Source: Escherichia phage REP2. Taken from it: a stretch of 64,000 nucleotides of DNA. Below the pieces are notes generated by a model that saw only the letters and a list, made by a program, of their open reading frames with translations, made no database searches and was not told the DNA's origin. Positions 1 through 64,000 of this stretch are shown piece after piece. Location of the stretch: sequence record OQ174501.1; one strand, given 5' to 3'. The position numbers and the translations under genes were made by a program. Position 1 is the first letter of the stretch; every line of letters starts with the position of its first letter.

Positions 1-2
1 CT

Positions 3-155
3 AATATTGAAATCACTGGATACAACTGGTTCGGTTGCTCTGAAAATGATTTCCAACATACTGGATTTCGTGCTATTGGACCTACTGGGCAGAAAGTAGA
101 AGGAACCGTGTGTTCTGGTCTATTCTTCAAGGATTCGACTATCCGTTTTAAATAA
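3..155 (+). CDS. Hypothetical protein, C-terminal fragment (5' end outside window)
   Basis: Only frame open from the window edge to TAA at 153-155; sits immediately upstream of gene 39, where T4 has small 39.x ORFs. No start codon in window. Confidence 0.35.
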   Translation, partial: NIEITGYNWFGCSENDFQHTGFRAIGPTGQKVEGTVCSGLFFKDSTIRFK

Positions 156-180
156 AAGGCCTTCGGGCCTTTAGCTTTAT
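155..180 (+). terminator. Hairpin AAAGGCC-TTCG-GGCCTTT with weak T-rich tail
   Basis: Perfect 7-bp stem with TTCG loop directly after the upstream stop codon; tail TTAGCTTTAT is only moderately U-rich. Confidence 0.45.
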
Positions 181-224
181 GATTACCGGAGTATAATATT
201 CCCGAAACCAAACGAGGATAAGTG

Positions 225-2042
225 ATGATTAAGAATGAAATTAAAATTCTGAGCGATATTGAACATATCAAAAAGCGTAGCGGCATGTATATTGGCTCTT
301 CTGCTAATGAAATGCATGAGCGCTTTCTGTTTGGTAAATGGGAAAGTGTTCAGTATGTACCTGGTCTTGTTAAGCTTATTGATGAAATTATCGATAACTC
401 AGTAGATGAAGGTATTCGTACTAAGTTTAAATTCGCAAATAAAATTAATGTTACTATTAAAAACAATCAAGTAACAGTTGAAGATAACGGTCGCGGTATT
501 CCACAAGCGATGGTTAAAACACCTACCGGTGAAGAAATTCCTGGTCCTGTTGCTGCATGGACTATTCCAAAAGCAGGTGGTAACTTTGGTGATGATAAAG
601 AACGCGTCACTGGCGGTATGAATGGTGTTGGTTCTAGTTTGACAAACATTTTTTCTGTGATGTTTGTCGGTGAAACTGGTGATGGTCAAAATAATATTGT
701 AGTTCGTTGTTCAAATGGCATGGAAAATAAATCATGGGAAACTATTCCTGGAAAATGGAAAGGAACTCGTGTTACTTTCATTCCTGATTTTATGTCATTT
801 GAAACTAATGAGCTGTCCCAAGTTTATCTTGACATTACACTAGATCGTCTCCAGACACTTGCAGTAGTTTATCCTGATATTCAATTTACCTTTAATGGTA
901 AAAAGGTTCAGGGCAATTTTAAGAAATATGCACGCCAATATGATGAGCATGCTATTGTTCAAGAACAAGAAAATTGCTCTATTGCGGTTGGTCGTTCACC
1001 GGATGGTTTTCGTCAATTAACTTATGTGAATAACATTCACACTAAGAATGGTGGCCATCACATTGACTGTGTTATGGATGATATTTGTGAAGACCTTATT
1101 CCACAAATCAAACGTAAGTTCAAAATTGATGTGACTAAAGCACGCGTTAAAGAATGTTTGACTATCGTTATGTTTGTTCGTGATATGAAAAACATGCGAT
1201 TTGATTCTCAAACTAAAGAGCGTTTGACTTCTCCATTTGGTGAAATCCGTAGTCATATTCAGCTTGATGCTAAAAAGATTTCACGTGCTATTTTGAATAA
1301 TGAAGCAATTCTGATGCCAATTATTGAAGCTGCACTAGCTCGTAAATTGGCGGCGGAAAAGGCAGCAGAAACTAAAGCAGCTAAAAAGGCTTCTAAAGCT
1401 AAGGTTCATAAACATATTAAAGCGAATCTTTGTGGTAAAGATGCTGACACTACTCTTTTCTTGACTGAGGGTGATTCGGCTATCGGATATCTTATTGATG
1501 TTCGTGATAAAGAACTTCACGGTGGTTATCCATTGCGCGGTAAAGTTCTCAACAGTTGGGGTATGTCTTATGCAGATATGCTTAAAAACAAAGAACTATT
1601 TGATATTTGCGCAATCACTGGATTAGTTCTCGGTGAAAAAGCTGAAAACTTGAATTATCATAATATTGCTATTATGACTGATGCTGACCATGATGGTCTA
1701 GGAAGCATTTATCCTTCTCTGCTCGGATTTTTTAGTAATTGGCCAGAATTGTTTGAGCAAGGACGAATTCGCTTTGTCAAAACTCCTGTAATCATCGCTC
1801 AGGTCGGTAAAAAACAAGAATGGTTTTATACAGTCGCTGAATATGAGAGTGCCAAAGATGCTCTACCTAAACATAGCATCCGTTATATTAAAGGACTTGG
1901 CTCTTTGGAAAAATCTGAATATCGTGAGATGATTCAAAATCCAGTATATGATGTTGTTAAACTTCCTGAGAACTGGAAAGAGCTTTTTGAAATGCTCATG
2001 GGAGATAATGCTGACCTTCGTAAAGAATGGATGAGCCAGTAG
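225..2042 (+). CDS. 39: DNA topoisomerase II large subunit, fused gene 39/60 type (GyrB-like ATPase plus Toprim)
   Basis: Translation MIKNEIKILSDIEHIKKRSGMYIGS... matches T-even gp39 as recalled; 605 codons as a single ORF. ATG at 225 follows GAGGATAAG; the listed ORF start at 222 is a GTG. Confidence 0.9.
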   Translation: MIKNEIKILSDIEHIKKRSGMYIGSSANEMHERFLFGKWESVQYVPGLVKLIDEIIDNSVDEGIRTKFKFANKINVTIKNNQVTVEDNGRGIPQAMVKTPTGEEIPGPVAAWTIPKAGGNFGDDKERVTGGMNGVGSSLTNIFSVMFVGETGDGQNNIVVRCSNGMENKSWETIPGKWKGTRVTFIPDFMSFETNELSQVYLDITLDRLQTLAVVYPDIQFTFNGKKVQGNFKKYARQYDEHAIVQEQENCSIAVGRSPDGFRQLTYVNNIHTKNGGHHIDCVMDDICEDLIPQIKRKFKIDVTKARVKECLTIVMFVRDMKNMRFDSQTKERLTSPFGEIRSHIQLDAKKISRAILNNEAILMPIIEAALARKLAAEKAAETKAAKKASKAKVHKHIKANLCGKDADTTLFLTEGDSAIGYLIDVRDKELHGGYPLRGKVLNSWGMSYADMLKNKELFDICAITGLVLGEKAENLNYHNIAIMTDADHDGLGSIYPSLLGFFSNWPELFEQGRIRFVKTPVIIAQVGKKQEWFYTVAEYESAKDALPKHSIRYIKGLGSLEKSEYREMIQNPVYDVVKLPENWKELFEMLMGDNADLRKEWMSQ

Positions 2043-2071
2043 TTTACTTTACTACAAGGATGTGGTATAAT
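2042..2071 (+). promoter_or_regulatory. T4-type early promoter (GTTTAC -35, 18-nt spacer, TATAAT -10)
   Basis: GTTTAC at 2042-2047 and TGTGGTATAAT with TATAAT at 2066-2071; upstream of the rIIA.1-like ORF and rIIA. Confidence 0.55.
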
Positions 2072-2096
2072 TAATTGGGCAAATGAGGATATTGAA

Positions 2097-2300
2097 ATGA
2101 AATCATATAAAGTAAATTTAGAACTTTTTGATAAAGCAGTTCATCGAGAATATAGAATCATTCAACGCTTTTTCGATATGGGAGAAGCCGAAGAATTTAA
2201 AAACCGCTTTAAGGATATTAGAGATAAAATTCAATCCGACACTGCAACTAAAGATGAACTACTAGAAGTTGCTGAAGTTATTAAACGCAATATGAATTAA
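2097..2300 (+). CDS. Small hypothetical protein (rIIA.1 position)
   Basis: 67-codon ORF between gene 39 and rIIA with RBS GAGGA upstream. Confidence 0.5.
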
Positions 2301-2310
2301 TGAGGAAATT

Positions 2311-4488
2311 ATGATTATCACCACTGAAAAAGAAACAATTCTTGGCAATGGTTCTAAATCAAAAGCATTTAGCATCACAGCATCTCCTAAAGTATTTAAA
2401 ATTCTGTCATCTGATTTGTATACAAACAAGATTCGTGCAGTAGTCCGTGAATTAATTACTAATATGATTGATGCCCATGCACTTAATGGAAATCCTGAAA
2501 AATTTATCATACAAGTTCCAGGACGATTAGATCCGCGATTTGTTTGTCGAGATTTTGGTCCGGGTATGAGTGATTTTGATATTCAGGGTGATGATAATTC
2601 TCCTGGGTTATATAATTCATACTTCAGTTCATCTAAGGCTGAATCTAATGACTTTATTGGCGGGTTTGGTTTAGGTTCTAAATCTCCGTTTAGTTATACT
2701 GATACATTTAGTATTACTTCGTATCATAAAGGTGAAATTCGTGGTTATGTAGCTTACATGGATGGTGATGGTCCACAGATTAAACCTACATTCGTAAAAG
2801 AAATGGGTCCAGATGATAAAACTGGTATTGAAATCGTAGTTCCAGTTGAAGAAAAAGACTTTAGAAACTTTGCTTATGAAGTTTCTTATATCATGCGACC
2901 ATTCAAAGATTTGGCTATCATTAATGGTCTTGACCGCGAAATTGATTATTTTCCGGATTTTGATGACTATTACGGTGTAAATCCAGAAAGATACTGGCCT
3001 GATCGTGGTGGATTATATGCTATCTATGGCGGTATTGTTTATCCTATCGATGGTGTTATTAGAGACCGTAACTGGCTAAGCATTCGCAATGAAGTGAATT
3101 ACATTAAGTTTCCAATGGGTTCACTTGATATTGCTCCATCTCGCGAGGCTCTTTCACTGGATGATCGTACTCGTAAAAATATTATTGAACGAGTTAAAGA
3201 ACTCAGTGAGAAAGCATTTAATGAAGATGTAAAACGATTTAAAGAATCCACATCTCCCCGTCATACATATCGTGAATTGATGAAGATGGGGTATTCTGCT
3301 CGAGATTATATGATTAGTAATTCAGTCAAATTTACGACTAAAAATCTGTCATATAAGAAGATGCAAAGCATGTTTGAACCTGATAGTAAGTTATGCAATG
3401 CAGGAGTTGTGTATGAAGTAAATCTTGACCCTCGACTGAAGCGCATTAAGCAAAGTCATGAAACTTCAGCCGTTGCATCAAGTTATCGTCTGTTTGGTAT
3501 TAATGCAACAAAAATTAATATCGTTATTGATAATATTAAAAATCGTGTTAATATTGTCCGTGGATTAGCACATGCGTTAGATGATAGTGAATTTAATAAC
3601 ACTTTGAATATTCATCACAACGAACGCCTTCTGTTTATTAATCCAGAAGTAGAATCGCAGATTGATTTGCTTCCTGATATTATGGCGATGTTTGAAAGTG
3701 ATGAAGTTAACATTCATTATTTGTCAGAAATTGAAGCTTTAGTTAAAAGCTATATTCCAAAGGTAGTTAAAAGTAAAGCTCCTCGTCCTAAAGCTGCTAC
3801 AGCATTTAAGTTTGAAATTAAAGACGGGCGCTGGGAAAAAGAGGAATTATTTACGCTCACATCAGAAGCAGATGAAATTACTGGGTATGTAGCGTATATG
3901 CATCGTTCTGATATTTTCTCTATGGATGGTACTACATCTCTTTGTCATCCATCTATGAATATTTTGATTCGTATGGCTAATCTTATTGGCATTAATGAGT
4001 TTTATGTTATTCGTCCGCTTTTGCAGAAAAAGGTAAAAGAACTCGGTCAGTGCCAATGTATTTTTGAAACTCTGCGTGATTTATATGTAGATGCTTTTGA
4101 TGATGTAGATTATGATAAGTACGTAGGTTATTCAAGTTCAGCTCAACGATATATTGATAAAATTATCAAGTATCCTGAACTAGATTTTATGATGAAGTAC
4201 TTCAGTACAGATGAAGTTTCTGAAGAATATACACGACTCGCTAATATAGTTAGTTCATTGCGCGGTGTATATTTTAATGGTGGAAAAGATACCATCGGTC
4301 ATGACATCTGGACAGTAACTAATCTTTTTGATGTATTATCAAATAATGCTTCAAAAAACAGTGATAAAATGGTTGCTGAGTTTACCAAGAAATTCCGTAT
4401 TGTTTCCGACTTCATCGGATATCGCAACTCTTTAAGTGATGATGAAGTTTCTCAAATCGCTAAAACTATGAAGGCCCTTGCGGCCTAA
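2311..4488 (+). CDS. rIIA: rIIA protein (membrane-associated, GHKL-like ATPase fold)
   Basis: 725 codons, same length as T4 rIIA; N-terminal region has GHKL-like motifs ([10 protein letters not shown] ... DFGPGM ... GGFGLGSKS); position matches. Confidence 0.9.
4473..4485 (+). other. Intercistronic hairpin GGCC-CTTGC-GGCC at rIIA 3' end
   Basis: 4-bp GC stem overlapping the last rIIA codons, just upstream of the rIIB RBS. Confidence 0.3.
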
Positions 4489-4499
4489 TAAGGAAAATT

Positions 4500-5438
4500 A
4501 TGTACAATATTAAATGCCTGACCAAAAACGAACAAGCTGAAATTGTTAAGCTGTATTCAAGTGGTAATTACACCCAACAGGAATTGGCTGATTGGCAAGG
4601 TGTATCGGTTGACACAATCCGTCGTGTTTTGAAAAATGCTGAAGAAGCTAAACGCTCTAAAGTTACTATTAGCGGTGACATTACAGTTAAAGTTAATAGC
4701 GATGCAGTTATTGCTCCAGTTGCTAAATCTGACATTATTTGGAATGCATCTAAAAAATTCATTTCAATTACTGTTGACGGTGTAACTTATAACGCAACTC
4801 CTAATACTCATTCAAACTTCCAGGAAATTCTTAATCTGCTCGTAGCAGATAAGTTAGAAGAAGCGGCACAAAAAATTAATGTTCGTCGCGCTGTTGAAAA
4901 ATATATTTCCGGCGATGTTCGAATTGAAGGCGGAAGCTTGTTCTATCAAAATATCGAATTACGGTCTGGTTTAGTTGATCGTATTCTCGATTCGATGGAA
5001 AAAGGCGAAAACTTTGAATTTTATTTTCCATTCTTGGAAAATTTGTTGGAAAACCCAAGCCAAAAAGCGGTATCTCGACTCTTTGATTTCTTGGTAGCAA
5101 ATGATATTGAAATTACAGAAGATGGTTACTTCTATGCTTGGAAAGTAGTTCGCAGCAATTACTTTGACTGTCATTCAAATACTTTTGATAACAGTCCTGG
5201 TAAAGTAGTTAAAATGCCACGTACTCGTGTGAATGACGATGATACACAAACTTGTTCTCGTGGTCTGCATGTGTGTTCTAAATCTTATATTCGTCACTTT
5301 GGCAGTTCAACCAGCCGAGTTGTAAAAGTTAAAGTACATCCGCGTGATGTAGTATCAATTCCGATTGATTACAACGATGCTAAAATGCGTACCTGTCAAT
5401 ACGAAGTAGTTGAAGACGTTACTGAACAATTTAAATAA
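4500..5438 (+). CDS. rIIB: rIIB protein
   Basis: 312 codons, same length as T4 rIIB; immediately follows rIIA with RBS AAGGAAA. Confidence 0.9.
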   Translation: MYNIKCLTKNEQAEIVKLYSSGNYTQQELADWQGVSVDTIRRVLKNAEEAKRSKVTISGDITVKVNSDAVIAPVAKSDIIWNASKKFISITVDGVTYNATPNTHSNFQEILNLLVADKLEEAAQKINVRRAVEKYISGDVRIEGGSLFYQNIELRSGLVDRILDSMEKGENFEFYFPFLENLLENPSQKAVSRLFDFLVANDIEITEDGYFYAWKVVRSNYFDCHSNTFDNSPGKVVKMPRTRVNDDDTQTCSRGLHVCSKSYIRHFGSSTSRVVKVKVHPRDVVSIPIDYNDAKMRTCQYEVVEDVTEQFK

Positions 5439-5452
5439 GGGCTTCGGCCCTT
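5437..5452 (+). other. Stable UUCG-tetraloop hairpin (AAGGGC-TTCG-GCCCTT), no U-tract
   Basis: Perfect 6-bp stem with TTCG loop after the rIIB stop; followed by an RBS rather than a T-run. Confidence 0.5.
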
Positions 5453-5466
5453 AACTAAGGAAAATT

Positions 5467-5661
5467 ATGTTAGGTTATCAAGCACGAGTAAAAGAAGAAT
5501 ACGATCAATTAATGCTCAAAATTAATGCACTGAGCAAATTTTTAGAAAGCGCAAAGTTTCTAACAGTTAGTGCAGTTGAGCAAGAACTGTTACTTTCGCA
5601 GTTTATCTCAATGAAATCTTATGCTGACTGTTTAGAGAAAAGAATTGAACAATTCAAATAA
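5467..5661 (+). CDS. Hypothetical protein
   Basis: 64-codon ORF with RBS AAGGAAA; flanked by hairpins. Confidence 0.45.
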   Translation: MLGYQARVKEEYDQLMLKINALSKFLESAKFLTVSAVEQELLLSQFISMKSYADCLEKRIEQFK

Positions 5662-5671
5662 ATAAATAAAT

Positions 5672-5695
5672 AAGGGCTTCGGCCCTTTTGTTTTA
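5672..5695 (+). terminator. Rho-independent terminator (AAGGGC-TTCG-GCCCTT then TTTTGTTTT)
   Basis: Perfect stem with UUCG loop followed by a T-rich run. Confidence 0.7.
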
Positions 5696-5704
5696 AGGTA
5701 AATT

Positions 5705-6034
5705 ATGATTTATTGTATGAATATCGGTGACACCGACATAAAAGAAATTTCTCTACATGGTAATCATTACGCTAATATTGTGTACTGCAATAAATTCGAG
5801 TTTGGGCATGAAAAACTTGGAGTTCTTTACTGCAATGATGTTATAGTCATGGACAAAAAGAATCTCGATGAACTTGATCGTAATTCTTTAGATGAAAATG
5901 ATCGAATTTACTATGGTACTCTTAAAGTGTATAACGCTTATCTTAGTGGTAAAAAGGAAAGTTTAAATGCAGAAAACGAATCCGGGGTTACAGAGACTAT
6001 TTCAGATTCCGACATTTACCCTATCGAACAGTGA
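5705..6034 (+). CDS. Hypothetical protein
   Basis: 109-codon ORF; its 3' end overlaps the next ORF by 68 nt, so one of the two boundaries is uncertain. Confidence 0.4.
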   Translation: MIYCMNIGDTDIKEISLHGNHYANIVYCNKFEFGHEKLGVLYCNDVIVMDKKNLDELDRNSLDENDRIYYGTLKVYNAYLSGKKESLNAENESGVTETISDSDIYPIEQ

Positions 6035-6524
6035 CTTGACTAGTGAAATGAAGGTCAAAATTGCTGATACAGCAAGATACTCTTTAAAACAAAACCCGAA
6101 CCAGGATAAAGCAGAAGTTATTGAAAGATGTCGTATCGCGGTGTACGCAGAGTTTTTTGTAGCAGATTGGCTAAACGGGTATGTTAACAAAGGACAAGAG
6201 GATGTTAATGACCCGTATACATACGCATGGGATGTATTGGCGCATCCAAGATACTGCGGGCTTCGTGTAGAAGTTAAGACACATCAAACTGACTCGCGTT
6301 GGATTTCTGTAACAACAGGATGCAGCGGAGAGTATCCATACGGTTCTGGAATAAATCTAGGGCCCATTCTGAATCATCAGGTCGCTGACTGTATAATTAT
6401 ATTCAACACTAAAGAAATTCACCCAGGTGTCATCCAGTACACTCCGAAGTTCATCGGTGATAGAGAAGACCTTCGTAAGGTTGTAAGAAAAAGCAACTAC
6501 AACGGATGGTATCTTTCCATTTAA
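5967..6524 (+). CDS. denB: Putative endonuclease IV (DenB-like)
   Basis: 185 codons, the length I recall for T4 DenB; lies between rIIB and ndd as in T4. Identity rests on size and synteny only. Confidence 0.45.
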   Translation: MQKTNPGLQRLFQIPTFTLSNSDLTSEMKVKIADTARYSLKQNPNQDKAEVIERCRIAVYAEFFVADWLNGYVNKGQEDVNDPYTYAWDVLAHPRYCGLRVEVKTHQTDSRWISVTTGCSGEYPYGSGINLGPILNHQVADCIIIFNTKEIHPGVIQYTPKFIGDREDLRKVVRKSNYNGWYLSI

Positions 6525-6540
6525 AAATTTTCACAAAACG

Positions 6541-6570
6541 GTTTACATACCACAAGGACCGTGGTACTAT
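6541..6570 (+). promoter_or_regulatory. T4-type early promoter
   Basis: A-rich upstream, GTTTAC at 6541-6546, 18-nt spacer, TGgTACTAT at 6562-6570. Confidence 0.6.
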
Positions 6571-6604
6571 ACAACTATCAACTGATACGGATTTGGAGAG
6601 TAAA

Positions 6605-6868
6605 ATGAAATTTAAATTTTATTATGCTAAGCATAAAATAACTGATGAGTTTGTGTCAGTTGAATATTCTAGCGATGATGAAGGCATGATTTATACTCGC
6701 TTAGGATTATCGCATTGGGAGTCCGATCAGCCTTATTTTTCAACTCCTGAAGAAATTACACGCTTAGTTAATGGTCATATGAATGACCACTGGAATGTAA
6801 TTCTTTCAGATAGTCTTAAAGCGGCTATTAATAGTAATGAAATGAAAATCGCTGAGATTGAACTATGA
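6605..6868 (+). CDS. Hypothetical protein (87 aa)
   Basis: ATG at 6605 preceded by GGAGAG; the listed ORF start at 6506 lies inside the promoter and is rejected. Confidence 0.5.
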   Translation: MKFKFYYAKHKITDEFVSVEYSSDDEGMIYTRLGLSHWESDQPYFSTPEEITRLVNGHMNDHWNVILSDSLKAAINSNEMKIAEIEL

Positions 6869-6951
6869 GTTCACTATGGTGGTGTTTTGTTTGGTTAATT
6901 AGTATTCCAGTAATTTGTTTAACATTTACTTTTGTGATGAGGTTATTATGA
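6865..6951 (+). CDS. Tiny hydrophobic peptide (28 aa, MSSLWWCFVWLISIPVICLTFTFVMRLL)
   Basis: ATGA overlap with the upstream stop; a single predicted transmembrane helix; sits where T4 carries its ndd.x small ORFs. Confidence 0.3.
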   Translation: MSSLWWCFVWLISIPVICLTFTFVMRLL

Positions 6952-7046
6952 AAATTTTTAATTCTGTACTTATTGCTTGTGCGTGGTGGGTTGCACAAGT
7001 TTCGGCAGTAGTGATTGGTATTCACATTTATTACGAATATTTTTAA
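6948..7046 (+). CDS. Tiny hydrophobic peptide (32 aa, MKIFNSVLIACAWWVAQVSAVVIGIHIYYEYF)
   Basis: ATGA overlap with the previous peptide; hydrophobic core. Confidence 0.3.
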   Translation: MKIFNSVLIACAWWVAQVSAVVIGIHIYYEYF

Positions 7047-7053
7047 AAAAGTT

Positions 7054-7083
7054 GTTTACAAGACTGTTCTTCCGTGGTACTAT
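7054..7083 (+). promoter_or_regulatory. T4-type early promoter
   Basis: GTTTAC at 7054-7059, 18-nt spacer, TGgTACTAT with -10 at 7078-7083. Confidence 0.6.
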
Positions 7084-7111
7084 TACCCTATCAACTACGG
7101 AGGAACAGAAA

Positions 7112-7225
7112 ATGAAAAAGATTGTTAAAGCTATATGGAATGTAGTTATAATACTAATAGTTTTGAGTATATTCCCAATCGTTTTAATGATTGATGTATT
7201 AAACGCTTACTTTGGATTTATGTGA
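7112..7225 (+). CDS. Small membrane peptide (37 aa)
   Basis: ATG at 7112 preceded by GGAGG; translation MKKIVKAIWNVVIILIVLSIFPIVLMIDVLNAYFGFM. Confidence 0.4.
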   Translation: MKKIVKAIWNVVIILIVLSIFPIVLMIDVLNAYFGFM

Positions 7226-7232
7226 GGAAAAT

Positions 7233-7430
7233 ATGAAGCGTAAAAGCACTGCGTTTACATTTATTGAATGGTTTTTCGATAATATTTTTCCGGCTTTATT
7301 CATTTTCATGCTGATTTTTGCCTTAGGTTCAGTTGTAGTTGGAATCTATTTGATGGCGGTAGTTGGAATGGACATTCATCAAAATGGTTTAAAATCCGTG
7401 GTTGAAACAATTTGGAATGGTGTAAAATGA
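7233..7430 (+). CDS. Small membrane protein (65 aa)
   Basis: ATG at 7233 after GAGGAAA; two hydrophobic segments. Confidence 0.4.
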   Translation: MKRKSTAFTFIEWFFDNIFPALFIFMLIFALGSVVVGIYLMAVVGMDIHQNGLKSVVETIWNGVK

Positions 7431-7537
7431 TGAATTTGCTGAGCGGTTGGTTTTATATTCTTATGTTTTACATTGGCGCAAATTTCCCATATTGGATGGG
7501 ATGGTCAACAACTGCGTTTGGATTTTATACTCCTTGA
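7427..7537 (+). CDS. Tiny hydrophobic peptide (36 aa)
   Basis: ATGATG start overlapping the previous stop; translation MMNLLSGWFYILMFYIGANFPYWMGWSTTAFGFYTP. Confidence 0.3.
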   Translation: MMNLLSGWFYILMFYIGANFPYWMGWSTTAFGFYTP

Positions 7538-7545
7538 GGTGAATT

Positions 7546-7761
7546 ATGAAAATCTTTAAAGATGTAAAAGTTGGTGAAATTTTTTGTTTAGATAATGGTG
7601 ATCAGTTAATTCGTATTTCACCTCTTAAGAGCACTAGCGAGAAACCGACAGTTAATGCTACTTTAGCAAATAACAGTAATGAACGTTTCTGTATTGAAAA
7701 TGATACTGAAACTTATACTGTAGAAGAGTTTTGGGAATTGAGCGTCGACTGCGACGATTAA
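7546..7761 (+). CDS. Hypothetical protein (71 aa)
   Basis: ORF preceded by GAGGTGAA. Confidence 0.45.
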
Positions 7762-7767
7762 TTTAAT

Positions 7768-7787
7768 GGCCGCGTATTCATGCGGCC
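7768..7787 (+). other. Hairpin GGCCGC-GTATTCAT-GCGGCC upstream of ndd
   Basis: Perfect 6-bp GC stem with 8-nt loop; no U-tract; followed by the ndd RBS. Confidence 0.4.
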
Positions 7788-7819
7788 TTGGAGTAGAAAA
7801 TAATTTAGAGGAAATTAAT

Positions 7820-8278
7820 ATGAAATACATGACTGTTACTGATCTGAACAACGCAGGCGCTACTGTTATTGGTACAATCAAGGGTGGTGAGTGGTTTTTA
7901 GGAACTCCGCATAAAGATATTTTATCTAAACCTGGATTTTACTTTTTAGTAAGTAAATTAGATGGTCGTCCATTTAGTAATCCATGTGTGTCTGCACGAT
8001 TTTATGTAGGTAATCAGCGTTCTAAGCAAGGATTCAGTACAGTTCTAAGTCATATTCGTCAACGTCGGTCTCAGCTTGCACGTACTATTGCAAATAACAA
8101 TATGGTATACACAGTATTTTATCTGCCTGCTTCTAAGATGAAACCTCTGACGACAGGATTTGGTAAAGGTCAGTTAGCTTTGGCGTTTACCCGTAATCAT
8201 CATTCCGAGTATCAAACACTTGAAGAAATGAACCGTATGTTGGCTGATAACTTTAAATTCGTTTTGCAGGCATATTAA
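7820..8278 (+). CDS. ndd: Nucleoid disruption protein Ndd
   Basis: Translation [18 protein letters not shown]... matches T4 Ndd as recalled; about 152 codons; RBS GAGGAAA. Confidence 0.85.
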
Positions 8279-8358
8279 TGAGTAATTTCCACAACGAACA
8301 CGTGATGCAGTTCTATCGTAATAATCTTAAAACTAAAGGCGTCTTCGGACGCCAGTGA
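8278..8358 (+). CDS. stp: Stp peptide (26 aa, activator of the host anticodon nuclease)
   Basis: Not in the ORF track (too short). Translation [26 protein letters not shown] read from sequence; TAATG overlap with ndd; order ndd-stp-ac-52 as in T4. Confidence 0.75.
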
Positions 8359-8365
8359 GGAAAAT

Positions 8366-8524
8366 ATGAATATTGCAAAATTATTAGGAGTTATTTCATT
8401 TATTTGTTGGATAGTAGCATGTGTTTTAACTATCTGTATTGATGCCAGCAGTGTGTTTTCGCAAGCTTTAGCTCAGGGTATGTGTGCATATTTAACATTT
8501 GTGTTGTTATCTACTAATGATTAA
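8366..8524 (+). CDS. ac: Ac-like small membrane protein (acriflavine sensitivity)
   Basis: 52 codons, hydrophobic (MNIAKLLGVISFICWIVACVLTICIDASSVF...); RBS GAGGAAAA; position between stp and 52. Confidence 0.6.
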   Translation: MNIAKLLGVISFICWIVACVLTICIDASSVFSQALAQGMCAYLTFVLLSTND

Positions 8525-8657
8525 GAAAATCTTGGGCTATTCATTAGCCCTTGCTATTTTATTGATAGCATTATATTACGGAATAATGTTCGGATTAATT
8601 CAAGTCGTGCTTTTCATTTCTGATGTTATTATGGCACTACATTCACTAGTATGGTAA
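8517..8657 (+). CDS. Small membrane protein (46 aa)
   Basis: ORF overlapping the ac 3' end; hydrophobic (MIKKILGYSLALAILLIALYYGIMFGLIQVVLF...). Confidence 0.35.
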   Translation: MIKKILGYSLALAILLIALYYGIMFGLIQVVLFISDVIMALHSLVW

Positions 8658-8661
8658 ATTT

Positions 8662-9990
8662 ATGCAACTGAATAATCGTGATTTAAAAAGTATCATTGAT
8701 AATGAAGCATTGGCTTATGCTATGTACACGGTTGAAAATCGTGCTATCCCAAATATGATTGATGGATTTAAGCCAGTTCAACGATTTGTTATTGCTCGAG
8801 CTCTTGATTTGGCACGAGGAAATAAAGATAAGTTTCACAAACTCGCTTCTATTGCAGGTGGTGTAGCAGACCTTGGATATCATCATGGTGAAAACTCTGC
8901 ACAAGACGCAGGTGCTTTGATGGCTAATACTTGGAATAATAACTTTCCTCTGTTAGATGGTCAAGGAAACTTTGGTTCTCGTACCGTTCAAAAAGCAGCG
9001 GCAAGTCGTTATATTTTTGCTCGTGTAAGTAAAAATTTCTATAGCGTATATAAAGATACTGAATATGCTCCGGTACATCAAGATAAAGAACACATTCCGC
9101 CTGCTTTCTATTTGCCTATTATTCCTACTGTTCTTCTTAATGGTGTTTCCGGTATTGCAACTGGTTATGCAACTTATATTCTTCCTCATAGTGTTTCTTC
9201 TGTCAAGAAAGCTGTATTGCAAGCTCTTCAAGGAAAGAAAGTAACTAAACCGAAGGTAGAATTTCCAGAATTTCGCGGTGAAGTCGTTGAAATTGACGGT
9301 CAATATGAAATTCGTGGAACGTACAAGTTTACTTCACGAACTCAAATGCATATCACTGAGATTCCGTATAAGTATGATCGTGAAACTTACGTGAGCAAAA
9401 TTTTAGACCCGCTTGAAGATAAAGGCTTTATTACGTGGGATGATGCTTGCGGTGAGCATGGGTTTGGCTTTAAAGTTAAATTCCGTAAAGAATACTCTTT
9501 GAGCGATAACGAAGAAGAACGCCATGCAAAAATTATGAAAGACTTCGGGTTGATTGAGCGTCGTTCCCAGAATATTACCGTCATTAATGAGAAAGGAAAG
9601 CTGCAAGTTTACGATAATGTAGTTGATTTAATCAAAGACTTCGTTGAAGTTCGTAAAACTTATGTCCAAAAACGAATTGATAACAAAATCAAAGAAACTG
9701 AATCAGCATTTCGTTTAGCCTTTGCCAAGGCGCATTTCATTAAGAAAGTAATTTCAGGTGAAATTGTTGTGCAGGGTAAAACTCGCAAAGAACTGACCGA
9801 AGAACTTTCTAAAATTGATATGTATTCTTCTTATGTTGATAAACTAGTCGGAATGAATATTTTTCATATGACTTCCGACGAAGCAAAGAAACTTGCTGAA
9901 GAAGCTAAAGCTAAGAAAGAAGAAAACGAATATTGGAAAACTACTGATGTAGTTACCGAATACACTAAAGATTTAGAGGAAATCAAATGA
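8662..9990 (+). CDS. 52: DNA topoisomerase II medium subunit (GyrA-like)
   Basis: 442 codons, same as T4 gp52; N-terminal region resembles the GyrA breakage-reunion domain. Confidence 0.9.
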   Translation: MQLNNRDLKSIIDNEALAYAMYTVENRAIPNMIDGFKPVQRFVIARALDLARGNKDKFHKLASIAGGVADLGYHHGENSAQDAGALMANTWNNNFPLLDGQGNFGSRTVQKAAASRYIFARVSKNFYSVYKDTEYAPVHQDKEHIPPAFYLPIIPTVLLNGVSGIATGYATYILPHSVSSVKKAVLQALQGKKVTKPKVEFPEFRGEVVEIDGQYEIRGTYKFTSRTQMHITEIPYKYDRETYVSKILDPLEDKGFITWDDACGEHGFGFKVKFRKEYSLSDNEEERHAKIMKDFGLIERRSQNITVINEKGKLQVYDNVVDLIKDFVEVRKTYVQKRIDNKIKETESAFRLAFAKAHFIKKVISGEIVVQGKTRKELTEELSKIDMYSSYVDKLVGMNIFHMTSDEAKKLAEEAKAKKEENEYWKTTDVVTEYTKDLEEIK

Positions 9991-10136
9991 GTCCATTCAT
10001 AGGTATTACAAGCGCTGCATTAGTATCTGGTGGCATTTTACTGGCGGGTTTAGGTGTTGTTCCTGCCGTAGCAGGAGGTCTTCTTGCGTTCGGAATTCAA
10101 CGTGTTATCATGATAGTTATCACAGTCATGCAGTAA
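9987..10136 (+). CDS. Small membrane protein (49 aa)
   Basis: ATGA overlap with the gene 52 stop; Gly/Ala-rich hydrophobic peptide; terminator follows. Confidence 0.35.
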   Translation: MSPFIGITSAALVSGGILLAGLGVVPAVAGGLLAFGIQRVIMIVITVMQ

Positions 10137-10141
10137 TTTTA

Positions 10142-10171
10142 GGGAGAGCCTCGGCTCTCCCTTTTTTATTT
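10142..10171 (+). terminator. Rho-independent terminator (GGGAGAGCC...GGCTCTCCC then TTTTTTATTTT)
   Basis: 8-9 bp GC-rich stem followed by a strong T-run. Confidence 0.85.
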
Positions 10172-10191
10172 TAAAATTTTTTCACAAAACG

Positions 10192-10221
10192 GTTTACAAC
10201 CAAAGCATACTGTGGTACTAT
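10192..10221 (+). promoter_or_regulatory. T4-type early promoter
   Basis: A-rich upstream, GTTTAC at 10192-10197, 18-nt spacer, TGgTACTAT at 10212-10221. Confidence 0.6.
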
Positions 10222-10225
10222 ACAA

Positions 10226-10248
10226 CTATCAAATAAATGAACTGAAAC
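10226..10248 (+). repeat. 23-nt leader repeat CTATCAAATAAATGAACTGAAAC, copy 1
   Basis: Identical to 10571-10593; both copies start just downstream of an early-promoter -10. Confidence 0.7.
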
Positions 10249-10270
10249 AAACAACCCGGAGATACAAAAA

Positions 10271-10498
10271 ATGAAATTTAAAATCGAAAACGAAATCGTT
10301 AAAGCTAAAAATGCTCTGACTGCTAACAAACTGGTTGTAGATGGTATTGAATATGATATCTGTGGAGTTCGTGAAGAAAAACCTGGTGTTCTGACTTTCT
10401 TCACAATGATTTTTAAATTTAAAGGTGACACAGAATTCAAACAGTTTGATTTTGCCCATGAAGACGAAATCGAAGTTCGTAATCTGAACATTAAGTAA
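10271..10498 (+). CDS. Hypothetical protein (75 aa)
   Basis: ORF with RBS GGAGA upstream. Confidence 0.5.
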   Translation: MKFKIENEIVKAKNALTANKLVVDGIEYDICGVREEKPGVLTFFTMIFKFKGDTEFKQFDFAHEDEIEVRNLNIK

Positions 10499-10536
10499 GT
10501 ACTTTATTAGAGCTCTTGAAAAAGAGTGCAAAAAAG

Positions 10537-10566
10537 TGTTTACTTCTGCTTTAAACATGATACTAT
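10537..10566 (+). promoter_or_regulatory. T4-type early promoter (motA)
   Basis: GTTTAC at 10537-10542, 18-nt spacer, TGaTACTAT at 10558-10566. Confidence 0.6.
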
Positions 10567-10570
10567 AGAC

Positions 10571-10593
10571 CTATCAAATAAATGAACTGAAAC
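10571..10593 (+). repeat. 23-nt leader repeat CTATCAAATAAATGAACTGAAAC, copy 2
   Basis: Identical to 10226-10248. Confidence 0.7.
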
Positions 10594-10603
10594 GGAGATT
10601 AAA

Positions 10604-11239
10604 ATGTCTAAAGTAACTTACATCATCAAAGCTTCTAACGATGTTCTGAATGAAAAAACTGCTGCGATTTTAATTACCATTGCTAAGAAAGATTTCATTA
10701 CAGCCGCAGAAGTTCGTGAGGTGCATCCAGATTTAGGTAATGCAGTAGTTAATAGTAATATTGGGGTATTGATTAAAAAAGGCCTGGTGGAGAAATCTGG
10801 TGATGGATTAATCATTACTGGTGAAGCTCAGGATATTATTTCAAATGCAGCAACTTTATACGCACAGGAAAACGCTCCGGAACTGCTGAAAAAACGAGCA
10901 ACTCGTAAAGCTCGCGAAATTACTTCTGATATGGAAGAAGATAAAGACTTCATGTTAAAACTTTTAGATGAAAATGGATTTGTTCTTAAAAAGGTTGAAA
11001 CTTACCGCAGTAACTATCTCGCTATTTTAGAAAAACGCACTCACGGAATTCGTAATTTTGAAATTAACAACAATGGAAATATGCGAATTTTTGGATACAA
11101 AATGATGGAACATCATATTCAGAAATTTACTGATATCGGAATGTCATGTAAAATCGCTAAAAACGGTAATGTGTATCTTGACATTAAACGCTCGGTAGAA
11201 AACATTGAAGCTGTAATCACTGTAGCATCTGAACTGTGA
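10604..11239 (+). CDS. motA: Middle-transcription activator MotA
   Basis: 211 codons, same as T4 MotA; translation MSKVTYIIKASNDVLNEKTAAILITIAKKDF... matches as recalled. Confidence 0.9.
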   Translation: MSKVTYIIKASNDVLNEKTAAILITIAKKDFITAAEVREVHPDLGNAVVNSNIGVLIKKGLVEKSGDGLIITGEAQDIISNAATLYAQENAPELLKKRATRKAREITSDMEEDKDFMLKLLDENGFVLKKVETYRSNYLAILEKRTHGIRNFEINNNGNMRIFGYKMMEHHIQKFTDIGMSCKIAKNGNVYLDIKRSVENIEAVITVASEL

Positions 11240-11249
11240 GGAATAAATA

Positions 11250-11579
11250 ATGAACAAGTTAGAAATTGTCAATGAACTTCGTCGTTGTGCAGAACCCACT
11301 CAAGAGGGGTGGGACATCTGGTACCATGGAGCTTATCTTGGAACTATCGTAAAGATTAAGACTGGTAAATACATGATTATTCGTGAAAGTAAAGATGCTC
11401 CAGTAGGTATTCGCAATAATTTTATGGCAGCGATAAGTTCATTTACGGATGCAGCTTACGAAATTTACCTTGCTGATTATAAAGAATTCCAGGAATCTCA
11501 ACCAGTTATTCGTTCAATTGGTGTTAACAAAGCTCAACAGAAAACTTTGTGGCAGCGTATTAAAGGATGGTTTAAATGA
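11250..11579 (+). CDS. Hypothetical protein (109 aa)
   Basis: ORF with RBS GAGGAATAA. Confidence 0.5.
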
Positions 11580-12040
11580 AAACATTTGAAGAAAGACTTG
11601 AAATGCTAAACGTTGCATTATCTCGTGAGACTCCAGAGAGTTTAGCCGAAAAATTTAAATCAGCAGGTTATACTAATTATACGGAAGAAGATGTTCTGAA
11701 AGAAGTTCCTGAAATCTGTTGGCAGCCTGCATACTGGGATGAAAACCAAAAGTATCAACGACGAATTGTATGTGCTGCTAATCGGTTTAAATTAAAGGAT
11801 GGTGGAACTCTTGTTATTCCTGGTGCTCGTCATTATTCTAAAGATATGGCAGCAGTTTTAGATGTAGTTAAACCTCAATTAGTTACTCAACAAGTTTGTG
11901 ATGATGACCAAGGGTTTATTGACCAATATAGTAATTATTGGACACGTGAAGAAGCAATGATTATTGCAACTTACGCTGGACAAGTACGTATTGAACGTGG
12001 TGGTAGTGAAAAAGAACTTTACTCTGAGGACCTTTACTAA
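11576..12040 (+). CDS. Hypothetical protein (154 aa)
   Basis: ORF overlapping neighbours by 4 nt. Confidence 0.5.
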
Positions 12041-12336
12041 TGAATATTAAAAAGTTTCAAATTGATGGAATTATGAATCAAATCCAGGCGCTGGAATATG
12101 CCAATAAAATGATGTCAACTAATTGGGGAATTTATACCAATGAACCGGGATTTAAATTCTGTGATATGGAATTAACTAAAAAGCTCGTAGGAAAAGATTA
12201 TGTATGTCCATTTAGTTCTCCAGTAAATGGAATGTTAAAACCTGCTTTACGCGATCTTTATATTGCGATGAACGAAGAAATGATAAAAGAATTAAAACGT
12301 CAACTGAAGGTGATTCAATTTGGCCAGGGAAATTAA
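12040..12336 (+). CDS. Hypothetical protein (98 aa)
   Basis: ORF starting at an overlapping TAATG. Confidence 0.5.
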   Translation: MNIKKFQIDGIMNQIQALEYANKMMSTNWGIYTNEPGFKFCDMELTKKLVGKDYVCPFSSPVNGMLKPALRDLYIAMNEEMIKELKRQLKVIQFGQGN

Positions 12337-12538
12337 TTCAAAATCTGACTATTTTAATTCTCTCAATGATAAAGATAAAAATCTAATACGGCATTTTATT
12401 GTTGAGATGGGATATATTGATACACGTGATTTAAGAGAACATATATTTGAATGTGGTGTAGCTAAAAAGTTTTCATTCACATGCAAATGTTTGAGAGAGG
12501 TAATTCAGCACTATGAACAATTTAGTCGCAAAACATAA
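12320..12538 (+). CDS. Hypothetical protein (72 aa)
   Basis: ORF overlapping the previous one by 17 nt. Confidence 0.4.
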   Translation: MAREINSKSDYFNSLNDKDKNLIRHFIVEMGYIDTRDLREHIFECGVAKKFSFTCKCLREVIQHYEQFSRKT

Positions 12539-12621
12539 TTTTAATAAAGCTTCTGTTCATAAGGATAAGAAGAAAGCGTTTAAAGAATCTAATCGCAAAC
12601 AGAAACATAAGGGGAAGGTCT

Positions 12622-12900
12622 ATGATTATTGATTCTCAATCTGTGGTTCAATACACAATCAAAATTGATATTCTAGAAAAGCTATATAAGTTTCTACCAA
12701 ATTTATACCACTCAATTGTTAATGAATTAATTGAAGAACTACATCTTGAGAATAATGATTTCTTGATTGGAACTTATAAAGACCTCTCAAAAGCAGGATA
12801 TTTTTACGTAATTCCAGCTCCAGGAAAAAGTATTGATGATGTATTAAAAACTATAATGATTTATGTCCATGATTATGAAATTGAAGATTATTTCGAATGA
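12622..12900 (+). CDS. arn: Anti-restriction nuclease Arn (McrBC inhibitor)
   Basis: 92 codons; translation MIIDSQSVVQYTIKIDILEKLYKF... matches T4 Arn as recalled; position between motA and asiA. Confidence 0.8.
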   Translation: MIIDSQSVVQYTIKIDILEKLYKFLPNLYHSIVNELIEELHLENNDFLIGTYKDLSKAGYFYVIPAPGKSIDDVLKTIMIYVHDYEIEDYFE

Positions 12901-13049
12901 GTCATAATCTTGAAAAAGTAATCGAGCATAATGTAGCTCAGGAACGCGAGTCGTTCAAGGAATTCGTAGAAAAAATTTTTGAAGAAAATAACACAGACCA
13001 GTTTACAAATCAAGCGTCTGATGATATTATAATAAAGTCAACTAATTGA
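12897..13049 (+). CDS. Small acidic hypothetical protein (50 aa)
   Basis: ATGA overlap with the arn stop; not in the ORF track (under 60 aa). Confidence 0.3.
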   Translation: MSHNLEKVIEHNVAQERESFKEFVEKIFEENNTDQFTNQASDDIIIKSTN

Positions 13050-13061
13050 GTGGTATAGTTA

Positions 13062-13334
13062 ATGAATAAAAACATTGATACAGTTCGTGAAATTATTACT
13101 GTTGCGTCTATTTTGATTAAATTTTCCAGAGAAGATATTGTTGAAAATCGTGCTAATTTTATTGCATTTCTGAATGAGATTGGAGTAACGCATGAAGGTA
13201 GAAAGTTAAATCAGAATTCATTCCGTAAAATTGTTTCTGAATTAACCCAAGAAGATAAGAAAACCCTCATCGACGAATTCAACGAGGGTTTTGAGGGTGT
13301 ATATCGATATCTAGAGATGTATACAAACAAATAA
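13062..13334 (+). CDS. asiA: Anti-sigma-70 factor AsiA
   Basis: 90 codons; translation MNKNIDTVREIITVASILIKFSREDIVENRANFIAFLNEIGVTHEGRKLNQNSF... matches T4 AsiA as recalled. Confidence 0.9.
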   Translation: MNKNIDTVREIITVASILIKFSREDIVENRANFIAFLNEIGVTHEGRKLNQNSFRKIVSELTQEDKKTLIDEFNEGFEGVYRYLEMYTNK

Positions 13335-13991
13335 TTATTTAGCCCTTCCTAATATTCTGGCCGCCTGAGAACATATTGATTCAAGGCGGTCATTACTTAT
13401 ATGATCATTTCTATACCAGTACATGGTTATTGTTCCAGCATAGATATTATCCAAATTGAAATATGGACAACTGTACATGTAATTTATTTCGGGAGTAGGC
13501 TTTTTAGTTGGTAAAAAAGCAAATTTTGAGTCGGAATAATAATGACGTCCATTTAAATGAACTGCATATTCATCCATAGTTTTATCAACAGGATATCCTC
13601 CAAGTGATTTTTCGCTTATTGTTGAAGGTAATTTTCCTTCGTATGCTATAATATCAACAAAATAGTTTAAGTTTTTAGGGCGGAAAGAATATACCGCACT
13701 AAAGTCTGCCTCAGATGATATATGAACTATCTGGAGTTGTTCCAGGGCGACAGATTCAAAGCGTGCATTTCTTTCCTTTTCAATAATTTCGCTGTATGTT
13801 TCATACTTTGATTGCTTATAGTACTCAAAGAAACTATCTCCCCTATACCAAACAATCGCCATTATAAACAAAAGAATTACGACAGCTACCCGGGAAGCAA
13901 GAACTTTCCCGGTAGCATTATCTTTGAACAAGCGATCTAGAACACCAAATAGAATATCAGAGGGCGAAAATGATATTCTAGGTGCTGCCAT
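13335..13991 (-). CDS. t: Holin T
   Basis: 218 codons, same as T4 holin; N-terminal cytoplasmic segment, one transmembrane helix (VAVVILLFIMAIVWY), large periplasmic domain; RBS AGGAGGG. Confidence 0.85.
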   Translation of the reverse strand: MAAPRISFSPSDILFGVLDRLFKDNATGKVLASRVAVVILLFIMAIVWYRGDSFFEYYKQSKYETYSEIIEKERNARFESVALEQLQIVHISSEADFSAVYSFRPKNLNYFVDIIAYEGKLPSTISEKSLGGYPVDKTMDEYAVHLNGRHYYSDSKFAFLPTKKPTPEINYMYSCPYFNLDNIYAGTITMYWYRNDHISNDRLESICSQAARILGRAK

Positions 13992-14021
13992 AGACCCTCC
14001 TTTTAAGGGTATTTATTCACA

Positions 14022-14804
14022 TTATACTCTTGGACCATATATTGCTCCAACATTTTGCCATGTTGGAGCGGACCCTATGACAGCATAACCAGCAGCACCG
14101 CCATCATATTCAGATCCTTGACCGCGAATATTGCATCTACCTCCCGCGGAACCTACTTCACCACCGTTTCCGCCATTATAGATACCATTCACGGATCCTG
14201 AGCCAGGTGCAGAAATAGTACCACCAGTCGCGCCTGATTGCATATCAATAGATCCGCCTGGCGCACCAAAAGGACGACCGCCACCGCCGCCAAAGGTCAA
14301 TCTCATTTGTGAAAAAGGAGAATAATATCCGCCGCCACCGCCACCGCCGCCGCCTGCAATAGCTCCGCCATTATTAATTCTTAGTCTCCCACCAATATCG
14401 TTTTGAATACAATGACCCCCAGCTGAGCCAGGACTATTGCTACCACCATTACCTCCACGACCATACATCGTTACGCCATGTATATTTAACTGAACATATT
14501 CATTTGGTGTATCTCCGTACATGAAGAATAAAGGAACATCTTTAGAATATGATACTAAATCACCTGTAATATTAAACACTATAGGTGCACTACCGGCCTC
14601 AAAACATCTATCTCGGAACCATTGACCATTGAAGTTATGGTCTGCTCCAAGTGTATGAATAATTTCTCGTGAGCGACCTGCAAATTGACTCATCCAGCAA
14701 GGAACACCCAATCTTAATTGACCAGCCGCTTGACTCATCCATCGTTGCCCTGTTTCATTTGCGGCTGAACTTCCAATCCAACCAGGAACACCAACTACTG
14801 CCAT
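14022..14804 (-). CDS. 38: T2-type receptor-recognising adhesin gp38 with glycine-rich motifs
   Basis: 260 codons with poly-Gly runs ([24 protein letters not shown]) separating variable segments, as in T2/K3/Ox2-type gp38; immediately downstream of gene 37. Confidence 0.8.
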
Positions 14805-14816
14805 AATTTATCTCCA

Positions 14817-14835
14817 AAGGGGGCGTTGCCCCCTT
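14817..14835 (-). other. Intercistronic hairpin AAGGGGGC-GTT-GCCCCCTT between genes 37 and 38
   Basis: Perfect 8-bp palindrome with 3-nt loop, directly upstream of the gene 38 SD (GGAG) on the minus strand. Confidence 0.55.
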
Positions 14836-14839
14836 GTTG

Positions 14840-17785
14840 TTAGAATTTAAAATATTTACTAATTTTGCGAGCAATTTTAGTAAAGAAAGGAGTTTTCAAT
14901 TCTTTAATTTCTTCACTCATTTCCTGAATAGCCTTAATTAAAAGAGCATTCACAGCAGAGTTAGAAATTGTCAGAACATCAGATCCATCAACTTCAACTT
15001 TAGATACAGCTTCCGGTAATTCCTTTTCAAGGTCCTGAGCAATAATACCAACTTCACGTTTAATAACGCTACGGTCTTTAATAGACTTAACTTTATCGTA
15101 AATATAAACTTTCAGTCGGCATACTTTTTCGACTGCTCCATATTCTAATTCTTCTTTATTAATCTTGAGACGGGAGTCAGAACGAATATACACATCGCTA
15201 AAGCTACCATTTCCTGGTGTATAAAAGAATCCATCATGATGGAATTCAAACACAGCTTGTGGGTGTCCAGCATCAGGAGAAGCCTCCGTGGATCCGACAC
15301 GAATGATTGCTTGCCCCCACTGTGATGGAATACGACGCATACCAAAGTCAACAGCGGTGCTATATCCTTGATTGGTTATAACGCTTCTTGCTTTAAGAAT
15401 AGGATAATAACAATCCTGTGAAACATAACCATGATCAACGAATAATGGAGCTTCTACTCGCCATTGGTTGCCCCAATCACCCGGTTGTCTAGCAATCCAT
15501 CCAGAACCGTTAATGTGTACACGGTCGCGGTTAACGTTAACCATTGCGGTATTTTGCGGGTTTAACGCAATCTCACCATTGTTTGTGATATGTACTGCCG
15601 CCTGAGAAGCATAGCTATAAAATGCTAGCGAATTATCAGCACCACCCTTGCCAATATACCAGTTACCAGTCCCGTCTATGTCACCGCGAATATGCAAAGA
15701 ATTACTAGCAGTTGTTGATAATACAATAGAATCATTAGGTGCATTGATTGTTAACCGACCTGTCATCGTATCACCGCCTTTACCTACGCGAGTATTCAAG
15801 GCAGCATCTAAATTTGTCGCATTGTTATATTTCTTCCAGATTGAACCGGCAATATTACCATCTGTATTAAGGAACGCATCACCGACATATACACGTCCTG
15901 GAGATTTAAAATAACCTGACGGCATGAAAGTCCATTGTTTTAACCCATCTGCTGTTCCATTAGCGGATAAATCACCCTGAGCAATGATCTTATATTCGGA
16001 TGTACCTATAGCCATACCAGTGGCAAAGGTGATATTACTTACAGTATTTTTCTGTTTAACAATTGGCGCAAACTGGTTTTTATTTGAATCGTCAATAGCC
16101 TGATATAATGGCGCAATGGTAGTATTCTGATTTGCGTAAGTATTAGAACCAGAACCGCTAGCAGGGGCTTGAATATATGCTCCTGGAGCAAGTGAAATTT
16201 TCTGATTAGCACCAAGATTAACAGCAGCAGTGATATTCAGCAATCCCCTAAAGTTTTGTTGAGCAGTCCAAGTATGTGATCCGTCTTCAAGAACAACACG
16301 GCGACAAGTATTAGTCCTACTTCCTGGATTACCAGCGATACGAACAACGAAATAACGGTAGTTTGTCTGGGATACAGTACCGCGCCAAACCTGAACAGTA
16401 CGCCCTGTGCCAGTGTGTTCGCTAGGACCAACGGAAAACATAACCAAGTTTCCGTCAATCGTCCCCCAATCCATATTTGCTGGCATGTTCTTTATTTTGT
16501 TCAAAGGAACGCTAAACATACTACCAGGAACAAAATCAAAGGTTTGCCAATCTAACTCCGCTAATTGAGCTTTAATACCACCCATACCCAAAGTAATTGG
16601 CAGAGAGTAAGATGTATATACTTCGTTCCATGCACCCCACGCACCACCAGTATATGCACGCTCAAAAATACGTCCGCGAGTAGTTGCGCCTGTTCCGGCA
16701 GTAGTAAATTTTTGGAAAATAGCACCACCAGAAGCACGCTGTTTAACTTCCAGCAAACCAACAATAACAGGCGGCAAACCTTCACCTGTAGGGCAGTTAA
16801 TAACGGCATCGGTGCCTAAAATATTATATAACCCAGGAGTTTTAAAATCATTAAGGTCACCATCATAGAAAGTCGCTGGTGTGCCATGACCAACCTGCTT
16901 CCATTCCTCCCACTTAGGTGCACTAGCATCCCATGCAGCAGCGAGACAACGAGTATAAACCATACCCATGCGGGTAGTATAACGCTGAGTTCTCGTGTAT
17001 AAACCACCTTCAAATATTTCTAAAAATCCTTGTGCGGCTGATCCTTCTTCTGGATAATGGCGATCAAATGATGCGATTGCGCTTGAACTGTTTCGCCATA
17101 AGCCACAATGTTCTAATTCTCCCAAGCTATCAAGGTCAATCGTTTGTGAAAGTGGACGAGTTGACGCTTGAACATTACGCCACACACCCCATGGACCATC
17201 GACGCCATTCCATTTAGCAGATAAGGAACGAATATAGACGTTACCAGATCTTACAGTATAACGCTGAGTGCCAGCAAATTGGCCGGCCACAAACACTTCT
17301 AGTACACCTACGGCATTTTCTTCTGGGAATTTATTTGCTGGTTGCGCATTTGTTGAAGTAGATTTCGACCAAACACCAAGATATTCTTCAATGGGCCCAT
17401 ACGTATCTAAATTAGCATCAGTAGGTAATTCGCCATTATTTTTTATAAATGTTGTGCTATTGACATTTATGTCAGATGGAGTTAAGGTAATGTCTTTTGA
17501 CCCATCAAAAGATATACCATTAATTTTCCTAGGTGTTTGCAATTTAGTAGCTGTGCTAGAATTTCCAATTAAAGTTCCAGTTATATTTTCTGTAACCTCT
17601 AAAGACCCATTTATAGTTCCTCCATATTTTAAACCTAATTCTATAACACTACCTGAGTCATCTTTTGTGAAAATTGTTTTATCTTTTAAGTTTATAGCCA
17701 ATTCACCTTCGGCTAATACTGAAGCAGCAGGACGTTGACCTGCAGTTTTGCTTCTTTTAAATTGTATTTGTTTTAAAGTAGCCAT
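14840..17785 (-). CDS. 37: Long tail fibre distal subunit gp37 with C-terminal intramolecular-chaperone-like domain
   Basis: 981 codons between genes 36 and 38; C-terminal ~115 residues carry a ...[18 protein letters not shown]... motif resembling the autocleavage region of S74-type intramolecular chaperone domains. Confidence 0.85.
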
Positions 17786-17793
17786 AAGTCCTC

Positions 17794-18444
17794 TTAATAA
17801 TAGCCGAAATCTTGAACAGAATCCTTAATTACGATTTGGTCAAATCGTGGAACGTGTGAAGGTTGAGATGCAGGATTCTGTGAAAAAAGGTTTGGCGCAG
17901 TTAAATTTCCTGTCATAGTGTCTCCAGAGCGTAATACCCTAGAGTTTGCATTTGTTGTAACAGTATTTATTGCTCCATCAACATAATCTTTACGAGTAAC
18001 ATCAGATGCTGCGGAAGGAGTAGATGTAACAGTTACAGATGGAGCCGTTACAGCCCTGGTAAATGTTGTCAAACCTTCTGGTGTAATAGTAATTTGTCCA
18101 GTAGTGATTTCACTACCTGCAGGTCTAAAACTAATACCGCCGGAAGAGCCACCAACTACAAGAGTATTACCGGTACCGCCACCAGAACGAATTCGAATGG
18201 GGGTTTCATTATTACTTAATTGAAGATAACTATTTACCCCGTAATTAATAGTAATTGGACCGGTGTAAGTACCACCATTAGCTTTAGAAACGAAATCGTT
18301 ATCAGCTGCCTGCGGTTTATTATATTCTGAATATATTTTAAATGATTTGTAGAGTACATCGTCACCGGCTGAATTCAATGGAAAATTTCCTTGATGCCAA
18401 ATGACAGATCCACCTACAGTTGAACCTACTTTTAAATCAGCCAT
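17794..18444 (-). CDS. 36: Long tail fibre hinge protein gp36
   Basis: 216 codons (T4 gp36 about 221); position between 35 and 37. Confidence 0.85.
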
Positions 18445-18467
18445 TATATGCCCCTTTATTTTAATAT

Positions 18468-18475
18468 TATTTATA
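18468..18475 (-). promoter_or_regulatory. Late promoter TATAAATA (gene 36)
   Basis: Exact TATAAATA on the minus strand, about 24 nt upstream of the gene 36 start. Confidence 0.6.
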
Positions 18476-18482
18476 AAGAAAA

Positions 18483-18502
18483 AGGGAACCCGAAGGCTCC
18501 CT
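18483..18502 (-). other. UUCG-tetraloop hairpin between genes 35 and 36
   Basis: Minus-strand RNA AGGGAGCC-UUCG-GGUUCCCU forms an 8-bp stem with one G-U pair. Confidence 0.5.
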
Positions 18503-18506
18503 CAGT

Positions 18507-19622
18507 TTAAACTTCTCTAAATTCTTGCCCAAACACTTTGCCAGTTTTAGAAGAGGCTTGTGTAGGAAGTACCATTATATCTGGAGGTGAAGCCGATTCG
18601 CAGACATAATTAACGCGAATACCGTTGACGCCAAATTCGGCAGGTTTTGAAATGCCGCCATTTCTTGATACTTCAGAAAAGCTTAAATTTCTCATGCCGC
18701 CTTGACCTGCTTGGGCAGTTCTTTGTGCATATATCGTAAATCCTACTGCATTTTCAGGAACAACTACATAATCTTCTTTTAATTCCCAAGACCCAGCTTG
18801 CCCAGTAAACTCAGCTTGGGTCGAGGAAATATATCCATTTGATGCATCATAAAAACGAATAGATATATTTGTAGTTCCAAGATCAAGTAAATCAGCATCA
18901 GCATATAGTTGTGCTTTAAGATAAAGAACATCACCAGGAATTAAATTGTAGTCAGAAAGTTTACTTATAGCAGCTGAAGTTGGCAATCGCGCAATTTCAT
19001 TATTAGTTCCTCCAACCGCAGACATAAATTGCTCAACGCTTTCGTATGTTCTTTTAGGAAATCCTGTAGCTCCGACGTCTTCTAAACTATCAAATACAAC
19101 ATCTAAAATAGTTTGATAATCATCTGTGCTTTTTCTATTACTTAGTTTAACATGCTCTAATGCAATAGCTCTTTTAGAAGAAGTATAAAAAGCAGCATAT
19201 GACACGTCAAATCTTGACAATACTGAATCTGATGGAAAAACTGAAGTTCCTGCTCCCCTTAACCAAGATACCACTTCAGGAGGAAAATTAACCTTTCCGC
19301 TAGTTAATATAGCAACAAGTCTATTGTTTGACAAAGAATTCATGAAACTGACAAAAGCGGCAGATGTTGTATTGTTTGAAGCAGAAAAAGCATATGACTT
19401 GCTATCAACTAATGCTCCCGTAGAAGGGTCAAAAACTCTTAAATGAAGACCTGCACTAAATGTTTGATTTCCAACGGGATTATCCTGAAATTTAACATAT
19501 GGTCCCGCAGTAGAAAGCGGGCAAGAACCCGCTATGCTTATTTTATATCTTACTGAATTGCTTTCCGATAAAAATGGCGTTTGGACATATCCTTGTCCAA
19601 ACTCTGCCATAAATTTTTCCAT
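18507..19622 (-). CDS. 35: Long tail fibre hinge connector gp35
   Basis: 371 codons (T4 gp35 about 372); position between 34 and 36. Confidence 0.85.
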   Translation of the reverse strand: MEKFMAEFGQGYVQTPFLSESNSVRYKISIAGSCPLSTAGPYVKFQDNPVGNQTFSAGLHLRVFDPSTGALVDSKSYAFSASNNTTSAAFVSFMNSLSNNRLVAILTSGKVNFPPEVVSWLRGAGTSVFPSDSVLSRFDVSYAAFYTSSKRAIALEHVKLSNRKSTDDYQTILDVVFDSLEDVGATGFPKRTYESVEQFMSAVGGTNNEIARLPTSAAISKLSDYNLIPGDVLYLKAQLYADADLLDLGTTNISIRFYDASNGYISSTQAEFTGQAGSWELKEDYVVVPENAVGFTIYAQRTAQAGQGGMRNLSFSEVSRNGGISKPAEFGVNGIRVNYVCESASPPDIMVLPTQASSKTGKVFGQEFREV

Positions 19623-19630
19623 AATACCTC

Positions 19631-22600
19631 TTATTCAATCCACTCAAATTTAACAGTTTTATTCACTGGGTCAGGAATAATGCGAACATTACCAATTCGC
19701 AAGAAATCGCGAATAGTAAGATTACCTATTATTCCATTATCAGATGGGATCGCTCCTATATCTGAAGGTTGAGGAGGGTTACCTCCGTCAAATACCTGAA
19801 CAAAACTTGACCAAGAGTTTTTGGTTTTCTGCCATGTACGTGTCCAGCGAGTGGTACGTGCTTCTGGGGTCGTTGGATAAGTAATCCAATCTTGGTAAAG
19901 TGAATCAAGTGTGTTACCAAACTGAGTCAATGTACCAGGAGATTTAACTTCTTCACCACGTTCTAAGTATGGAAGTCCAGTCACTTCATTAGTTTTTTCA
20001 ACCATTTTAAAATAACCCGGGAACTGGTTATAAGTGGCTGAATCATTAATATCGATTGACCAGAATCCTACTGTATCAGATGTTGGCGCACGGGTATATA
20101 AATCAGAGGTTTTAGTACCCTGAGAACGAATTCTCGAGTTAACAGTCAAACCACCCGAACTTATAGTAGCACCTTTTGCAATGATTAAGCTTTCACCAAT
20201 CGTTACTTGGCCAGATGCATTATTAATAGCTAAAGGACGCAATCCATTAAATCCGCCAGTCTGATCACCCGATGCAGTAAGCATAAAATTCGTTACTGAC
20301 CCGTCATTGCGAACAATGAAACCATAATTTCCGCTAATAGCACGGAAAGCATTTGCGCTTCGAGAAATAATTTCACCAGTTGCAGTGACTGAATTACCAA
20401 ATGTTGCTACACCATTTGCATTCAATGTTCCTGAAGCATTAACATTTATCGGTGTTACTGTACCGTTGATATTAAATGTTATATTTCCAGCTTTATTACG
20501 CTGAGAATAAAAATGACTAGACGTTTCATCACTAACTTCAAATACGGTAGAACGTGTTGTGTCTGATTCCCCACTAAATTGATTTCCCCACACTCTGACT
20601 GTCATCGTTTGAGCTGGGTTTGTTCCAGTTTGAGGTCCTTTCTCAAAAATCAGACGAGTTGCCGTTCCAGTATTAGAAATAGTTAATGTACTATTTGCTG
20701 AAACTGATCCACCGAATGTAGCAGTACTAGATGATACAAGAGGGGCACTCAGATTCGTTTGTTGGGTTAAGGTTAGTGAACCATTAACTGTTTGTGCAAT
20801 ATCCCTACGAATGAACTGGAGCGAATCTAGACCATCTAATAAATTACTATCTACAGCTTTTGCTTTTAATGGCAAATAATTTGCTAATACGCGATTTAAT
20901 TCATATGGTGATACTGCATAACCATTTTTCTCATATGATTCTAATGGCTGTGTTGAACCTACCGTATCATTACCAACGAATGTAATTGAACCAGATGAAG
21001 TTTTAACAAAACCTCTTATCGCAGTAGTCGCTGCCCAAGTAGGTTCACTCTGCACAATCCATTTTAAATTTTTTGGAGATACAGCAGTATTTGCTGACGT
21101 TCCAGCTACAGTTTCAGACCGAGTTGCAACTTTAATAACGCCTTCCTGTGCTTCAGTAGATTTAGTACCTAAAAGCTTTTTAGGAGTTATTAGAACATTA
21201 TCTAATGTTCCTGCAGCAGCTTCAACTTGTGTAGCTACACGAAGTGTACCACGCTGTGTCTCATTTGCTTCAAGAATATTAAGGGTATAATGGTCCCAGA
21301 GAGTTCCTGATTCAACTAATCCAGATAGAGCAACAACAGAAGTACGATCAGTACTATTAAATCTGGTTTTAATTTTTAATGGTGTAGAGATACGAGTATC
21401 GTCGACGCCTGCGTCGAATTCAACCTGTGTAGCAATTTCAGCTATACCACTTAAACTTTCAGTTGCTCTACGGTCATTTAAAGTTTTAGGAGTGACTGCA
21501 CGAGTATAATCAGTTCCTGTATTAACTTCACTTTGTGTAGCAATTTCAATTAAACCAATTCTTGCATCAGTTGATGTCTTTTTATGTAACGTTTCTGGCG
21601 TTACAACCGCATTTGCCCATCCTTCTTGGCTTTGTCCAGCAATTACTTCACTTTCAACTGCTAAAATTACTGCGCCTTGTTGCGTTGGAGTAGCTTTATA
21701 CTGATCCAAAGCTTTAGGTGAAACAACTAAATTATTAGTGTTTTTATTATAAACATTCGTACCATTTAATTCACGACTAGAAGCTGGAGTAGCTCCTGCG
21801 GTAGATACAAAAGTTACAATACCAGATAATGATTCAGAACCTTGACGAGCTTGAAGCTTTTTAGGAGTGATGATTGTAGTATCATCAGTACCTGTATTAG
21901 TTTCCTGCTGCGTAGCAATTTCAGCGACACCTCTACGAGTTTCTGTAGCAGTTCTTTCATTCAGCTTTTTAGGAGTGATGATAAGGTCATCTGCAAAAGA
22001 GAATGTAGTGTTCTGATTTACTTGAGCAGTAGTTGCTATTCTTGCAATACCTCTGCGAGTTTCAGTAGCAGTACGATTAGCTAACGTTTCTGGAGTAATT
22101 GCCAATTCTTTTTGCGGAGAATTTTCTAAATCAGCATTTGCTTGAGCTTGTGTAGCTAAAGCAATTACGCCTAATCTTGCTCTAGTAGAATTATTTAAAG
22201 AATCGACTCTTTCAACTGTTGGAACGTTTTGCTGTACAACCCAGTATTTTCCATCAGAATCTTCTATATAAGCAAGTTGCAAAACTGGTACATAATTAGT
22301 TTCACCATTAAAAACTAATTCTTGAACTGTTACCCATTCAGCTTCAGGCGGATATTCTGAACGTTTTGGAAATTGCAGCAATTGAACTGAAGAAGCAATT
22401 TTATCTTCACCGGCAGCTTTGATTTTAACTGTTTGTCCTTTTCTCATATAATTCATGGAAATCTTAACAGTATCACCGATAGAAATATCAGTTGGAAGCT
22501 GAAGTTCAATCGTTTGAGTTGTTCCATTATTCGCGCCAAATACCATGACTTCTTCATTTGGACGAATATTAGAATTAGTCGTTATAATGCGTAAACGTGC

Positions 22601-23500
22601 TTTACTATCCCCGTCAAACAATCTCCACAATTTCTCATTATCATCAAACATCAAGAAACCATCAATAGATGTACGACCTTCAATGGAATGAGTTCCAACT
22701 TCTTGTACAGAAGTAGTTTCATCGTATGTAGTAACGATAGTATGATATAACGGATTTAATTTATCTAAATCAACGAAATTAATGATATCTCCATGATTGG
22801 CAAATCTTGGAAGTTTAACATTAATCGGTGCGGCAGAAGTAAATCTACGTACGATAAAATCATTAGATTGTGCTTGATATGCAGTCGATGGAGTAACAAT
22901 TGCAGCTTCTCTGCTATAATCAGCAATATACATTTGCCACAAACGGTTATTAAAAATGAATACCATCTGTGACTTTGGATGAGTCATTAAAACTGAACGT
23001 ACTTGTTCACCTCTAAAATTGACAATACTCTGATTTGAAGAATTTATTTTAACCTGATTTATGCCAGGTTTTCCACCGATATCTTGAATTATTACGGTTT
23101 CTCCATCAAGCGGAGAAGGTGGTAAAGTAAACTCAATGTCATTGCCAACTGATGTATCTACTGAAATTGCTTCTCCAGATTTTAATTGATATGGTCCAGA
23201 TGATACAGTTGTATATACAGCATCAGTACGTAATGCTTTCCAACGAATTCTATTAAAATTTCCAGCAGGTTTTGGAATATTATCCGTTGCTGCCCAAAAA
23301 CGATTATTATAAATGATTACAAAATCTTTTAAATATCCACGAGTTGGATCATATTGCTGAACTGTGTTTTCTTGAATTAAGTAATCAACGTTAACACCGT
23401 CAGTTCCTACGGTACGATCAGCTAAAGCTACGTTGATTATTTTATCGCCACCTGCGTCCAGACCATCTTCTGCTCTGAACTTTCTTTTAATCTCGGCCAT
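19631..23500 (-). CDS. 34: Long tail fibre proximal subunit gp34
   Basis: 1289 codons, same as T4 gp34; internal tandem ~38-aa fibre repeats (ETRRG-A-IAT...ITPKKL). Confidence 0.9.
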   Translation of the reverse strand: MAEIKRKFRAEDGLDAGGDKIINVALADRTVGTDGVNVDYLIQENTVQQYDPTRGYLKDFVIIYNNRFWAATDNIPKPAGNFNRIRWKALRTDAVYTTVSSGPYQLKSGEAISVDTSVGNDIEFTLPPSPLDGETVIIQDIGGKPGINQVKINSSNQSIVNFRGEQVRSVLMTHPKSQMVFIFNNRLWQMYIADYSREAAIVTPSTAYQAQSNDFIVRRFTSAAPINVKLPRFANHGDIINFVDLDKLNPLYHTIVTTYDETTSVQEVGTHSIEGRTSIDGFLMFDDNEKLWRLFDGDSKARLRIITTNSNIRPNEEVMVFGANNGTTQTIELQLPTDISIGDTVKISMNYMRKGQTVKIKAAGEDKIASSVQLLQFPKRSEYPPEAEWVTVQELVFNGETNYVPVLQLAYIEDSDGKYWVVQQNVPTVERVDSLNNSTRARLGVIALATQAQANADLENSPQKELAITPETLANRTATETRRGIARIATTAQVNQNTTFSFADDLIITPKKLNERTATETRRGVAEIATQQETNTGTDDTTIITPKKLQARQGSESLSGIVTFVSTAGATPASSRELNGTNVYNKNTNNLVVSPKALDQYKATPTQQGAVILAVESEVIAGQSQEGWANAVVTPETLHKKTSTDARIGLIEIATQSEVNTGTDYTRAVTPKTLNDRRATESLSGIAEIATQVEFDAGVDDTRISTPLKIKTRFNSTDRTSVVALSGLVESGTLWDHYTLNILEANETQRGTLRVATQVEAAAGTLDNVLITPKKLLGTKSTEAQEGVIKVATRSETVAGTSANTAVSPKNLKWIVQSEPTWAATTAIRGFVKTSSGSITFVGNDTVGSTQPLESYEKNGYAVSPYELNRVLANYLPLKAKAVDSNLLDGLDSLQFIRRDIAQTVNGSLTLTQQTNLSAPLVSSSTATFGGSVSANSTLTISNTGTATRLIFEKGPQTGTNPAQTMTVRVWGNQFSGESDTTRSTVFEVSDETSSHFYSQRNKAGNITFNINGTVTPINVNASGTLNANGVATFGNSVTATGEIISRSANAFRAISGNYGFIVRNDGSVTNFMLTASGDQTGGFNGLRPLAINNASGQVTIGESLIIAKGATISSGGLTVNSRIRSQGTKTSDLYTRAPTSDTVGFWSIDINDSATYNQFPGYFKMVEKTNEVTGLPYLERGEEVKSPGTLTQFGNTLDSLYQDWITYPTTPEARTTRWTRTWQKTKNSWSSFVQVFDGGNPPQPSDIGAIPSDNGIIGNLTIRDFLRIGNVRIIPDPVNKTVKFEWIE

Positions 23501-23534
23501 TCTCCCGGGCTCCTATTGTGTTTTCAATAATAAG

Positions 23535-23542
23535 TATTTATA
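23535..23542 (-). promoter_or_regulatory. Late promoter TATAAATA (gene 34)
   Basis: Exact TATAAATA on the minus strand, about 35 nt upstream of the gene 34 ATG. Confidence 0.7.
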
Positions 23543-23604
23543 CCTGTTTACTTTAAGATTTAGATAGTATATAATAGAAATCTCACTAATTGAACGAGGT
23601 TCAT

Positions 23605-24522
23605 ATGGATTTAGAAATGATGCTGGATGAAGATTACAAAGAAGGAATTTGCTTTATTGACTTTAGTCAAATTGCTCTTTCAACTGCTCTGGTAAACTTC
23701 CCAGATAAAGAAAAAATTAATTTATCGATGGTTCGTCATTTGATATTGAACTCAATTAAGTTTAATGTCAAAAAAGCAAAAACGCTTGGATACACTAAAA
23801 TTGTACTGTGTATTGATAACGCGAAATCTGGATATTGGCGTCGTGATTTCGCTTATTATTATAAGAAAAACCGTGGAAAAGCACGAGAAGAATCTACTTG
23901 GGACTGGGAAGGTTATTTTGAATCCAGTCATAAAGTTATAGATGAATTGAAAGCTTATATGCCATACATTGTTATGGATATTGATAAGTATGAAGCAGAT
24001 GACCACATTGCTGTTCTTGTTAAAAAGTTCTCTTTAGAAGGACACAAGATTTTAATCATTTCATCGGATGGTGACTTTACTCAACTTCACAAATATCCAA
24101 ATGTTAAGCAATGGTCACCGATGCACAAGAAATGGGTTAAAATTAAAAGCGGTTCTGCTGAAATTGACTGTATGACTAAAATCCTTAAGGGCGACAAAAA
24201 GGATAACGTTGCTTCGGTTAAAGTACGATCTGATTTTTGGTTTACCAGAGTTGAAGGTGAACGAACTCCTTCAATGAAAACTTCAATAGTTGAAGCTATT
24301 GCTAATGACCGTGAGCAAGCTAAGGTGCTTCTCTCAGAATCTGAGTATAATCGTTATAAAGAAAATTTAGTTCTAATTGATTTTGATTATATTCCTGATA
24401 ATATTGCTTCAAACATTGTGAATTACTATAATTCATATAAATTACCACCGCGTGGCAAAATTTATTCATATTTTGTAAAAGCGGGTCTTTCTAAATTAAC
24501 TAATAGCATTAATGAATTTTGA
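23605..24522 (+). CDS. rnh: RNase H (5'-3' exonuclease, FEN-like)
   Basis: ATG at 23605 (MDLEMMLDEDYKEGIC...) gives 305 codons as in T4 RNase H; the listed start at 23590 is a TTG and is rejected. Confidence 0.9.
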   Translation: MDLEMMLDEDYKEGICFIDFSQIALSTALVNFPDKEKINLSMVRHLILNSIKFNVKKAKTLGYTKIVLCIDNAKSGYWRRDFAYYYKKNRGKAREESTWDWEGYFESSHKVIDELKAYMPYIVMDIDKYEADDHIAVLVKKFSLEGHKILIISSDGDFTQLHKYPNVKQWSPMHKKWVKIKSGSAEIDCMTKILKGDKKDNVASVKVRSDFWFTRVEGERTPSMKTSIVEAIANDREQAKVLLSESEYNRYKENLVLIDFDYIPDNIASNIVNYYNSYKLPPRGKIYSYFVKAGLSKLTNSINEF

Positions 24523-24530
24523 GGTGAATA

Positions 24531-24800
24531 ATGGCTAAAAAAGAAATGGTTGAATTTGATGAAGCTATCCATGGCGAAGACTTGGCTAAATTTATTAAAG
24601 AAGCATCTGATCATAAACTGAAAATTTCCGGTTATAATGAACTGATTAAAGATATTCGAATTCGTGCCAAAGATGAACTTGGCGTTGATGGTAAGATGTT
24701 TAATCGTCTATTAGCTTTGTATCATAAAGATAACCGTGATGTGTTTGAAGCTGAAACTGAAGAGGTAGTTGAACTTTATGACACAGTTTTCTCTAAATGA
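24531..24800 (+). CDS. dsbA: Double-stranded DNA-binding protein DsbA
   Basis: 89 codons as in T4; position between rnh and 33. Confidence 0.8.
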   Translation: MAKKEMVEFDEAIHGEDLAKFIKEASDHKLKISGYNELIKDIRIRAKDELGVDGKMFNRLLALYHKDNRDVFEAETEEVVELYDTVFSK

Positions 24801-25116
24801 TATTCGTCCGGTCGATGAGACCGGTCTTTCAGAAAAAGAACTTTCAATTAAGAAAGAAAAGGATGAAATTGCAAAGCTTCTTGACCGTCAAGAAAACGGA
24901 TTTATTATTGAAAAAATGGTAGAAGAGTTTGGAATGAGTTATCTTGAAGCTACGACAGCATTCTTGGAAGAAAACTCTATTCCTGAAACTCAATTTGCTA
25001 AATTTATTCCTTCGGGGATAATTGAAAAAATCCAGTCAGAAGCTATTGACGAAAATCTTTTACGTCCTTCTGTTGTTCGTTGTGAAAAAACTAATACATT
25101 AGATTTTCTACTATGA
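24778..25116 (+). CDS. 33: Late transcription co-activator gp33
   Basis: Starting at MTQFSLNDIRPV... gives 112 codons as in T4 gp33; overlaps the dsbA 3' end. Confidence 0.8.
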   Translation: MTQFSLNDIRPVDETGLSEKELSIKKEKDEIAKLLDRQENGFIIEKMVEEFGMSYLEATTAFLEENSIPETQFAKFIPSGIIEKIQSEAIDENLLRPSVVRCEKTNTLDFLL

Positions 25117-25766
25117 TTAAACTCCGCATGCCTGCTGGTGGTGAAAGATATATTGATGGTAAATCAGTTTATAAATTATACTTAATGATAAAACAACATA
25201 TGAATGGAAAGTATGATGTAATTAAGTATAATTGGTGCATGCGGGTGTCTGATGCCGCTTATCAAAAGCGAAGGGATAAGTATTTTTTCCAGAAGTTATC
25301 AGAAAAATATAAATTAAAGGAACTTGCTTTAATCTTTATAAGCAATCTGGTTGCTAACCAAGATGCTTGGATTGGTGACATCTCTGACGCTGATGCACTT
25401 GTGTTTTATCGTGAATATATCGGACGCTTAAAGCAAATTAAATTTAAGTTTGAAGAAGATATTCGCAACATTTATTATTTTAGTAAAAAAGTTGAAGTTT
25501 CTGCTTTTAAAGAAATCTTTGAGTATAATCCAAAAGTTCAGTCGAGTTATATTTTTAAACTACTTCAATCGAATATAATTTCGTTTGAGACGTTTATCTT
25601 GCTTGATTCGTTTTTAAATATAATCGATAAACATGATGAACAGACTGATAATTTAGTTTGGAACAATTATTCTATAAAGTTAAAAGCTTATAGAAAAATT
25701 TTAAATATTGATTCACAGAAAGCTAAAAATGTTTTCATTGAAACTGTGAAATCTTGCAAGTATTAA
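25113..25766 (+). CDS. 59: Helicase loader gp59
   Basis: 217 codons as in T4 gp59; ATGA overlap with gene 33. Confidence 0.9.
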   Translation: MIKLRMPAGGERYIDGKSVYKLYLMIKQHMNGKYDVIKYNWCMRVSDAAYQKRRDKYFFQKLSEKYKLKELALIFISNLVANQDAWIGDISDADALVFYREYIGRLKQIKFKFEEDIRNIYYFSKKVEVSAFKEIFEYNPKVQSSYIFKLLQSNIISFETFILLDSFLNIIDKHDEQTDNLVWNNYSIKLKAYRKILNIDSQKAKNVFIETVKSCKY

Positions 25767-25774
25767 TTGCTTAT

Positions 25775-25782
25775 TATAAATA
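25775..25782 (+). promoter_or_regulatory. Late promoter TATAAATA upstream of gene 32, with possible overlapping MotA box
   Basis: Exact TATAAATA; TTGCTTAT at 25767-25774 and TATAAT at 25786-25791 could form a middle promoter. Confidence 0.45.
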
Positions 25783-25799
25783 GATTATAATTATCTCAC

Positions 25800-25865
25800 T
25801 GACCAGCTATGAGGTCATACATCGTCATAGCACCAACTGTTAATTAAATTAAAAAGGAAATAAAA
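25800..25865 (+). promoter_or_regulatory. Gene 32 translational operator (pseudoknot plus unstructured A/T-rich leader)
   Basis: TGACC...GGTCA and GCTATGA...TCATAGC interleaved (H-type pseudoknot, 25800-25831), followed by TTAATTAAATTAAAAAGGAAATAAAA up to the ATG. Confidence 0.7.
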
Positions 25866-26774
25866 ATGTTTAAACGTAAATCTACTGCTGAACTCGCTGC
25901 ACAAATGGCTAAACTGGCTGGAAATAAAGGTGGTTTTTCTTCTGAAGATAAAGGCGAGTGGAAACTGAAACTCGATAATGCGGGTAACGGTCAAGCAGTA
26001 ATTCGTTTTCTTCCGTCTAAAAATGATGAACAAGCACCATTCGCAATTCTTGTAAATCACGGTTTCAAGAAAAACGGTAAATGGTATATCGAAAATTGCT
26101 CATCTACCCACGGTGATTACGATTCTTGCCCAGTATGTCAGTACATCAGTAAAAATGATCTGTACAACACTGACAATAAAGAGTACAGTCTTGTTAAACG
26201 TAAAACTTCTTACTGGGCTAACATTCTTGTTGTAAAAGACCCAGCTGCTCCAGAAAACGAAGGTAAAGTATTTAAATATCGTTTCGGTAAGAAAATCTGG
26301 GATAAAATCAATGCAATGATTGCAGTTGATGTTGAAATGGGTGAAACTCCGGTTGATGTAACTTGCCCGTGGGAAGGTGCTAACTTTGTACTGAAAGTTA
26401 AACAAGTTTCTGGTTTTAGTAACTACGACGAATCTAAATTCCTGAATCAATCTGCGATTCCAAACATTGACGATGAATCTTTCCAGAAAGAACTGTTCGA
26501 ACAAATGGTTGACCTTTCTGAAATGACTTCTAAAGATAAATTCAAATCATTTGAAGAACTGAGCACTAAATTCAGTCAAGTTATGGGAACTGCTGCAATG
26601 GGTGGTGCCGCTGCAACTGCCGCTAAGAAAGCTGATAAAGTTGCTGATGATTTGGATGCATTCAATGTTGATGACTTCAATACAAAAACTGAAGATGATT
26701 TTATGAGCTCAAGCTCTGGCAGTTCATCTAGTGCTGATGACACAGACCTGGATGACCTTTTGAATGACCTTTAA
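25866..26774 (+). CDS. 32: Single-stranded DNA-binding protein gp32
   Basis: 302 codons; translation [23 protein letters not shown]... with zinc-binding Cys/His and acidic C-terminal tail, as in T4 gp32. Confidence 0.95.
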
Positions 26775-26796
26775 TAGATTATATTACTAATTAATT

Positions 26797-26825
26797 GGGG
26801 ACCCTAGAGGTCCCCTTTTTTATTT
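26797..26825 (+). terminator. Rho-independent terminator (GGGGACC-CTAGA-GGTCCCC then TTTTTTATTT)
   Basis: 7-bp GC stem followed by a T-run, directly after gene 32. Confidence 0.85.
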
Positions 26826-26845
26826 CAAAAATTTTTCATAAAACG

Positions 26846-26875
26846 GTTTACATCCTTGTCCTTCCATGGTACTAT
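26846..26875 (+). promoter_or_regulatory. T4-type early promoter
   Basis: GTTTAC at 26846-26851, 18-nt spacer, TGgTACTAT. Confidence 0.6.
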
Positions 26876-26918
26876 ACAACTATCAGCAATACTGCTGATA
26901 ATTAAAGAGGAAAATAAT

Positions 26919-27149
26919 ATGGCTAAAGTTGATATTGACATCGTTGATTTTGAATATATTGAAGAAATTATTCGTAATCGTTATCCTGAACTTAGTATCA
27001 CAAGTATTCACGATGATCCCAATTATTGCAATTTTTCTATTGTCATTGAAGGTCCTCTTGAAGACCTCACCCGCTTTATGGCTAATGAATATTGTGATGG
27101 TATGGATTCTGAAGACGCAGAATTTTACATGGGATTGATTGAACAATAA
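26919..27149 (+). CDS. Hypothetical acidic protein (76 aa)
   Basis: ATG at 26919 after AAAGAGGAAAA; the listed start at 26856 lies inside the promoter. Confidence 0.5.
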
Positions 27150-27156
27150 TTATCAA

Positions 27157-27175
27157 GGGGGCTATTACAAGCCCC
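27157..27175 (+). other. Hairpin GGGGGC-loop-GCCCC
   Basis: 5-6 bp GC stem with 8-nt loop after the previous stop; no clear U-tract. Confidence 0.3.
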
Positions 27176-27195
27176 GTTAAAATGAGGAAAACGTA

Positions 27196-27561
27196 ATGTA
27201 TATTGGCAAAAAGTATGAGCTTGTTCCAAGACTTATTGATACATTTATTAATTATCGCCCACGTTCTAATTCATCAATAGTTAAAATTATTCAAGAAAAT
27301 GGTGGATGGTTTGAAGTTAAAGAAGCTTTCTTTGTTGATGGATTTAGAGTAATAAAACACATTGAATGCGCAAATGGAAAGCATTTTTACTTTAACGTTT
27401 GTGAAGACGAATTTCATTGTTTCCGCGAATATAAAGAACCTACTTCTGAAGAGGATGAAGTTAAAGACAAGGTTTCTGGCGTAACAAAAATTCACTGCAT
27501 TGTTGACGAAAATAATGTAGATGAAATCATTGAACTTTTGCGAAAAACTTTCAAAAAGTAG
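27196..27561 (+). CDS. Hypothetical protein (121 aa)
   Basis: ORF with RBS GAGGAAAA. Confidence 0.5.
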   Translation: MYIGKKYELVPRLIDTFINYRPRSNSSIVKIIQENGGWFEVKEAFFVDGFRVIKHIECANGKHFYFNVCEDEFHCFREYKEPTSEEDEVKDKVSGVTKIHCIVDENNVDEIIELLRKTFKK

Positions 27562-27590
27562 TTTACAACAGGGTAGTAGTGTGATACTAT
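27561..27590 (+). promoter_or_regulatory. T4-type early promoter embedded in a 10-bp palindrome
   Basis: GTTTAC at 27561-27566, TGaTACTAT at 27582-27590; GGGTAGTAGT (27571-80) pairs with ACTATTACCC (27586-95). Confidence 0.55.
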
Positions 27591-27619
27591 TACCCTATCA
27601 AAACTAATGGAGAAAAGAA

Positions 27620-27688
27620 AATGTTCGCACCTTATATTATGGCAGCAGTTATGTTGGTCTGTTTATATCTTTTGATTAAAGCTTGCTA
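27620..27688 (+). CDS. Tiny hydrophobic peptide (22 aa, MFAPYIMAAVMLVCLYLLIKAC)
   Basis: ATG 7 nt after GGAGAAAAGAAA; not in the ORF track. Confidence 0.3.
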
Positions 27689-27699
27689 AGGAGAATAAA

Positions 27700-27942
27700 A
27701 TGAGATTACAACGCCAGAGCATCAAAGATTCGGAAGTTAGAGGTAAATGGTATTTTAATATCATCGGTAAAGATTCTGAACTCATTGAAAAAGCTGAACA
27801 TCTTTTACGTGATATGGGATGGGAAGATGAATGCGATGGATGTCCTCTTTATGAAGATGGAGAAAGCGCAGGATTCTGGATTTACCATTCTGATGTTGAT
27901 CAGTTTAAAGCTGATTGGAAAACTGTGAAAAAGTCTATTTGA
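27700..27942 (+). CDS. Hypothetical protein (80 aa)
   Basis: ORF with RBS AAGGAGAA. Confidence 0.5.
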   Translation: MRLQRQSIKDSEVRGKWYFNIIGKDSELIEKAEHLLRDMGWEDECDGCPLYEDGESAGFWIYHSDVDQFKADWKTVKKSI

Positions 27943-27952
27943 GGAAAATATT

Positions 27953-28296
27953 ATGTCTGACATTCATGTAACTGGAATTTCTCAAGTAAAAATTCGTTGC
28001 CAACTTAAAACCGCGCCTGGGACGGCTTTTATTAATTTATCACACGACATAGATTCCCGTGAAAGCCAGTTAATGGGTGTAATTACATTTTACGCTGGAT
28101 TTGGCGGAAACAAATTTACTGTAGGGGAAATTGTCGGCCGTAAATTAAAAGTTCAGAAGAACGTGTTAGAACTTTTTAATGATCTTTACGATGATAGTGA
28201 TGAAGTTTTTGATGAAATCGCACAAGCAGTTAACAGAGGAATGGTAACTTTAGTTAAAATGATTGACGCTAGCGGATATGCTCATGACTCTTTTCA

Positions 28297-28312
<16 letters not shown>
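27953..28312 (+). CDS. Hypothetical protein (119 aa)
   Basis: ORF with RBS GAGGAAAA. Confidence 0.5.
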
Positions 28313-29138
<826 letters not shown>

Positions 29139-29157
29139 AATAACACGTGGCGGAAAT

Positions 29158-29505
29158 ATGAATTTTAATTATTACCCTATTCTATTAGAAAAAGACGAGA
29201 AACAGCCAAAGTGGCAGGGTCCTCAGTTTATTAAAGGTGTCTATCAATTAGTAGTTCCTAAAGACAAGATTTATAGCAGTTGTTTCACTGAATCCGCTTG
29301 CAGTATTTTCGGTAATAGTTCTCCATATTGGAATTTTGACATAAAGCTGGATAGAAATATCGATATTTGGTTGAAAGCTATGGATATTGGTAATATCACG
29401 TTTGATGAGAATAATTATCATATTATTGGTCGCTTTTCCAAACGCGGTAAAGAATTATATTTCACGCCTGAAATTGAGAGAAAATTTGATGCTAAACCGT
29501 ATTGA
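29158..29505 (+). CDS. Hypothetical protein (115 aa) inserted between frd and td
   Basis: ORF with RBS GGCGGAAAT; in T4, as I recall, td follows frd directly. Confidence 0.45.
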   Translation: MNFNYYPILLEKDEKQPKWQGPQFIKGVYQLVVPKDKIYSSCFTESACSIFGNSSPYWNFDIKLDRNIDIWLKAMDIGNITFDENNYHIIGRFSKRGKELYFTPEIERKFDAKPY

Positions 29506-29550
29506 TTATTTAGCTTCATAAAATGTATTATAATTTATATAAGGTACTAA

Positions 29551-30411
29551 ATGAAACAATACCAAGATTTAATTAAAGACATTTTTGAAAATGGCTATGA
29601 AACCGATGACCGAACGGGCACAGGAACAATTGCTCTGTTCGGTACTAAATTGCGTTGGGATTTAACTAAAGGCTTTCCTGCAGTAACAACTAAAAAGCTC
29701 GCCTGGAATGCATGCATTGCTGAGCTAATATGGTTTTTATCAGGAAGCACAAATGTCAATGATTTACGATTAATTCAACATGATTCATTAATTCAAGGCA
29801 AAACAGTCTGGGATGAAAATTACGAAAATCAAGCAAAAGATTTAGGATACCATAGTGGTGAACTTGGTCCAATTTATGGAAAACAGTGGCGTGATTTTGG
29901 CGGTGTAGACCAAATTATAGAAGTTATTGATCGTATTAAAAAACTGCCAAATGATAGGCGTCAAATTGTTTCTGCATGGAATCCAGCTGAACTTAAATAT
30001 ATGGCATTACCGCCTTGTCATATGTTCTATCAGTTTAATGTGCGTAATGGCTATTTGGATTTGCAGTGGTATCAACGTTCGGTAGATGTTTTCCTCGGTC
30101 TTCCATTTAATATTGCATCATATGCTACGTTAGTTCATATTGTAGCTAAAATGTGTAATCTTATTCCTGGAGATTTGATATTTTCTGGTGGTAATACTCA
30201 TATCTATATGAATCACGTAGAACAATGTAAAGAAATTTTACGTCGTGAACCTATGGATTTATGCGAATTACAATTAAAATTTCCAGATGAATTTGATGAA
30301 TGGGACACAGAATCGCAGGTATTTTGGTTGAGTCAATTTGCAAAGCCTCATAATTTTGTTCTTAACAACTATGAATCACATCCTCCTATTAAAGGAAAGA
30401 TGGCGGTGTAA
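29551..30411 (+). CDS. td: Thymidylate synthase (uninterrupted, no intron)
   Basis: 286 codons as a single ORF, equal to the spliced T4 TS length; conserved TS motifs (RTGTGT, active-site PPCH). Confidence 0.9.
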
Positions 30412-30419
30412 TTTTATTA

Positions 30420-30695
30420 TTGCGAGGATATATGATTTTACGATTTAAAGATACTTCTGGTGTAGTTCTTTTTACACTTCCTAACCCAAGCGAGTTAGAA
30501 GTTCCAGGACCAAATCAGCCTATTATCATTTATGGCAAAAAATATTATACTCATAAAATGACCCGTGAGTATTTTGATAATAAAATTTCCACAGTTAAAA
30601 CTTCTTCTGACTGTTACTACGATATTACTGTTTTAACGGAAGAACAATATGAACACTTACAACCGCGCAGGCCGTATATGCCGAGTAGTGAATAA
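30420..30695 (+). CDS. Hypothetical protein (91 aa)
   Basis: ORF downstream of td. Confidence 0.45.
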
Positions 30696-30975
30696 ATACA
30701 AATCCGACTTTGATGTTAATATTCACCGCGGTACATTTTGGGGAAATTACGTCGGTAAAGATGCTGGCAGCCGAGAGGCTGCCATTGAATTATTCAAAAA
30801 AGATTTTATACGTCGAATTAAATCCGGAGAAATAACTAAAGCACATTTAGAGCCTTTACGTGGAATGAGGCTAGGATGCACATGTAAACCAAAGCCGTGT
30901 CATGGTGATATAATAGCTCATATAGTTAACCGATTGTTTAAAGACGATTTTCAAGTTGAGGACTTATGCAATTAA
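30649..30975 (+). CDS. DUF4326-like protein (108 aa)
   Basis: Motifs FWGNYVG...RE.A...F and [20 protein letters not shown] match the DUF4326 signature as I recall it; overlaps the previous ORF by 47 nt, so its start is uncertain. Confidence 0.4.
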
Positions 30976-32399
30976 TTAATGTTATCAAAAGTAGTGGTGT
31001 TTCTCAGAGCTTTGACCCGCAAAAAATTATTAAAGTTTTATCTTGGGCAGCTGAAGGAACATCTGTAGATCCTTATGAATTATATGAAAATATTAAATCA
31101 TATCTCCGTGATGGAATGACCACTGATGACATTCAGACTATTGTCATTAAGGCTGCTGCGAATTCTATTTCAGTTGAAGAGCCTGATTATCAATACGTAG
31201 CTGCACGCTGTTTAATGTTTGCTCTTCGTAAGCATGTTTACGGGCAATATGAACCACGTTCATTTATTGACCATATTTCTTACTGTGTAAATGAAGGTAA
31301 ATATGACCCCGAATTATTGTCAAAATATTCAGCAGAAGAAATTACATTTTTAGAATCAAAAATTAAGCACGAACGGGATATGGAATTTACTTATTCCGGG
31401 GCGATGCAATTAAAAGAAAAATATCTAGTTAAAGATAAAACCACTGGTCAAATTTATGAAACTCCACAGTTTGCATTTATGACTATTGGAATGGCATTGC
31501 ATCAAGATGAACCTGTTGATAGATTAAAACATGTTATTCGTTTTTATGAAGCAGTATCTACTCGACAGATTTCACTGCCAACTCCTATTATGGCTGGTTG
31601 CCGTACTCCGACTCGACAGTTCAGTTCATGCGTTGTTATTGAGGCAGGAGATTCATTGAAGTCTATCAATAAGGCTTCCGCTTCGATTGTTGAATATATC
31701 TCTAAACGCGCTGGAATTGGTATTAACGTTGGTATGATTCGTGCTGAAGGTTCTAAGATTGGCATGGGTGAAGTACGCCATACTGGTGTTATTCCTTTTT
31801 GGAAACATTTTCAGACTGCAGTTAAATCATGTTCACAGGGTGGAATTCGTGGCGGCGCTGCTACTGCTTATTATCCTATTTGGCATTTGGAAGTTGAAAA
31901 TCTTCTTGTTTTGAAAAATAACAAAGGCGTAGAAGAAAACCGCATTCGTCATATGGATTATGGTGTTCAACTGAATGATTTGATGATGGAACGTTTTGGA
32001 AAGAACGATTACATTACTTTGTTCAGTCCCCATGAAATGGGCGGAGAGCTTTATTATTCTTATTTTAAAGACCAAGACCGTTTCCGTGAATTGTATGAAG
32101 CCGCAGAAAAAGACCCTAATATTCGTAAAAAGCGTATTAAAGCTCGTGAACTATTTGAATTGCTCATGACTGAACGCTCAGGAACAGCAAGGATTTATGT
32201 ACAGTTCATTGATAATACGAATAACTATACTCCATTTATTCGTGAAAAGGCACCTATTCGTCAGAGTAACTTGTGCTGTGAAATTGCTATTCCAACAAAT
32301 GACGTGAATAGCCAACAAACCCGTTTAATCAAAATTAAGAAGTCGGATGTAGCTAAGTTTTATGAAGCTAATCCTGGCGGTATAATTCAAAGCAAATAA
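30966..32399 (+). CDS. nrdA: Ribonucleotide reductase alpha subunit, N-terminal piece (477 aa), truncated by insertion
   Basis: ATP-cone N-terminus and class I core up to the active-site segment SNLCCEIAIPTNDVN; then 29 unrelated codons and a stop. Confidence 0.85.
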   Translation: MQLINVIKSSGVSQSFDPQKIIKVLSWAAEGTSVDPYELYENIKSYLRDGMTTDDIQTIVIKAAANSISVEEPDYQYVAARCLMFALRKHVYGQYEPRSFIDHISYCVNEGKYDPELLSKYSAEEITFLESKIKHERDMEFTYSGAMQLKEKYLVKDKTTGQIYETPQFAFMTIGMALHQDEPVDRLKHVIRFYEAVSTRQISLPTPIMAGCRTPTRQFSSCVVIEAGDSLKSINKASASIVEYISKRAGIGINVGMIRAEGSKIGMGEVRHTGVIPFWKHFQTAVKSCSQGGIRGGAATAYYPIWHLEVENLLVLKNNKGVEENRIRHMDYGVQLNDLMMERFGKNDYITLFSPHEMGGELYYSYFKDQDRFRELYEAAEKDPNIRKKRIKARELFELLMTERSGTARIYVQFIDNTNNYTPFIREKAPIRQSNLCCEIAIPTNDVNSQQTRLIKIKKSDVAKFYEANPGGIIQSK

Positions 32400-33150
32400 A
32401 GTACACAGACCGTTAATAAATAATCCATAACAAGAGGAAAAGTTATGGATTATTCTAAAATTTACAATAACCTTATTTCTAAAGCTAAGAACAGAAAATT
32501 AGATTGCTATACCGAATCACACCATATTATACCTCTGTGTATTGGTGGTTCTGATACAAAGGAAAACCTGGTAGATTTGACACCCGAAGAGCATTACATA
32601 GCTCATCAATTATTAGTAAAGATATATCCAGATAATCATAAATTGGTATTTGCCGCTAATATGATGTGTGTTTATTCTGAAGATAATATTGAACGAAAGA
32701 ACACCAATAAACGCCATGGGTGGCTTAGAAGAAAATTGGCTATTTCTGTATCTGAAAATAATAAAGGCAAACCAGCTTGGAACAAAGGTATTCCGGTAAC
32801 TGACGAGCATAGAGAAAAACTTCAAACAACTTGGGTATTTACTTTCCCGGACGGTCATGAAGAAATCCATAAAGGCCTAAGAGAATTTTGCGAACTACAT
32901 TCACTCAATGCTTCGGCAATGTCGGCCGTATGCAAAGGCAAAAGGTCTCAACATAAAGGCTTTAAGTGTCGAAAGCTTGATAATATCTCTGAAAACGATA
33001 ATCAAGAATACGTCAGTAAACCTCATCCAAAGGGATTAAAACCCCATAACTTAATTGCTGTAAAAATAAACGGTATAGAATATCAATCAATACATCGAGC
33101 ATCTAAAGCTCTAGGAATATCTCGAAAAAAGGTAGAAGAATTAAATGAAT
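32310..33150 (+). mobile_element. Homing-endonuclease gene insertion splitting nrdA (about 0.84 kb)
   Basis: Segment between the last conserved NrdA codon (about 32309) and resumption of NrdA-like sequence (about 33151) carries only a free-standing HNH endonuclease ORF. Confidence 0.5.
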
Positions 33151-33155
33151 ATTGA
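32445..33155 (+). CDS. HNH homing endonuclease (Mob-like, HNH plus NUMOD/HTH modules)
   Basis: N-terminal HNH motif (ESHHIIPLCIGGSDTKENLVDLTPEEHYIAH), NUMOD3-like KPAWNKGIPVTDEHREKL, C-terminal HTH-like segment; own RBS AAGAGGAAAAG. Confidence 0.8.
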   Translation: MDYSKIYNNLISKAKNRKLDCYTESHHIIPLCIGGSDTKENLVDLTPEEHYIAHQLLVKIYPDNHKLVFAANMMCVYSEDNIERKNTNKRHGWLRRKLAISVSENNKGKPAWNKGIPVTDEHREKLQTTWVFTFPDGHEEIHKGLREFCELHSLNASAMSAVCKGKRSQHKGFKCRKLDNISENDNQEYVSKPHPKGLKPHNLIAVKINGIEYQSIHRASKALGISRKKVEELNEY

Positions 33156-34134
33156 TTATGAATTTGTAGATGAATTTTACGAAGATGATGAGTATACAAC
33201 AATACAAGTTATTGAAAACAAAGGTGAAGTGGGCCTCTGTACTCTCTCTGCATTCGTACTGGATAATTTTGACTGGCAAGACCAAGATAAAATTAATGAA
33301 TTGGCAGAAGTCCAGGTTCGTGCTCTTGATAATCTTTTGGATTACCAAGGATATCCAGTTCCTGAAGCAGAAAAAGCTAAAAAGCGTCGTAACCTCGGTG
33401 TAGGTGTTACTAACTATGCAGCTTGGTTGGCAAGTAACTTTGCTTCTTATGAAGATGCTAACGATTTAACACATGAACTATTTGAGAGATTACAGTATGG
33501 ACTCATTAAAGCATCCATTAAACTCGCCAAAGAAAAAGGACCTTGTGAATATTATTCAGACACTCGTTGGTCTCGAGGCGAATTACCTATCGACTGGTAC
33601 AATAAAAAGATTGACCAAATCGCAGCTCCAAAATACGTTTGTGACTGGTCGTCGCTGCGGGAAGACCTTAAGCTCTTTGGCATCCGTAATAGCACATTAT
33701 CAGCACTTATGCCATGTGAGTCATCTTCCCAAGTTTCTAACAGTACAAACGGTATCGAGCCTCCACGTGGACCAGTCTCTGTTAAAGAATCAAAAGAGGG
33801 CTCCTTTAATCAAGTCGTGCCCAATATTGAGCATAACATAGACCTTTATGATTATACATGGAAATTAGCTAAGAAAGGTAATAAACCTTATCTTACGCAG
33901 GTAGCTATTATGCTGAAATGGGTTTGTCAATCAGCTTCGGCGAATACATACTATGACCCCCAAATCTTCCCTAAAGGCAAGGTTCCAATGTCAATAATGA
34001 TTGATGACCTTTTGTATTTCTGGTATTTTGGCGGAAAAAATTTCTATTATCATAATACCCGTGACGGTTCTGGTACTGATGATTATGAAATAGAAACTCC
34101 AAAAGCTGAAGATTGTTCATCCTGTAAATTATGA
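33145..34134 (+). CDS. nrdA: Ribonucleotide reductase alpha subunit, C-terminal piece (329 aa)
   Basis: Begins MNIDYEFVDEF... and continues with GEVGLCTLSAF and the conserved C-terminal CxxC tail; ATG overlaps the endonuclease stop. Confidence 0.85.
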   Translation: MNIDYEFVDEFYEDDEYTTIQVIENKGEVGLCTLSAFVLDNFDWQDQDKINELAEVQVRALDNLLDYQGYPVPEAEKAKKRRNLGVGVTNYAAWLASNFASYEDANDLTHELFERLQYGLIKASIKLAKEKGPCEYYSDTRWSRGELPIDWYNKKIDQIAAPKYVCDWSSLREDLKLFGIRNSTLSALMPCESSSQVSNSTNGIEPPRGPVSVKESKEGSFNQVVPNIEHNIDLYDYTWKLAKKGNKPYLTQVAIMLKWVCQSASANTYYDPQIFPKGKVPMSIMIDDLLYFWYFGGKNFYYHNTRDGSGTDDYEIETPKAEDCSSCKL

Positions 34135-34185
34135 TATAATTTGACTCACGGACGAGTCACCAACTATTAACTAAGCGGAAAATTT

Positions 34186-35364
34186 ATGAGCACAGTTTTT
34201 AATACAAATCCAGTTGATGTTTTAAAAGAACCTATGTTTTTTGGTTCAGGTCTTGGTATTGCGCGTTATGATATTCAACGTCATAAAGTTTTTGAAGATT
34301 TAACCGAAAAGCAGTTGTCATTTTTCTGGCGTCCTGAAGAAGTAAACTTAATGATGGATGCTGCACAGTTTAATAAGCTTCCTCAATATCAGCAGAATAT
34401 TTTTACTAATAATCTGAAGTATCAATCACTTCTGGATAGCATTCAGGGTCGTGCACCGTCTGCTGTACTTATGTCGTTAATTTCAGACCCAAGTCTTGAT
34501 ACATGGGTTGCTACATGGACTTTTAGTGAAACTATTCACAGTCGTTCATACACTCATATTATGCGAAATCTTTATACTGATCCGTCAAAGGTATTTGATG
34601 AGATTGTATTAGATAAAGCTATCATGAAACGTGCTGAATCTATTGGTCGTTATTATGATGATGTTCTGGTTAAGACGCGCGAATGGGAAAATGCAAAAGA
34701 AATTTTTAAATGTTTTTCCGAAAATGAATATGATTTAGATGCATATTCAAATAGTCTTATGCATGTGGAAGAATGTAAATATGCATTGATGAAGTCGCTT
34801 TATCTCTGCCTTCATGTTATCAATGCCCTGGAAGCTATTCGTTTTTATGTATCCTTTGCATGTACTTTCAACTTCCATAAAAATATGGAAATCATGGAAG
34901 GTAATGCGAAGATTATGAAATTCATTGCTCGAGACGAACAACTCCACCTTAAAGGCACCCAGTATATTATTCGTCAGCTCCAACTTGGCACTGATGGTGA
35001 TGAATGGGTTAAAATTGCCAAAGAGTGTGAACAAGAAGCAGTTGATATTTTCATGGAAGTTAACCGCCAAGAAAAAGATTGGGCAGTTCATTTATTTAAA
35101 GATGGCGATGTTCCTGGATTAAATACAAATAGCATGTGGAGCTTTATTGATTACTTAACTGTGTCTCGTATGAAACAGTGTGGTCTTCCATGTCCAATTA
35201 CCGATGCTCCGGTTAAACATCCATATCCTTGGATTCGTGAATACCTTAATTCTGATAATGTTCAATCCGCGCCGCAAGAAGTAGAACTGTCATCTTATCT
35301 TGTTGCACAGATTGATAATGATGTTGATGATAAAGTTATGATGAGTTTTAAAAAATATTTTTAA
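34186..35364 (+). CDS. nrdB: Ribonucleotide reductase beta subunit (uninterrupted, no intron)
   Basis: 392 codons as a single ORF with ferritin-like R2 motifs; T4 NrdB about 388 aa after splicing. Confidence 0.9.
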   Translation: MSTVFNTNPVDVLKEPMFFGSGLGIARYDIQRHKVFEDLTEKQLSFFWRPEEVNLMMDAAQFNKLPQYQQNIFTNNLKYQSLLDSIQGRAPSAVLMSLISDPSLDTWVATWTFSETIHSRSYTHIMRNLYTDPSKVFDEIVLDKAIMKRAESIGRYYDDVLVKTREWENAKEIFKCFSENEYDLDAYSNSLMHVEECKYALMKSLYLCLHVINALEAIRFYVSFACTFNFHKNMEIMEGNAKIMKFIARDEQLHLKGTQYIIRQLQLGTDGDEWVKIAKECEQEAVDIFMEVNRQEKDWAVHLFKDGDVPGLNTNSMWSFIDYLTVSRMKQCGLPCPITDAPVKHPYPWIREYLNSDNVQSAPQEVELSSYLVAQIDNDVDDKVMMSFKKYF

Positions 35365-35368
35365 GGAG

Positions 35369-35384
35369 TGGGCCGCAAGGCCCA
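35369..35384 (+). other. Hairpin TGGGCC-GCAA-GGCCCA between the denA SD and start codon
   Basis: Perfect 6-bp stem with GCAA loop; GGAG at 35365-35368 lies 5' of it and the ATG at 35392 lies 3' of it. Confidence 0.55.
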
Positions 35385-35391
35385 TTTTATT

Positions 35392-36979
<1,588 letters not shown>

Positions 36980-36982
36980 GCT

Positions 36983-37012
36983 GTTTACAAGTCCCTCGTG
37001 TTGTGTTATAAT
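36983..37012 (+). promoter_or_regulatory. T4-type early promoter (alc), part of a duplicated promoter-leader module
   Basis: GTTTAC at 36983-36988, 18-nt spacer, TATAAT at 37007-37012; about 52 of 58 nt identical to 52823-52880. Confidence 0.6.
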
Positions 37013-37043
37013 AATCTTACTGACATAACATGAGGACTTTATA

Positions 37044-37547
37044 ATGGATTTGCAGCTTATTACTACTGAGATGGTCGTTGAAGCATACGGTGATACTACA
37101 GATGGGATTTCTGTATTCAAAGGAAATCGTCGAGTTGGATATATCACCGATCTTAAGAAAGATTTAGCTAAGCAAGTCAAGCGGAAAACTACCATTAAAG
37201 AATATCGAAATCGTCGTCTTGAGCAAGCCCGCGATATGCTTCCTGATGCGGTTGAAGAGATGAAAGTCTTTTTAGAAAATCAACTCGCTAAGTATGAGTG
37301 CGAAGTGTTCATTAATCAGACTCAGCCCAATGTTCATATCAATAGCTGTAAATGCTATATCATCGTTAATCCTTTGACTGGAAAGCATCGTCTTGGAATT
37401 AGTAATCCAAATCGTAGTGCATCGGATATGGCAGAAGATGTTGAGGCATGCTTTAAAATTTCTAAATCTCCGGCTGAACATCATATTTTAATTAACGGTC
37501 TTTCTCAAGACGATATTGTAGAGGTTATTAAAACTTTATGCATGTAA
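37044..37547 (+). CDS. alc: Alc (host transcription unfolding/termination on cytosine DNA)
   Basis: 167 codons as in T4 Alc; position after rnlA. Confidence 0.85.
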   Translation: MDLQLITTEMVVEAYGDTTDGISVFKGNRRVGYITDLKKDLAKQVKRKTTIKEYRNRRLEQARDMLPDAVEEMKVFLENQLAKYECEVFINQTQPNVHINSCKCYIIVNPLTGKHRLGISNPNRSASDMAEDVEACFKISKSPAEHHILINGLSQDDIVEVIKTLCM

Positions 37548-37891
37548 GTAATTTTACAGCTGGATTGCTATTACTTGTAATAGCATTTGGCGGAACATCT
37601 ATTATTTTAAAAAATAAGGTAGAAAGATTAGAAACATCAGTTACTGAAATTACAAAAACGGCCAATGAAAACGCCTTAGCATTAAATAATTTACGAATTC
37701 AGTATAATTATATTGATGCGATGAATAATAAAAATCGTGAGGCGATTGCTGCTATTGAGCGTGAAAATGAAAAACTGCGCAAAGACGCAAAGAAGGCGGA
37801 TGTGGTGGCTCGTAAGCCAGGATTGGTTGAAAAACAAATCAACAACTCCTTCAACAAGTTCGCAGAAGACATCCAGGACCTTTCTAAATGA
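37538..37891 (+). CDS. Hypothetical membrane-anchored coiled-coil protein (117 aa)
   Basis: N-terminal transmembrane segment (TAGLLLLVIAFGGTSIIL) followed by a charged helical region. Confidence 0.5.
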   Translation: MHVSNFTAGLLLLVIAFGGTSIILKNKVERLETSVTEITKTANENALALNNLRIQYNYIDAMNNKNREAIAAIERENEKLRKDAKKADVVARKPGLVEKQINNSFNKFAEDIQDLSK

Positions 37892-38187
37892 TTAAACTAT
37901 CAGCAGTAATATTATCTATTGGTCTTCTAGTTGGTTGTTCGACAAAGCCTCTAGAAGTAAAGAAAGAAACAGTTCATCCTAATTGGCCTGTACAAATAAA
38001 GTCATATGACGAAGCTAAACTATCTTGGCAAGTTAAAGTTATTGATGGTAAAGCTTGGGTCGGTATGCCATTTGAAGATTCTCAGGAATTTCGTATTTGG
38101 CTTAATGATGTAAAACGATATGTACACGACCAGAAAACTATGATATGTTATTATCGTCAAGAGTTAAAAGAGGATAAATGTAAATGA
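37888..38187 (+). CDS. Putative lipoprotein (99 aa)
   Basis: Signal peptide with lipobox (AVILSIGLLVGCST). Confidence 0.5.
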   Translation: MIKLSAVILSIGLLVGCSTKPLEVKKETVHPNWPVQIKSYDEAKLSWQVKVIDGKAWVGMPFEDSQEFRIWLNDVKRYVHDQKTMICYYRQELKEDKCK

Positions 38188-38410
38188 TTTCATGGCATCA
38201 ATTTGAACATCTCAAAGGATTGATTTATGAATCCGAGATGGCTGCAATGATTTATGGACGCCAGATTCAGCGATTAGAATCTTTACCTCCAACTAATGAT
38301 GTTTTATTAGCTCAATCACGTGCTAATCTTAAAAATGAATATCAAAATAAGTGGGGTAAAGCATCTAAAGACCTGCATGATTATATTCAATCATTAGTTG
38401 AGAAAAATAA

Positions 38411-38414
<4 letters not shown>
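38184..38414 (+). CDS. Hypothetical protein (76 aa)
   Basis: ORF with ATGA overlap to its neighbour. Confidence 0.45.
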
Positions 38415-39632
<1,218 letters not shown>

Positions 39633-39633
<1 letters not shown>

Positions 39634-39830
39634 TGGCTTGGCACCATGAAACTTGGGCTATTGTTATTGTAAATAGCGGTTTAGTTGGTACTAGTAATGG
39701 GCAATTTTGTGTATTTACTAGTGAAAATAGAGCATGGGAGGAATGCCTTAAATTAAGAGAAAAGAATCCTGATGTTGAACTAGTAGTAAAGAAAACTAAA
39801 CTGCCTTTACCATGGAAAACGTATGAATAA
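39633..39830 (+). CDS. Hypothetical protein (65 aa)
   Basis: ATG overlapping the pseT stop (TAATG); the listed upstream start is rejected. Confidence 0.4.
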
Positions 39831-40023
39831 CCTAGAAAAGATTTATCGTCTTTGTGATAAAATTGAAAAAGAAAAGAAATATCTATTTTGTCTATGGCCT
39901 ATTGTTGACGGAAGAGTAGGCCTAGATGTTCTTGATTATGAAACAGAAGACAAAGTAGATGGCGCAACTTTTGATAACGCTTTGGATGTTATTGATTGGC
40001 TTGAAGAAAATTATGTGAGGTAA
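39823..40023 (+). CDS. Hypothetical protein (66 aa)
   Basis: ORF overlapping its upstream neighbour by 8 nt. Confidence 0.4.
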   Translation: MNNLEKIYRLCDKIEKEKKYLFCLWPIVDGRVGLDVLDYETEDKVDGATFDNALDVIDWLEENYVR

Positions 40024-40025
40024 AT

Positions 40026-40301
40026 ATGTTTCCGACTTACTCTAAAATCGTAGAAGTAGTGTTTAGCCAAATTATCGCTAATAATATGTTTGAAAAACTT
40101 GATAACGCAGCTGAGCTTCGAATCCATGCTCAAGTGATTCATGTATTGAACACTTTGCTTCCAGACCAGGTGGATTCTGTTGCCATCACGTTGTATCCAG
40201 GTTCCGCGCATATCATTGTCGTATTCGGTCTTGATGCTGAGCTAGTCATCAAAGGCGATATTCGCTTTGAATCACAGACATCAGAATTCAAAGCAATTTA
40301 A
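40026..40301 (+). CDS. Hypothetical protein (91 aa)
   Basis: ORF with short RBS. Confidence 0.4.
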   Translation: MFPTYSKIVEVVFSQIIANNMFEKLDNAAELRIHAQVIHVLNTLLPDQVDSVAITLYPGSAHIIVVFGLDAELVIKGDIRFESQTSEFKAI

Positions 40302-40302
40302 A

Positions 40303-40332
40303 GTTTACTTTACGGTAGAGTTGTGATATTAT
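40303..40332 (+). promoter_or_regulatory. T4-type early promoter with palindrome flanking the -10
   Basis: GTTTAC at 40303-40308, TATTAT at 40327-40332; GGTAGAGTTGT and ATAGCTCTACC form an 11-bp inverted repeat. Confidence 0.55.
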
Positions 40333-40362
40333 AGCTCTACCAAAACAAACGAGGAAATTGAA

Positions 40363-40890
40363 ATGAGCGAATGGTTTGAAGAAGATAAGGTTTATCGCTT
40401 TAAAACTGGGTATAAAGATATTTTTAATGAAACTTGCGGGGCTAATAAACGAATTGCCCAGTTTATTGGGGAAAATTCATTTAAAGTAAAAATAGATCCT
40501 GCGAAAAATGTTATTAGCATTAAACGTGAAATTGATGATTGTTGGTATAAAGCTGTTGATGTAATGGGTGAATCCTATAAAGTTAGCCCGTTATTTTCAA
40601 TTGCTTATATGTTAGAATATTCTTTTTTCGAAGAAGTTCAAAAAGATGATTCTGTAAGTAAATTTGAAATTAAAACTGATAAAGAAATTAAGTGGAAAGT
40701 AGTAGGTATTACTGGTTGTATGTTCTATATCTATGCTCAAACTGATACGAAGGAAGAAGCTAAAAAGAAAGCTCTAGAATATCTTGAAGAGCATGAAGAA
40801 GGTCCGGTAATGATTACCCAAGATGCTGAATTAGTTTCTGTCAAATTAGTTAAAAATGTTGAAAGTAAGGAGCTAGGATCAACATGCTAA
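40363..40890 (+). CDS. Hypothetical protein (175 aa)
   Basis: ORF with RBS ACGAGGAAA. Confidence 0.5.
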   Translation: MSEWFEEDKVYRFKTGYKDIFNETCGANKRIAQFIGENSFKVKIDPAKNVISIKREIDDCWYKAVDVMGESYKVSPLFSIAYMLEYSFFEEVQKDDSVSKFEIKTDKEIKWKVVGITGCMFYIYAQTDTKEEAKKKALEYLEEHEEGPVMITQDAELVSVKLVKNVESKELGSTC

Positions 40891-41120
40891 GCGAAAAACC
40901 AATTACTGTTAAAGAATTCCAAGAAAAAGTTAAACTATTTGCTCAAGAATTGGTAAATAAGGTTTCTGAACGATTTCCTGAAACGTCGGTTCGTGTTATT
41001 ACCGAAACTCCTCGTTCGGTATTAGTAATTGTGAATCCAGGTGATGGTGACCAAATAACACATCTCAAATTGGATTTTGATGGATTAGTTGAAGCACAAA
41101 GGGTGTATGGCGTACTATGA
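40884..41120 (+). CDS. Hypothetical protein (78 aa)
   Basis: ORF overlapping its upstream neighbour by 7 nt. Confidence 0.45.
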   Translation: MLSEKPITVKEFQEKVKLFAQELVNKVSERFPETSVRVITETPRSVLVIVNPGDGDQITHLKLDFDGLVEAQRVYGVL

Positions 41121-41455
41121 TGAATTTAACTGATATAATTGATAATTGTCTTGAAAATGATACTGGCGATCATAGAGCGCTTGACTCTGAAACAGCAAAG
41201 TTCATTAGAATAACTTTAATGAATGATACTCTGGTGAATAGTATTCATCCTTCTGTGTATGATGCTATTATTGTGACGAAGTATCCGGTTGAGCTTCATA
41301 AAAAGATGGTTGGCGCAATTTTTATTGATAAGAAAAACCGCTTTAAAGATGGGCAGAATATAATTAGTTCTGTTATTAAAAGTATAACTAAACTTCGTCA
41401 CGAAATTTATCGTGTTGAAACTGCTAAATCTGCTTATCTGGTGATTATGAAATGA
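41117..41455 (+). CDS. Hypothetical protein (112 aa)
   Basis: ORF with ATGA overlap. Confidence 0.45.
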   Translation: MMNLTDIIDNCLENDTGDHRALDSETAKFIRITLMNDTLVNSIHPSVYDAIIVTKYPVELHKKMVGAIFIDKKNRFKDGQNIISSVIKSITKLRHEIYRVETAKSAYLVIMK

Positions 41456-42033
41456 AAGCGAGTACAGTACTTCAAATTGCATATTTAGTATCACAAGAAT
41501 CAAAATGTTGCTCCTGGAAAGTAGGAGCAGTAATTGAAAAGAATGGACGTATTATTTCTACTGGATATAATGGTTCACCTGCAGGTGGTGTGAACTGCTG
41601 TGATTATGCTGCTGAGCAAGGTTGGTTGCTGAATAAGCCTAAACATACTATCATTCAAGGTCATAAGCCTGAATGTGTATCGTTTGGTTCAACTGATCGT
41701 TTTGTATTGGCGAAAGAACATCGTAGCGCGCACTCTGAATGGTCGTCTAAAAATGAAATTCATGCTGAACTAAATGCGATTTTGTTTGCTGCACGAAACG
41801 GTTCTTCAATTGAAGGTGCTACTATGTATGTAACACTTTCTCCTTGCCCAGATTGTGCAAAAGCAATAGCTCAATCTGGAATTAAAAAGCTGGTTTATTG
41901 TGAAACATACGATAAAAATAAACCTGGCTGGGATGATATTCTGCGAAATGCAGGTATTGAAGTGTTTAATGTTCCTAAGAAAAACTTAAATAAGTTAAAC
42001 TGGGAAAATATCAACGAATTCTGTGGTGAATAA
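41452..42033 (+). CDS. cd: dCMP deaminase
   Basis: 193 codons as in T4 Cd; zinc-binding deaminase motifs (HAE...SPCPDCAKAI). Confidence 0.9.
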   Translation: MKASTVLQIAYLVSQESKCCSWKVGAVIEKNGRIISTGYNGSPAGGVNCCDYAAEQGWLLNKPKHTIIQGHKPECVSFGSTDRFVLAKEHRSAHSEWSSKNEIHAELNAILFAARNGSSIEGATMYVTLSPCPDCAKAIAQSGIKKLVYCETYDKNKPGWDDILRNAGIEVFNVPKKNLNKLNWENINEFCGE

Positions 42034-42269
42034 TGAAATTTCGTTTGGTACAGCTCACAGCAATTAGTTCTTATTCCAACGAGAACATTTCATTTGCTGT
42101 AGAGTATAAGAAGTATTTTTTCTCTAAATGGAAGCAGTATTATAAGTCAAACTGGGTTTGTATTGATAGACCACATAGTTGGAAATCTGATTTAGAAAAA
42201 TGCCAAAAATTACTTTCCACTCTTAAAGAACGTGGAACAACTCATATTAAAACTGTAATAGGTAAATAA
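42033..42269 (+). CDS. Hypothetical protein (78 aa)
   Basis: ORF with ATGA overlap to cd. Confidence 0.45.
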   Translation: MKFRLVQLTAISSYSNENISFAVEYKKYFFSKWKQYYKSNWVCIDRPHSWKSDLEKCQKLLSTLKERGTTHIKTVIGK

Positions 42270-42578
42270 ATGAAACTGACGACTGAACAAAAAGTAGCAA
42301 TTCGTGAAATTTTGAAAACTAAATTGTCCATGGGTGTTTCAAACGTAGTTTTTGAAAAATCTGATGGTACTATTCGTATTATGAAAGGTACTCGTGATGC
42401 AGACTTTATGCCAACCATGCAAACTGGTAAATTGACTGAATCTACTCGGAAAGAATCTACTGATATGATTCCGATATTTGATGTTGAACTTGGCGCATGG
42501 CGAGGTTTTTCTATTGACAAATTGATTTCTGTTAATGGTATGAAAGTTGAGCATTTGCTTCAATTTATTGGTAAATAA
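42270..42578 (+). CDS. Hypothetical protein (102 aa)
   Basis: ORF starting at an overlapping TAAATG. Confidence 0.45.
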   Translation: MKLTTEQKVAIREILKTKLSMGVSNVVFEKSDGTIRIMKGTRDADFMPTMQTGKLTESTRKESTDMIPIFDVELGAWRGFSIDKLISVNGMKVEHLLQFIGK

Positions 42579-42634
42579 ATGCTTTAAGAATTATTTGTTA
42601 TTATTAATTCATCTGTTAACAAAAAGGAAAAACG

Positions 42635-42970
42635 ATGTCTGAAGTACAACAGCTACCAATTCGTGCTGTCGGTGAATATGTTATTTTAGTTTCTGAACCT
42701 GCACAGGCTGGTGATGAAGAAGTTACAGAATCAGGACTTATTATCGGTAAACGTGTTCAAGGTGAAGTTCCTGAACTGTGTGTAGTTCACTCTGTTGGTC
42801 CTGATGTTCCTGAAGGTTTCTGCGAAGTCGGTGATTTGACTTCTCTTCCAGTTGGTCAAATTCGAAATGTTCCGCATCCTTTTGTAGCTCTGGGTCTTAA
42901 GCAGCCAAAAGAAATTAAACAAAAATTCGTTACTTGTCACTATAAAGCTATTCCATGTCTTTATAAGTGA
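42635..42970 (+). CDS. 31: Co-chaperonin gp31 (GroES-like)
   Basis: 111 codons as in T4 gp31; translation [30 protein letters not shown]... matches as recalled. Confidence 0.9.
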
Positions 42971-42978
42971 TATAAATA
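42971..42978 (+). promoter_or_regulatory. Late promoter TATAAATA upstream of rIII
   Basis: Exact TATAAATA immediately after the gene 31 stop, about 140 nt upstream of rIII. Confidence 0.45.
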
Positions 42979-43117
42979 ATAATATGAATTGGGTGTCGGA
43001 ATAATAAGTTAACCGAACAATTCTATGTGGTAGTCTACAACTGAGAGATCTGTCGAAAGAAGATGAAATTCAGAAGAACGTGACTACCGAGTTTTAATCT
43101 CTAACGAGAATTTTTAA

Positions 43118-43366
43118 ATGATTAAACAATTACAACACGCTCTTGAACTGCAACGAAACGCATGGAATAATGGTCACGAAAACTATGGCGCATCTATTGA
43201 TGTTGAAGCCGAAGCTCTTGAAATCCTGCGTTATTTCAAACATCTAAATCCTGCTCAAACTGCATTAGCTGCTGAGCTTCAGGAAAAAGATGAACTTAAG
43301 TATGCTAAGCCTCTGGCTTCTGCTGCACGAAAAGCAGTTCGTCACTTTGTGGTAACATTGAAGTAA
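43118..43366 (+). CDS. rIII: rIII lysis-inhibition accessory protein
   Basis: 82 codons as in T4 RIII; position after gene 31. Confidence 0.8.
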   Translation: MIKQLQHALELQRNAWNNGHENYGASIDVEAEALEILRYFKHLNPAQTALAAELQEKDELKYAKPLASAARKAVRHFVVTLK

Positions 43367-43612
43367 TTTATTGGAGATTCACTGCCTTAGTGTGAGCTAA
43401 AATCGAGGAGCCATCGAACTGTCTGATTAATGATTTGCGAATCATTATAGTTTTAAGACCCCGGCAGTTTTATGGTGTACCTCTTGAATGTGAATGATGA
43501 CGGGTTTATGGTTATCCTGGTCGTTAAATACCCAAAAAACCTATGTTCCCCTTGAGGGCTTGCGCAGGCAATGCCAATAAGTCCTGCATTTTCATTTAAA
43601 AGAGAATTTATA

Positions 43613-43789
43613 ATGGCAAAACAAGCTAAAGCAAAGAAAGCAGTTGAAAAGAAAGTTGGTGATTCTAAACGCGCTGGCTACAAGCGTGGGTCGAACTCTC
43701 GTATCAATCAAACTGTTGAGAAGATCATGCGCCGAGCACGTGCGGTTCTTCGAGATGATGCTTCTCGTTTTGGTAAGCAGAAAGCATAA
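43613..43789 (+). CDS. Small highly basic protein (58 aa from MAKQAKAKKAVEKKVG...)
   Basis: Lys/Arg-rich ORF; start chosen at the internal ATG of the listed 43571 ORF; strong terminator follows. Start uncertain. Confidence 0.4.
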   Translation: MAKQAKAKKAVEKKVGDSKRAGYKRGSNSRINQTVEKIMRRARAVLRDDASRFGKQKA

Positions 43790-43794
43790 GTTGA

Positions 43795-43823
43795 GGACTC
43801 CTTCGGGAGTCCTTTTTTATTTT
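43795..43823 (+). terminator. Rho-independent terminator (GGACTCC-TTCG-GGAGTCC then TTTTTTATTTT)
   Basis: Perfect 7-bp stem with UUCG loop followed by a T-run. Confidence 0.85.
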
Positions 43824-43842
43824 CCAAAGACTGCATAAAGTT

Positions 43843-43872
43843 GTTTACAGTATGGTTCCTTTGTGATAGTAT
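43843..43872 (+). promoter_or_regulatory. T4-type early promoter
   Basis: GTTTAC at 43843-43848, 18-nt spacer, TGaTAGTAT. Confidence 0.55.
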
Positions 43873-43899
43873 TATCTTACACAAACAAAGGAGAATAAA

Positions 43900-44232
43900 A
43901 TGAAAACGATTAATCTGAACGCTGCAGTTAAAACTAAATGCTTCAATGGTAAATATGATGAAACTATGTGGTTCTTAATGGCAGTTGAAGGTGATATTAT
44001 TGAAGTAGAAACAACAGAAGGTATGGGAACAGATTTCACCTTTACAATTCAAGTTCATAATTTCTTTACTGGTTGGATTTATGAATTGAATACAGTAATC
44101 GTTGGAAAAATTGAACAAAATGAATTAGGTGAATGGTATTATGTTACAGCTCGCCAACGTGCCGAACGCTTAATTGAGAAGATGAAAAAAGTTGGTAAAC
44201 TTGATATGCAGCATTGGAAAGTAGTAAAATAA
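43900..44232 (+). CDS. Hypothetical protein (110 aa)
   Basis: ORF with RBS AAGGAGAA. Confidence 0.5.
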   Translation: MKTINLNAAVKTKCFNGKYDETMWFLMAVEGDIIEVETTEGMGTDFTFTIQVHNFFTGWIYELNTVIVGKIEQNELGEWYYVTARQRAERLIEKMKKVGKLDMQHWKVVK

Positions 44233-44234
44233 TT

Positions 44235-44263
44235 GTTTACTTTGGTACAGGATATGATATTAT
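44235..44263 (+). promoter_or_regulatory. T4-type early promoter with palindrome GGTACAGG/CCTGTACC flanking the -10
   Basis: GTTTAC at 44235-44240, TATTAT at 44258-44263; 8-bp inverted repeat at 44244-44251 and 44267-44274. Confidence 0.5.
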
Positions 44264-44287
44264 ATACCTGTACCGCAATTAAACATC

Positions 44288-44665
44288 TTGGAGAATAAAA
44301 TGAACTACATCAACTTTGAACGTAAATATGTTTCTAATGGTATTGCAGGTTCTATTGATACTATTTGCCTTTGGAAACATCAAAATGGATCAGTATGCGA
44401 AATTGAACAGTATATGACTCCTAACTACGTTTATATGCGATTTGAAAACGGTATCACGGTTTCAATCACAATGGAAGGTTCCAACTTCAAAATCGCTCTG
44501 GATGATGATTTTCGTCAACGCGATTTAGGGACCCATCCTTGCTGGAATGGCGCTAATCGTAAGCTTCTGGTTAAAACTTGGATTCGTCATATTTTGAGTA
44601 ACAGAGCTAAACCTGAGCATCTTGAAGCAATCTTTGATGTAGTTCTTAACGAATTTGATATTTAA
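44288..44665 (+). CDS. Hypothetical protein (125 aa)
   Basis: ORF with RBS GGAGAA. Confidence 0.5.
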   Translation: MENKMNYINFERKYVSNGIAGSIDTICLWKHQNGSVCEIEQYMTPNYVYMRFENGITVSITMEGSNFKIALDDDFRQRDLGTHPCWNGANRKLLVKTWIRHILSNRAKPEHLEAIFDVVLNEFDI

Positions 44666-44674
44666 AATAAAACA

Positions 44675-44688
44675 GGGGCTTCGGCCCC
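44675..44688 (+). other. UUCG-tetraloop hairpin GGGGC-TTCG-GCCCC
   Basis: Perfect 5-bp GC stem between adjacent ORFs; no U-tract. Confidence 0.45.
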
Positions 44689-44705
44689 TTACTGAGGAAA
44701 ATACT

Positions 44706-44993
44706 ATGTTTATGACTACTTATTTTGATACCCGCAAAAATTTCTGTGAAGTTGTTTTCTCTAAGGCGCCTAAAGACCTTCCTGCTCATTTGCAACCTAC
44801 CAGTGAATCGATTAAAAATTATGTTGATGTGGTTTGTCCTTTAGAGTTTCGCACTGTAAATGGGCGTGATACTTTGTCTATCATTAAACTTAATGGCGAA
44901 ATTGACATTGATCCCTCAATTGCGCGTGAAATTAATATTTCTGATATTGGCGGCGGTAATGTTAAATCACATGGGTTTCAGATGAGGTTCTAA
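44706..44993 (+). CDS. Hypothetical protein (95 aa)
   Basis: ATG at 44706 after GAGGAAAA; the listed start at 44655 is a TTG spanning the hairpin. Confidence 0.45.
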   Translation: MFMTTYFDTRKNFCEVVFSKAPKDLPAHLQPTSESIKNYVDVVCPLEFRTVNGRDTLSIIKLNGEIDIDPSIAREINISDIGGGNVKSHGFQMRF

Positions 44994-45190
44994 TGAAATT
45001 CTTTTTAGGTCAAACCGTTGAATTAAAGGGAGTTGGTATACCTGGATTAATTTCTAAGGTTTTACCCGCATTTAAATTGGGAGATGTTCAAGTAAAAGAG
45101 GCTTATATTGTTTCTTGGGTAGATGGAAATGAAGACCTTCATATGGGCGATGAATTATCTCCTATCTATGGATTAAAGGAATTAATATGA
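44993..45190 (+). CDS. Hypothetical protein (65 aa)
   Basis: ORF with ATGA-type overlap. Confidence 0.4.
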   Translation: MKFFLGQTVELKGVGIPGLISKVLPAFKLGDVQVKEAYIVSWVDGNEDLHMGDELSPIYGLKELI

Positions 45191-45393
45191 ATATAATTAA
45201 TAAGATTTTTGGAATTCAGTACATTAAGGTCACATATAAAGTAACAGATAAAAATCCGTATACTGATGAACACGAAGAACCACAAGTTGAGTCTATTATA
45301 TTAGAAAAGGACCCTAACTGGCCAGTTGAATTTCGTCTTCCTTGCTATGGTCATTGGGCTGATGTTGAAATTATAAGCATTGAAAATGTCTGA
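45187..45393 (+). CDS. Hypothetical protein (68 aa)
   Basis: ORF with ATGA overlap. Confidence 0.4.
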   Translation: MNIINKIFGIQYIKVTYKVTDKNPYTDEHEEPQVESIILEKDPNWPVEFRLPCYGHWADVEIISIENV

Positions 45394-45844
45394 GTTAGAG
45401 ATTAGAAGTAATTTTAGATGGCCATCATGTGCATTAAGTAATTTCGCTCAATGGCCTTTCGTTATGGATGGTATTCAATTTGGAGGTCTCGAAGGATTCC
45501 TCCAAGGATGCAAGGTGAAAAATGTTGAACAACAACGTCGTATATTTGGGTTATCTGGGCTTGCCGCCCAACAAGCTGGAAGGTCTTATGCTAGAGCTCA
45601 GGACCGTGGGACCCTCTTCTGGCTTGGAGTTCCGTTTTCAAGATACTCCCCGGCGTGGAAAGAATTATACACAAATGCATATTTTGAAGCAGCGATCCAA
45701 AACAAGGGCTTTCGTGATGCATTACAAGCCTCGAAAGGAAAAGTTTTGAAGCACAGCATGGCTAGTGGTCTAACAAAAGATGATACAATACTAACCGAAG
45801 CTGAATTTATTAATGTGTTAAACCTATTAAGAGATTCTCTATGA
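45380..45844 (+). CDS. NADAR/YbiA-family protein (predicted ADP-ribose-processing hydrolase)
   Basis: N-terminal F-x-LSNF...F..DG..F...E signature and overall size match the NADAR (DUF1768) family as I recall it. Confidence 0.55.
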   Translation: MKMSELEIRSNFRWPSCALSNFAQWPFVMDGIQFGGLEGFLQGCKVKNVEQQRRIFGLSGLAAQQAGRSYARAQDRGTLFWLGVPFSRYSPAWKELYTNAYFEAAIQNKGFRDALQASKGKVLKHSMASGLTKDDTILTEAEFINVLNLLRDSL

Positions 45845-46704
45845 AGCCTACTATTTTAACTGATATTGATGGAGTATGTTTAAGCTGGCAATCAGGTCTT
45901 CCTTATTTTGCCCAGAAATATAATCTTCCGTTAGAACATATTTTAAAAATGATCCAGGATGAGAAATTTATTTCTCCTGGTAAACTATTTAATTGCGATG
46001 AAGAACTTGGCGTTAAGCTAATTGAAAAATACAATCGTTCGGATTTTATTCGATACTTGTCTCCATATAAAGATGCCCTGTGTGTAATTAACAAATTAAA
46101 AGAAGATTATAATTTTGTAGCTGTTACAGCATTGGGTGATTCTATTGACGCTCTGTTGAATCGTCAATTTAATTTGAATGCTCTTTTTCCTGGTGCCTTC
46201 TCAGAAGTAATGATGTGTGGTCATGATTCTTCAAAAGAAGAGTTGTTCAAAAAGGCAAAAGAGAAATATAACGTAATTTGTTATATTGACGATCTCGCTC
46301 ACCACTGCGACCACGCGAGTGAAATATTAAATGTTCCGGTTTATTGGATGGCTCGAGGAGAGCGTGACAATATTCCAAAAACTGCTCAGCGAGTTTATAC
46401 ATGGAATGATATAGAAAATAAGCTTTTTTCACCGAAGGAAAATAAAGAAAGTTTTGATAGTGAAAAAGCTATAAAAGATGTAATTGAGAAGATGGTTAAA
46501 AACGATTCTTTTCGTTGGAACACTACCTGGAGAACTCCTGGATTTAATCCGTATAATCCATATTATACACATCCATATAATCCATATTATACACACCCGT
46601 ATCATATGAATCCATTCCATACGTGGAGTTATACTAAGCCTGGTGATGCAGGGTATTTTAATAGATTTACTAGTGGTGATAATATTTTCCAAGGAGCATT
46701 CTAA
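45841..46704 (+). CDS. HAD-superfamily hydrolase-like protein with Pro/Tyr-rich repeat tail
   Basis: Motif I DIDGV at the N-terminus and a D-D pair (YIDDLAHH) typical of HAD phosphatases/nucleotidases; ATGA overlap with the NADAR gene; C-terminal NPYNPYYTHPY repeats. Confidence 0.5.
   Translation: MKPTILTDIDGVCLSWQSGLPYFAQKYNLPLEHILKMIQDEKFISPGKLFNCDEELGVKLIEKYNRSDFIRYLSPYKDALCVINKLKEDYNFVAVTALGDSIDALLNRQFNLNALFPGAFSEVMMCGHDSSKEELFKKAKEKYNVICYIDDLAHHCDHASEILNVPVYWMARGERDNIPKTAQRVYTWNDIENKLFSPKENKESFDSEKAIKDVIEKMVKNDSFRWNTTWRTPGFNPYNPYYTHPYNPYYTHPYHMNPFHTWSYTKPGDAGYFNRFTSGDNIFQGAF
46553..46600 (+). repeat. Tandem 24-nt direct repeat (2 units) inside the HAD-like gene
   Basis: ATAATCCATATTATACACATCCAT (46553-46576) repeated as ATAATCCATATTATACACACCCGT (46577-46600); encodes the duplicated NPYYTHPY. 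Confidence 0.6.
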
Positions 46705-46973
46705 TGTTTGTCGTTCACACTATTTATGAAAATGAAGGTAATACTACACGTGATTACGGTCACGTAAATCAATTTTTTAGATGCAATCCAGAATTCCGAG
46801 CTCAAAAAGACGAACGAATTTTTAAAAAATGTGTAGAGCAAGGTTTCATTTATATCAAGCACTGGATGCAAGGAAATAAAGTTAGAACTACATATCATAA
46901 GTCTTTACCTGAGCTTAATGATGAATTGATTTATAATAGAGCTGTAAACCAAACCTTGAAGGATGAGCAATGA
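46704..46973 (+). CDS. Hypothetical protein (89 aa)
   Basis: ORF with overlapping start; immediately upstream of the ligase. Confidence 0.45.
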   Translation: MFVVHTIYENEGNTTRDYGHVNQFFRCNPEFRAQKDERIFKKCVEQGFIYIKHWMQGNKVRTTYHKSLPELNDELIYNRAVNQTLKDEQ

Positions 46974-48430
46974 TTCTTAAAATTCTGAATGAAATAGCAT
47001 CTATTGGATCAACTAAGCAGAAGCAAGCAATTCTTGAAAAGAATAAAGATAATGAATTGCTTAAACGGGTATATCGTCTGACTTATTCTCGTGGGTTACA
47101 GTATTATATCAAGAAATGGCCTAAACCTGGTATTGCTACCCAGAGTTTTGGAATGCTGACTATTACCGATATGCTTGACTTCATTGAATTCACGTTAGCT
47201 ACTCGGAAATTGACCGGAAATGCTGCAATTGAGGAATTGACTGGATATATCACCGATGGTAAAAAGGATGATGTTGAAGTTTTGCGTCGAGTGATGATGC
47301 GAGACCTTGAATGCGGTGCTTCAGTATCTATTGCAAACAAAGTTTGGCCAGGTTTAATTCCTGAACAACCTCAAATGCTGGCAAGTTCTTATGATGAAAA
47401 AGGCATTAATAAGAATATCAAATTTCCAGCCTTTGCCCAGTTAAAAGCTGATGGAGCTCGGTGTTTTGCTGAAGTCCGAGGTGATGAATTAGATGATGTT
47501 CGTCTTTTATCACGAGCTGGTAATGAATATCTAGGATTAGATCTTCTTAAGGAAGAGTTAATCAAAATGACCGCTGAAGCCCGCCAGATTCATCCAGAAG
47601 GCGTGTTAATTGATGGCGAATTGGTATATCATGAGCAAGTTGAAAAAGAGCCAGAAGGTCTAGATTTTCTTTTTGATGCTCCTGAAATCAGTAAAGCTAA
47701 AGAGTTTGCCGAAGTAGCTGAATCTCGTACTGCATCTAATGGCATCGCCAATAAATCTTTAAAGGGAACCATTTCTGAAAAAGAAGCTCAATGCATGAAG
47801 TTTCAGGTCTGGGATTATGTCCCGTTGGTAGAAATATACGGTCTTCCTGCATTTCGTTTGAAATATGATGTACGTTTTTCTAAACTAGAACAAATGACAT
47901 CAGGTTATGATAAAGTAATTTTAATTGAAAACCAGGTAGTAAATAACCTAGATGAAGCTAAGGTAATTTATAAAAAGTATATTGATCAAGGTCTTGAAGG
48001 TATTATTCTCAAAAATACCGATGGATTATGGGAAAATGCTCGTTCAAAAAATCTTTATAAATTTAAAGAAGTAATTGATGTTGATTTAAAAATTGTAGGA
48101 ATTTATCCTCACCGTAAAGACCCTACTAAAGCAGGTGGTTTCATTCTTGAATCAGAGTGTGGAAAAATTAAAGTAAATGCTGGTTCAGGCTTAAAAGATA
48201 AAGCCGGTATAAAATCGCATGAACTTGATCGTACTCGCATTATGGAAAACCAAAATTATTATATTGGAAAAATTCTAGAGTGCGAATGCAACGGCTGGGT
48301 AAAATTAGATGGACGTACTGATTACGTTAAGCTATTTCTTCCAATTGCAATTCGTTTACGTGAAGATAAAACTAAAGCTAATACGTTCGAAGATGTATTT
48401 GGCGATTTTCATGAGGTAACTGGTTTATGA
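46970..48430 (+). CDS. 30: ATP-dependent DNA ligase
   Basis: 486 codons; translation MILKILNEIASIGSTKQKQAILEKNKDNELLKRVYRLTYSRGLQYYIKKWPKPG... matches T4 DNA ligase as recalled, including the KADG adenylation motif. Confidence 0.95.
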   Translation: MILKILNEIASIGSTKQKQAILEKNKDNELLKRVYRLTYSRGLQYYIKKWPKPGIATQSFGMLTITDMLDFIEFTLATRKLTGNAAIEELTGYITDGKKDDVEVLRRVMMRDLECGASVSIANKVWPGLIPEQPQMLASSYDEKGINKNIKFPAFAQLKADGARCFAEVRGDELDDVRLLSRAGNEYLGLDLLKEELIKMTAEARQIHPEGVLIDGELVYHEQVEKEPEGLDFLFDAPEISKAKEFAEVAESRTASNGIANKSLKGTISEKEAQCMKFQVWDYVPLVEIYGLPAFRLKYDVRFSKLEQMTSGYDKVILIENQVVNNLDEAKVIYKKYIDQGLEGIILKNTDGLWENARSKNLYKFKEVIDVDLKIVGIYPHRKDPTKAGGFILESECGKIKVNAGSGLKDKAGIKSHELDRTRIMENQNYYIGKILECECNGWVKLDGRTDYVKLFLPIAIRLREDKTKANTFEDVFGDFHEVTGL

Positions 48431-48612
48431 AAGCTTACTTAGAAACAATTGTCGTGGCTCAAAAAGAAGGTGGAGATGTTTCCACTGCGGTATCGCAGGT
48501 TATTCTTGAATTCCCAGATAAACTAGCATATGATGAATTCACGGAAAGATTTGATCCATATGAAAAAGGTCCAAAGTTTGAAGTATATCGTACTCTTTTA
48601 GCTCTCTATTAA
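48427..48612 (+). CDS. Hypothetical protein (61 aa)
   Basis: ORF with ATGA overlap to the ligase; terminator follows. Confidence 0.45.
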   Translation: MKAYLETIVVAQKEGGDVSTAVSQVILEFPDKLAYDEFTERFDPYEKGPKFEVYRTLLALY

Positions 48613-48614
48613 TT

Positions 48615-48640
48615 AAAGGCCTTCGGGCCTTTAATTTTAT
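48615..48640 (+). terminator. Terminator-like hairpin AAAGGCC-TTCG-GGCCTTT plus AATTTTAT
   Basis: Perfect 7-bp stem with UUCG loop and a short T-rich tail. Confidence 0.6.
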
Positions 48641-48645
48641 AAATA
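48638..48645 (+). promoter_or_regulatory. Late promoter TATAAATA (alt)
   Basis: Exact TATAAATA about 24 nt upstream of the alt ATG. Confidence 0.65.
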
Positions 48646-48668
48646 GAATAAACACTAGAGAGGATAAC

Positions 48669-50762
48669 ATGGAACTTATTACAGAATTATTTGACGAAGA
48701 TACTACTCTTCCGATTACAAACTTAAATCCAAAGAAGAAAATACCACAAATTTTTTCAGTTCATGTTGATGATGCAATTGAACAACCAGGCTTTCGTTTA
48801 TGTACCTATACATCTGGAGGTGATACTAATCGTGATTTAAAGATGGGCGATAAAATGATGCACATTGTTCCTTTTACATTAACTGCTAAAGGTTCAATTG
48901 CTAAATTAAAAGGTCTTGGTCCAAGCCCGATTAATTATATCAATTCAGTTTTTACTGTTGCAATGCAAACAATGCGTCAATATAAAATTGATGCCTGTAT
49001 GCTTCGTATTCTTAAGTCTAAAACCGCCGGTCAAGCTCGACAAATTCAACTTATTGCTGATAGACTCATCCGCAGTCGTTCAGGTGGCAGATACGTCCTT
49101 CTTAAGGAACTCTGGGATTACGATAAAAAGTATGCATATATTCTTATACATCGTAAAAATGTATCACTAGAAGACATTCCAGGAGTTCCAGAAATTAGCA
49201 CCGAGCTTTTTACTAAAGTTGAATCGAAGGTCGGTGATGTTTATATCAATAAAGATACTGGAGCTCAAGTAACCAAAAATGAGGCAATTGCTGCATCTAT
49301 TGCACAAGAAAATGATAAACGTTCTGACCAAGCCGTAATCGTTAAAGTTAAAATTTCCCGTAGAGCAATTGCACAAAGTCAGTCATTGGAATCTTCTAGA
49401 TTTGAAAGTGAATTATTCCAGAAGTATGAATCTACAGCAGCTAATTTTAATAAACCAGCTACTGCACCTTTAATTCCCGAAGCAGAAGAAATGAAAATTG
49501 GAATTAATTCATTAGCTTCTAAAACAAAGGCAGCAAAAATTATTGCTGAAGGAACGGCAGATGAACTTCACTATGATTATAAATTCTTTCCAATGAGTCA
49601 AGTCGGTGAAGTTTCAGAAAAAATTAAAGAAGTAATTTTTAATGCAATTAAAAATGAACCAACTACTTCAATAAAATGTTTAGAGAAATACGCAGCAGCT
49701 GTAAATCAATTCTTTGAAGATTATAAAGATAAATGGCTTGCTAATCATAATAAAAATCGTAAAGGACAACCAGATGAAGTCTGGGAAGAAATAACTAAAA
49801 ATTCCTGGAACGCAGCAAAAACTAAATTCCTCAAACGAATGATTTACAGTTTTTCTGGAATTGGTGCTGGTCCAATGATTGATATTACTATTGCCCGCGA
49901 TGGTTCTAAATATACTCCATCACAAAAGCGTGGCATTAGAGAATATTGCGGTTCAGGATATACTGACATCAATAATCTTCTTTTAGGTCGTTACAATCCA
50001 GAACGATACGATGTAATGAGTGAAAAAGAAATTGAATCTGCTATAAATAACTTAGATTCAGCTTTTGAAAATGGTGACCGTATACCAGAAGGCATTACAG
50101 TTTATCGTGCTCAAAGTATGACTGCTCCTATATATGAAGCGTTAGTTAAAAATAAAGTGTTCTACTTCAGAAATTTTGTATCTACTTCTTTAACTCCTAT
50201 CATTTTTGGACGTTTTGGAATCACACATGCTGGTATTGGTCTTTTAGAACCAGAAGCTCGTAACGAATTAACAGTTGATAAAAATGAAGAAGGAATAACT
50301 ATTAATCCAAACGAAATAAGAGCGTATAAAGAAAATCCTGAATATGTTAAAGTTCAAATAGGATGGGCAATTGATGGAGCTCATAAAGTTAATGTTGTAT
50401 ATCCAGGAAGTCTCGGAATAGCAACAGAAGCTGAAGTTATTCTACCACGCGGATTGATGGTCAAGGTTAATAAAATAACTGATGCTTCTAATAATGACGG
50501 AACAACATCTAATAATACAAAACTCATTCAAGCTGAAGTTATGACCACGGAAGAGCTCACCGAATCGGTAATCTATGATGGAGACCATTTAATGGAAACT
50601 GGTGAATTGGTTGCAATGACAGGTGATATTGAAATAGAAGACAGAGTTGACTTTGCATCATTTGTTTCATCAAATATTAAACAGAAAGTAGAATCATCTC
50701 TTGGAATTATTGCGTCTTGCATAGATATTACAAACATGCCTTACAAGTTCGTTCAAGGATAA
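48669..50762 (+). CDS. alt: Alt-type ADP-ribosyltransferase (head-packaged, injected)
   Basis: 697 codons; N-terminus MELITELFDEDTTLPITNLNPKKKIPQIFSVHVDD... matches T4 Alt as recalled; R-S-E type motifs (VYRAQ, FVSTSL, EAEVILPRG). Confidence 0.85.
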   Translation: MELITELFDEDTTLPITNLNPKKKIPQIFSVHVDDAIEQPGFRLCTYTSGGDTNRDLKMGDKMMHIVPFTLTAKGSIAKLKGLGPSPINYINSVFTVAMQTMRQYKIDACMLRILKSKTAGQARQIQLIADRLIRSRSGGRYVLLKELWDYDKKYAYILIHRKNVSLEDIPGVPEISTELFTKVESKVGDVYINKDTGAQVTKNEAIAASIAQENDKRSDQAVIVKVKISRRAIAQSQSLESSRFESELFQKYESTAANFNKPATAPLIPEAEEMKIGINSLASKTKAAKIIAEGTADELHYDYKFFPMSQVGEVSEKIKEVIFNAIKNEPTTSIKCLEKYAAAVNQFFEDYKDKWLANHNKNRKGQPDEVWEEITKNSWNAAKTKFLKRMIYSFSGIGAGPMIDITIARDGSKYTPSQKRGIREYCGSGYTDINNLLLGRYNPERYDVMSEKEIESAINNLDSAFENGDRIPEGITVYRAQSMTAPIYEALVKNKVFYFRNFVSTSLTPIIFGRFGITHAGIGLLEPEARNELTVDKNEEGITINPNEIRAYKENPEYVKVQIGWAIDGAHKVNVVYPGSLGIATEAEVILPRGLMVKVNKITDASNNDGTTSNNTKLIQAEVMTTEELTESVIYDGDHLMETGELVAMTGDIEIEDRVDFASFVSSNIKQKVESSLGIIASCIDITNMPYKFVQG

Positions 50763-50765
50763 ATC

Positions 50766-52823
50766 ATGGAACTTATTACAGAATTATTTGACGGCGCCGA
50801 AGCGCCGGTTGTTAACTTAAATCCTAAGCATAAAATACCTCAAATTTTTGCTATTCAAGCCGGTGAAGAAAGCGTTCTTCCTGGATTTCGATTTTGTACA
50901 TACACCTCTGGCGGTGATACGAATAAAAACGTTAAGCCAGGCGACAAAATGATGCATATCGTAATGATAGGTGTTAATGAGAAACTATCATTAGTTAAGC
51001 TTAAAAACTTGGGTGGAAATCCAATTGGCGTCATTAATGCTGTTTTTGATACTGCTCTTCAAACAATGAAGCAGTATAAAATTGATGCATGCCTATTCCG
51101 CGTACTAAAAAGTAAAACAAATGGCGCAGCTCGTCAAATGCAAGTTATTGCTGACCGTTTAGTACGTACTAAAGGAGCAGGTCGATATGTTCTTTTAAAG
51201 GAAATCTGGGATTATGATAAAAAGTACGCATATATTATGGTTTACCGTAAAAATGCCAATTTAGAAGACATTCCAGGTGTACCTCCTATTTCAACCGAGT
51301 TATTCACAAAAGTTGAATCAAAGGTTGGTGATGTTTATGTAGACGTTAAAACAGGTAATGCTGTTCCTAAAGCTGTTGCTGTTGCTGCTTCTATTGCTTT
51401 AGAAAATGATAAGCGCACGGATCAAGCTGTTATTCAGAAAACTAAAATTAGTCGTCGATTAGCAGCACAAGCTCAATATTCTACTGTTGATGCTTCACTT
51501 CAGGGTGATAGCTTCGCTGCTAAGAAATATCAAGAGTTTGAATCTAAAGTTCCGGTATATAAAGCAGAAGGACCAATGAACTCTGGCGTTATTCAGATTG
51601 GTTCAAACTTTAGCAAAGGAGCTATCGGTGGTATGAGAAGTGCTTCTCGTTTTAAATCTAGTGATTATGAACTCGAAAGCTTCCGAAATCATATTGCATT
51701 GGCTCATGCACGTTTACGTGATCCATCTATCAAGTTACAGAGCGATATAACATATCAAGGTTCTCAAGAATATTTAAAGAATAAAGAATTCTTTGATTAT
51801 AAAACTGATAAAATTTTAAGCGATCTTGCTGATATTAATATTTCTAATAGCTTTGATGTTATTAAGAAAATTATCAATGATTTAGTTAAAGGTTCTAAAG
51901 CTACACCAGATGAAAAGACAGCTATTATTCAATTTGTAATGAATGGAATTTATAAATTAATTGATGAATCTACTGCTCAGGCATATGAATATGCAAGCAC
52001 TGAAGTAACTCCAAAAGGATTAACTCAGGCTGAATCTGATGTAATTGAAGATTATTGCGCAGATTCATATGTTGAAATGAACTCGTTCCTTCTAGGTAAA
52101 CCTGATTCTACACGTGAAGAATATATGGAACGTGCTATTAAGCACATTGAGACGTTGGATTCTGCATTTGCTAAAGGTTCAGTTCTTCCTCCGGGAACTA
52201 CACTTTACCGTGGCCAAGAAGTTACTTTTAAAACTTTACGTCATAATATAGAAAATAAAATGTTCTATTTCAAGAACTTTGTATCTACTTCACTCAAGCC
52301 AAATATCTTCGGTGAATATGGTAAAAATTATATGGCTTTAGATGACGCTGGAACAGTATTTTCTGGTGAAGGAGAAGGTTCAGTTGATGCTGAAGATTTA
52401 ATGCATATGGGTAGTCATTCTACATATGCGAATGAAGACGCTGAAACTAATGTAGGTATGGTAATTAAAGGAGCTGAACGAGTTAAAGTTATCGTTCCAG
52501 GTCATTTATCAGGATTTCCATCCGAAGCTGAAGTTATTTTGCCGCGTGGAATTTTACTGAAGATTAATAAAGTAAGTACGTACATGATGAAAGAAACCGC
52601 TTATAATAAGTATCTAATTGAAGGCACGATTGTTCCTCCTTCTGAACAATTAGAGGAATCGGTATATGATGGTGACCATTTGATGGAAACCGGAGAAGTT
52701 CGTCCAATGGCTGGATTTAATCAATTCCTTGTAGAAGAATCAAAAGAAGAGGAAAGCGAAGTTTCTCAAATCTTAGCTTCTTTGGTTAACATCAACGGAA
52801 TGTCTAAAAAGTTCAAAATGTAG
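50766..52823 (+). CDS. Second Alt-like ADP-ribosyltransferase paralogue (685 aa)
   Basis: Same N-terminus (MELITELFD...NLNPK.KIPQIF) and same catalytic motifs (LYRGQ, FVSTSL, EAEVILPRG) as alt, with a divergent middle region; starts 4 nt after the alt stop. Confidence 0.8.
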   Translation: MELITELFDGAEAPVVNLNPKHKIPQIFAIQAGEESVLPGFRFCTYTSGGDTNKNVKPGDKMMHIVMIGVNEKLSLVKLKNLGGNPIGVINAVFDTALQTMKQYKIDACLFRVLKSKTNGAARQMQVIADRLVRTKGAGRYVLLKEIWDYDKKYAYIMVYRKNANLEDIPGVPPISTELFTKVESKVGDVYVDVKTGNAVPKAVAVAASIALENDKRTDQAVIQKTKISRRLAAQAQYSTVDASLQGDSFAAKKYQEFESKVPVYKAEGPMNSGVIQIGSNFSKGAIGGMRSASRFKSSDYELESFRNHIALAHARLRDPSIKLQSDITYQGSQEYLKNKEFFDYKTDKILSDLADINISNSFDVIKKIINDLVKGSKATPDEKTAIIQFVMNGIYKLIDESTAQAYEYASTEVTPKGLTQAESDVIEDYCADSYVEMNSFLLGKPDSTREEYMERAIKHIETLDSAFAKGSVLPPGTTLYRGQEVTFKTLRHNIENKMFYFKNFVSTSLKPNIFGEYGKNYMALDDAGTVFSGEGEGSVDAEDLMHMGSHSTYANEDAETNVGMVIKGAERVKVIVPGHLSGFPSEAEVILPRGILLKINKVSTYMMKETAYNKYLIEGTIVPPSEQLEESVYDGDHLMETGEVRPMAGFNQFLVEESKEEESEVSQILASLVNINGMSKKFKM

Positions 52824-52852
52824 TTTACAAGTCCCTCGTGTTGTGTTATAGT
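52823..52852 (+). promoter_or_regulatory. T4-type early promoter, second copy of the alc promoter-leader module
   Basis: GTTTAC at 52823-52828, 18-nt spacer, TATAGT at 52847-52852; near-identical to 36983-37040. Confidence 0.55.
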
Positions 52853-52883
52853 AGTTTTACTGACATAACATGAGGAACACAAA

Positions 52884-53174
52884 ATGAAATCTTCTTTGCG
52901 CTTTTTAGGTCAAGAACTCGTCGTTGAGGGCGTTATTCCCGCTGATAACGCTTTCAATGAAGCAGTTTATGATGAATTTATTAAAATTTTCGGAACCGAT
53001 AAAAAGTTTGGAATTTTTCCTTCTGAAAATTTTTCAAAGCCAGAACAGACTGAAAGTATTTTCCAAGGTGTAGTAACAGGTAAATTTGAGTCAGAAGCTC
53101 CGGTAAAAATTGAGGTTTATATTGAAGAAACCTCTGTTGCTTCAGTTGCTGCTTTTATTTCATTCCGTAAATAA
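52884..53174 (+). CDS. Hypothetical protein (96 aa)
   Basis: ORF with RBS GAGGAA; followed by a bidirectional terminator. Confidence 0.5.
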   Translation: MKSSLRFLGQELVVEGVIPADNAFNEAVYDEFIKIFGTDKKFGIFPSENFSKPEQTESIFQGVVTGKFESEAPVKIEVYIEETSVASVAAFISFRK

Positions 53175-53180
53175 AAATAT

Positions 53181-53198
53181 GGGGACCTTTCGGTCCCC
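53181..53198. terminator. Bidirectional terminator hairpin GGGGACC-TTTC-GGTCCCC between convergent genes
   Basis: Perfect 7-bp stem between the plus-strand ORF ending at 53174 and minus-strand gene 54 ending at 53203; A/T-rich on both sides. Confidence 0.6.
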
Positions 53199-53202
53199 AT
53201 TG

Positions 53203-54168
53203 TTATATTGCTCCTAATATTTTACTTTGCGAATTGACAATTCCTGTCATAGTATTAATATTTGAAATGCTTCCTGCAGTTCCCCCTAATCTACTAAGTC
53301 GTGAAAGCGAATTAGATAGTCCAGTAACACCTCCACTATTTCCGAGAACGCTTTGAATACCATTTATAGTAGCAGATTCAAGCCATTCAAGGGCAGCTTG
53401 TCTATCAACTGCTCCAGCCTGCATCACTCTATACGCAAAAGTAACGTCAAATGTAGTTATTTGGTTATCTCCATCATATGATAACTCAGGAGCGCTCACT
53501 GATATTGGAATGCATCCAGTGAACATCACCGCAGTATGAGGTAATCCATTGCGAGAATGAAGATTAACCTGAATATCTGCCTCGACATCTTGCGGCAAAG
53601 CACGCAATCCAGTTACTGGGTCTTGAACAGCGTTAACCCAGTCTTGCATTGCACGATAGTTACAAGCTTCTGAATCCATTCTGAATGAAATAACCAAAGG
53701 GTCTAATTCTCTTCCAGTTATACGAATATTAGGAGAATTATAGTTCCAGTCAGTTTCATAGGATAATCTATTCTCTGGCATTTTTACAGAATATATCATC
53801 AATCCAGATGAGTTATATGCCATGTTAAAGAAGTCAATTAAATATGTACCAACTGTAAATGAGCCTAATAAACTCTGAACAGTACGCTGACTCATAGCGC
53901 CAATAAGATATTTACTGACTCCCGATTTTCTTATTAGTTTTTGTGTGCCAGCGGTAATTAGCGTGGTAATTCCCTGATTAATATCACCTTGAGTTAATCC
54001 CAACCAATCTGAATTTAGACCCAAGTTATTATAAGCAAAGTTACTAATTGAGCTTATTAACGATGAGCTTTTAGTTGATGGAGTTGTAGCAAAAACACAG
54101 CTGAACATATTATTACGTTGGAAGTCTGCGTTTATTGCTTGATTATTAAATTCCTCTAAAGAATACAT
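53203..54168 (-). CDS. 54: Baseplate tail-tube initiator gp54
   Basis: 321 codons (T4 gp54 about 320); order 51-27-28-29-48-54. Confidence 0.85.
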   Translation of the reverse strand: MYSLEEFNNQAINADFQRNNMFSCVFATTPSTKSSSLISSISNFAYNNLGLNSDWLGLTQGDINQGITTLITAGTQKLIRKSGVSKYLIGAMSQRTVQSLLGSFTVGTYLIDFFNMAYNSSGLMIYSVKMPENRLSYETDWNYNSPNIRITGRELDPLVISFRMDSEACNYRAMQDWVNAVQDPVTGLRALPQDVEADIQVNLHSRNGLPHTAVMFTGCIPISVSAPELSYDGDNQITTFDVTFAYRVMQAGAVDRQAALEWLESATINGIQSVLGNSGGVTGLSNSLSRLSRLGGTAGSISNINTMTGIVNSQSKILGAI

Positions 54169-55262
54169 TAGAAAGTCCCCGTATATAAAGAAGCACGGTT
54201 TAACGTAATAATCTCTCTCATAGTAATCTCGAGTGTAAAAGAACTTGGAAGGTTAGGAGCAATAGCTAATCCATTAAAGTTACCATTTGGTGTTTTATCA
54301 AATCTAATACTCTGTATTTGGCATGGACCGAATACTTCAGTCTTTCCATCAAATTTAGAAGTTGCACCAAAGTTTTTCACCATCCAAATTGTCGGGTTTG
54401 AAACTACAAGAACGTTCGTTAAACTCGATGTCATTTTTTCAAATAACGTCTTGTTTTTAATCGCGTCTTCTGGCGTTAATGGTTCAATAAATGTAGAACG
54501 ATACCACTCATCTAAATATCCTTTTATTTCAGCAGCATATTGAGATTTACCAGTTTCACCGTAAGAAAAATAGTTAAAATACTGATAGATATTAATAATA
54601 GCCATTAAATCTTCTGTTGAGCGCGGAGTTAAATCCCAAGTGAACACTTTAGTTCTATTTTCAGCACCGCCGTACATGCTTCTGGCTGTTGTATAGATCT
54701 GTTCATTATTATCAGCCATTATACCTTGTGTTATACTTTCCAACGCTCCAAATACTGCGGTTGAAGCCATATTGCTTAGAACACCAGTAGCAGTACCTCC
54801 GCCTTTTGTAATAAGACTATCTTGAACATCATTAAATCTATGTGATGACGTATCGACGTCAGATTTAGATCTAGGTAAAAGAATATTTGCAACAGGAACT
54901 TTACTTATTGTTCCTGAATTATTATCTGATATTAGTCCATTTGATAGTTTTGATACTGTATTACTGATAGTGTTTCTGGCTGTACGTAAAATACTCGAAG
55001 ATGAAGAAGAGTAGTTAGATCTCATCGTTCTAAGACTTCCAGAATCCCTAGATGACATATTGTATGCAGTAAATAATAATCCATTCTTATATAGATCTGT
55101 TACCTGGAAGTCCCCTGTAGTGTCATTACCACTAGCACGCCCAGTTGGAAACTGGGCTGTGTATGTTTTAGTTCCTACTTCTGATTTAGTACTCTGTCCG
55201 GCTGAAATTGTTTCACCGGACTTTTTAATTAAATCAGCAGTTATTTCTTTAACAATTGCCAT
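54168..55262 (-). CDS. 48: Baseplate tail-tube cap protein gp48
   Basis: 364 codons as in T4 gp48. Confidence 0.85.
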   Translation of the reverse strand: MAIVKEITADLIKKSGETISAGQSTKSEVGTKTYTAQFPTGRASGNDTTGDFQVTDLYKNGLLFTAYNMSSRDSGSLRTMRSNYSSSSSSILRTARNTISNTVSKLSNGLISDNNSGTISKVPVANILLPRSKSDVDTSSHRFNDVQDSLITKGGGTATGVLSNMASTAVFGALESITQGIMADNNEQIYTTARSMYGGAENRTKVFTWDLTPRSTEDLMAIINIYQYFNYFSYGETGKSQYAAEIKGYLDEWYRSTFIEPLTPEDAIKNKTLFEKMTSSLTNVLVVSNPTIWMVKNFGATSKFDGKTEVFGPCQIQSIRFDKTPNGNFNGLAIAPNLPSSFTLEITMREIITLNRASLYTGTF

Positions 55263-55270
55263 ATTATTCC

Positions 55271-57043
55271 TTAATTAACTCCCGTCGCACCAAATACACC
55301 AGGAGCAGTTGTGCTTGTGACAGGTGTCATATTATGAACGACAGTATTTTTCTTAATAACATTATTAGTATTATTGATTGAAGGAGATGCTTGTTGAACA
55401 GGAGCTTGTTGTGCTTTGTTCTTTTCAATCACCTGGACCTGTTTTGCCTCTGGTGATTTAGCAGAAGTTTCAGGTTTTGCTTCAGGTTGATTTTTCTTGA
55501 GCTCTTGATAAGTGGCATCAATTTTAGCAAATCTAGAAGCAAGTTCTTTTTTAACTGCTGGTGAATTATTTAAATCCGGATCATTCATTCGTTTTTTAAG
55601 GTCTTCATGAGCAGCTTCAATTGATTTAACTGTCGAGTCTTTGCTCATATCAGCTGAATCAGCGTATTTTTCAAAACGAATCATCGCAGCACGAGCTTCA
55701 TTAGCTTTCATTAAAGCATTTTTTCTTTCTTCCGGTGAAAGTTGTTTTAATTTTTCTTCTTCTGCTGCACGTTCTTCGTCAGTAGTCAATGCTTCTTTAT
55801 TATCTACACCACGAATCCAGTTAGATGCACGAGTTTTCCAGTTCGCAATTTTGTCTAATCCTTTTGCTATTGGGCCAAGATCATCATTCATTCGTTTATC
55901 TTGATAATTTGCTACTTTTTCTTGGTCTTCTTTATTAAGAGATGCTCCAGTAGAATTTTGGAAATTTTCTAATGCTCTTCCTTCTACTTCATCAGCAGTA
56001 TCCTTCATGCCAGGAATGACTCGAAGAATTGCTGCAGATAATTTAGCCATACCTAATTGAATAAGCTCTCCTAAATTATAAAGAACACTTCCAAGCCCTT
56101 CAACAATAGCTACTGTCAATCCGCCCCAATCTCCAGCTTCCCAAAGTTGTTTAATTTTATCAATAGAATCAAAGATGCTCTGTAATAAAGGACCCCATGT
56201 TCCGGTTTCGCTAGAGAATTTAGTAAAATCAGTGCTAAATAAATCCCAGGCTTTTGAAAATTTATCTGACCAGTATTTAAAATGAACCATCAGCAGGTCT
56301 ATTCCAATAACAACAGCCATTATCAATGCAACCATTTTAGCAGCTTCAATAGCAGCACTGACGGTATACTTAAATAGCATGCTAGATATTTTATCAGTAA
56401 TTGAAATAGATTTCTTAAATCCGAAATCAACTGTCTTTGTTAATTTATCTAAAGCTTGAGATAATTTTAAGTTAAATGCGTCTCTTTTTTGCTTCTCTTC
56501 TGGAGACTCTTGTTTTGGTTCAATTGGCTGAGGAGTAGGGAAAAAATCAGCATCAGGATCATTATTAACTGCTTCAGGAGCCGGTAATAAAGGACCCACA
56601 GATTCAGCTGTATCATCCTCGACGACTTTAACAGGAATAGCATTTTCGACTACTGCTAAACTCGTTCCAGTTTGCTGAATTCCAGCTGTCTGAATTTTTT
56701 GTTCCAGTAAACTTGTTAATTTATCTAATTTGCTTCCGAGCGATTCACCGATTTCTTTATTAATATTGTTTCCAATTTCAACAGTTTCAGCAATTAACTC
56801 AGAACCGGCAGTAGTATCACTTACTGCGCTTTCAACGTTATCAATTGCTCCAACTATTTCATTTGATTTTTCTTCAACAGTCTGAGCTATTAATTCAGAA
56901 GCAGCTTGAGCATCATCTAATTTTGTAGAAATGTCATTAAGACCAGATAAAGTATTAGAAGCGGATTTAGCCGCGTCCTGTGTTGGTTTATTATCTGAAA
57001 TAACTTTTCTACGCATCGTTTGCATTTCTTGTGGCTTTTTCAT
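55271..57043 (-). CDS. 29: Baseplate hub / tail-length determining protein gp29
   Basis: 590 codons as in T4 gp29. Confidence 0.85.
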   Translation of the reverse strand: MKKPQEMQTMRRKVISDNKPTQDAAKSASNTLSGLNDISTKLDDAQAASELIAQTVEEKSNEIVGAIDNVESAVSDTTAGSELIAETVEIGNNINKEIGESLGSKLDKLTSLLEQKIQTAGIQQTGTSLAVVENAIPVKVVEDDTAESVGPLLPAPEAVNNDPDADFFPTPQPIEPKQESPEEKQKRDAFNLKLSQALDKLTKTVDFGFKKSISITDKISSMLFKYTVSAAIEAAKMVALIMAVVIGIDLLMVHFKYWSDKFSKAWDLFSTDFTKFSSETGTWGPLLQSIFDSIDKIKQLWEAGDWGGLTVAIVEGLGSVLYNLGELIQLGMAKLSAAILRVIPGMKDTADEVEGRALENFQNSTGASLNKEDQEKVANYQDKRMNDDLGPIAKGLDKIANWKTRASNWIRGVDNKEALTTDEERAAEEEKLKQLSPEERKNALMKANEARAAMIRFEKYADSADMSKDSTVKSIEAAHEDLKKRMNDPDLNNSPAVKKELASRFAKIDATYQELKKNQPEAKPETSAKSPEAKQVQVIEKNKAQQAPVQQASPSINNTNNVIKKNTVVHNMTPVTSTTAPGVFGATGVN

Positions 57044-57573
57044 TCAAATAATCCAATAATATTGCCAATTCCGGTTATTGGACCATTAGGGCCAGGAATT
57101 GCTAAAGTTGTAGAAATATCATTTGCCCATTTTAAAACAAATGCTGGCATCTCAAGAAAATTAATTTCTTTAACTTCATCATTGACCTTAAGCAAGCATT
57201 TGGATAACATATCGCTTACAGTTAAAAATTGTTCAAATTTTCCAGGAGGTCTAAAATAAAATGTATTTCCTTGGTATTGAAATTCCAATCTTTGACATAC
57301 ATAAACGTCATTAATATCATAAGTATAACCATCTATTTCTTTACGAGATTTAATCTTTCCATTAAATTCTAGCAAATGAATAGAAACGAAATCAACTTCT
57401 GCCGGTGATAAATTTGGACAAATAGAATCAATAAGAAGCTTTAAATTTTCATCAGGACCTTTAACATCTTTTAAAATGTTATAATGTTTAAGACCCATCT
57501 TAGGAATAGAAACTTCTTTATTACTTATCGGAAGAACTACTTTCTTCAGTGGTAGTATCAGTTTTAAATTCAT
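57040..57573 (-). CDS. 28: Baseplate hub distal subunit gp28
   Basis: Starting at the internal Met ([11 protein letters not shown]...) gives 177 codons as in T4 gp28; overlaps the gene 27 3' end. Confidence 0.75.
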
Positions 57574-58693
57574 TTTTAACCTTAACTGGGTCGATTGTTT
57601 CCAGTTTCGTTGCATTAGTGAACATATATAGATGAGTTACTGAATTATTATTGGATAATTCATGGATAACTTCATCAACGTAAAATTCTGTTTTAAATTG
57701 GTTTTTACTATCATTAAAAATAATTTTAACGCCAGGAGTCAAGTTAAAATTACCGACAGTAGAACATTTAGCATAGCCATCGTATTGTGCCATAGTTTGA
57801 AGACGAATAGCTTCTTCATAGCCATTCCTATAAGTCATTTCAGAATAAGCACCTGACCTTGACACTACAATAGAGTTTTCGCCCTTTCCTGTAGTAATCA
57901 TTGGCAATGAAGAATCTAAAAATGAATGAGCATAGATAGTAGCATTTTTCATTGGGTCGCGTTTATGAGGATTCGATTTAGTCAACCAAACGAAATCATA
58001 TGCTAATGGATATTTTAATTCTTGGATGAATTGACCTATTAAAGATGGCTCACCGACAATCATTGGATACGGTTCTTGATTTATCATCATATCATAGTCC
58101 ATCATGTTAACTCCCATGATGTCTTGCCATACAAATACAAATTTGTCACTTCCTACAGCTAGAGCAACTTCTCTGACATACGACAAATAGTTTTCAAATG
58201 TGCTAGTCCATGGAATATCAGGAACATAAGCATTTATAGCATTTATTGCTGGAGTTAATAACGTGCGATCCTGATAAATGACACCAAGCATTTCCTTTAT
58301 AGATTCGCCTGCATCAGAGAAAAACGGTCTGCCAAATTTAAGATTTTCTATAGAATGAATAGTTCCCAATTCAATAGCAATGATGTTATCACCCTTTGAA
58401 TCTACCGATACGGAAAAGTGCTTACATCCATAAATTCGTGTTTTAACATTATTAATATCGTTTGCATTAGCTACAGAAATCTGAATTATTTCATTTCCAT
58501 CCATTTTTGTATGGATATTTTTAGAATCATAAAACTGCAGCATTCCTTCATTTCGACCATAAAGAGAATCCCGCATAGTTAATGTGGTAATAGTAGCAGC
58601 TAATTCAACAAATCTATTATTACTCCAAGCGTCATAACTCTCAAATAATTTAACGCTGAGATTTGGATATCCGGGGCGTTGCAACATACTCAT
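57521..58693 (-). CDS. 27: Baseplate hub subunit gp27
   Basis: 390 codons (T4 gp27 about 391). Confidence 0.85.
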
Positions 58694-59442
58694 TGTTGTT
58701 TATCCTTCTCAATCAGTTTTAATACGAATCCGCGCTCAGCAGGAATCATTTTCATTATTGAATTTAAGCTATAATTACTTTTTACAAGTGTGTGATTAAT
58801 TTGATAAAAAGTAAATATCTCATCTGGATTAACTAATAGCTTAAACACATCTACTATATCAGTGTATTTTTTTACATACTTATTACAACACGACATATGC
58901 AGTGTTAAATTAATAGGATTCATTGCATCGAGAATTTTTTCTAATGTTTCTATCTCGATGGCATCAACAAGTTCTATTTGACTCGATTCGCTAATTTCCT
59001 TCCAATCATACCACATTTCATCTACTTGAACGGAATGAATATTTTCAGTAATCATCTTTGCTTTATTTTCATAAAACTCAGAAGGAAACTTTAATTTAAT
59101 TTTAACATTAGCTACATCAAAAACAGGTTCCTTTAATTCTTTTTGATATATTTCAAATGGAACTGTCTTTTCTTTTTTGCATTTTGGACATACAAATGTG
59201 ACCGGTACTTTAGTTTTACCTATTGACCCTACAAATACCTGCAAAAATATAAATGGTTGCCAAGTCTTCGGATAGTCTCCAAAATAATCGGCAATTAAAT
59301 CAGCAATTATTTCTTTTTGTTCTTGTGGTGACCGATGTTCTATATCGTTTCGAACTAACAAAAAATCTCGATAATCTTCTACCGTAAATGGTTTAAAACG
59401 ATGAACACCATCTGGTAATTTACAACGAATAATGTTTGCCAT
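58690..59442 (-). CDS. 51: Baseplate hub assembly catalyst gp51
   Basis: 250 codons (T4 gp51 about 249); first gene of the minus-strand hub operon. Confidence 0.8.
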
Positions 59443-59459
59443 AGATGCTCCTTTTATTC

Positions 59460-59467
59460 TATTTATA
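59460..59467 (-). promoter_or_regulatory. Late promoter TATAAATA (gene 51 hub operon)
   Basis: Exact TATAAATA on the minus strand about 18 nt upstream of the gene 51 start. Confidence 0.65.
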
Positions 59468-59471
59468 AATA
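59464..59471 (+). promoter_or_regulatory. Late promoter TATAAATA (gene 26), overlapping the divergent gene 51 promoter
   Basis: Exact TATAAATA on the plus strand about 22 nt upstream of the gene 26 ATG; the two late promoters share the palindrome TATTTATAAATA. Confidence 0.65.
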
Positions 59472-59492
59472 TGATAAATAAAGGAGCTAAAT

Positions 59493-60119
59493 ATGTATGA
59501 ATACAAATTTGATGTGAGAGTTGGTTCTAAAATAATCAACTGTCGCGCATTTACTCTTAAAGAATATCTAGAACTTATTACTGCTAAAAAGAACGGTTCA
59601 GTAGAAGAGATCGTTAAAAAGCTAATTAAAGACTGTACAAATGCAAAAGATTTAAACCGTCAAGAATCAGAATTATTGCTGATTCATTTATGGGCGCATT
59701 CTCTTGGAGAAGTTAATCACGAAAACTCCTGGAAGTGCACCTGTGGAACTGAAATACCAACCCATATAAATCTATTACATACACAAATAGATGCACCAGA
59801 AGACCTCTGGTATACACTGGGTGACATTAAAATTAAGTTCCATTACCCTAAAATTTTTGATGATAAAAACATAGCCAACATGATAGTATCATGTATAGAA
59901 ACGATTCATGCTAACGGTGAAAGCATTCCAATTGAAGACTTAAATGAAAAAGAGTTGGAAGATTTATATTCTATCATCACAGAGTCAGATATTGTAGCTA
60001 TAAAAGATATGCTTTTAAAGCCTACTGTTTATTTGGCTGTTCCAATTAAGTGTCCAGAGTGTGGAAAAACTCACGCTCATGTAATAAGAGGACTCAAAGA
60101 ATTCTTTGAGCTATTGTAA
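59493..60119 (+). CDS. 26: Baseplate hub subunit gp26
   Basis: 208 codons as in T4 gp26. Confidence 0.8.
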
Positions 60120-60517
60120 TGGCAAATATTAATAAGCTTTATTCTGACATTGACCCAGAAATGAAAATGGATTGGGACAAAGATGTTTCAAGATCTCTTG
60201 GATTAAGGTCAATTAAAAATAGCCTTTTAGGAATTATTACAACCAGGAAAGGGTCAAGGCCATTTGACCCAGAATTTGGATGTGATTTATCTGATCAGCT
60301 TTTTGAGAATATGACTCCTCTTACTGCTGATACTGTTGAGCGTAACATTGAAAGCGCAGTAAGAAACTACGAGCCACGTATTGATAAATTAGCAGTTAAT
60401 GTAATACCGGTTTATGATGATTATACTCTGATAGTAGAAATACGCTTTTCAGTCATCGATAACCCTGATGATATTGAGCAGATAAAACTACAACTAGCTT
60501 CCAGTAACAGAGTATAA
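60119..60517 (+). CDS. 25: Baseplate wedge subunit gp25
   Basis: 132 codons as in T4 gp25; overlapping start with gene 26 stop. Confidence 0.85.
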   Translation: MANINKLYSDIDPEMKMDWDKDVSRSLGLRSIKNSLLGIITTRKGSRPFDPEFGCDLSDQLFENMTPLTADTVERNIESAVRNYEPRIDKLAVNVIPVYDDYTLIVEIRFSVIDNPDDIEQIKLQLASSNRV

Positions 60518-60543
60518 TGCTTCACGTATAAACGTGGTATAAT
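60518..60543 (+). promoter_or_regulatory. Middle promoter (MotA box TGCTTCA plus TATAAT) for uvsY
   Basis: TGCTTCA at 60518-60524, 13-nt gap, TATAAT at 60538-60543; no GTTTAC -35. Confidence 0.6.
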
Positions 60544-60583
60544 GAATCTAAGTCCATCCAATAACAATTGAATAGAGAACAAT

Positions 60584-60997
60584 ATGAAATTAGAAGATCT
60601 TCAAGAAGAATTGAAGAAAGATGTGTTTATAGATTCGACTAAATTACAGTATGAAGCAGCTAATAATGTGATGTTATATAGTAAATGGCTCAATAAGCAT
60701 TCAAGTATTAAAAAGGAAATGCTTAGAATTGATGCACAGAAAAAAGTTGCTCTTAAAGCTAAATTAGACTACTACTCGGGACGAGGAGATGGTGATGAAT
60801 TTAGTATGGACCGTTATGAGAAATCAGAAATGAAGACAGTTCTATCAGCTGATAAGGATGTTTTAAAAGTTGATACTTCATTACAATATTGGGGAATTTT
60901 ATTGGATTTCTGTAGCGGAGCTCTTGATGCTATTAAATCACGCGGATTTGCTATTAAGCATATTCAAGACATGCGAGCATTTGAGGCTGGAAAATAA
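60584..60997 (+). CDS. uvsY: Recombination mediator UvsY
   Basis: 137 codons as in T4 UvsY. Confidence 0.85.
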   Translation: MKLEDLQEELKKDVFIDSTKLQYEAANNVMLYSKWLNKHSSIKKEMLRIDAQKKVALKAKLDYYSGRGDGDEFSMDRYEKSEMKTVLSADKDVLKVDTSLQYWGILLDFCSGALDAIKSRGFAIKHIQDMRAFEAGK

Positions 60998-61221
60998 TGA
61001 AATATAGCATTGATGATGCTTTTAATTATGAAGAAGAATTCGAAACGGAAATTCAATTCTTAATGAAAAAGTATAATCTCAAGCGTCAGGATATTCGTAT
61101 CCTGGCCGACCACCCATGCGGTGAAGATGTACTTTATGTTAAAGGAAAATTTGCTGGATATCTTGATGAATATTTTTATTCCAAAGATATGGGCATTGAT
61201 ATGCATATGAGAGTTATATAA
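60997..61221 (+). CDS. Hypothetical protein (74 aa)
   Basis: ORF with ATGA overlap to uvsY. Confidence 0.5.
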   Translation: MKYSIDDAFNYEEEFETEIQFLMKKYNLKRQDIRILADHPCGEDVLYVKGKFAGYLDEYFYSKDMGIDMHMRVI

Positions 61222-61224
61222 ATA
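61217..61224 (+). promoter_or_regulatory. Late promoter TATAAATA
   Basis: Exact TATAAATA about 26 nt upstream of the next small ORF. Confidence 0.5.
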
Positions 61225-61249
61225 GATATATAATTTAGAGGAGACAATC

Positions 61250-61417
61250 ATGTCAGATAAGATTTGTGTTGTCTGTAAAACTCCAATCGATTCTGCATTG
61301 GTTGTTGAAACAGACAAAGGTCCTGTACATCCTGGGCCTTGCTATAATTACATTAAAGAACTACCAGTTTCAGAAAGTTCGGAAGAACAATTAAATGAAA
61401 CACAACTTTTGCTATAG
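61250..61417 (+). CDS. Hypothetical small protein (55 aa)
   Basis: ATG after GGAGACAATC; not in the ORF track; translation MSDKICVVCKTPIDSALVVETDKGPVHPGPCYNY... Confidence 0.4.
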   Translation: MSDKICVVCKTPIDSALVVETDKGPVHPGPCYNYIKELPVSESSEEQLNETQLLL

Positions 61418-61440
61418 TGTGACCTTTAGTCTATAGTTTT

Positions 61441-61474
61441 GGCCCTTCCTTTTTGGTTGGGCCTTTTTTAATTT
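61441..61474 (+). terminator. Terminator-like hairpin GGCCC...GGGCC followed by TTTTTTAATTT
   Basis: 5-bp GC stem with a long loop and a strong T-run, between convergent ORFs. Confidence 0.45.
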
Positions 61475-61715
61475 AAAAGCTTTCTTCTACTTCATCGTCT
61501 GAATCTTCTAATTCAGCTCTTTTTCCTGCCAAAGCATCTCTCACAGAGATGTCATCAGTATCTTTTAATTCAGTTTCTTTAACTCTTTTCTTATAATAAG
61601 CTTCAAGTTCTTCTAAACCTTCTAATGTTTGACAAGAGGCAATTTTACCCATAAATTCATCAATAGAAGCTTCATAAAGAAATTGTTTAAATTCTAGTAA
61701 CATCTTTTTCTCCAA
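61473..61715 (-). CDS. UvsW.1-like small protein (80 aa)
   Basis: Small acidic ORF immediately downstream of uvsW on the same strand. Confidence 0.6.
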   Translation of the reverse strand: MEKKMLLEFKQFLYEASIDEFMGKIASCQTLEGLEELEAYYKKRVKETELKDTDDISVRDALAGKRAELEDSDDEVEESF

Positions 61716-61724
61716 AGGGCCGAA

Positions 61725-61740
61725 GCCCTTATAAATTAAC
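61725..61740 (-). other. UUCG-tetraloop hairpin AAGGGC-UUCG-GCCCUU at the uvsW / uvsW.1 junction
   Basis: Perfect 6-bp stem on the minus-strand transcript, overlapping the uvsW stop codon. Confidence 0.5.
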
Positions 61741-63240
61741 TGTTTTCATTACGTAATTAAATTTTTCATCTGCGTAGCGCTGAATACGATCAATGCCGTG
61801 TTTTAAAAGATAGTTCAAATGAACGTATTTCTTTTTCGTATTAGCAGATTTTGGCTTGACGCCTGCGTCATCTATAAGATCCCAGACTGTTGCAATTGTT
61901 TTAGAACCATGTTTACGTAATACGCGACCTATTGTTTGCAATACAATAATTTTAGATTTAACACCGTGTGCTAAAACAACGTGATGCAGATTTTTAACTG
62001 AAATACCAGTAGAAAATACACCATAACTAGCTACTATAATTATTCCTTTACCGTTTTCAGCTAAGGTTTTCATTATATTGCGGGTTTCGGTATCAACTTC
62101 CCCTGATACGTAATAAACTTTATCGTATTCATTTTTAATTAAATCGAAAATAGCTTTACCATGCGATACATGTTTAAACATGACAAAAGCGTTTTCATCT
62201 TTTTGTGCAAGCTTAATAGCTAATTTAGCGATCCATTTATTTCTTTTACTGAGCCCAGTAATAATTTTTATTTCTTCTTGGTAATTTTTTCCCTTTAATT
62301 TAGTAGTGAACTCATCGGGATAGCGAAGAAAAATGCTATTAATTTTTAACTCAGTTACTTGTCCATCTTCCATTAATTTAGAGGTCGTTACTGGCTTAAA
62401 TATTTCACCAAACATTCCAACATACTGCATGATATTGGCTTTGCCATCGCGCAATGAACCAGACAAACCAAATTTAAACATGCAGTTATTTAAACCTGAT
62501 ATTATAGATGAAATACTTTTTCCTGTAGCAAGATGACATTCATCATTCATCATCATTCCAAACTGTGAGAACCATTCTTTTGGTTGTTTTACTACAGTTT
62601 GCCATGTACCAACAACGACTGGTGCATCATTTTTATATTTATCATCTTTTGATGCTCCACCGCCGATTTTCTTTATCATTGCATGACTGAATAAACGATA
62701 GTCAACAAAGTCATCAGCCATCTGAGTTGTCAGAGCAGTTGTTGGAACAATAATAAGAATTTTGCCTTCATAATTTTCCAAATAATATCGAGCAAGCAAA
62801 GCTTGAATTAAAGATTTACCTGCGGATGTTGGAAGATTAAGAATTCTACGACGATTAACTAATCCTTCGAACACTGCATCTTTTTGATACCAATGCGGTT
62901 CAATTCTTTTATTTCCTGAATAGATTTCTAATTTAGAAAGCCATTCATCAAAATCTTTTCTTGATAATTCTTCTTTTTCGTTAATCTGTGGGTCAATCCA
63001 GGCTTTATAGCCAAAGTTATCGCAGAACTTTTTAATTTGCCCGACTAAACCGAATGGAAGAAGGCGATTATAATCTAAAAGACGAATTCGTCCATCCCAG
63101 TGGCCATATTTGTACTTCGGATTAAAACGATACCCATCAGCTTCAAAGCTAAAGAAATCACGGAGTTCATGAAATGTACTTTCTTCGCAATCAATTCTCA
63201 CGTGACTAAAATCATAAAAATGTACTTTAATGTCAGTCAT
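61729..63240 (-). CDS. uvsW: UvsW RNA-DNA / DNA helicase (SF2)
   Basis: 503 codons; translation MTDIKVHFYDFSHVRIDCEESTF... with Walker A (TSAGKS) and DEAH-like (NDECH) motifs, matching T4 UvsW. Confidence 0.9.
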   Translation of the reverse strand: MTDIKVHFYDFSHVRIDCEESTFHELRDFFSFEADGYRFNPKYKYGHWDGRIRLLDYNRLLPFGLVGQIKKFCDNFGYKAWIDPQINEKEELSRKDFDEWLSKLEIYSGNKRIEPHWYQKDAVFEGLVNRRRILNLPTSAGKSLIQALLARYYLENYEGKILIIVPTTALTTQMADDFVDYRLFSHAMIKKIGGGASKDDKYKNDAPVVVGTWQTVVKQPKEWFSQFGMMMNDECHLATGKSISSIISGLNNCMFKFGLSGSLRDGKANIMQYVGMFGEIFKPVTTSKLMEDGQVTELKINSIFLRYPDEFTTKLKGKNYQEEIKIITGLSKRNKWIAKLAIKLAQKDENAFVMFKHVSHGKAIFDLIKNEYDKVYYVSGEVDTETRNIMKTLAENGKGIIIVASYGVFSTGISVKNLHHVVLAHGVKSKIIVLQTIGRVLRKHGSKTIATVWDLIDDAGVKPKSANTKKKYVHLNYLLKHGIDRIQRYADEKFNYVMKTVNL

Positions 63241-63269
63241 GTCTAAATACCATGTAATAAATATATCTA

Positions 63270-63277
63270 TATTTATA
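63270..63277 (-). promoter_or_regulatory. Late promoter TATAAATA (uvsW)
   Basis: Exact TATAAATA on the minus strand about 30 nt upstream of the uvsW start. Confidence 0.55.
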
Positions 63278-63290
63278 CTGAGGAAATATT

Positions 63291-63971
63291 ATGATAGATA
63301 AAGATTATATTGCAGAGCTGAAGGCTCTTGATGATAATAAAGAAGCTAAAGCTAAATTAGCTGAATATGCTGAACAGTTTGGTATAAAGGTCAAAAAGAA
63401 TAAATCTTTTGATAATATCGTTAATGATATTGAAGAAGCTCTCCAGAAGCTCGCTAGTGAACCTATGCCAGAGACTGATGGGTTATCTATTAAAGACTTA
63501 ATTGATGCTGCTGATGCCACAGACGGATTAAAATATGACGATGAAGAAGTCAATCCAGAGGCAGCACTTCTGATTGATTCTCCGGTTAAATCTGACATTA
63601 AAATTGAAGTAGTAGAAACGGATAAAATTCCTGAAAATACCACTGTTTTAATTGAAGATACTCCTTTTGTTGAAGAAAAATTCGAACAGGCTGTAGCTGA
63701 GATTATTGAATCTGAAAAGCCGTCTGTATTTACTCTTCCGGAAAACTTTAGTCCGAATCTTCAGCTGATTGGAAAAAATCCAGGATTCTGCACTGTTCCT
63801 TGGTGGATTTATCAATGGATTGCTGAAACCCCAGATTGGAAATCTCACCCAACTAGTTTTGAACATGCGTCGGCACACCAAACTTTATTTAGCTTAATTT
63901 ACTACATTAATCGTGACGGATCAGTTCTAATTCGTGAAACACGTAATTCTTCTTTCGTAACATTAAAATAA
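63291..63971 (+). CDS. inh: Inh-like protein (prohead protease inhibitor)
   Basis: 226 codons; lies between uvsW and hoc, where T4 carries inh. Identity rests on size and synteny. Confidence 0.55.
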   Translation: MIDKDYIAELKALDDNKEAKAKLAEYAEQFGIKVKKNKSFDNIVNDIEEALQKLASEPMPETDGLSIKDLIDAADATDGLKYDDEEVNPEAALLIDSPVKSDIKIEVVETDKIPENTTVLIEDTPFVEEKFEQAVAEIIESEKPSVFTLPENFSPNLQLIGKNPGFCTVPWWIYQWIAETPDWKSHPTSFEHASAHQTLFSLIYYINRDGSVLIRETRNSSFVTLK

Positions 63972-63980
63972 GGATAACTT

Positions 63981-64000
63981 ATGGCTTTTACAGTTGATAT
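63981..64000 (+). CDS. hoc: Hoc (outer capsid protein), first codons only
   Basis: ATG at 63981 followed by GCTTTTACAGTTGATAT (MAFTVDI), resembling the T4 Hoc N-terminus MTFTVDI; truncated by the window end. Confidence 0.4.

Follow-up and report, generated by a model that had tools for sequence, protein, structure and literature searches.

The analysed DNA, a stretch of 64,000 nucleotides from Escherichia phage REP2 (the window in what follows), is the base-for-base reverse complement of positions 24855-88854 of Escherichia phage REP3 (OQ174502.1), a Tequatrovirus. The gene table of REP3 was carried over to this 64-kb window to define its gene starts.

Anatomy of the nrdB-denA junction

In the window, nrdB is followed on the same strand by denA, the gene for endonuclease II (EndoII) (Table 1). 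The interval between the two genes is 27 nt long, and together with the flanking codons it reads UAA-GGAG-UGGGCC-GCAA-GGCCCA-UUUUAUU-AUG. The nrdB stop codon itself forms the 5' end of the element and runs directly into GGAG, which is followed by a perfect stem of 6 bp, five of them GC pairs, closed by a loop of the GNRA class. Seven nucleotides remain between the hairpin and the denA ATG. An earlier note on this DNA had placed the GGAG and the ATG correctly to the base, and the perfect 16-nt hairpin that it described (TGGGCC-GCAA-GGCCCA) is seen at 35369-84. The 24 nt that it gave between GGAG and start codon results from counting from the final G of GGAG up to the A of the ATG; 23 nt lie in between.

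Table 1. Features of the nrdB-denA junction, in window coordinates (SD, Shine-Dalgarno sequence).
Feature	Position	Strand	Basis
nrdB coding sequence, 392 aa, without intron	34186..35364	+	ORF list; REP3 annotation 'ribonucleoside diphosphate reductase small subunit'
nrdB stop codon TAA	35362-35364	+	sequence
UAAGGAG (nrdB stop UAA and GGAG), proposed denA SD	35362..35368	+	complementary to the 16S rRNA 3' end over 7 consecutive nt
GGAG	35365-35368	+	sequence
In-frame GTG, denA start in T4 RefSeq (144 aa), probably no real start codon	35368..35370	+	shares bases with the SD; paired within the stem
Hairpin 5' arm UGGGCC	35369..35374	+	sequence; pair probability ~1.0; covariation
GCAA tetraloop, GNRA class	35375..35378	+	sequence
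Hairpin 3' arm GGCCCA	35379..35384	+	sequence; pair probability ~1.0; covariation
UUUUAUU, proposed spacer between SD and AUG in the folded RNA, also U-tract of the terminator-like signal	35385..35391	+	
denA start codon ATG	35392-35394	+	
denA coding sequence, endonuclease II (EndoII), GIY-YIG, 136 aa	35392..35802	+	ORF list; REP3 annotation

We take the denA start to be the ATG at 35392. The T4 RefSeq record begins denA further upstream, as does the record of phage Bp7, and the in-frame GTG or ATG used in these two records overlaps both the SD and the stem. This upstream codon is probably not the start of denA: other genera lack it or have it in another frame (as in EcS1), it has no SD ahead of it, and the ATG is the start used in experimental constructs. 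Across genera, the DenA N-terminus counted from the ATG is conserved, in contrast to the in-frame starts further upstream. In the crystallised EndoII (PDB 2WSH), as in published constructs, the protein starts with MKEIATEY. DenA protein has been detected during T4 infection (T4 omics supplement). Gene-finding and ribosome-binding-site scoring tools appear to mishandle sites of this kind, with the T4 RefSeq GTG placed inside the hairpin and the 'RBS' of another record placed in the loop.

The hairpin is predicted to be highly stable. In isolation it folds with -11.6 kcal/mol, and in a fold of its 200-nt context the stem pairs with a probability of ~1.0. The surrounding 81-nt region has a z-score of -3.0, with 2 of 200 shuffled sequences folding equally well, and the fold upstream of denA (-16.8 kcal/mol) is the most stable among all annotated gene starts in the window. 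A scan of the whole window at Rfam gathering thresholds found no RNA family.

Spacing and conservation of the junction

To place the denA site in its genomic context, 100 gene starts in the window were scored against the 3' end of 16S rRNA. An SD of -4 kcal/mol or better was found at a distance of 3-8 nt in 77 of these 100 starts, with a mode at 5-6 nt. At denA, the duplex between UAAGGAG and the anti-SD reaches -8.7 kcal/mol, and 22-23 nt of linear RNA separate this motif from the AUG. This bears out the claim that GGAG is too distant to act as a normal SD. Within 18 nt of the ATG no usable SD was found, the best candidate being an AAGG of -3.0 kcal/mol that is buried in the stem. Removing the 16 hairpin bases brings the denA spacing to 6-7 nt, the modal spacing of the genome, and the expectation that folding leaves the SD about 7 nt from the ATG thus holds. 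The motif TAAGGAG occurs three times on sense strands in 64 kb; two occurrences are ordinary ribosome-binding sites, and the third is the denA junction.

The order SD, hairpin, ATG was found at only two of the 100 gene starts, denA and gene 25 (ATG 60119), whose GAGGA SD lies at 26 nt and which behaves like denA in this analysis. The window has approximately eight other GC-rich hairpins between genes, five with a UUCG loop, and in all of them the order is hairpin, SD, ATG. This ordinary T-even module, found for example upstream of the window starts 61703(-), 44706, 8366, 5705, 5467 and 4500, resembles the denA element in that a GC stem with a stable tetraloop (UUCG or GNRA) immediately follows a stop codon, often with a U-rich tail. 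Its SD, however, lies 3' of the hairpin at normal spacing, and the hairpin therefore has no part in initiation.

Junctions between nrdB and denA were gathered from 18 GenBank phages and 36 IMG/VR contigs, yielding 23 distinct junctions. All but one of these (22/23) share the same succession of a TAA stop, a purine SD, a GC stem with a tetraloop, 6-10 mostly U-rich nucleotides and an ATG. They come from at least 11 named genera (Tequatro-, Mosig-, Gelderland-, Kagamiyama-, Dhaka-, Winkler-, Jiaoda-, Karam-, Marfa-, Teguna- and Moonvirus), with further junction types in unnamed IMG/VR lineages. The stop codon and the purine motif are kept in every one of the 22 hairpin-bearing types, and the SD adjoins the nrdB stop in each. 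Across these types the purine motif varies between GGAG, GGAC, GGAA, GGAU and AGGAU, and more rarely GGU, GGC and GAG. The GC stems span 4-7 bp. Most types have a UUCG loop. In the T4 group the loop is GCAA, or GUAA in one close relative; of the other types, one has UUUG and another a loop of 5 nt.

The geometry of the junction is tightly kept. Stop and ATG are 26-28 nt apart in 20 types and 28 nt apart in L031, and the remaining one of the 22 types has 32 nt together with a stem that is two pairs longer. The linear SD spacing is 20-25 nt in all 22 types, and once the hairpin is excised it falls to 6-9 nt in 21 of them. No SD at a normal position was found in any of the 22 types, the best score there being not beyond -3.7 kcal/mol, while the upstream SD scores between -3.9 and -9.1 kcal/mol. 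Four types have a weak upstream SD of about -4 kcal/mol, which counts against a role of this motif in denA initiation.

Covariation was assessed on a MAFFT alignment of 20 distinct junctions over a 6-pair stem. Pairing is possible in 95% of the stem cells, four of the six pairs have changed on both sides (22 cells), and none of 500 shuffles reached the observed covariation score. When the 3' partner was slid by 1-3 columns, pairing fell to 21-67%. The structure of the stem is thus kept while its sequence varies, and the loop class switches between GNRA and UUCG. A chance origin of the element was rejected on the combined grounds of the shuffles, the covariation and the rarity of TAAGGAG.

Outside this set of junctions, the upstream region of denA is organized in a different manner. 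Yersinia phage fHe-Yen9-01, itself one of the Tevenvirinae, has neither the SD nor the hairpin, and its nrdB stop overlaps the denA start as ATGA. This junction is recombinant, its nrdB part coming from another lineage, and the replacement of the module is translational coupling; the module is thus replaceable. More distant DenA homologues, with 26-51% identity, show other upstream arrangements. In Krischvirus (RB49-like phages), denA is preceded by a terminator hairpin, then GAGGAAAGGA, then the ATG, which is the ordinary order. The Aeromonas phages 25, Ah1 and Assk lack the hairpin, and their denA start overlaps the stop of the upstream gene. Slopekvirus likewise has no hairpin, and the upstream gene ends 3 nt ahead of the denA start. 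Because these distant homologues are arranged otherwise, the reversed layout belongs to the nrdB-denA junction of the Tevenvirinae.

Proposed initiation at denA across a hairpin

The closest precedents for this layout are found in phage T4. There, an RNA structure that separates SD and AUG reduces the effective spacing, at gene 38 from 22 to 5 nt and at gene 25 from 27 to 11 nt (PMC3014915). Mutations that destabilise the structure lower initiation, and for gene 25 the split site has been confirmed both with reporters and by DMS probing (Nivinskas 1999; Malys and Nivinskas 2009, as reviewed in PMC3014915). Both precedents had been named in the earlier note, and both are real. The same review of post-transcriptional control in T4 does not mention denA. 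We found no prior description of the denA hairpin in the searchable literature.

The T4 gene 37-38 junction, UAA-GGAG-AGGGGC-UUCG-GCCCUU-CUAAAU-AUG, is a near twin of the denA module. Both have a UAA fused to GGAG, a GC-rich stem of 6-8 bp, a stable tetraloop and a short A/U spacer, and the distance from SD to AUG is 22 nt in gene 38 and 23 nt at denA. A covariance model built from 20 denA junctions only ranked the denA site of the window first, at 41.8 bits, and matched the T4 gene 38 site second, over its full length, with 36.3 bits and an E-value of ~1e-4. The next matches of this model in the window were UUCG hairpins without an SD or a real gene start. The loop of T4 gene 38 is UUCG, compared with GCAA in T4-type denA, and UUCG is also the loop at denA in most other genera. 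The two sites differ in two further respects. Gene 38 belongs to the late genes and denA to the pre-replicative ones, and CUAAAU, the tail of gene 38, is not rich in U (tail score of 2.08 vs 4.77 at denA) and therefore lacks terminator character. In the phage studied here, gene 38 is an unrelated T2-type gene with the ordinary order of hairpin followed by SD.

Gene 25 offers a looser parallel within the window itself (GAGG at 60088-91, hairpin at 60093-60110). As at denA, its SD stands at a non-functional linear distance and a hairpin lies between SD and AUG. The gene 25 stem is AU-rich and weaker, with 7 bp and about -8.6 kcal/mol compared with -11.6 kcal/mol or more at denA, and the residual spacing is longer, at 11 nt. 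Both its SD and its hairpin are part of the coding sequence of the preceding gene, and the stop codon of gene 26 overlaps the AUG of gene 25. Moreover, the gene 25 site is reported to be confined to close T-even phages (PMC3014915), while the denA layout extends over at least 11 named genera.

Given its anatomy, spacing, conservation and likeness to gene 38, denA displays every sequence-level trait of the split-SD family. The proposal of the earlier note that denA uses the same device as T4 genes 38 and 25 gains support from the spacing, the covariation, the 22 junction types and the near twin at gene 38. We therefore regard it as likely, from comparison of sequences, that the 27 nt between nrdB and denA act as a structure-bridged ('split') ribosome-binding site which in the T4 group probably serves as a leaky terminator or 3' protector as well. 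The hairpin would in this case raise denA translation. Since the SD lies 22-23 nt from the AUG in the linear RNA and 6-7 nt from it in the folded one, we propose that denA translation needs the folded hairpin.

The hairpin would fold once it has been transcribed. A 30S subunit would then pair with UAAGGAG, with the helix protruding on its platform side, and the 6-7 U-rich nucleotides after the helix would put the AUG into the P site, as suggested by the geometry and by the precedents of genes 25 and 38. Ribosomes ending at the nrdB UAA would melt the stem and may pass straight to the adjoining SD. In the T4 group, some transcripts would probably end at the U-tract.

A possible, though unlikely, alternative is termination-reinitiation, in which ribosomes translating nrdB melt the hairpin, the SD holds the 30S subunit, the hairpin refolds and the same subunit starts denA, with de novo binding playing a minor part. 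The position of the SD next to the upstream stop, in all 22 junction types and at the T4 gene 37-38 junction, is consistent with this route, as is the narrow range of the stop-to-ATG distance (26-28 nt). The exchange of the module for an ATGA overlap without an SD in fHe-Yen9-01, a classic form of coupling, points in the same direction, and the distant DenA genes of Aeromonas phages overlap the upstream stop too. Coupling alone, however, needs neither a covarying hairpin nor a constant excised spacing of 6-9 nt, and split-site function has been established at gene 25 by reporter fusions and structure probing (PMC3014915). The reinitiation and split-site routes can coexist, and sequence analysis does not separate them.

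Possible termination at the end of nrdB and control of denA output

The hairpin also carries the marks of an intrinsic terminator. The nucleotides after the stem are 64% U at denA junctions, compared with 31% U and 46% A at the corresponding positions of other genes. On a TransTermHP-style scale the T4-type tail reaches 4.77, which exceeds the 99th percentile of the window background, and 13 of the 22 junction types have a tail beyond the 95th percentile. A terminator predicted by ARNOLD is annotated at the junction in MK373786. Our own terminator scan of the window did not list the denA hairpin, presumably through greedy stem extension that consumed the U-run. In five junction types, RB69 (2.5), L034/35 and L036 (2.9) and L048 and L049 (2.0), the tails are not terminator-grade (2.9 or less), and the SD, stem and spacing are kept there.

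The suggestion of the earlier note that the hairpin may stabilise the 3' end of nrdB RNA is plausible: the tail of the T4 group is U-rich and terminator-like. This feature is less conserved. In the T4 group, the hairpin probably also functions as a leaky intrinsic terminator or as a protector of the nrdB 3' end against 3' exonucleases, in addition to its proposed role in initiation. In E. coli, a terminator placed a few bp after a stop codon is almost fully repressed by the translating ribosome (PMC4824070). Because the denA hairpin begins 4-5 nt past the nrdB stop codon, a terminator role should be strongly repressed.

Regarding the origin of denA mRNA, neither a MotA box nor a late promoter was found inside nrdB, and a promoter of its own for denA within nrdB was rejected, as the sigma-70-like matches there are not above shuffle expectation. 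With only 7 nt between hairpin and AUG and no such promoter in nrdB, denA must be expressed from read-through transcripts. The Ac3 record annotates a terminator on the opposite strand; this was also rejected, as the annotated genes for ~10 kb on either side all lie on the plus strand and the reverse tail CUCCUU is poor.

A leaky terminator is known from the same nrd cluster of T4. The mobE hairpin, which like that of denA is followed by a short U-tract, terminates 30-50% of transcripts and thereby tunes a downstream nuclease gene (Wilson and Edgell 2009, PMC2790892). Unlike the denA hairpin, it lies within a coding region, has a 9-bp stem and no ribosome-binding role, and has been mapped experimentally.

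It could be argued that the hairpin is a terminator or 3' stabiliser and nothing else, that GGAG does not work as an SD, and that a little DenA is made by SD-independent initiation on the AU-rich read-through leader. The GC stem, the stable tetraloop and the UUUUAUU tail, which stands out against the A-rich spacers of ordinary genes, would suit such a role, as would the ARNOLD prediction and the frequent occurrence of UUCG hairpins at gene ends in this genome. Low expression might also be tolerable or even desirable, given that only catalytically impaired EndoII has been overexpressed (PMC2764454). We nevertheless consider this explanation improbable. Each of the other intergenic hairpins in the window precedes its own SD, whereas the denA hairpin precedes none and has a 7-nt SD just upstream. 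SD motif and spacing are retained at junctions whose tail is not terminator-like, the gene 38 twin manages without a U-tract, and the proximity to the stop codon is again of the kind at which terminators are almost fully repressed.

Alternatively, a hairpin set between a very strong SD and the AUG, together with a partial masking of the SD in the T4 group, might act as a throttle that holds translation of a toxic nuclease below the level of an ordinary site, which would agree with the finding that wild-type EndoII cannot be overexpressed, in contrast to impaired mutants (PMC2764454). The minimum-energy fold of the T4-type junction adds four weak pairs between GGAG and UUUU, worth -4.2 kcal/mol, and the SD is mostly paired in the ensemble, being only 3-25% unpaired in the fold model. 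This partial masking would oppose ribosome binding and therefore weighs against the split-site reading as well. The masking is not conserved, however. The GGAG-UUUU pairing is formed in 69% of cells compared with 74% in shuffles, it shows no compensatory changes and does not rise above the slid controls, and the extension contributes 0 kcal/mol in 9 of the 22 junction types. Sequestration of the SD by the U-tract was accordingly rejected as a conserved feature. A throttle would not require a constant excised spacing at the genomic optimum, and destabilising the gene 25 stem lowers translation (PMC3014915), all of which makes this explanation quite improbable.

Highly improbable is the idea that GGAG is a site of the RegB endoribonuclease, which cuts GGAG/U in intergenic regions of early transcripts and would here part nrdB from denA RNA, leaving a protective hairpin at the 5' end: strong RegB sites (GG*AGRAYARAA) are A-rich on their 3' side where UGGGCCG and a GC stem are found here, secondary structure protects from cleavage, and GGAG or GGAU is present in only ~60% of junction types, with GGAC, GGAA, GGU or GAG in the others. 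A RegA operator in the U-rich tail was rejected as not distinctive, with 6/10 matches to the SELEX consensus, a level common to 10 other genes (5 at the known target rIIB).

As a tentative extension that we hold to be doubtful, a single hairpin at the junction could be both a split ribosome-binding site and a translation-gated attenuator. While stopped at the nrdB UAA, 4 nt ahead of the stem, a ribosome would cover the 5' arm and block folding of the terminator, so that RNA polymerase would enter denA only on translated nrdB messages. Refolding in the wake of the ribosome, the hairpin would then restore the full denA site, with the same 30S subunit possibly being passed to the SD. If true, this arrangement would tie DenA output to NrdB translation with almost no added sequence, and it would explain why the SD lies upstream of the hairpin here, unlike at other junctions.

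Implications for the Tevenvirinae

If the terminator role is real, one compact hairpin would set both the boundary of the nrdB transcript and the translation of denA, which encodes a nuclease whose dose probably needs to be low. An arrangement that keeps denA output modest fits the overexpression of EndoII having been achieved for impaired mutants only (PMC2764454).

Initiation across a hairpin that shortens the distance from SD to AUG is a mechanism already known, and the value of the denA junction lies in the breadth of its conservation and in the series of natural variants that it provides. To our knowledge, only two natural cases are usually cited, T4 genes 38 and 25. On the sequence comparisons presented here, denA would be the third and the most widely conserved of them. 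With 22 natural variants that differ in stem, loop class and tail and share the same geometry, the junction would form a comparative series on how the 30S subunit accommodates a protruding helix.

Reading frame and annotation of the denA start

In the T4-type sequence, the nrdB stop (35362) and the denA ATG (35392) begin 30 nt from each other on the + strand, and the two genes share a frame in which no stop codon lies between these points. A ribosome that read through the UAA would thus make an NrdB-DenA fusion protein. The shared frame is probably incidental, since it is lost in genera where the stop-to-ATG distance is 26 or 28 nt.

The T4 RefSeq and Bp7 records start denA further upstream, at an in-frame GTG or ATG that gives a product of 144 aa. 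This codon is probably mis-annotated as a start: it is not conserved, lies out of frame in EcS1, and is bypassed by the experimental denA constructs, which begin at the downstream ATG. In the record of phage Ac3 (OK040907.1, 770-792), the hairpin carries a terminator label on the opposite strand to denA, and a 3-nt "ribosome_binding_site" is placed within it. Both annotations look like pipeline artefacts that arose from the unusual layout of the junction.

Coordinates of features in the window and in comparison loci
Feature	Position	Strand	Remark
denA-like UUCG hairpin	149-184	+	covariance search
Gene 38 initiation region	about 14802-14850	-	GGGGGC-AAC-GCCCCC hairpin, GGAG, ATG (ordinary order)
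nrdA, N-terminal part	30966-32399	+	
HNH homing-endonuclease ORF	32445-33155	+	between the two nrdA parts
nrdA, C-terminal part	33145-34134	+	
nrdB	34186-35364	+	392 aa
Upstream annotated denA start	35368-35370; 369 in L003 (T4, NC_000866.4); 369 in L008 (Bp7)	+	overlaps SD and hairpin
denA-like UUCG hairpin	48609-48644	+	covariance search
Gene 25 GAGG	60088-91	+	
Gene 25 hairpin	60093-60110	+	CUCAAAG-AAUU-CUUUGAG
Gene 25 ATG	60119	+	overlaps gene 26 stop

The surrounding nrd genes and their transcripts

In T4, the HNH gene mobE sits between nrdA and nrdB. Here, by contrast, an HNH homing-endonuclease ORF lies inside nrdA, splitting it into two parts (30966-34134, +) and overlapping the start of the C-terminal part. 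Because Rfam found no group I intron anywhere in the window, nrdA appears to be a reductase of the "gene in pieces" kind reportedly described for Aeromonas phage Aeh1. The window's nrdB is a single uninterrupted ORF, whereas in T4 RefSeq the gene contains an intron and is joined from two pieces.

In a T4 time-course, denA RNA was classed as "middle" and the flanking nrdB and rnlA RNAs as "early" (supplement of PMC9697503). If the three genes are co-transcribed, this difference in class would be left without explanation.

A junction lacking the module

Yersinia phage fHe-Yen9-01 (KY593455.1, comparison locus L043, near locus position 401) has the only junction with neither SD nor hairpin, the nrdB stop and denA start being joined by an ATGA overlap. 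Its denA side shares 91-92% identity with TG1 and phiR1-RT, while its nrdB side belongs to another lineage, at about 80% to VR5-like phages; these differing affinities mark the junction, on sequence grounds, as recombinant.

Similar hairpins and the order of parts at genes 25 and 38

The covariance search of the window returned AAGGCC-UUCG-GGCCUU hairpins with U-rich tails that resemble the denA module. Neither is accompanied by an SD or a genuine gene start, and all that comes after the first, upstream of gene 39, is an ORF of 4 codons.

The published split ribosome-binding site of gene 25 was found within the window (60088-60121, +). Gene 38 of REP2 encodes a T2-type adhesin of 260 aa. The T4-type gene runs GGAG, hairpin, ATG, whereas the hairpin precedes GGAG in the window's T2-type gene (comparison locus L063, 1021-1055). 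The same gene 38 junction thus carries the same parts in either order, depending on the T-even phage.

Follow-up and report, generated by a model that had tools for sequence, protein, structure and literature searches.

A predicted hairpin between the early-promoter spacer and the Shine-Dalgarno sequence of alc in T4-type phages, and its possible role as a translational gate on read-through RNA

In phage T4, a number of genes are known in which the ribosome binding site is hidden on RNA that was initiated upstream. According to reviews, the Shine-Dalgarno sequence (SD) or the AUG is sequestered in this way in e, soc, 49 and I-TevI, and also in I-TevII, I-TevIII, mobE and segB; for gene e, reviews put the effect of the hairpin at about 100-fold and describe the structure as conserved among relatives. 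In e, soc, 49 and I-TevI, the promoter embedded in the structure is a late (TATAAATA) or a middle promoter, and the genes are silent early and on late. The gene alc is absent from the sequestered T4 genes named in the reviews, and an earlier notice of its hairpin in the older T4 literature is possible.

A second group of related elements is represented by the promoter-early stem-loop (PeSL) cassettes of T4-type phages (Arbiol et al. 2010, PMC2839356; Comeau et al. 2014, PMC4122927). Their stem-loops have been read as terminators or attenuators, and PMC2839356 never mentions translation; since PeSL stem-loops reduce downstream expression in a transcriptional fusion, termination or attenuation is indicated. 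The alc locus described here shares with the PeSL cassettes an upstream stop codon, a sigma-70-like early promoter, an overlapping stem-loop, an SD and an ATG within a short intergenic region. PeSL copies are also repeated in the genome and exchangeable between loci, and the two copies found here, at alc and at alt.-3, fit this description. PeSL stems are, however, compact and situated entirely 5' of the start (in PST/T4, directly before the promoter), whereas the alc helix spans the -10 element and the start. The 3' arm of the alc helix is the SD, and a stem reaching the SD falls outside the five PeSL subclasses that have been described.

Like intrinsic (Rho-independent) terminators, the alc element has a stable stem-loop where a gene ends; its identity as such a terminator was rejected, as there was no match in the terminator scan, no conserved U-tract, and a large loop or internal loops in most clades. 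Work by Repoila and colleagues in 1994 reportedly described conserved 70-bp intercistronic early-promoter repeats at the internal-protein loci of T-even phages. Like these repeats, the elements analyzed here are near-identical early-promoter intergenic blocks that are repeated in T-even genomes and implicated in shuffling; the Repoila repeats are located at ipI and ipII-III, whereas the present copies are located at alc and alt.-3. We know of no claim of SD masking for the T-even 70-bp repeats.

The window analyzed here is a stretch of 64,000 nt from Escherichia phage REP2 (OQ174501.1), a Tequatrovirus, and coordinates refer to the whole of this stretch. Positions 36600-37400 are 100% identical to Escherichia phage REP3 (801 bp) and 94.8% identical to T4, and sequence comparison showed that in T4 this region spans the junction from the last part of rnlA (gene 63) into the first part of alc. 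The rnlA gene is co-oriented with alc and located upstream of it, with its stop codon at 36977-36979. The features of the junction are as follows.

35855 to 36979, + strand: rnlA (RNA ligase 1, gene 63), from the ORF list and the T4 and REP3 annotation
36983 to 36989, + strand: -35 element GTTTACA of a T4-type early (sigma-70) promoter, from the consensus scan; the GTTTAC hexamer is 36983-36988
36989 to 37011, + strand: 5' arm of the predicted hairpin (promoter spacer and most of the -10 element), from the folds
37004 to 37012, + strand: extended -10 element TGtTATAAT, from the sequence and the consensus scan; TG is 37004-37005 and TATAAT is 37007-37012
37012 to 37016, + strand: loop TAATC of the predicted hairpin, from the fold
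37017 to 37039, + strand: 3' arm of the predicted hairpin, from the folds
37017 to 37021, + strand: predicted transcription start, about 37019 (6-8 nt past the -10 element), from promoter geometry
37032 to 37036, + strand: alc SD GAGGA, 7 nt before the ATG, from the sequence
37044 to 37547, + strand: alc (inhibitor of host transcription), Pfam PF17527, from the ORF, the annotation and Pfam (E = 2.5e-92); the ATG is at 37044

By the consensus scan, the alc promoter is a near-consensus T4-type early promoter (11/12 matches, extended -10 element, and a spacer of 17 bp with the hexamer taken as TTTACA), and the early transcript of alc would start near 37019. The original prediction had named the GTTTAC -35 element, the TATAAT -10 element, two complementary 9-mers and the GAGGA of the alc SD, and all of these were found at the stated positions. 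The pairing that it had proposed between the promoter spacer and the SD region of alc was also borne out, as CCTCGTGTT (36994-37002) is complementary to AACATGAGG (37027-37035) with one G-U wobble.

The minimum-energy fold of this region is a hairpin of about 21 bp, reaching from 36989/36990 to 37038/37039; its stem is interrupted by two bulges of one base each, and its loop has 5 nt. The hairpin core (51 nt) has a folding energy of -21.4 kcal/mol (z = -6.5, with 0/200 shuffles as stable), the energy was between -21 and -23 kcal/mol across folds, and the hairpin was retained when folded in contexts of 141 nt to 360 nt, with 60-300 nt of upstream sequence added. The hairpin encloses the -10 element and the predicted start and buries the alc SD; an anti-SD, CC(C)TC, is found at 36993-36997 inside the 5' arm, and the 3' arm makes up the whole 5' UTR, SD included, of alc mRNA started at the promoter. 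No Rfam family matched in 36000-38000 at E <= 1.

Because the predicted start near 37019 lies in the apical part of the hairpin, RNA initiated at the promoter would be without the whole 5' arm and unstructured, and its predicted fold has an energy of -3.2 kcal/mol (z = -0.3; range 0 to -3). The predicted mean probability that the alc SD is unpaired is 0.023 on the read-through RNA and 0.72 on the short RNA. The prediction of a closed SD on the long RNA holds regardless of upstream context, starts from 37017 to 37021 all yield an equally open SD, and the alc AUG is predicted to be mostly open in both RNA forms. Structure prediction therefore agrees with the earlier proposal that promoter-started RNA leaves the alc SD free and that a stem sequesters it on read-through RNA (P unpaired 0.02); the stem length of 9 bp given in that proposal was not upheld, as the stem is actually about 21 bp.

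The same physical principle is thus found at alc as at e, soc, 49 and I-TevI: in the same phage family, the SD is in a predicted helix on the long RNA, and the RNA of the internal promoter would be without the 5' arm. This is the part of the proposed parallel with e, soc and 49 that stands. Unlike in these genes, the promoter embedded at alc is an early sigma-70 promoter, and the anti-SD is written into the spacer between the -35 and -10 elements; no TATAAATA late promoter was found on the + strand within 500 nt of the alc element. Since the embedded promoter is an early one, the timing would be reversed compared with e, soc and 49, with alc on at once and masked on later read-through RNA, and in its temporal logic the parallel does not hold.

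Homologues of Alc were found in >1,100 phage records, and the rnlA-alc junctions of 12 divergent GenBank phages and 45 IMG/VR contigs provided 47 distinct leaders for comparison. GTTTAC was found in 42/47 of these alc leaders, representing many genera; the distance between promoter and alc ATG is 60-64 nt in 39 of these 42 leaders and 67-70 nt in the three Acinetobacter-type ones. Pairing between spacer and SD, with differing stem sequences, was found before alc in about a dozen Straboviridae clades, including Tequatrovirus, Gelderlandvirus, Karamvirus, Jiaodavirus, Roskildevirus, Dhakavirus, Marfavirus, Winklervirus and further (uncultured) clades from IMG/VR. The layout is shared among them: GTTTACA is directly followed by the anti-SD, the apical part holds the -10 element and the start, and the 3' arm has the SD at its base. 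The stems (5' arm / 3' arm) upstream of alc in six of these genera are the following.

Gelderlandvirus alc stem: UCUCCGUUU / AAACGGAGA
Karamvirus alc stem: UCUCCAUUUGGUU / AACCAAAUGGAGA
Jiaodavirus alc stem: UCCUCGUCAG / CUGAUGAGGA
Roskildevirus alc stem: UCUCCUCAG / CUGAGGAGA
Marfavirus alc stem: CCUCGUUUGUU / AACAAACGAGG
Winklervirus alc stem: UCCUCAUUUCGUU / AACGAAAUGAGGA

Folding of the clade leaders gave -14 to -26 kcal/mol for the long forms and values near 0 for the short forms. In an alignment-free swap test, the mean duplex energy was -14.2 kcal/mol when each spacer was combined with its own UTR, compared to -8.5 kcal/mol for cross-clade combinations, and the observed total duplex energy was reached in 0/20,000 permutations. 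A MAFFT alignment of 13 in-register leaders had 86% of cells paired, compared to 36-47% with slid partners, and contained 15 compensatory cells where 6.3 were expected (0/500 shuffles were as high). In a covariance-model alignment of 34 distinct leaders, which as a structure-guided alignment is biased towards structure, 90% of cells were paired, compared to 35-54%, and compensatory changes were found in 14/17 pairs. Since the alc hairpin is conserved with compensatory changes across many phage genera, it is not a chance fold. RNAalifold found no structure in a plain MAFFT alignment of all 37 leaders, which can be attributed to the start of the 5' arm, varying from 0 to 3 nt past the -35 element by clade, and to the inclusion of non-conforming leaders.

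The accessibility of the SD was also compared to that in composition-matched spacer shuffles. A binary criterion, pairing of the SD with bases located before the start, gave 15/23 clade representatives against a null of 57% (p = 0.30); because this criterion was not discriminating, the unpaired probability of the SD was used instead. By this measure, the SD is predicted to be closed on the long RNA (P unpaired <= 0.002) in 12/23 clade representatives, and in these same 12 it is more closed than in at least 95% of the shuffles and open on the short RNA (0.43-0.92). It is thus stability and accessibility, and not simple pairing of the SD, that beat the composition-matched shuffles.

In Tegunavirus, in L037 and in the Acinetobacter phages, the hairpin over the -10 element ends a few bases short of the SD and leaves it free, and L008 and L038 have no hairpin. 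These exceptions indicate that SD masking is not universal and that the hairpin may have another primary role. The design is also absent from L051-L053, and in Gaprivervirus a terminator and a local SD hairpin replace the GTTTAC cassette. The Gaprivervirus junctions (L006, L025, L026 and L054) carry an extra short ORF between rnlA and alc, which is annotated as a second 'inhibitor of host transcription' and is preceded by the terminator-like hairpin AAAGGGGTGTACAAGCCCCTTCTTTCT and the local SD hairpin. The alc SD contains GGAG in several genera (L004, L003, L010 and other leaders), and the Tequatrovirus alc SD, GAGGAC, is without it. GGAG is the target of the RegB endoribonuclease; on read-through RNA it would be double-stranded, and so possibly protected.

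A second copy of the alc cassette was found elsewhere in the window, between a gene for an Alt-like ADP-ribosyltransferase and alt.-3.

52823 to 52886, + strand: second cassette copy, before alt.-3, from sequence match and folding; -35 element 52823-52828, -10 element TATAGT 52847-52852, hairpin 52831-52878, SD 52872-52876, ATG 52884
52884 to 53174, + strand: alt.-3 coding sequence (DUF5498), from annotation and Pfam

The two copies are 94% identical exactly from the -35 element to the SD (52823-52876), where they differ at 3/54 nt, and their flanks are unrelated; in T4, the two copies differ at 1/54 nt. The second copy folds alike (-23 kcal/mol). In the alt.-3 orthologues of six other genera, synteny and the GTTTACA promoter are kept, and the leaders show no pairing between spacer and SD, only a small, compact and PeSL-like intra-spacer hairpin (CCACA...UGUGG). 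As the second copy is Tequatrovirus-specific and absent from the alt.-3 leaders of these six genera, sequence comparison places the ancestral site of the SD-capturing cassette at alc, from where the Tequatrovirus lineage gained a copy at alt.-3. The lack of the design at alt.-3 orthologues elsewhere also limits its generality across genes. BLAST with the Karamvirus alc cassette identified 2-3 places per genome. These were considered as exact duplicates and rejected, since the exact stem pair occurs only once per contig, so the extra places are partial, probably promoter, matches.

Two full-length paralogues encoding Alt-like ADP-ribosyltransferases lie in tandem at about 48669-52823 of the window; in T4, the second paralogue is degraded to alt.-1/alt.-2. 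A late-promoter motif, TATAAATA, is present at 48638-48645, before the first alt paralogue, and a terminator at 53181-53198, downstream of alt.-3, and late alt RNA would run into alt.-3 up to this terminator. At this site, where alt.-3 and gene 54 converge, there is a perfect GC-rich hairpin (GGGGACC-TTTC-GGTCCCC), which probably terminates transcription in both directions and is given as a terminator in the annotation of some relatives. In some relatives, similarity ends about 20 nt before the alt.-3 cassette, which places a recombination breakpoint near it. Moreover, the record MG010123.1 (L002), labelled 'Staphylococcus phage SAJK-IND' (UNVERIFIED_ORG), is a mislabelled Tequatrovirus fragment that carries the second copy, and it annotates alt.-3 as 'prohead core scaffold protein'.

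Further cassettes were searched for among all early-type promoters in the window and with a covariance model built from non-Tequatrovirus alc leaders only. Two of those identified by promoter scan, fold and covariance model are listed here.

7054 to 7114, + strand: cassette before a 37-aa ORF, with a 14-bp stem between spacer and SD
43843 to 43902, + strand: cassette before gene 30.8, with the stem TTCCTTTGT / ACAAAGGAG

The cassette before the 37-aa ORF has a folding energy of -22.7 kcal/mol, and the predicted probability that its SD is unpaired is 0.001 on the long and 0.75 on the short RNA. For the gene 30.8 cassette, which is the best match of covariance model R1 and lies upstream of a gene matching Pfam Phage_30_8, the respective values are -12.1 kcal/mol, 0.005 and 0.91. 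A weaker cassette with pairing of spacer and SD is located at 26846-26921, before a 76-aa ORF that is probably frd.3, judging by its position. Each of these three cassettes has its own stem sequence. At 40303-40365 and 44235-44302, a hairpin over the -10 element (-16 and -19 kcal/mol, respectively) has a 3' arm that stops short of the SD, and in the window promoter scan six early-type promoters had no hairpin. The class of hairpin seen at 40303 and 44235 is also found upstream of alc in Tegunavirus and Acinetobacter phages. In addition, a recurrent mini-hairpin in the spacer, CCAC-AAGGA-(N)GTGG, is located beside the extended -10 element of many early promoters (e.g., at 2042-2071 and 6541-6570 of the window and at about 140-175 in L069-L074). 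This mini-hairpin resembles the PeSL subclass with a stem between the -35 and -10 elements and may merely reflect the promoter consensus.

The window promoter scan found no promoter-like site directly upstream of rnlA, and the terminator scan found no terminator-like site at the rnlA-alc junction. In T4, PnrdA, PnrdB and PI-TevIII are middle promoters located further upstream in the same orientation, so RNA that spans the rnlA-alc junction would be expected at middle times. In REP3, whose nrdA corresponds to about 30966-34134 of the window (REP3 54721-57889), the annotation splits this gene into two CDSs around a homing-endonuclease gene; nrdB (34186-35364) is uninterrupted, and T4 nrdB carries the I-TevIII intron. 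In the supplement to a time-resolved omics study of T4 (PMC9697503), the RNAs of alc, alt.-3, rnlA, nrdB and nrdA are all classed as early; at the protein level, alc and alt.-3 are again early, and rnlA, nrdB and nrdA are late. These classes are consistent with a gate on translation, without being proof of it. No genome-wide map of T4 5' ends was found in the literature, and T4 RNA-seq papers on DksA and MotB mention neither alc nor rnlA.

We consider it fairly probable that the hairpin is a translational gate, such that Alc is made only from its own early transcripts and its SD is masked on read-through RNA. In this model, the 17-bp promoter spacer, which is otherwise unconstrained, would serve as the complement of the alc 5' UTR and SD. 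Polymerase starting at about 37019 would produce an mRNA without the 5' arm, the SD would be open and Alc could be made right after infection, while RNA of the nrdA-nrdB-denA-rnlA unit, from early and middle promoters, would carry both arms and form the hairpin of about 21 bp that hides the SD. Read-through RNA would then yield RnlA and little or no Alc, and synthesis of Alc would track its own early promoter and cease when early promoters are shut off. Structure prediction, strong phylogenetic covariation, the genomic context and omics data consistent with it all speak for this model, in which the position of the start, the occurrence of read-through and the magnitude of the effect on translation are inferred.

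A different role for the same hairpin, with SD masking as a by-product, seems unlikely: it could be a PeSL-type attenuator or a stabilizer of RNA 3' ends that acts on the upstream unit, where it would halt or delay polymerase reading through or shield the 3' end of processed rnlA mRNA, with the G-rich SD used as the only GC-rich sequence in an AT-rich spacer of 64 nt. Early promoters with overlapping stem-loops are what the PeSL papers report for T4-type phages, and one PeSL stem-loop was as effective as rrnB T1 in lowering lacZ from a transcriptional fusion; moreover, the hairpin over the -10 element excludes the SD in some clades, and in the Acinetobacter-type leader L058 the stem is followed by a T-run, as in a true terminator. 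However, a U-tract is not conserved, with A-rich tails found in Karamvirus, Roskildevirus, Dhakavirus, Marfavirus and the second copy, the terminator scan was empty at the junction, and the helix of most Tevenvirinae clades has the SD:anti-SD pair itself at its base, right after the -35 element. In addition, a helix of -20 kcal/mol over the SD would block initiation whichever role was selected. Processing by RNase III, or another double-strand RNase, at a site that separates the rnlA and alc messages would fit the Tequatrovirus stem of about 21 bp, roughly two helical turns, but the continuous helix of most other clades is 9-13 bp with large internal loops and thus too short for a conserved site, making this explanation extremely improbable.

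Selection could also have acted on the inverted repeat in the DNA, the RNA fold being incidental, either through cruciform or hairpin extrusion that modulates the promoter or through use of the repeat as a patch for cassette recombination. The copying of the cassette from alc to alt.-3, the similarity breakpoint about 20 nt upstream of the second copy in some relatives and the fact that PeSLs mediate recombination are in line with this explanation. The evidence from strand asymmetry is divided: in Tequatrovirus, the stem contains three G-U pairs, A-C pairs are absent, and in both copies the sense strand folds more stably than the antisense strand (-22.8 vs -14.5 kcal/mol), but wobble-type mismatches show no strand bias across clades (15 G-U vs 11 A-C; p = 0.25 for sense vs antisense folding), so the wobble asymmetry is no proof of selection on the sense RNA. 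An RNA-level, translational role is instead suggested by the outer end of the 3' arm, since the helix of most clades has precisely the SD:anti-SD pair at its base, a placement that a DNA function leaves unexplained. As stem sequences also vary by clade and by promoter, a site for a sequence-specific protein is unlikely, and we regard the DNA-level explanation as a whole as quite improbable. Translational coupling, in which a ribosome finishing rnlA would melt the 5' arm and Alc would be made in proportion to RnlA, appears very improbable. The upstream stop codon is 4-11 nt from the base of the hairpin and in many clades overlaps the -35 element (TAGTTTACA), so a terminating ribosome would there open the first pairs. 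In REP2, however, a ribosome at the rnlA stop codon would have its leading edge (+11 to +15 relative to the P site) at 36985-36989. This is just short of position 36990, where pairing begins, and far from the SD pairs, and it argues against coupling by melting; the Alc and RnlA proteins also belong to different temporal classes.

Alc is among the first weapons of T4-type phages against host transcription, and the way in which immediate-early proteins are switched off despite continued transcription of their genes in longer middle or late RNAs is understood only in part. A promoter spacer that doubles as an anti-SD would be a compact and factor-independent means of tying translation to promoter choice, and a layout of this kind could be used in synthetic biology to insulate genes from read-through. 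The proposed gate at alc suggests that PeSL-like cassettes carry translational besides transcriptional information. Whether early-promoter spacers of Tevenvirinae are systematically used as anti-SD, leaving a subset of early genes translationally insulated and silent on middle and late read-through RNA, is a tentative proposal, which we regard as possible and somewhat doubtful. If true, alc in a dozen clades, and alt.-3, 30.8 and others in Tequatrovirus, would be readable only from their own promoters. The promoter, the gate and the ribosome binding site could then be copied to a new gene together with their timing programme, and there would be a post-transcriptional contribution to the shut-off of early protein synthesis.

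What the first reader, a model, noticed from the sequence alone, without database searches (positions are those of the whole stretch)
45380..46704. Translationally coupled NADAR-like and HAD-like gene pair upstream of DNA ligase: candidate anti-ADP-ribosylation or nucleotide-salvage module
ORF 45380-45844 carries the NADAR/YbiA N-terminal signature (F..LSNF...F..DG..F...E). Members of this family have been reported to hydrolyse ADP-ribose adducts, including ADP-ribosylated guanine in DNA. It is fused by an ATGA overlap to a 287-aa HAD-type hydrolase (DIDGV motif I). A phage-encoded pair like this could reverse or process host ADP-ribosylation of DNA or nucleotides (DarT-type defence), or act on NAD-derived metabolites. 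A T4 orthologue of the NADAR gene (30.3) may exist; I cannot confirm that from memory.
Basis: partly seen in the sequence, partly recalled or inferred. Interest (0 to 1): 0.55.

Follow-up and report, generated by a model that had tools for sequence, protein, structure and literature searches.

The report
Known anti-DarT NADAR gene plus HAD neighbour
The first gene is phage T4's adfN (gene 30.3), already shown to strip ADP-ribose from phage DNA and defeat the bacterial DarTG1 defence. Its downstream neighbour is a real but uncharacterised nucleotidase-like phosphatase that published transposon data show is not needed for that defence.

Summary
The window is a T4-type phage, 100% identical here to Escherichia phage REP3.

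**Gene 1, 45386-45844 (ATG start, not the TTG at 45380).** It is 150/152 identical to T4 gp30.3, now called AdfN. It matches Pfam PF08010 at E=5e-70. Its model matches only the three solved NADAR structures. It keeps E36, K43, H123 and the C-terminal helix. AdfN is a published DNA ADP-ribosylglycohydrolase that T4 needs to grow on DarTG1 hosts.

**Gene 2, 45841-46704 (gp30.2).** It overlaps gene 1 by ATGA. It is a true HAD-fold enzyme with a C1 cap:
- The four HAD motifs are conserved (D8/D10 and K132 invariant; T96 and D150-D151 in at least 90% of homologues).
- 42 of its 88 distant relatives match Pfam NT5C, the 5'(3')-deoxyribonucleotidase family.
- Its function is untested.

**The "pair as a module" idea is not supported.**
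- In the published T4 transposon screen on DarTG1, gene 30.3 drops 150-fold and 30.2 is unaffected.
- The two genes abut in only about a quarter of gp30.2 loci.
- 77% of AdfN-family loci have no gp30.2 nearby.
- gp30.2's constant neighbour is DNA ligase.
- ATGA-type overlaps join seven consecutive genes here, so the overlap is not specific to this pair.

Verdict: ordinary and already explained, with a small residual open question.

The parts
45386..45844 (+). adfN (gene 30.3): 152-aa NADAR-family DNA ADP-ribosylglycohydrolase. Catalytic E36 is at 45491-45493, K43 at 45512-45514 and the phage-type H123 at 45752-45754. The C-terminal helix (aa 138-151) is intact.
   Evidence: 150/152 identical to T4 gp30.3. 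PF08010 E=4.9e-70. AF2 model pLDDT 91. Its only significant PDB matches are YbiA 2b3w, Phytophthora NADAR 8bau and Geobacter NADAR 8bat. E36 and H123 are invariant and K43 is in >=90% of 42 homologues. Function from PMC11825919.
45841..46704 (+). Gene 30.2: 287-aa HAD-superfamily phosphatase with a C1 cap (aa 1-~200), plus a disordered Pro/Tyr/Trp-rich tail (aa ~200-287). Motif I D8/D10 is at 45862-45870, motif II T96 at 46126-46128, motif III K132 at 46234-46236 and motif IV D150-D151 at 46288-46293.
46547..46602 (+). 24-nt tandem repeat (2.3 copies) inside the gp30.2 tail. It adds 10 residues (YTHPYNPY...) relative to T4.
   Evidence: TRF score 98, 90% matches. The 10-aa insertion shows in the alignment with T4 gp30.2.
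45187..45393 (+). Gene 30.4 homologue (68 aa, unknown function). It lies upstream of adfN and overlaps it by 8 nt (ATGTCTGA).
   Evidence: phrog_2042 E=4e-35; T4 synteny. It is the only other significant gene in the T4 DarTG1 transposon screen: log2FC -1.79, adjusted p 0.014.
45522..45749 (+). 30.3' internal out-of-frame ORF (75 aa) within adfN, annotated in T4.
   Evidence: 72/75 identical to T4 30.3'; T4 annotation. No evidence here that it is expressed.
46704..46973 (+). Gene 30.1 (DUF3045), between gp30.2 and ligase.
   Evidence: PF11243 E=2.3e-63.
46970..48430 (+). Gene 30, ATP-dependent DNA ligase. It is the conserved downstream neighbour of gp30.2.
   Evidence: T4 synteny. A ligase lies downstream on the same strand in 70 of 76 gp30.2 loci.

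Best explanation
The locus holds two separate enzymes. They sit side by side in a tightly packed string of T4 genes that are dispensable on E. coli K-12.

(1) AdfN (gp30.3) is a NADAR-fold glycohydrolase. When the host DarT1 toxin ADP-ribosylates guanines in replicating phage DNA, AdfN cleaves the ADP-ribose-guanine bond, using E36, K43 and the phage-specific H123. This restores a replicable template, so the phage escapes DarTG1 abortive defence. This is shown experimentally for the T4 protein, which differs at 2 of 152 residues. For this window it is inferred by identity.

(2) gp30.2 is a Mg2+-dependent HAD phosphomonoesterase. D8 would be the nucleophile, D10 the general acid/base, T96 and K132 would bind phosphate, and D150-D151 would bind the metal. 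Its closed C1 helical cap implies a small-molecule substrate rather than a macromolecule. Its sequence relatives point to a (deoxy)nucleoside monophosphate. The fold, the motifs and the family link are shown here. The substrate and the biological role are inferred. The most likely role is accessory trimming of the nucleotide pool, as with other phage dNMP phosphatases.

gp30.2 is not required for AdfN's anti-DarTG1 function.
For: AdfN identity:
- 99% to T4 gp30.3; PF08010.
- The model matches only the three NADAR structures. The family profile hits YbiA 2b3w at E=0.0029.
- E36, K43 and H123 are conserved.

AdfN function in T4 (PMC11825919):
- Deleting it abolishes plaquing on DarTG1, and expression in trans rescues RB69.
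- E36A and K43A impair rescue.
- Purified protein removes ADP-ribose from DNA.
- Independent in vitro activity on guanine-ADPr is reported in PMC11125620.
- The transposon screen gives log2FC -7.25.

gp30.2:
- The motif residues are conserved, and the model is confident over residues 1-200.
- All top Foldseek PDB hits are HAD. The 5'(3')-deoxyribonucleotidases 2jao, 2i7d, 4yih and 1q92 align at rmsd 4.4-4.8 A.
- The family profile hits mouse cdN 2jao at E=0.025. There W16 aligns with the Phe eight residues after the nucleophile.
- The family has 1472 representative clusters. 42 of 88 distant members match Pfam NT5C, best E=4.2e-10.
- A phage precedent exists: the PBS1 dTMP phosphatase is an mdN-like enzyme (PMC12697855).

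Independence of the two genes:
- 30.2 is unaffected on DarTG1 (-0.12, p 0.61).
- AdfN abuts gp30.2 in 20 of 74 gp30.2 loci. It lies upstream with intervening ORFs in 16 and is absent within 5 kb in 38.
- Only 18 of 79 AdfN-family loci have a gp30.2-type ORF within 3 kb.
- In Karamvirus CkP1, AdfN sits in the tRNA cluster, 70 genes away from gp30.2.
Against: - gp30.2 shows no fitness phenotype in any T4 transposon condition I could read: K-12 in LB, M9, DarTG1 and the clinical isolate CFE299. A nucleotide-pool role has no phenotypic support either.
- The 30.3-30.2 abutment recurs in some distant lineages, such as Acinetobacter-type loci L049-L052 and L065. The arrangement is therefore old, and weak functional coupling cannot be excluded.
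- A transposon screen cannot exclude a redundant or conditional helper role.
- The role of the aromatic residue at nucleophile+8 in base stacking is recalled from the dNT structural literature. It was not checked here.
Confidence: 0.85

Rival explanations
1. AdfN and gp30.2 cooperate against ADP-ribosylation. gp30.2 might dispose of the released ADP-ribose or its phosphorylated breakdown products. Or it might be the unidentified T-even factor that AdfN needs for full activity.
For: - The ATGA overlap and same-strand abutment occur in 20 of 74 gp30.2 loci, including some distant lineages.
- Both families have near-identical host distributions among phage records: 1439 and 1510 records.
- Johannesman et al. 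report that AdfN works fully only in T-even infection, and propose an unknown phage factor.
Against: - Insertions in 30.2 have no cost on a DarTG1 host (log2FC -0.12, p 0.61, 71 sites). Insertions in 30.3 are lost (-7.25).
- 77% of AdfN-family loci lack a gp30.2 neighbour. In 38 of 74 gp30.2 loci there is no AdfN within 5 kb.
- Overlaps join all seven neighbouring genes.
- The shared distribution is explained by both genes being quasi-core genes of Straboviridae.
Confidence: 0.08
2. gp30.2 is a DNA-end-healing 3'-phosphatase that prepares nicks for the neighbouring DNA ligase, like the HAD phosphatase domain of polynucleotide kinase.
For: - Ligase is the most constant neighbour: it lies downstream on the same strand in 70 of 76 loci, and abuts or overlaps gp30.2 in several.
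- There is a weak hit to the PHROG polynucleotide kinase family (phrog_415, E=0.0014).
- One distant relative touches Pfam HAD_PNKP.
Against: - gp30.2 has a full helical C1 cap (helices between residues 16 and 86). By established HAD classification this encloses small substrates, whereas phosphatases acting on nucleic-acid ends are capless.
- NT5C is matched by 42 relatives against 1 for HAD_PNKP.
- T4 already has PseT for this job (T4 gene tables).
- Gene order is broadly conserved in T4-like genomes, so adjacency to a core gene is weak evidence.
Confidence: 0.07

Closest known systems
T4 AdfN (gp30.3), anti-DarT factor NADAR (Johannesman et al., Nat Commun 2025, PMC11825919)
   Same: Essentially the same protein: 150/152 identical, with the same length, catalytic residues and gene neighbours 30.4 and 30.2.
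   Different: Two conservative substitutions (M125I, N144D relative to T4). Activity has not been measured for this allele.
DarG1 antitoxin / NADAR superfamily (Geobacter lovleyi 8bat, Phytophthora 8bau, E. coli YbiA 2b3w)
   Same: Same fold. The signature LSNF...DG...E...K is conserved. Guanine-ADP-ribose hydrolysis is shared, according to the papers.
   Different: The phage clade has His (H123) where YbiA has Glu and DarG1-type NADARs have Asp (PMC11125620; H123 invariant). It lacks the DarG1 N-terminal extension. It is an orphan gene, not paired with a toxin. It does not protect uninfected E. coli from DarT1. It does not reach Pfam PF08719 directly.
5'(3')-deoxyribonucleotidases NT5C/NT5M (Pfam PF06941; PDB 2jao, 2i7d, 1q92)
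   Same: HAD core plus a four-helix C1 cap; a DxDG(V/I) motif I; an aromatic residue eight positions after the nucleophile. It is the best sequence-level PDB hit, and 42 of 88 distant relatives fall in PF06941.
   Different: Only 16-19% identity. The window protein is below the Pfam threshold. It carries an extra disordered tail of about 85 aa. Substrate is unknown.
Bacillus phage PBS1 Dtm, dTMP phosphatase (PMC12697855)
   Same: A phage-encoded, mdN-like enzyme, recognised only through structure prediction, that dephosphorylates a dNMP.
   Different: PBS1 uses it to remove dTMP so that dU-DNA is made. No such pathway requirement is known for T4-type phages, and gp30.2 is dispensable in every condition read.

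Membership tests
Phage gp30.3 / AdfN clade of the NADAR superfamily | Sequence membership in Pfam PF08010 (Phage_30_3) | tested here: met
   E=4.9e-70, 234 bits against a cut-off of 36, full-length match 1-138/138.
Phage gp30.3 / AdfN clade of the NADAR superfamily | NADAR (YbiA-like) fold | tested here: met
   AF2 model pLDDT 91. The only Foldseek PDB hits with probability >=0.95 are YbiA 2b3w (TM 0.67), NADAR 8bau and NADAR 8bat.
Phage gp30.3 / AdfN clade of the NADAR superfamily | Catalytic Glu and Lys (T4 E36, K43) and the clade-specific His in the last strand | tested here: met
   E36, K43 and H123 are present. E36 and H123 are invariant and K43 is in >=90% of 42 homologues. Their roles come from PMC11825919 and PMC11125620.
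Phage gp30.3 / AdfN clade of the NADAR superfamily | Intact C-terminal helix (lost in the inactive RB69 allele) | tested here: met
   Full 152 aa; helix 138-151 in the model.
Phage gp30.3 / AdfN clade of the NADAR superfamily | Hydrolysis of ADP-ribose from guanine in DNA, and protection from DarTG1 | not testable with these tools
   Shown for the 99%-identical T4 protein.
   No PF08719 hit at E<=1. One family member (P0325) carries both PF08010 and PF08719. The families are linked, but this protein does not reach the model.
HAD (haloacid dehalogenase-like) phosphatase superfamily | Four catalytic motifs: DxD, S/T, K, (D/E)D | tested here: met
   In 38 homologues D8, D10 and K132 are invariant, and T96, D150 and D151 are in >=90%. 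D8, D10 and K132 are still invariant across 89 sequences at 22-31% identity.
HAD (haloacid dehalogenase-like) phosphatase superfamily | Rossmann-like core with cap insertion (C1 type) | tested here: met
HAD (haloacid dehalogenase-like) phosphatase superfamily | Direct Pfam or NCBIfam HAD profile hit | tested here: not met
   No family at E<=1 in Pfam or NCBIfam. Relatives hit PF00702 and PF13419.
NT5C 5'(3')-deoxyribonucleotidase family (PF06941) | Profile membership | tested here: inconclusive
   The window protein gives no hit. 42 of 88 distant relatives hit it, best E=4.2e-10. The family profile against 2jao gives E=0.025.
NT5C 5'(3')-deoxyribonucleotidase family (PF06941) | dNMP phosphatase activity | not testable with these tools
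   No assay exists for any gp30.2 homologue in the searchable literature.
   Published T4 transposon data, read here: 30.3 -7.25 (adjusted p 0); 30.2 -0.12 (p 0.61).
   The genes abut in 20 of 74 gp30.2 loci. gp30.2 lies within 3 kb in 18 of 79 AdfN loci.

The most novel reading that the evidence does not exclude
One of AdfN's immediate neighbours may be the 'as-yet unknown T4 factor' that lets AdfN work only in T-even infections. The better candidate is the upstream 68-aa gene 30.4, not gp30.2. It is the only other gene significantly depleted on DarTG1 in the T4 transposon screen, and 30.4-like ORFs flank AdfN only in T-even-type loci.

Separately, gp30.2 could be a nucleotidase aimed at a defence-related nucleotide that no screen has yet included.
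Probability: 0.12. Interest if true: 0.6.

Novelty: already known. Interest (0 to 1): 0.2.

Why it matters
[quoted passage not shown] That is established work from 2024-2025, so this window adds only another allele.

Two things remain open:
- What the widespread gp30.2 phosphatase family does. It has about 1,500 sequence clusters and no assay or phenotype.
- Which T-even protein potentiates AdfN.

The case also carries a practical lesson. Both proteins escape the standard Pfam NADAR and HAD models, so profile searches alone would have missed two correct calls.

Tried and rejected
- **Direct Pfam, NCBIfam and PADLOC searches of gp30.2, and NADAR-model, NCBIfam and PADLOC searches of AdfN.** No hits apart from PF08010.
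- **Single-sequence search of gp30.2 against PDB sequences.** Only noise.
- **Plasmid collection search for gp30.2.** Nothing.
- **Literature searches for gp30.2.** No functional study found.
- **gp30.2 as AdfN's missing cofactor.** Rejected on the transposon data.
- **Whether gene 30.4 travels with AdfN where AdfN has moved.** In Karamvirus CkP1 the equally sized upstream ORF shows no similarity. An iterative search found 30.4-like ORFs in only 13 of the 80 AdfN-family loci fetched, all T-even-type. So there is no comparative support beyond T-evens, and a polar effect remains the simpler reading.
- **Gene neighbours of the most distant gp30.2-like loci (L074, L076).** They gave only a clamp-loader-like AAA ATPase and PhoH, which is uninformative.
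- **Profile-profile comparison of A1 with A2.** Not independent, because A2 contains the window sequence.
- **Promoter and terminator scan of 43000-48700.** Counts were near shuffle expectation, and nothing separated 30.3 from 30.2.

Full report
**What the window is.** The 1.8-kb stretch 45187-46973 is 100% identical to Escherichia phage REP3 and 96-98% identical to many Tequatrovirus genomes. Gene order matches T4: cd, 31, rIII, 30.9 to 30.1, 30 (ligase), alt.1, alt. The two ORFs in the finding are therefore T4 genes 30.3 and 30.2.

**Checking the observation.**
- Both ORFs are present.
- ORF 1 should start at the ATG at 45386 (152 aa), as in the T4 annotation, not at the TTG at 45380.
The protein matches Pfam PF08010 (Phage_30_3) at E=4.9e-70.
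- The ATGA overlap at 45841-45844 is real. An AAGAG Shine-Dalgarno-like element lies 7 nt upstream of the 30.2 start (read).
- The overlap is not distinctive. Genes 30.5, 30.4, 30.3, 30.2, 30.1, 30 and alt.1 (44993-48612) all overlap their neighbours by 1-8 nt (coordinates).
- Neither protein hits the Pfam NADAR (PF08719) or HAD models at E<=1. NCBIfam and PADLOC also give nothing.

**ORF 1 is AdfN.**
- It is 150/152 identical to T4 gp30.3.
- A profile of 42 homologues hits E. coli YbiA (2b3w) at E=0.0029 over the LSNF...DG...E...K region.
- An AlphaFold2 model (pLDDT 91) matches three PDB entries with probability >=0.95, and nothing else: YbiA, the Phytophthora NADAR bound to ADP-ribose (8bau), and the Geobacter lovleyi NADAR (8bat).
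- E36 and H123 are invariant, and K43 is conserved in at least 90% of homologues.

The literature settles the function.
- Johannesman et al. (Nat Commun 2025, PMC11825919) renamed gp30.3 AdfN.
- Deleting it makes T4 and T2 unable to plate on DarTG1.
- Expression in trans rescues RB69, whose own allele is frameshifted and lacks the last helix.
- E36A and K43A impair rescue.
- Purified protein removes ADP-ribose from DarT1-modified DNA.
- An independent study found guanine-specific de-ADP-ribosylation in vitro. It noted the clade-specific His that replaces the Glu or Asp of other NADARs (PMC11125620).
- A T4 transposon screen confirms the phenotype: log2FC -7.25 on DarTG1 (bioRxiv 10.1101/2025.11.20.689424).

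The window allele is full length, with the C-terminal helix at residues 138-151.

**ORF 2 is a HAD phosphatase, most like deoxyribonucleotidases.**
- It is 90% identical to T4 gp30.2. The differences are concentrated in the C-terminal tail, where a 24-nt tandem repeat (46547-46602) adds 10 residues.
- Across 38 homologues the HAD motifs are conserved. D8, D10 and K132 are invariant. T96, D150 and D151 are conserved in at least 90%.
- D8, D10, R108 and K132 remain invariant across 89 sequences at 22-31% identity.
- The AlphaFold2 model is confident (pLDDT >90) for residues 1-200. It shows a Rossmann-like core with a helical cap inserted between motifs I and II. Residues 225-287 are disordered.
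- All top Foldseek PDB hits are HAD enzymes, and the cytosolic and mitochondrial 5'(3')-deoxyribonucleotidases align with the lowest rmsd, 4.4-4.8 A.
- At the sequence level the family profile's only near-significant PDB hit is mouse cdN (2jao, E=0.025). There invariant W16 aligns with the Phe eight residues after the nucleophile. From memory, that Phe stacks on the base in dNT structures.
- An exhaustive profile search finds 1472 representative clusters. Of 88 distant members, 42 match Pfam NT5C (best E=4.2e-10), 19 match PF00702 and 17 match PF13419.
- Some database records already label homologues as HAD hydrolase or 5'(3')-deoxyribonucleotidase.
- A full C1 cap implies a small-molecule substrate, by established HAD classification.
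- A phage precedent exists in the PBS1 dTMP phosphatase, an mdN-like enzyme (PMC12697855).

**Do the two genes work together? The evidence says no.**
- On DarTG1, the T4 transposon screen lists exactly two significant genes: 30.3 (-7.25) and 30.4 (-1.79, adjusted p 0.014). Gene 30.2 is unaffected (-0.12, p 0.61, 71 sites).
- adfN alone complements.
- Of 74 IMG/VR loci with a gp30.2 homologue and enough upstream flank, AdfN abuts it in 20. It lies upstream behind intervening ORFs in 16, and is absent within 5 kb in 38.
- Of 79 loci with an AdfN-family ORF, only 18 have a gp30.2-type ORF within 3 kb.
- In Karamvirus CkP1, AdfN sits among tRNA genes (CkP1_0147), while gp30.2 is CkP1_0217.
- In Slopekvirus P52_1, three small ORFs separate the two genes.
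- By contrast, DNA ligase lies downstream of gp30.2 on the same strand in 70 of 76 loci.
- The near-identical host distribution of the two families (1439 and 1510 phage records) reflects both being quasi-core genes of Straboviridae.

**What gp30.2 does remains open.** It is non-essential on K-12, with all 72 sites hit. It shows no effect in M9 against LB (-0.10, p 0.61). It shows none on the sheet I take to be the clinical isolate CFE299 (-0.21, p 0.32). I found no functional study. My best reading is an accessory (deoxy)nucleoside monophosphate phosphatase. I hold that at about 0.5 for the substrate class and about 0.9 for HAD phosphatase chemistry. A ligase-linked DNA 3'-phosphatase is less likely.

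**Residual lead.** Johannesman et al. state that AdfN needs an unknown T-even factor for full activity.
- gp30.2 is not that factor, by the transposon data.
- Gene 30.4, immediately upstream and overlapping adfN by 8 nt, is the only other hit in that screen.
- 30.4-like ORFs flank AdfN only in T-even-type loci, 13 of the 80 AdfN-family loci fetched.
- A polar effect of insertions on adfN translation is the simpler explanation.
- The equally sized upstream ORF in CkP1 is unrelated.
- I rate the cofactor idea low, but it is testable.

**Verdict.** The main biology is already published, so interest is low.

Noticed in passing
window 45187-45393 (gene 30.4): In the published T4 transposon screen on DarTG1, gene 30.4 is the only significant gene besides adfN (log2FC -1.79, adjusted p 0.014). 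The paper's main text does not discuss it. It overlaps adfN by 8 nt, so a polar effect is likely. But 30.4-like ORFs flank AdfN only in T-even-type loci, which matches AdfN's unexplained dependence on T-even infection.
   Followed up: partly
window 46441-46701 (gp30.2 C-terminal tail): The tail is about 85 aa, disordered and rich in Pro, Tyr and Trp. A 24-nt tandem repeat (46547-46602) adds 10 aa relative to T4. Many enterobacterial homologues end in a conserved motif, G(I/V)GTGIEYLNRQPT plus 6-10 residues. T4 has IEYLYNRPT, and the window copy is degenerate (AGYFNRFT). More distant homologues (Acinetobacter, Aeromonas and Vibrio phages) lack the tail. It may be a docking peptide.
   Followed up: partly
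window 45522-45749: The out-of-frame internal ORF 30.3' annotated in T4 is preserved (72/75 identical). The identity follows from the near-identical DNA, so it says nothing about expression.
   Followed up: no
proteins P0246-P0249, P0255, P0259; locus L013: Many natural AdfN homologues in related phages are truncated (86-126 aa, or missing the first 38 residues). This suggests recurrent loss of the gene, as in RB69.
   Followed up: no
window 48669-50762 (alt): The phage's own ADP-ribosyltransferase Alt lies 3 kb downstream of the ADP-ribose-removing AdfN. It is mosaic relative to T4. Roughly the first 250 and last 100 residues are near-identical, but the middle, including the transferase region, is only about half identical (71% overall).
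   Followed up: no
window 44993-48612: Seven consecutive genes (30.5 to alt.1) overlap by 1-8 nt with no intergenic space. Translational coupling is the rule across this block, not a feature of one pair.
   Followed up: yes
proteins P0151 (591 aa) and P0211 (660 aa): In these two proteins a gp30.2-like HAD domain sits at the C-terminus of a much longer protein. The N-terminal 380-500 residues match no Pfam family. Such fusions might hint at the substrate.
   Followed up: no

Follow-up and report, generated by a model that had tools for sequence, protein, structure and literature searches.

The alt locus of Escherichia phage REP2 raises the question of whether a T-even phage may deliver two different ADP-ribosyltransferases (ARTs) into its host, as an earlier note on this DNA had proposed. 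Alt is the textbook case of an enzyme that a phage injects along with its DNA so as to reprogram its host; to our knowledge, nearly everything known about it derives from phage T4. REP2 carries two tandem alt-like genes, here called Alt-A and Alt-B.

Organisation of the alt locus

The window is the whole stretch of REP2 DNA that was analysed (64,000 nucleotides; OQ174501.1), and positions are counted from its first nucleotide. The locus comprises the following features:

48615-48632, + strand: hairpin AAAGGCC-TTCG-GGCCTTT followed by AATTTTAT, directly 3' of the alt.1 stop codon, read from the sequence
48638-48645, + strand: T4-type late promoter TATAAATA, 23 nt 5' of the Alt-A ATG
48669-50762, + strand: Alt-A (alt), ORF of 697 aa, 77.9 kDa precursor with a 'T2-type' payload; N-terminal domain (residues 1-238), variable centre (residues 239-410) and ART domain (approximately residues 411-630)
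50755-50759, + strand: Shine-Dalgarno sequence AAGGA of Alt-B, within the final Alt-A codons, 6 nt 5' of the ATG
50766-52823, + strand: Alt-B (second alt paralogue; 'alt.-2' in RB51, 'altb' in IME08), ORF of 685 aa, 76.0 kDa precursor
50766-51479: Alt-B N-terminal alpha/beta domain (residues 1-238)
51480-52010: Alt-B helical centre (residues 239-415)
52011-52649: Alt-B ART domain (residues 416-628)
52659-52820: acidic C-terminal propeptide of Alt-B, 54 aa, with YDGDHLMETGE
52824-52852, + strand: sigma-70 / T4-early-like promoter (TTTACA, 17 nt, TG-n-TATAGT), between the Alt-B stop codon and alt.-3
52884-53174, + strand: alt.-3 (96 aa, DUF5498), the downstream neighbour, not an ART
53179-53200: bidirectional terminator hairpin that separates alt.-3 from gene 54, which is convergent

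The two ORFs have the lengths and coordinates that the earlier note had given them. The stop codon of Alt-A (TAA, 50760-50762) is separated from the Alt-B ATG at 50766 by a spacer of 3 nt (ATC), and the intergenic space contains no promoter for Alt-B. A single late promoter had been claimed for the pair: TATAAATA at 48638 does lie upstream of both genes, while the word 'single' has to be qualified, given a further + strand copy of the motif inside Alt-A (50042-50049), which encodes the conserved residues A-I-N-N. The promoter before alt is conserved at the equivalent position in T4, T2 and RB51. In the AT-rich window the motif occurs 11 times against 9.4 expected, which is not significant for the motif alone, and its count was dropped as statistical evidence. 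The hairpin at 48615-48632 is absent from the output of a simple terminator scan; it is conserved in T4, T2, RB51 and L005 and is likely the terminator of the upstream early/middle transcription unit. The late alt transcript probably ends at the hairpin at 53179-53200.

T4 alt behaves as a late gene in time-resolved omics (PMC9697503). From the promoter and gene order found here, phage-modified RNA polymerase would start at 48638 late in infection, and we infer that Alt-A and Alt-B are co-transcribed, with read-through of both genes to the terminator at 53179-53200. Translation of Alt-B would depend on the AAGGA Shine-Dalgarno sequence of its own that lies within the last codons of Alt-A.

Relatives of the tandem pair

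Escherichia phage REP3 matches the window with 100% identity, and its two genes carry the annotation of Alt-like ADP-ribosyltransferases. A second Alt-like gene is also present in T2, RB51, RB68 and others, the Alt-B payload being found in 401 phage records (including T2 and RB51), and the tandem order alt.1, A, B, alt.-3, gene 54 is common to T2, RB51 and IME08. The pair is thus already known, being annotated in hundreds of T-even phages, and its existence is no discovery; this wide annotation had escaped the earlier note. In the Dhakavirus IME08 (an Escherichia phage) the genes are named alta and altb, and payload orthology follows these names: the ART domain of Alt-A is 95% identical to that of alta, while Alt-B shares 47% identity overall with altb, against 32-33% in the cross comparisons. 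Since it is found in both Tequatrovirus and Dhakavirus, the pair is old. The preferred reading, in which a Tequatrovirus conserves paralogous alt genes as a tandem pair and both products are made late, packaged, injected and most likely directed at different host proteins, is given a probability of about 0.7 as a whole.

Both proteins resemble T4 Alt (gpAlt, NP_049811), a head-packaged and ejected mono-ADP-ribosyltransferase, in length, three-domain layout, MELITE N-terminus, YDGDHLMETGE and the R/STS/ExE residues, and the locus resembles that of T4 in its late promoter and its position between gene 30/alt.1 and gene 54. Alt-A is 97-99% identical to the Alt proteins of T2 and RB51. Compared with T4 Alt, it is 99% identical over residues 1-238 and 95% at the C-terminus, but only 32% in the centre and 66% in the ART domain; because the centre and ART domain of T4 Alt have diverged with saturated dS, Alt-A is regarded as a different, 'T2-type' payload allele. 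Alt-B is 41% identical to T4 Alt overall, with an unrelated centre. C3 exoenzyme, Vis and the iota/CDTa/Vip2 bacterial ART toxins are among the closest known systems (Pfam PF03496).

Paralogy and the shared N-terminal domain

Pairwise alignment of the two proteins, which the earlier note had put forward as a check, shows tandem paralogues with 41% identity (BLASTP, E 1e-160), far beyond chance, and with saturated dS. Identity is 68% over residues 1-238, 21% in the centre (residues 239-410), 36% in the ART domain and 42% at the C-terminus, in agreement with the proposal that the central regions differ while both proteins start with MELITELFD. The ART domains also differ in the loops preceding the ExE motif.

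The common N-terminus is not the product of recent gene conversion, a possibility rejected on the saturated dS of the N-domain (1.6) and a longest identical DNA run of 28 nt. The two N-domains of one phage are 66-68% identical, whereas cross-genus orthologues share only 45-46%; between IME08 and REP2 these domains therefore track the phage, not the paralogue. This within-phage likeness is compatible with a partner that both N-domains share and that differs from phage to phage, and ancient concerted evolution of the N-domains is possible.

Among 1.84 billion proteins the Alt N-domain has only 69 cluster representatives, nearly all of them 600-712 aa long with the domain at the N-terminus, and eight of ten divergent representatives tested possess a C-terminal ART domain. 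With matches so nearly confined to Alt-sized proteins carrying an ART, there is no support for the idea that the N-domain serves generally to package payloads other than ARTs. Likewise, there is no confirmation that A/B chimeras in a single gene are an established form in nature: they occur in two metagenome contigs, but the best isolate genomes all split the query into two pieces spanning 4.7 kb.

Catalytic domains

Both proteins gave matches to Pfam PF03496 (ADPrib_exo_Tox; 129.9 bits for Alt-A and 72.2 bits for Alt-B, cut-off 23.4) and full-length matches to PHROG 802 (Alt-A residues 1-696, 1.2e-272; Alt-B residues 1-685, 1.6e-256). PF26846 (Tevenvirinae_ADPRT) is precomputed on a protein 98% identical to Alt-B (P0001) and on all full-length relatives. 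The ART motifs are present in Alt-A as VYRAQ (478-482), FVSTSL (503-508) and EAEVILPRG (587-595), giving R480, S505-T-S507 and E587-A-E589, and in Alt-B as LYRGQ (480-484), FVSTSL (505-510) and EAEVILPRG (587-595), giving R482, S507-T-S509 and E587-A-E589. The earlier note's reading of intact motifs in both is borne out by these residues and family matches, and R482, S507, S509, E587 and E589 (Alt-B numbering) are invariant in an alignment of 22 sequences. The proteins have the ART fold of the R-S-E clade (PF03496; Alt/VIP2 group). An AF2 model of Alt-B of moderate confidence (pLDDT 73) shows three domains with disordered termini (residues 1-12 and 629-685, pLDDT < 50); a PDB sequence search found no relatives.

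The sequence evidence supports the identification of both proteins as intact Alt-type ARTs. As E-x-E is the signature of arginine-specific R-S-E transferases, arginine specificity is predicted, and from knowledge of the family each enzyme would mono-ADP-ribosylate arginine with NAD+ in the new host.

The Alt-B remnant of phage T4

T4 lacks an intact Alt-B. At the same genomic position it carries two small ORFs, alt.-1 and alt.-2 (NP_049810 and NP_049809), described as an 'old duplication of the first part of alt'. In sequence alt.-1 is nearly the same as Alt-B residues 1-54 and alt.-2 as residues 62-116, and their families (phrog_23015 and phrog_15247) match Alt-B (1.9e-39 and 3.2e-38) better than Alt-A (1e-21 and 2e-19). 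Judged by this collinearity, alt.-1 and alt.-2 are what is left of a broken Alt-B orthologue. The sites of the T4 lesions are located in REP2 as follows:

50925-50929, + strand: run of five A residues in Alt-B (A5), A4 in T4
51105-51113, + strand: left copy of a 9-bp direct repeat, CTAAAAAGT, at the left boundary of the T4 deletion
52804-52812, + strand: right copy of the 9-bp direct repeat CTAAAAAGT; T4 retains one copy

The 1-nt deletion in the A run causes the frameshift by which alt.-1 stops and alt.-2 restarts. With one copy of CTAAAAAGT left, 1,699 bp are missing from T4 (Alt-B residues ~114-680), and with them the centre and the entire ART domain of a gene that is intact in REP2. The early-like promoter at 52824-52852 is kept in T4, just beyond the deletion junction. 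This junction is contiguous in 91 phage records; Alt-B has been lost by deletion in T4 and about 90 other records, and these phages do well in its absence, so that at least some hosts can be infected without it. The standing of Alt-B as the intact orthologue of alt.-1/alt.-2 was missed by the earlier note, which had weighed whether the second ORF might be the orthologue of an already characterised T4 gene with no ART activity; since the T4 orthologues are uncharacterised fragments, that refuting condition does not apply.

The presence of fragments only in T4, and a Pfam ART score below that of Alt-A (72 vs 130 bits), could suggest that Alt-B is itself a decaying or non-catalytic duplicate, either a pseudo-enzyme or a core component whose role is structural only. 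This is hardly credible, as dN/dS between the orthologues of the window, T2 and RB51 is 0.037-0.047 for the whole protein (~0.03 in the ART domain), values which argue against decay. By this measure Alt-B is under strong purifying selection and the pair is selectively maintained. Among the T-even phages it is T4 that is unusual: a second, strongly conserved Alt is present in most of its sequenced relatives.

Probable head packaging and processing

T4 Alt is present at ~40 copies per head (PMC9026906) and is cut by the prohead protease gp21 at ITE-6 and LTE-619, MELITE being the hexapeptide removed (PMC5694885). The corresponding motifs are ITE-6 and LTE-632 in Alt-A and ITE-6 and LEE-631 in Alt-B, where the C-terminal L-x-E|S aligns with LTE-619 of T4. 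The acidic C-terminal propeptide of Alt-A (65 aa) also contains YDGDHLMETGE. Neither this second, C-terminal gp21 site nor the conserved propeptide had been described in the earlier note. As a short motif, [LI]-x-E is weak evidence by its presence alone (Alt-B has seven copies), and the argument rests on alignment-wide invariance: E6, E631, Y634-D-G-D637, E641, G643 and E644 (Alt-B numbering) are invariant in the 22-sequence alignment.

Because both gp21 sites of T4 Alt and YDGDHLMETGE are kept, packaging and injection of Alt-B are likely by analogy. Both proteins share a three-part build: an N-terminal alpha/beta domain specific to Tevenvirinae leads into a helical middle domain and then into an ART domain of the C3/Vis/iota type. 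A predicted propeptide of 6 aa precedes these domains, and an acidic one of 54-65 aa follows them. As with T4 Alt, both precursors would enter the prohead core, a step for which the motifs are conserved and which is presumed for Alt-B; gp21 would then cut behind ITE-6 at the N-terminus and behind L-x-E at residue 632 of Alt-A or 631 of Alt-B, and the processed enzymes of ~70 kDa would remain in the head and be ejected with the DNA. A similar route is taken by phage internal proteins such as IPIII, which are packaged via the prohead core, undergo gp21 cleavage behind a glutamate and leave the head together with the DNA (PMC9026906). For the internal proteins a 10-residue CTS is experimentally sufficient for targeting, whereas Alt has two propeptides (PMC9026906; PMC5694885). 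The shared N-terminal hexapeptide is therefore only a candidate for the packaging signal that the earlier note saw in the N-terminus: the capsid-targeting role was demonstrated for IPIII, not Alt (PMC9026906), and Ali et al. posed the targeting role of the T4 Alt propeptides and N-domain as an open question (PMC5694885).

It is also conceivable, if improbable, that Alt-B is an active but unpackaged ART acting in the producing cell, for example on late-phase host or phage proteins. In keeping with this, literature searches found no paper on the function, virion proteomics, ejection or enzymology of Alt-B; they gave virion MS of phages in which a single ADP-ribosyltransferase was reported (PMC13119998; PMC5384007), in-silico 'proteomics' (PMC10698182) and a 2006 note on alt duplications (PMC1524935). 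Phage ARTs can act without packaging, as is the case for ModA and ModB of T4, which belong to the same R-S-E clade (Alt/VIP2 group) and have host transcription and translation targets (PMC5512222). However, these are small proteins made post-infection, without N-domain and propeptides (PMC5512222), whereas Alt-B lacks no part of the Alt architecture (Tevenvirinae N-domain, the two gp21 sites and the conserved C-terminal propeptide), has an N-domain essentially confined to Alt-sized proteins, sits behind a late promoter and adjoins head and tail genes.

Predicted targets

The 'alteration' of Arg265 of RNA polymerase alpha is known only for T4 Alt (PMC1524935; PMC9026906). Alt-A is the counterpart of that enzyme, which modifies other proteins besides RNA polymerase alpha. 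Different targets for Alt-A and Alt-B, as the earlier note suggested, are plausible because the central domains are unrelated and the ART domains only 36% identical; from this divergence, the host proteins modified by the two enzymes would most likely differ, perhaps with some overlap. That Alt-B is a second injected effector with host targets of its own, such as a defence, translation or RNA-decay factor, is put forward tentatively, at somewhat less than even odds.

Alternatively, Alt-B may be packaged and active but redundant with Alt-A, sharing its main targets, such as RNA polymerase alpha, and serving for dosage or as a back-up against host escape. The R/STS/ExE motifs and the identical EAEVILPRG strand common to both enzymes are consistent with this, as are the non-essential nature of T4 Alt (PMC9026906) and the loss of Alt-B in T4 and its ~90 companions with no obvious penalty. 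Such redundancy is nevertheless rather unlikely: two distinct payload types are kept across two genera, the paralogues have saturated dS and unalignable central domains (21% identity), and simple redundancy seldom lasts that long under a dN/dS of ~0.04.

Implications for T-even phages

A modest question remains because the model phage T4 lacks Alt-B. Should Alt-B prove to be an injected enzyme with targets of its own, the current account of how T-even phages first take over their host would be incomplete, and a conserved layer of takeover or counter-defence would have been overlooked because T4 deleted the gene. Therapy and typing phages, many of which carry the pair, would then deliver two ADP-ribosylating effectors, and Alt-B could add to the known phenotype differences of T2 or T6 from T4 on defended hosts. 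The alt locus would, on the same reading, be a two-slot cassette in which backbone-specific N- and C-terminal packaging modules frame exchangeable middle and ART payloads.

Organisation of the alt locus

The phage studied here is of the T-even type, and its two adjoining alt genes are predicted, with a probability of roughly 0.7, to form a late gene pair that would be co-transcribed and would yield two arginine-specific ADP-ribosyltransferases (ARTs), Alt-A and Alt-B, packaged in the head, cut by the prohead protease gp21 and ejected, with host targets that differ or partly overlap. The region 48400-53200 shares 100% identity with Escherichia phage REP3 (OQ174502.1) and is matched by 541 phage records.

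Features of the alt locus (window positions)
46970-48430: DNA ligase gp30
48427-48612: alt.1, 61 aa (Pfam Phage_blade, PF24647, 6.8e-28)
48638-48645: late promoter motif TATAAATA
48669-50762: Alt-A, 697 aa
50042-50049 (+): further perfect TATAAATA, within Alt-A
50766-52823: Alt-B, 685 aa
52824-52852: T4-early-like promoter
52884-53174: alt.-3 (DUF5498)
53179-53200: bidirectional terminator with a 9-bp stem
after alt.-3, convergent: genes 54, 48 and 29 (baseplate and tail)

The gap between Alt-A and Alt-B is made up of the TAA stop and 3 nt, with an AAGGA ribosome-binding site for Alt-B embedded in the final codons of Alt-A. The late promoter was located where the earlier note had placed it, 23 nt upstream of the Alt-A ATG, in an AT-rich window where the motif is not statistically enriched (11 copies observed, 9.4 expected). 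The copy within Alt-A lies 717 nt upstream of the Alt-B ATG and overlaps codons of a conserved A-I-N-N; it is found in phages T2 and RB51 and not in T4 or T4-type alt. It could be a late promoter for Alt-B or a mere coding coincidence.

Several other elements were observed at this locus. The start of alt.1 and the ligase stop share 4 nt (ATGA), and the Phage_blade family that its product matches was defined recently. The early-like promoter (TTTACA, 17 nt, TG-extended TATAGT) stands directly after the Alt-B stop and before alt.-3; T4 still has it, just beyond its deletion junction. The terminator lies between alt.-3 and gene 54, which is convergent. Upstream of 30.1, a gp30.2-like ORF of 287 aa (45841-46704, +; 864 bp vs 837 bp in T4) has at its C-terminal end a tandem peptide repeat in which Asn, Pro, Tyr and His abound (…GFNPYNPYYTHPYNPYYTHPYHMNPFH…), an unusual feature in an early protein of a T-even phage.

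Alt-A and Alt-B as paralogues

Alt-A and Alt-B align with 41% identity (BLASTP, E 1e-160), and PHROG 802 (Alt-like RNA polymerase ADP-ribosyltransferase) matches both end to end. The common MELITELFD start, the ART motifs (Y-R, F-V-S-T-S-L and E-A-E-V-I-L-P-R-G) and the differing central regions that had been noticed in the sequence were all recovered, the centres being effectively unrelated. Both proteins exceed the threshold of 23.4 for Pfam ADPrib_exo_Tox (Alt-A, 129.9 bits; Alt-B, 72.2 bits).

Amino acid identity by region (for the first two comparisons, Alt-A residues: N-domain 1-238, centre 239-410, ART domain 411-630; dS in brackets)
Alt-A and Alt-B: N-domain 68%, centre 21%, ART 36%, C-terminus 42%
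Alt-A and T4 Alt: N-domain 99% (0.16), centre 32% (1.3), ART 66% (1.3), C-terminus 631-697 95% (0.05)
Alt-A and IME08 alta: N-domain 46%, centre 67%, ART 95%, C-terminus 54%
Alt-B and IME08 altb: N-domain 45%, centre 45%, ART 56%, C-terminus 62%
IME08 alta and altb: N-domain 66%, centre 18%, ART 40%, C-terminus 42%

Synonymous sites have reached saturation between Alt-A and Alt-B (dS 1.3-1.6), so the duplication is old. When orthologous Alt-B genes are compared among this phage, T2 and RB51, dN/dS is 0.037-0.047 for the whole gene and ~0.03 in the ART domain, which indicates that Alt-B is kept under strong purifying selection and is not in decay. In an AlphaFold2 model (pLDDT 73), Alt-B consists of three domains: an alpha/beta domain at the N-terminus (about residues 13-220), a middle domain that is entirely helical (about 240-415) and the ART domain (about 420-625). 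That Alt-B is a pseudo-enzyme or a copy in decay is thus very improbable, given its dN/dS, its modelled fold and the catalytic R, S, S, E and E, which are invariant in an alignment of 22 sequences with 42-98% identity to Alt-B.

Within the ART domain, the loop between STS and ExE is highly variable among Alt types in this alignment and is a candidate specificity determinant. The residues leading into the ExE motif read VYPGSL-GIATEAE in Alt-A vs VPGHLSGFPSEAE in Alt-B, and a JS10-type AltB (P0012) carries a strongly acidic insertion of ~22 extra residues in the loop (…SSSDVGEVDDEEVEWEEDEFG…; alignment columns about 610-632). Differences in target would be set by the middle domain together with the loops preceding the ExE motif.

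Possible payload exchange and comparison with Dhakavirus IME08

Relative to T4 Alt, Alt-A is a mosaic, judging from identity and dS: its ends are T4-like, while a distinct 'T2-type' allele of the payload (centre plus ART domain), with saturated dS, occupies 49383-50560 (residues about 239-630). When DNA-level matches to T4 were sought across the window, none was obtained in 49475-49905. The T2-type payload occurs in 335 records and the T4-type in 175.

Dhakavirus IME08 encodes a matching tandem pair, the genes being named alta and altb. From their sequences, the payloads are clearly orthologous across genera (Alt-A with alta, Alt-B with altb), and the N-domains are closer within one phage than between cross-genus orthologues. 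The simplest reading of this pattern would be that each phage backbone has its own end modules, which either co-evolve with its head or became homogenised in the distant past, and that the payloads between them diverge or are swapped independently. Exchange of payloads between genera is suggested by Alt-A and alta, since their ART domains share 95% identity but their N-domains only 46%. Redundancy of Alt-B with Alt-A would be a less probable explanation of the pair, as two distinct payload types have been kept long-term across genera.

Probable packaging and processing

It has been shown by mass spectrometry that T4 Alt is trimmed at both ends by gp21, after ITE-6 and LTE-619, with the loss of 63 C-terminal residues giving a 68.2-kDa protein (Ali et al. 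2017, PMC5694885). There are ~40 Alt copies per T4 head (PMC9026906), and T4 alt is expressed late (PMC9697503). The aligned gp21 motifs are ITE-6 and LTE-632 in Alt-A and ITE-6 and LEE-631 in Alt-B, with predicted mature masses of 70.1 and 69.2 kDa, respectively. E6 and E631 are invariant among the 22 aligned sequences, as is a propeptide motif past E631 (Y634-D-G-D637, E641, G643 and E644).

The N-domain corresponds to Pfam PF26846 (Tevenvirinae_ADPRT), which has 69 cluster representatives only among 1.84 billion proteins. Nearly all of these are 600-712 aa in length with the domain N-terminal, and eight of ten divergent representatives possess a C-terminal ART domain. Given the gp21 sites and propeptides, the N-domain, the conserved late promoter ahead of alt and the fact that T4 alt is expressed late, it is likely that Alt-B, like Alt, is incorporated into the core, processed by gp21 and ejected. 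It is improbable that Alt-B is instead an active but unpackaged enzyme like ModA and ModB, as its Alt-specific architecture is complete. No virion proteomics or enzymology of the second Alt paralogue was found in the literature.

The earlier note had described the shared start as an N-terminal packaging signal. The region is better described as a shared propeptide plus N-domain, since even for T4 Alt the roles of the propeptides are posed as a question by Ali et al. (PMC5694885); the C-terminal propeptide, which had been overlooked, is as conserved as the N-terminal one.

Remnants of Alt-B in T4 and single-gene chimeras

In T4 (NC_000866) the gene order is alt (682 aa), alt.-1 (61 aa), alt.-2 (67 aa) and alt.-3, and the annotation traces alt.-1 and alt.-2 to an old duplication that covered the initial part of alt. 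Almost letter for letter, alt.-1 corresponds to Alt-B residues 1-54 and alt.-2 to residues 62-116, and PHROG families made from them match Alt-B with E-values ~18 orders of magnitude below those for Alt-A. Two lesions were identified: the loss of 1 nt from an A5 run (window 50925-50929), giving the alt.-1 stop and alt.-2 restart, and a 1,699-bp deletion between two direct copies of the 9-bp sequence CTAAAAAGT (window 51105-51113 and 52804-52812); only one of these copies is left in T4. This collinear near-identity and the two lesions mark alt.-1/alt.-2 (positions 5066-5451 of the T4 locus, L001) as what is left of an Alt-B orthologue that was once full-length. It had been envisaged that the second ORF might be the orthologue of a characterised T4 neighbour lacking ART activity; this is not the case, since its T4 counterparts are uncharacterised fragments. 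In 91 phage records the sequence runs contiguously across the T4-type deletion junction, and the segment deleted in T4 is present in 401 (coverage at least 80%), including T2 and RB51, the latter labelling its 685-aa gene 'alt.-2'. T4-type Alt also occurs together with Alt-B in some phages (G4498, pSs-1 and G3G6, on the record lists of both).

Four metagenome-derived homologues (P0003, P0004, P0005 and P0007) consist of an Alt-A N-terminus fused to an Alt-B body, with different breakpoints (near residues 54, 107, 195 and 222, respectively). For two of them the contig has one alt gene only between alt.1 and alt.-3:
L005, 5001-7055: single chimeric alt gene, metagenome contig
L006, 5001-7061: single chimeric alt gene, metagenome contig
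No single chimeric alt gene was seen in the isolate genomes searched, so these chimeras could stem from assembly errors or from rare recombination events that caused a deletion.

Significance of the second alt gene

The observation of the earlier note is correct and its interpretation reasonable. At the level claimed the pair is already known, as hundreds of RefSeq and GenBank records annotate both genes as Alt-like ADP-ribosyltransferases, the pair is named in IME08, the duplication is noted in the T4 record, and alt duplications in T4-like phages were listed by Nolan et al. 2006 (PMC1524935). Alt-B, with its possible presence in virions, its targets and its loss in T4, merits experiment because T4, the model phage, is without an intact copy of the gene.
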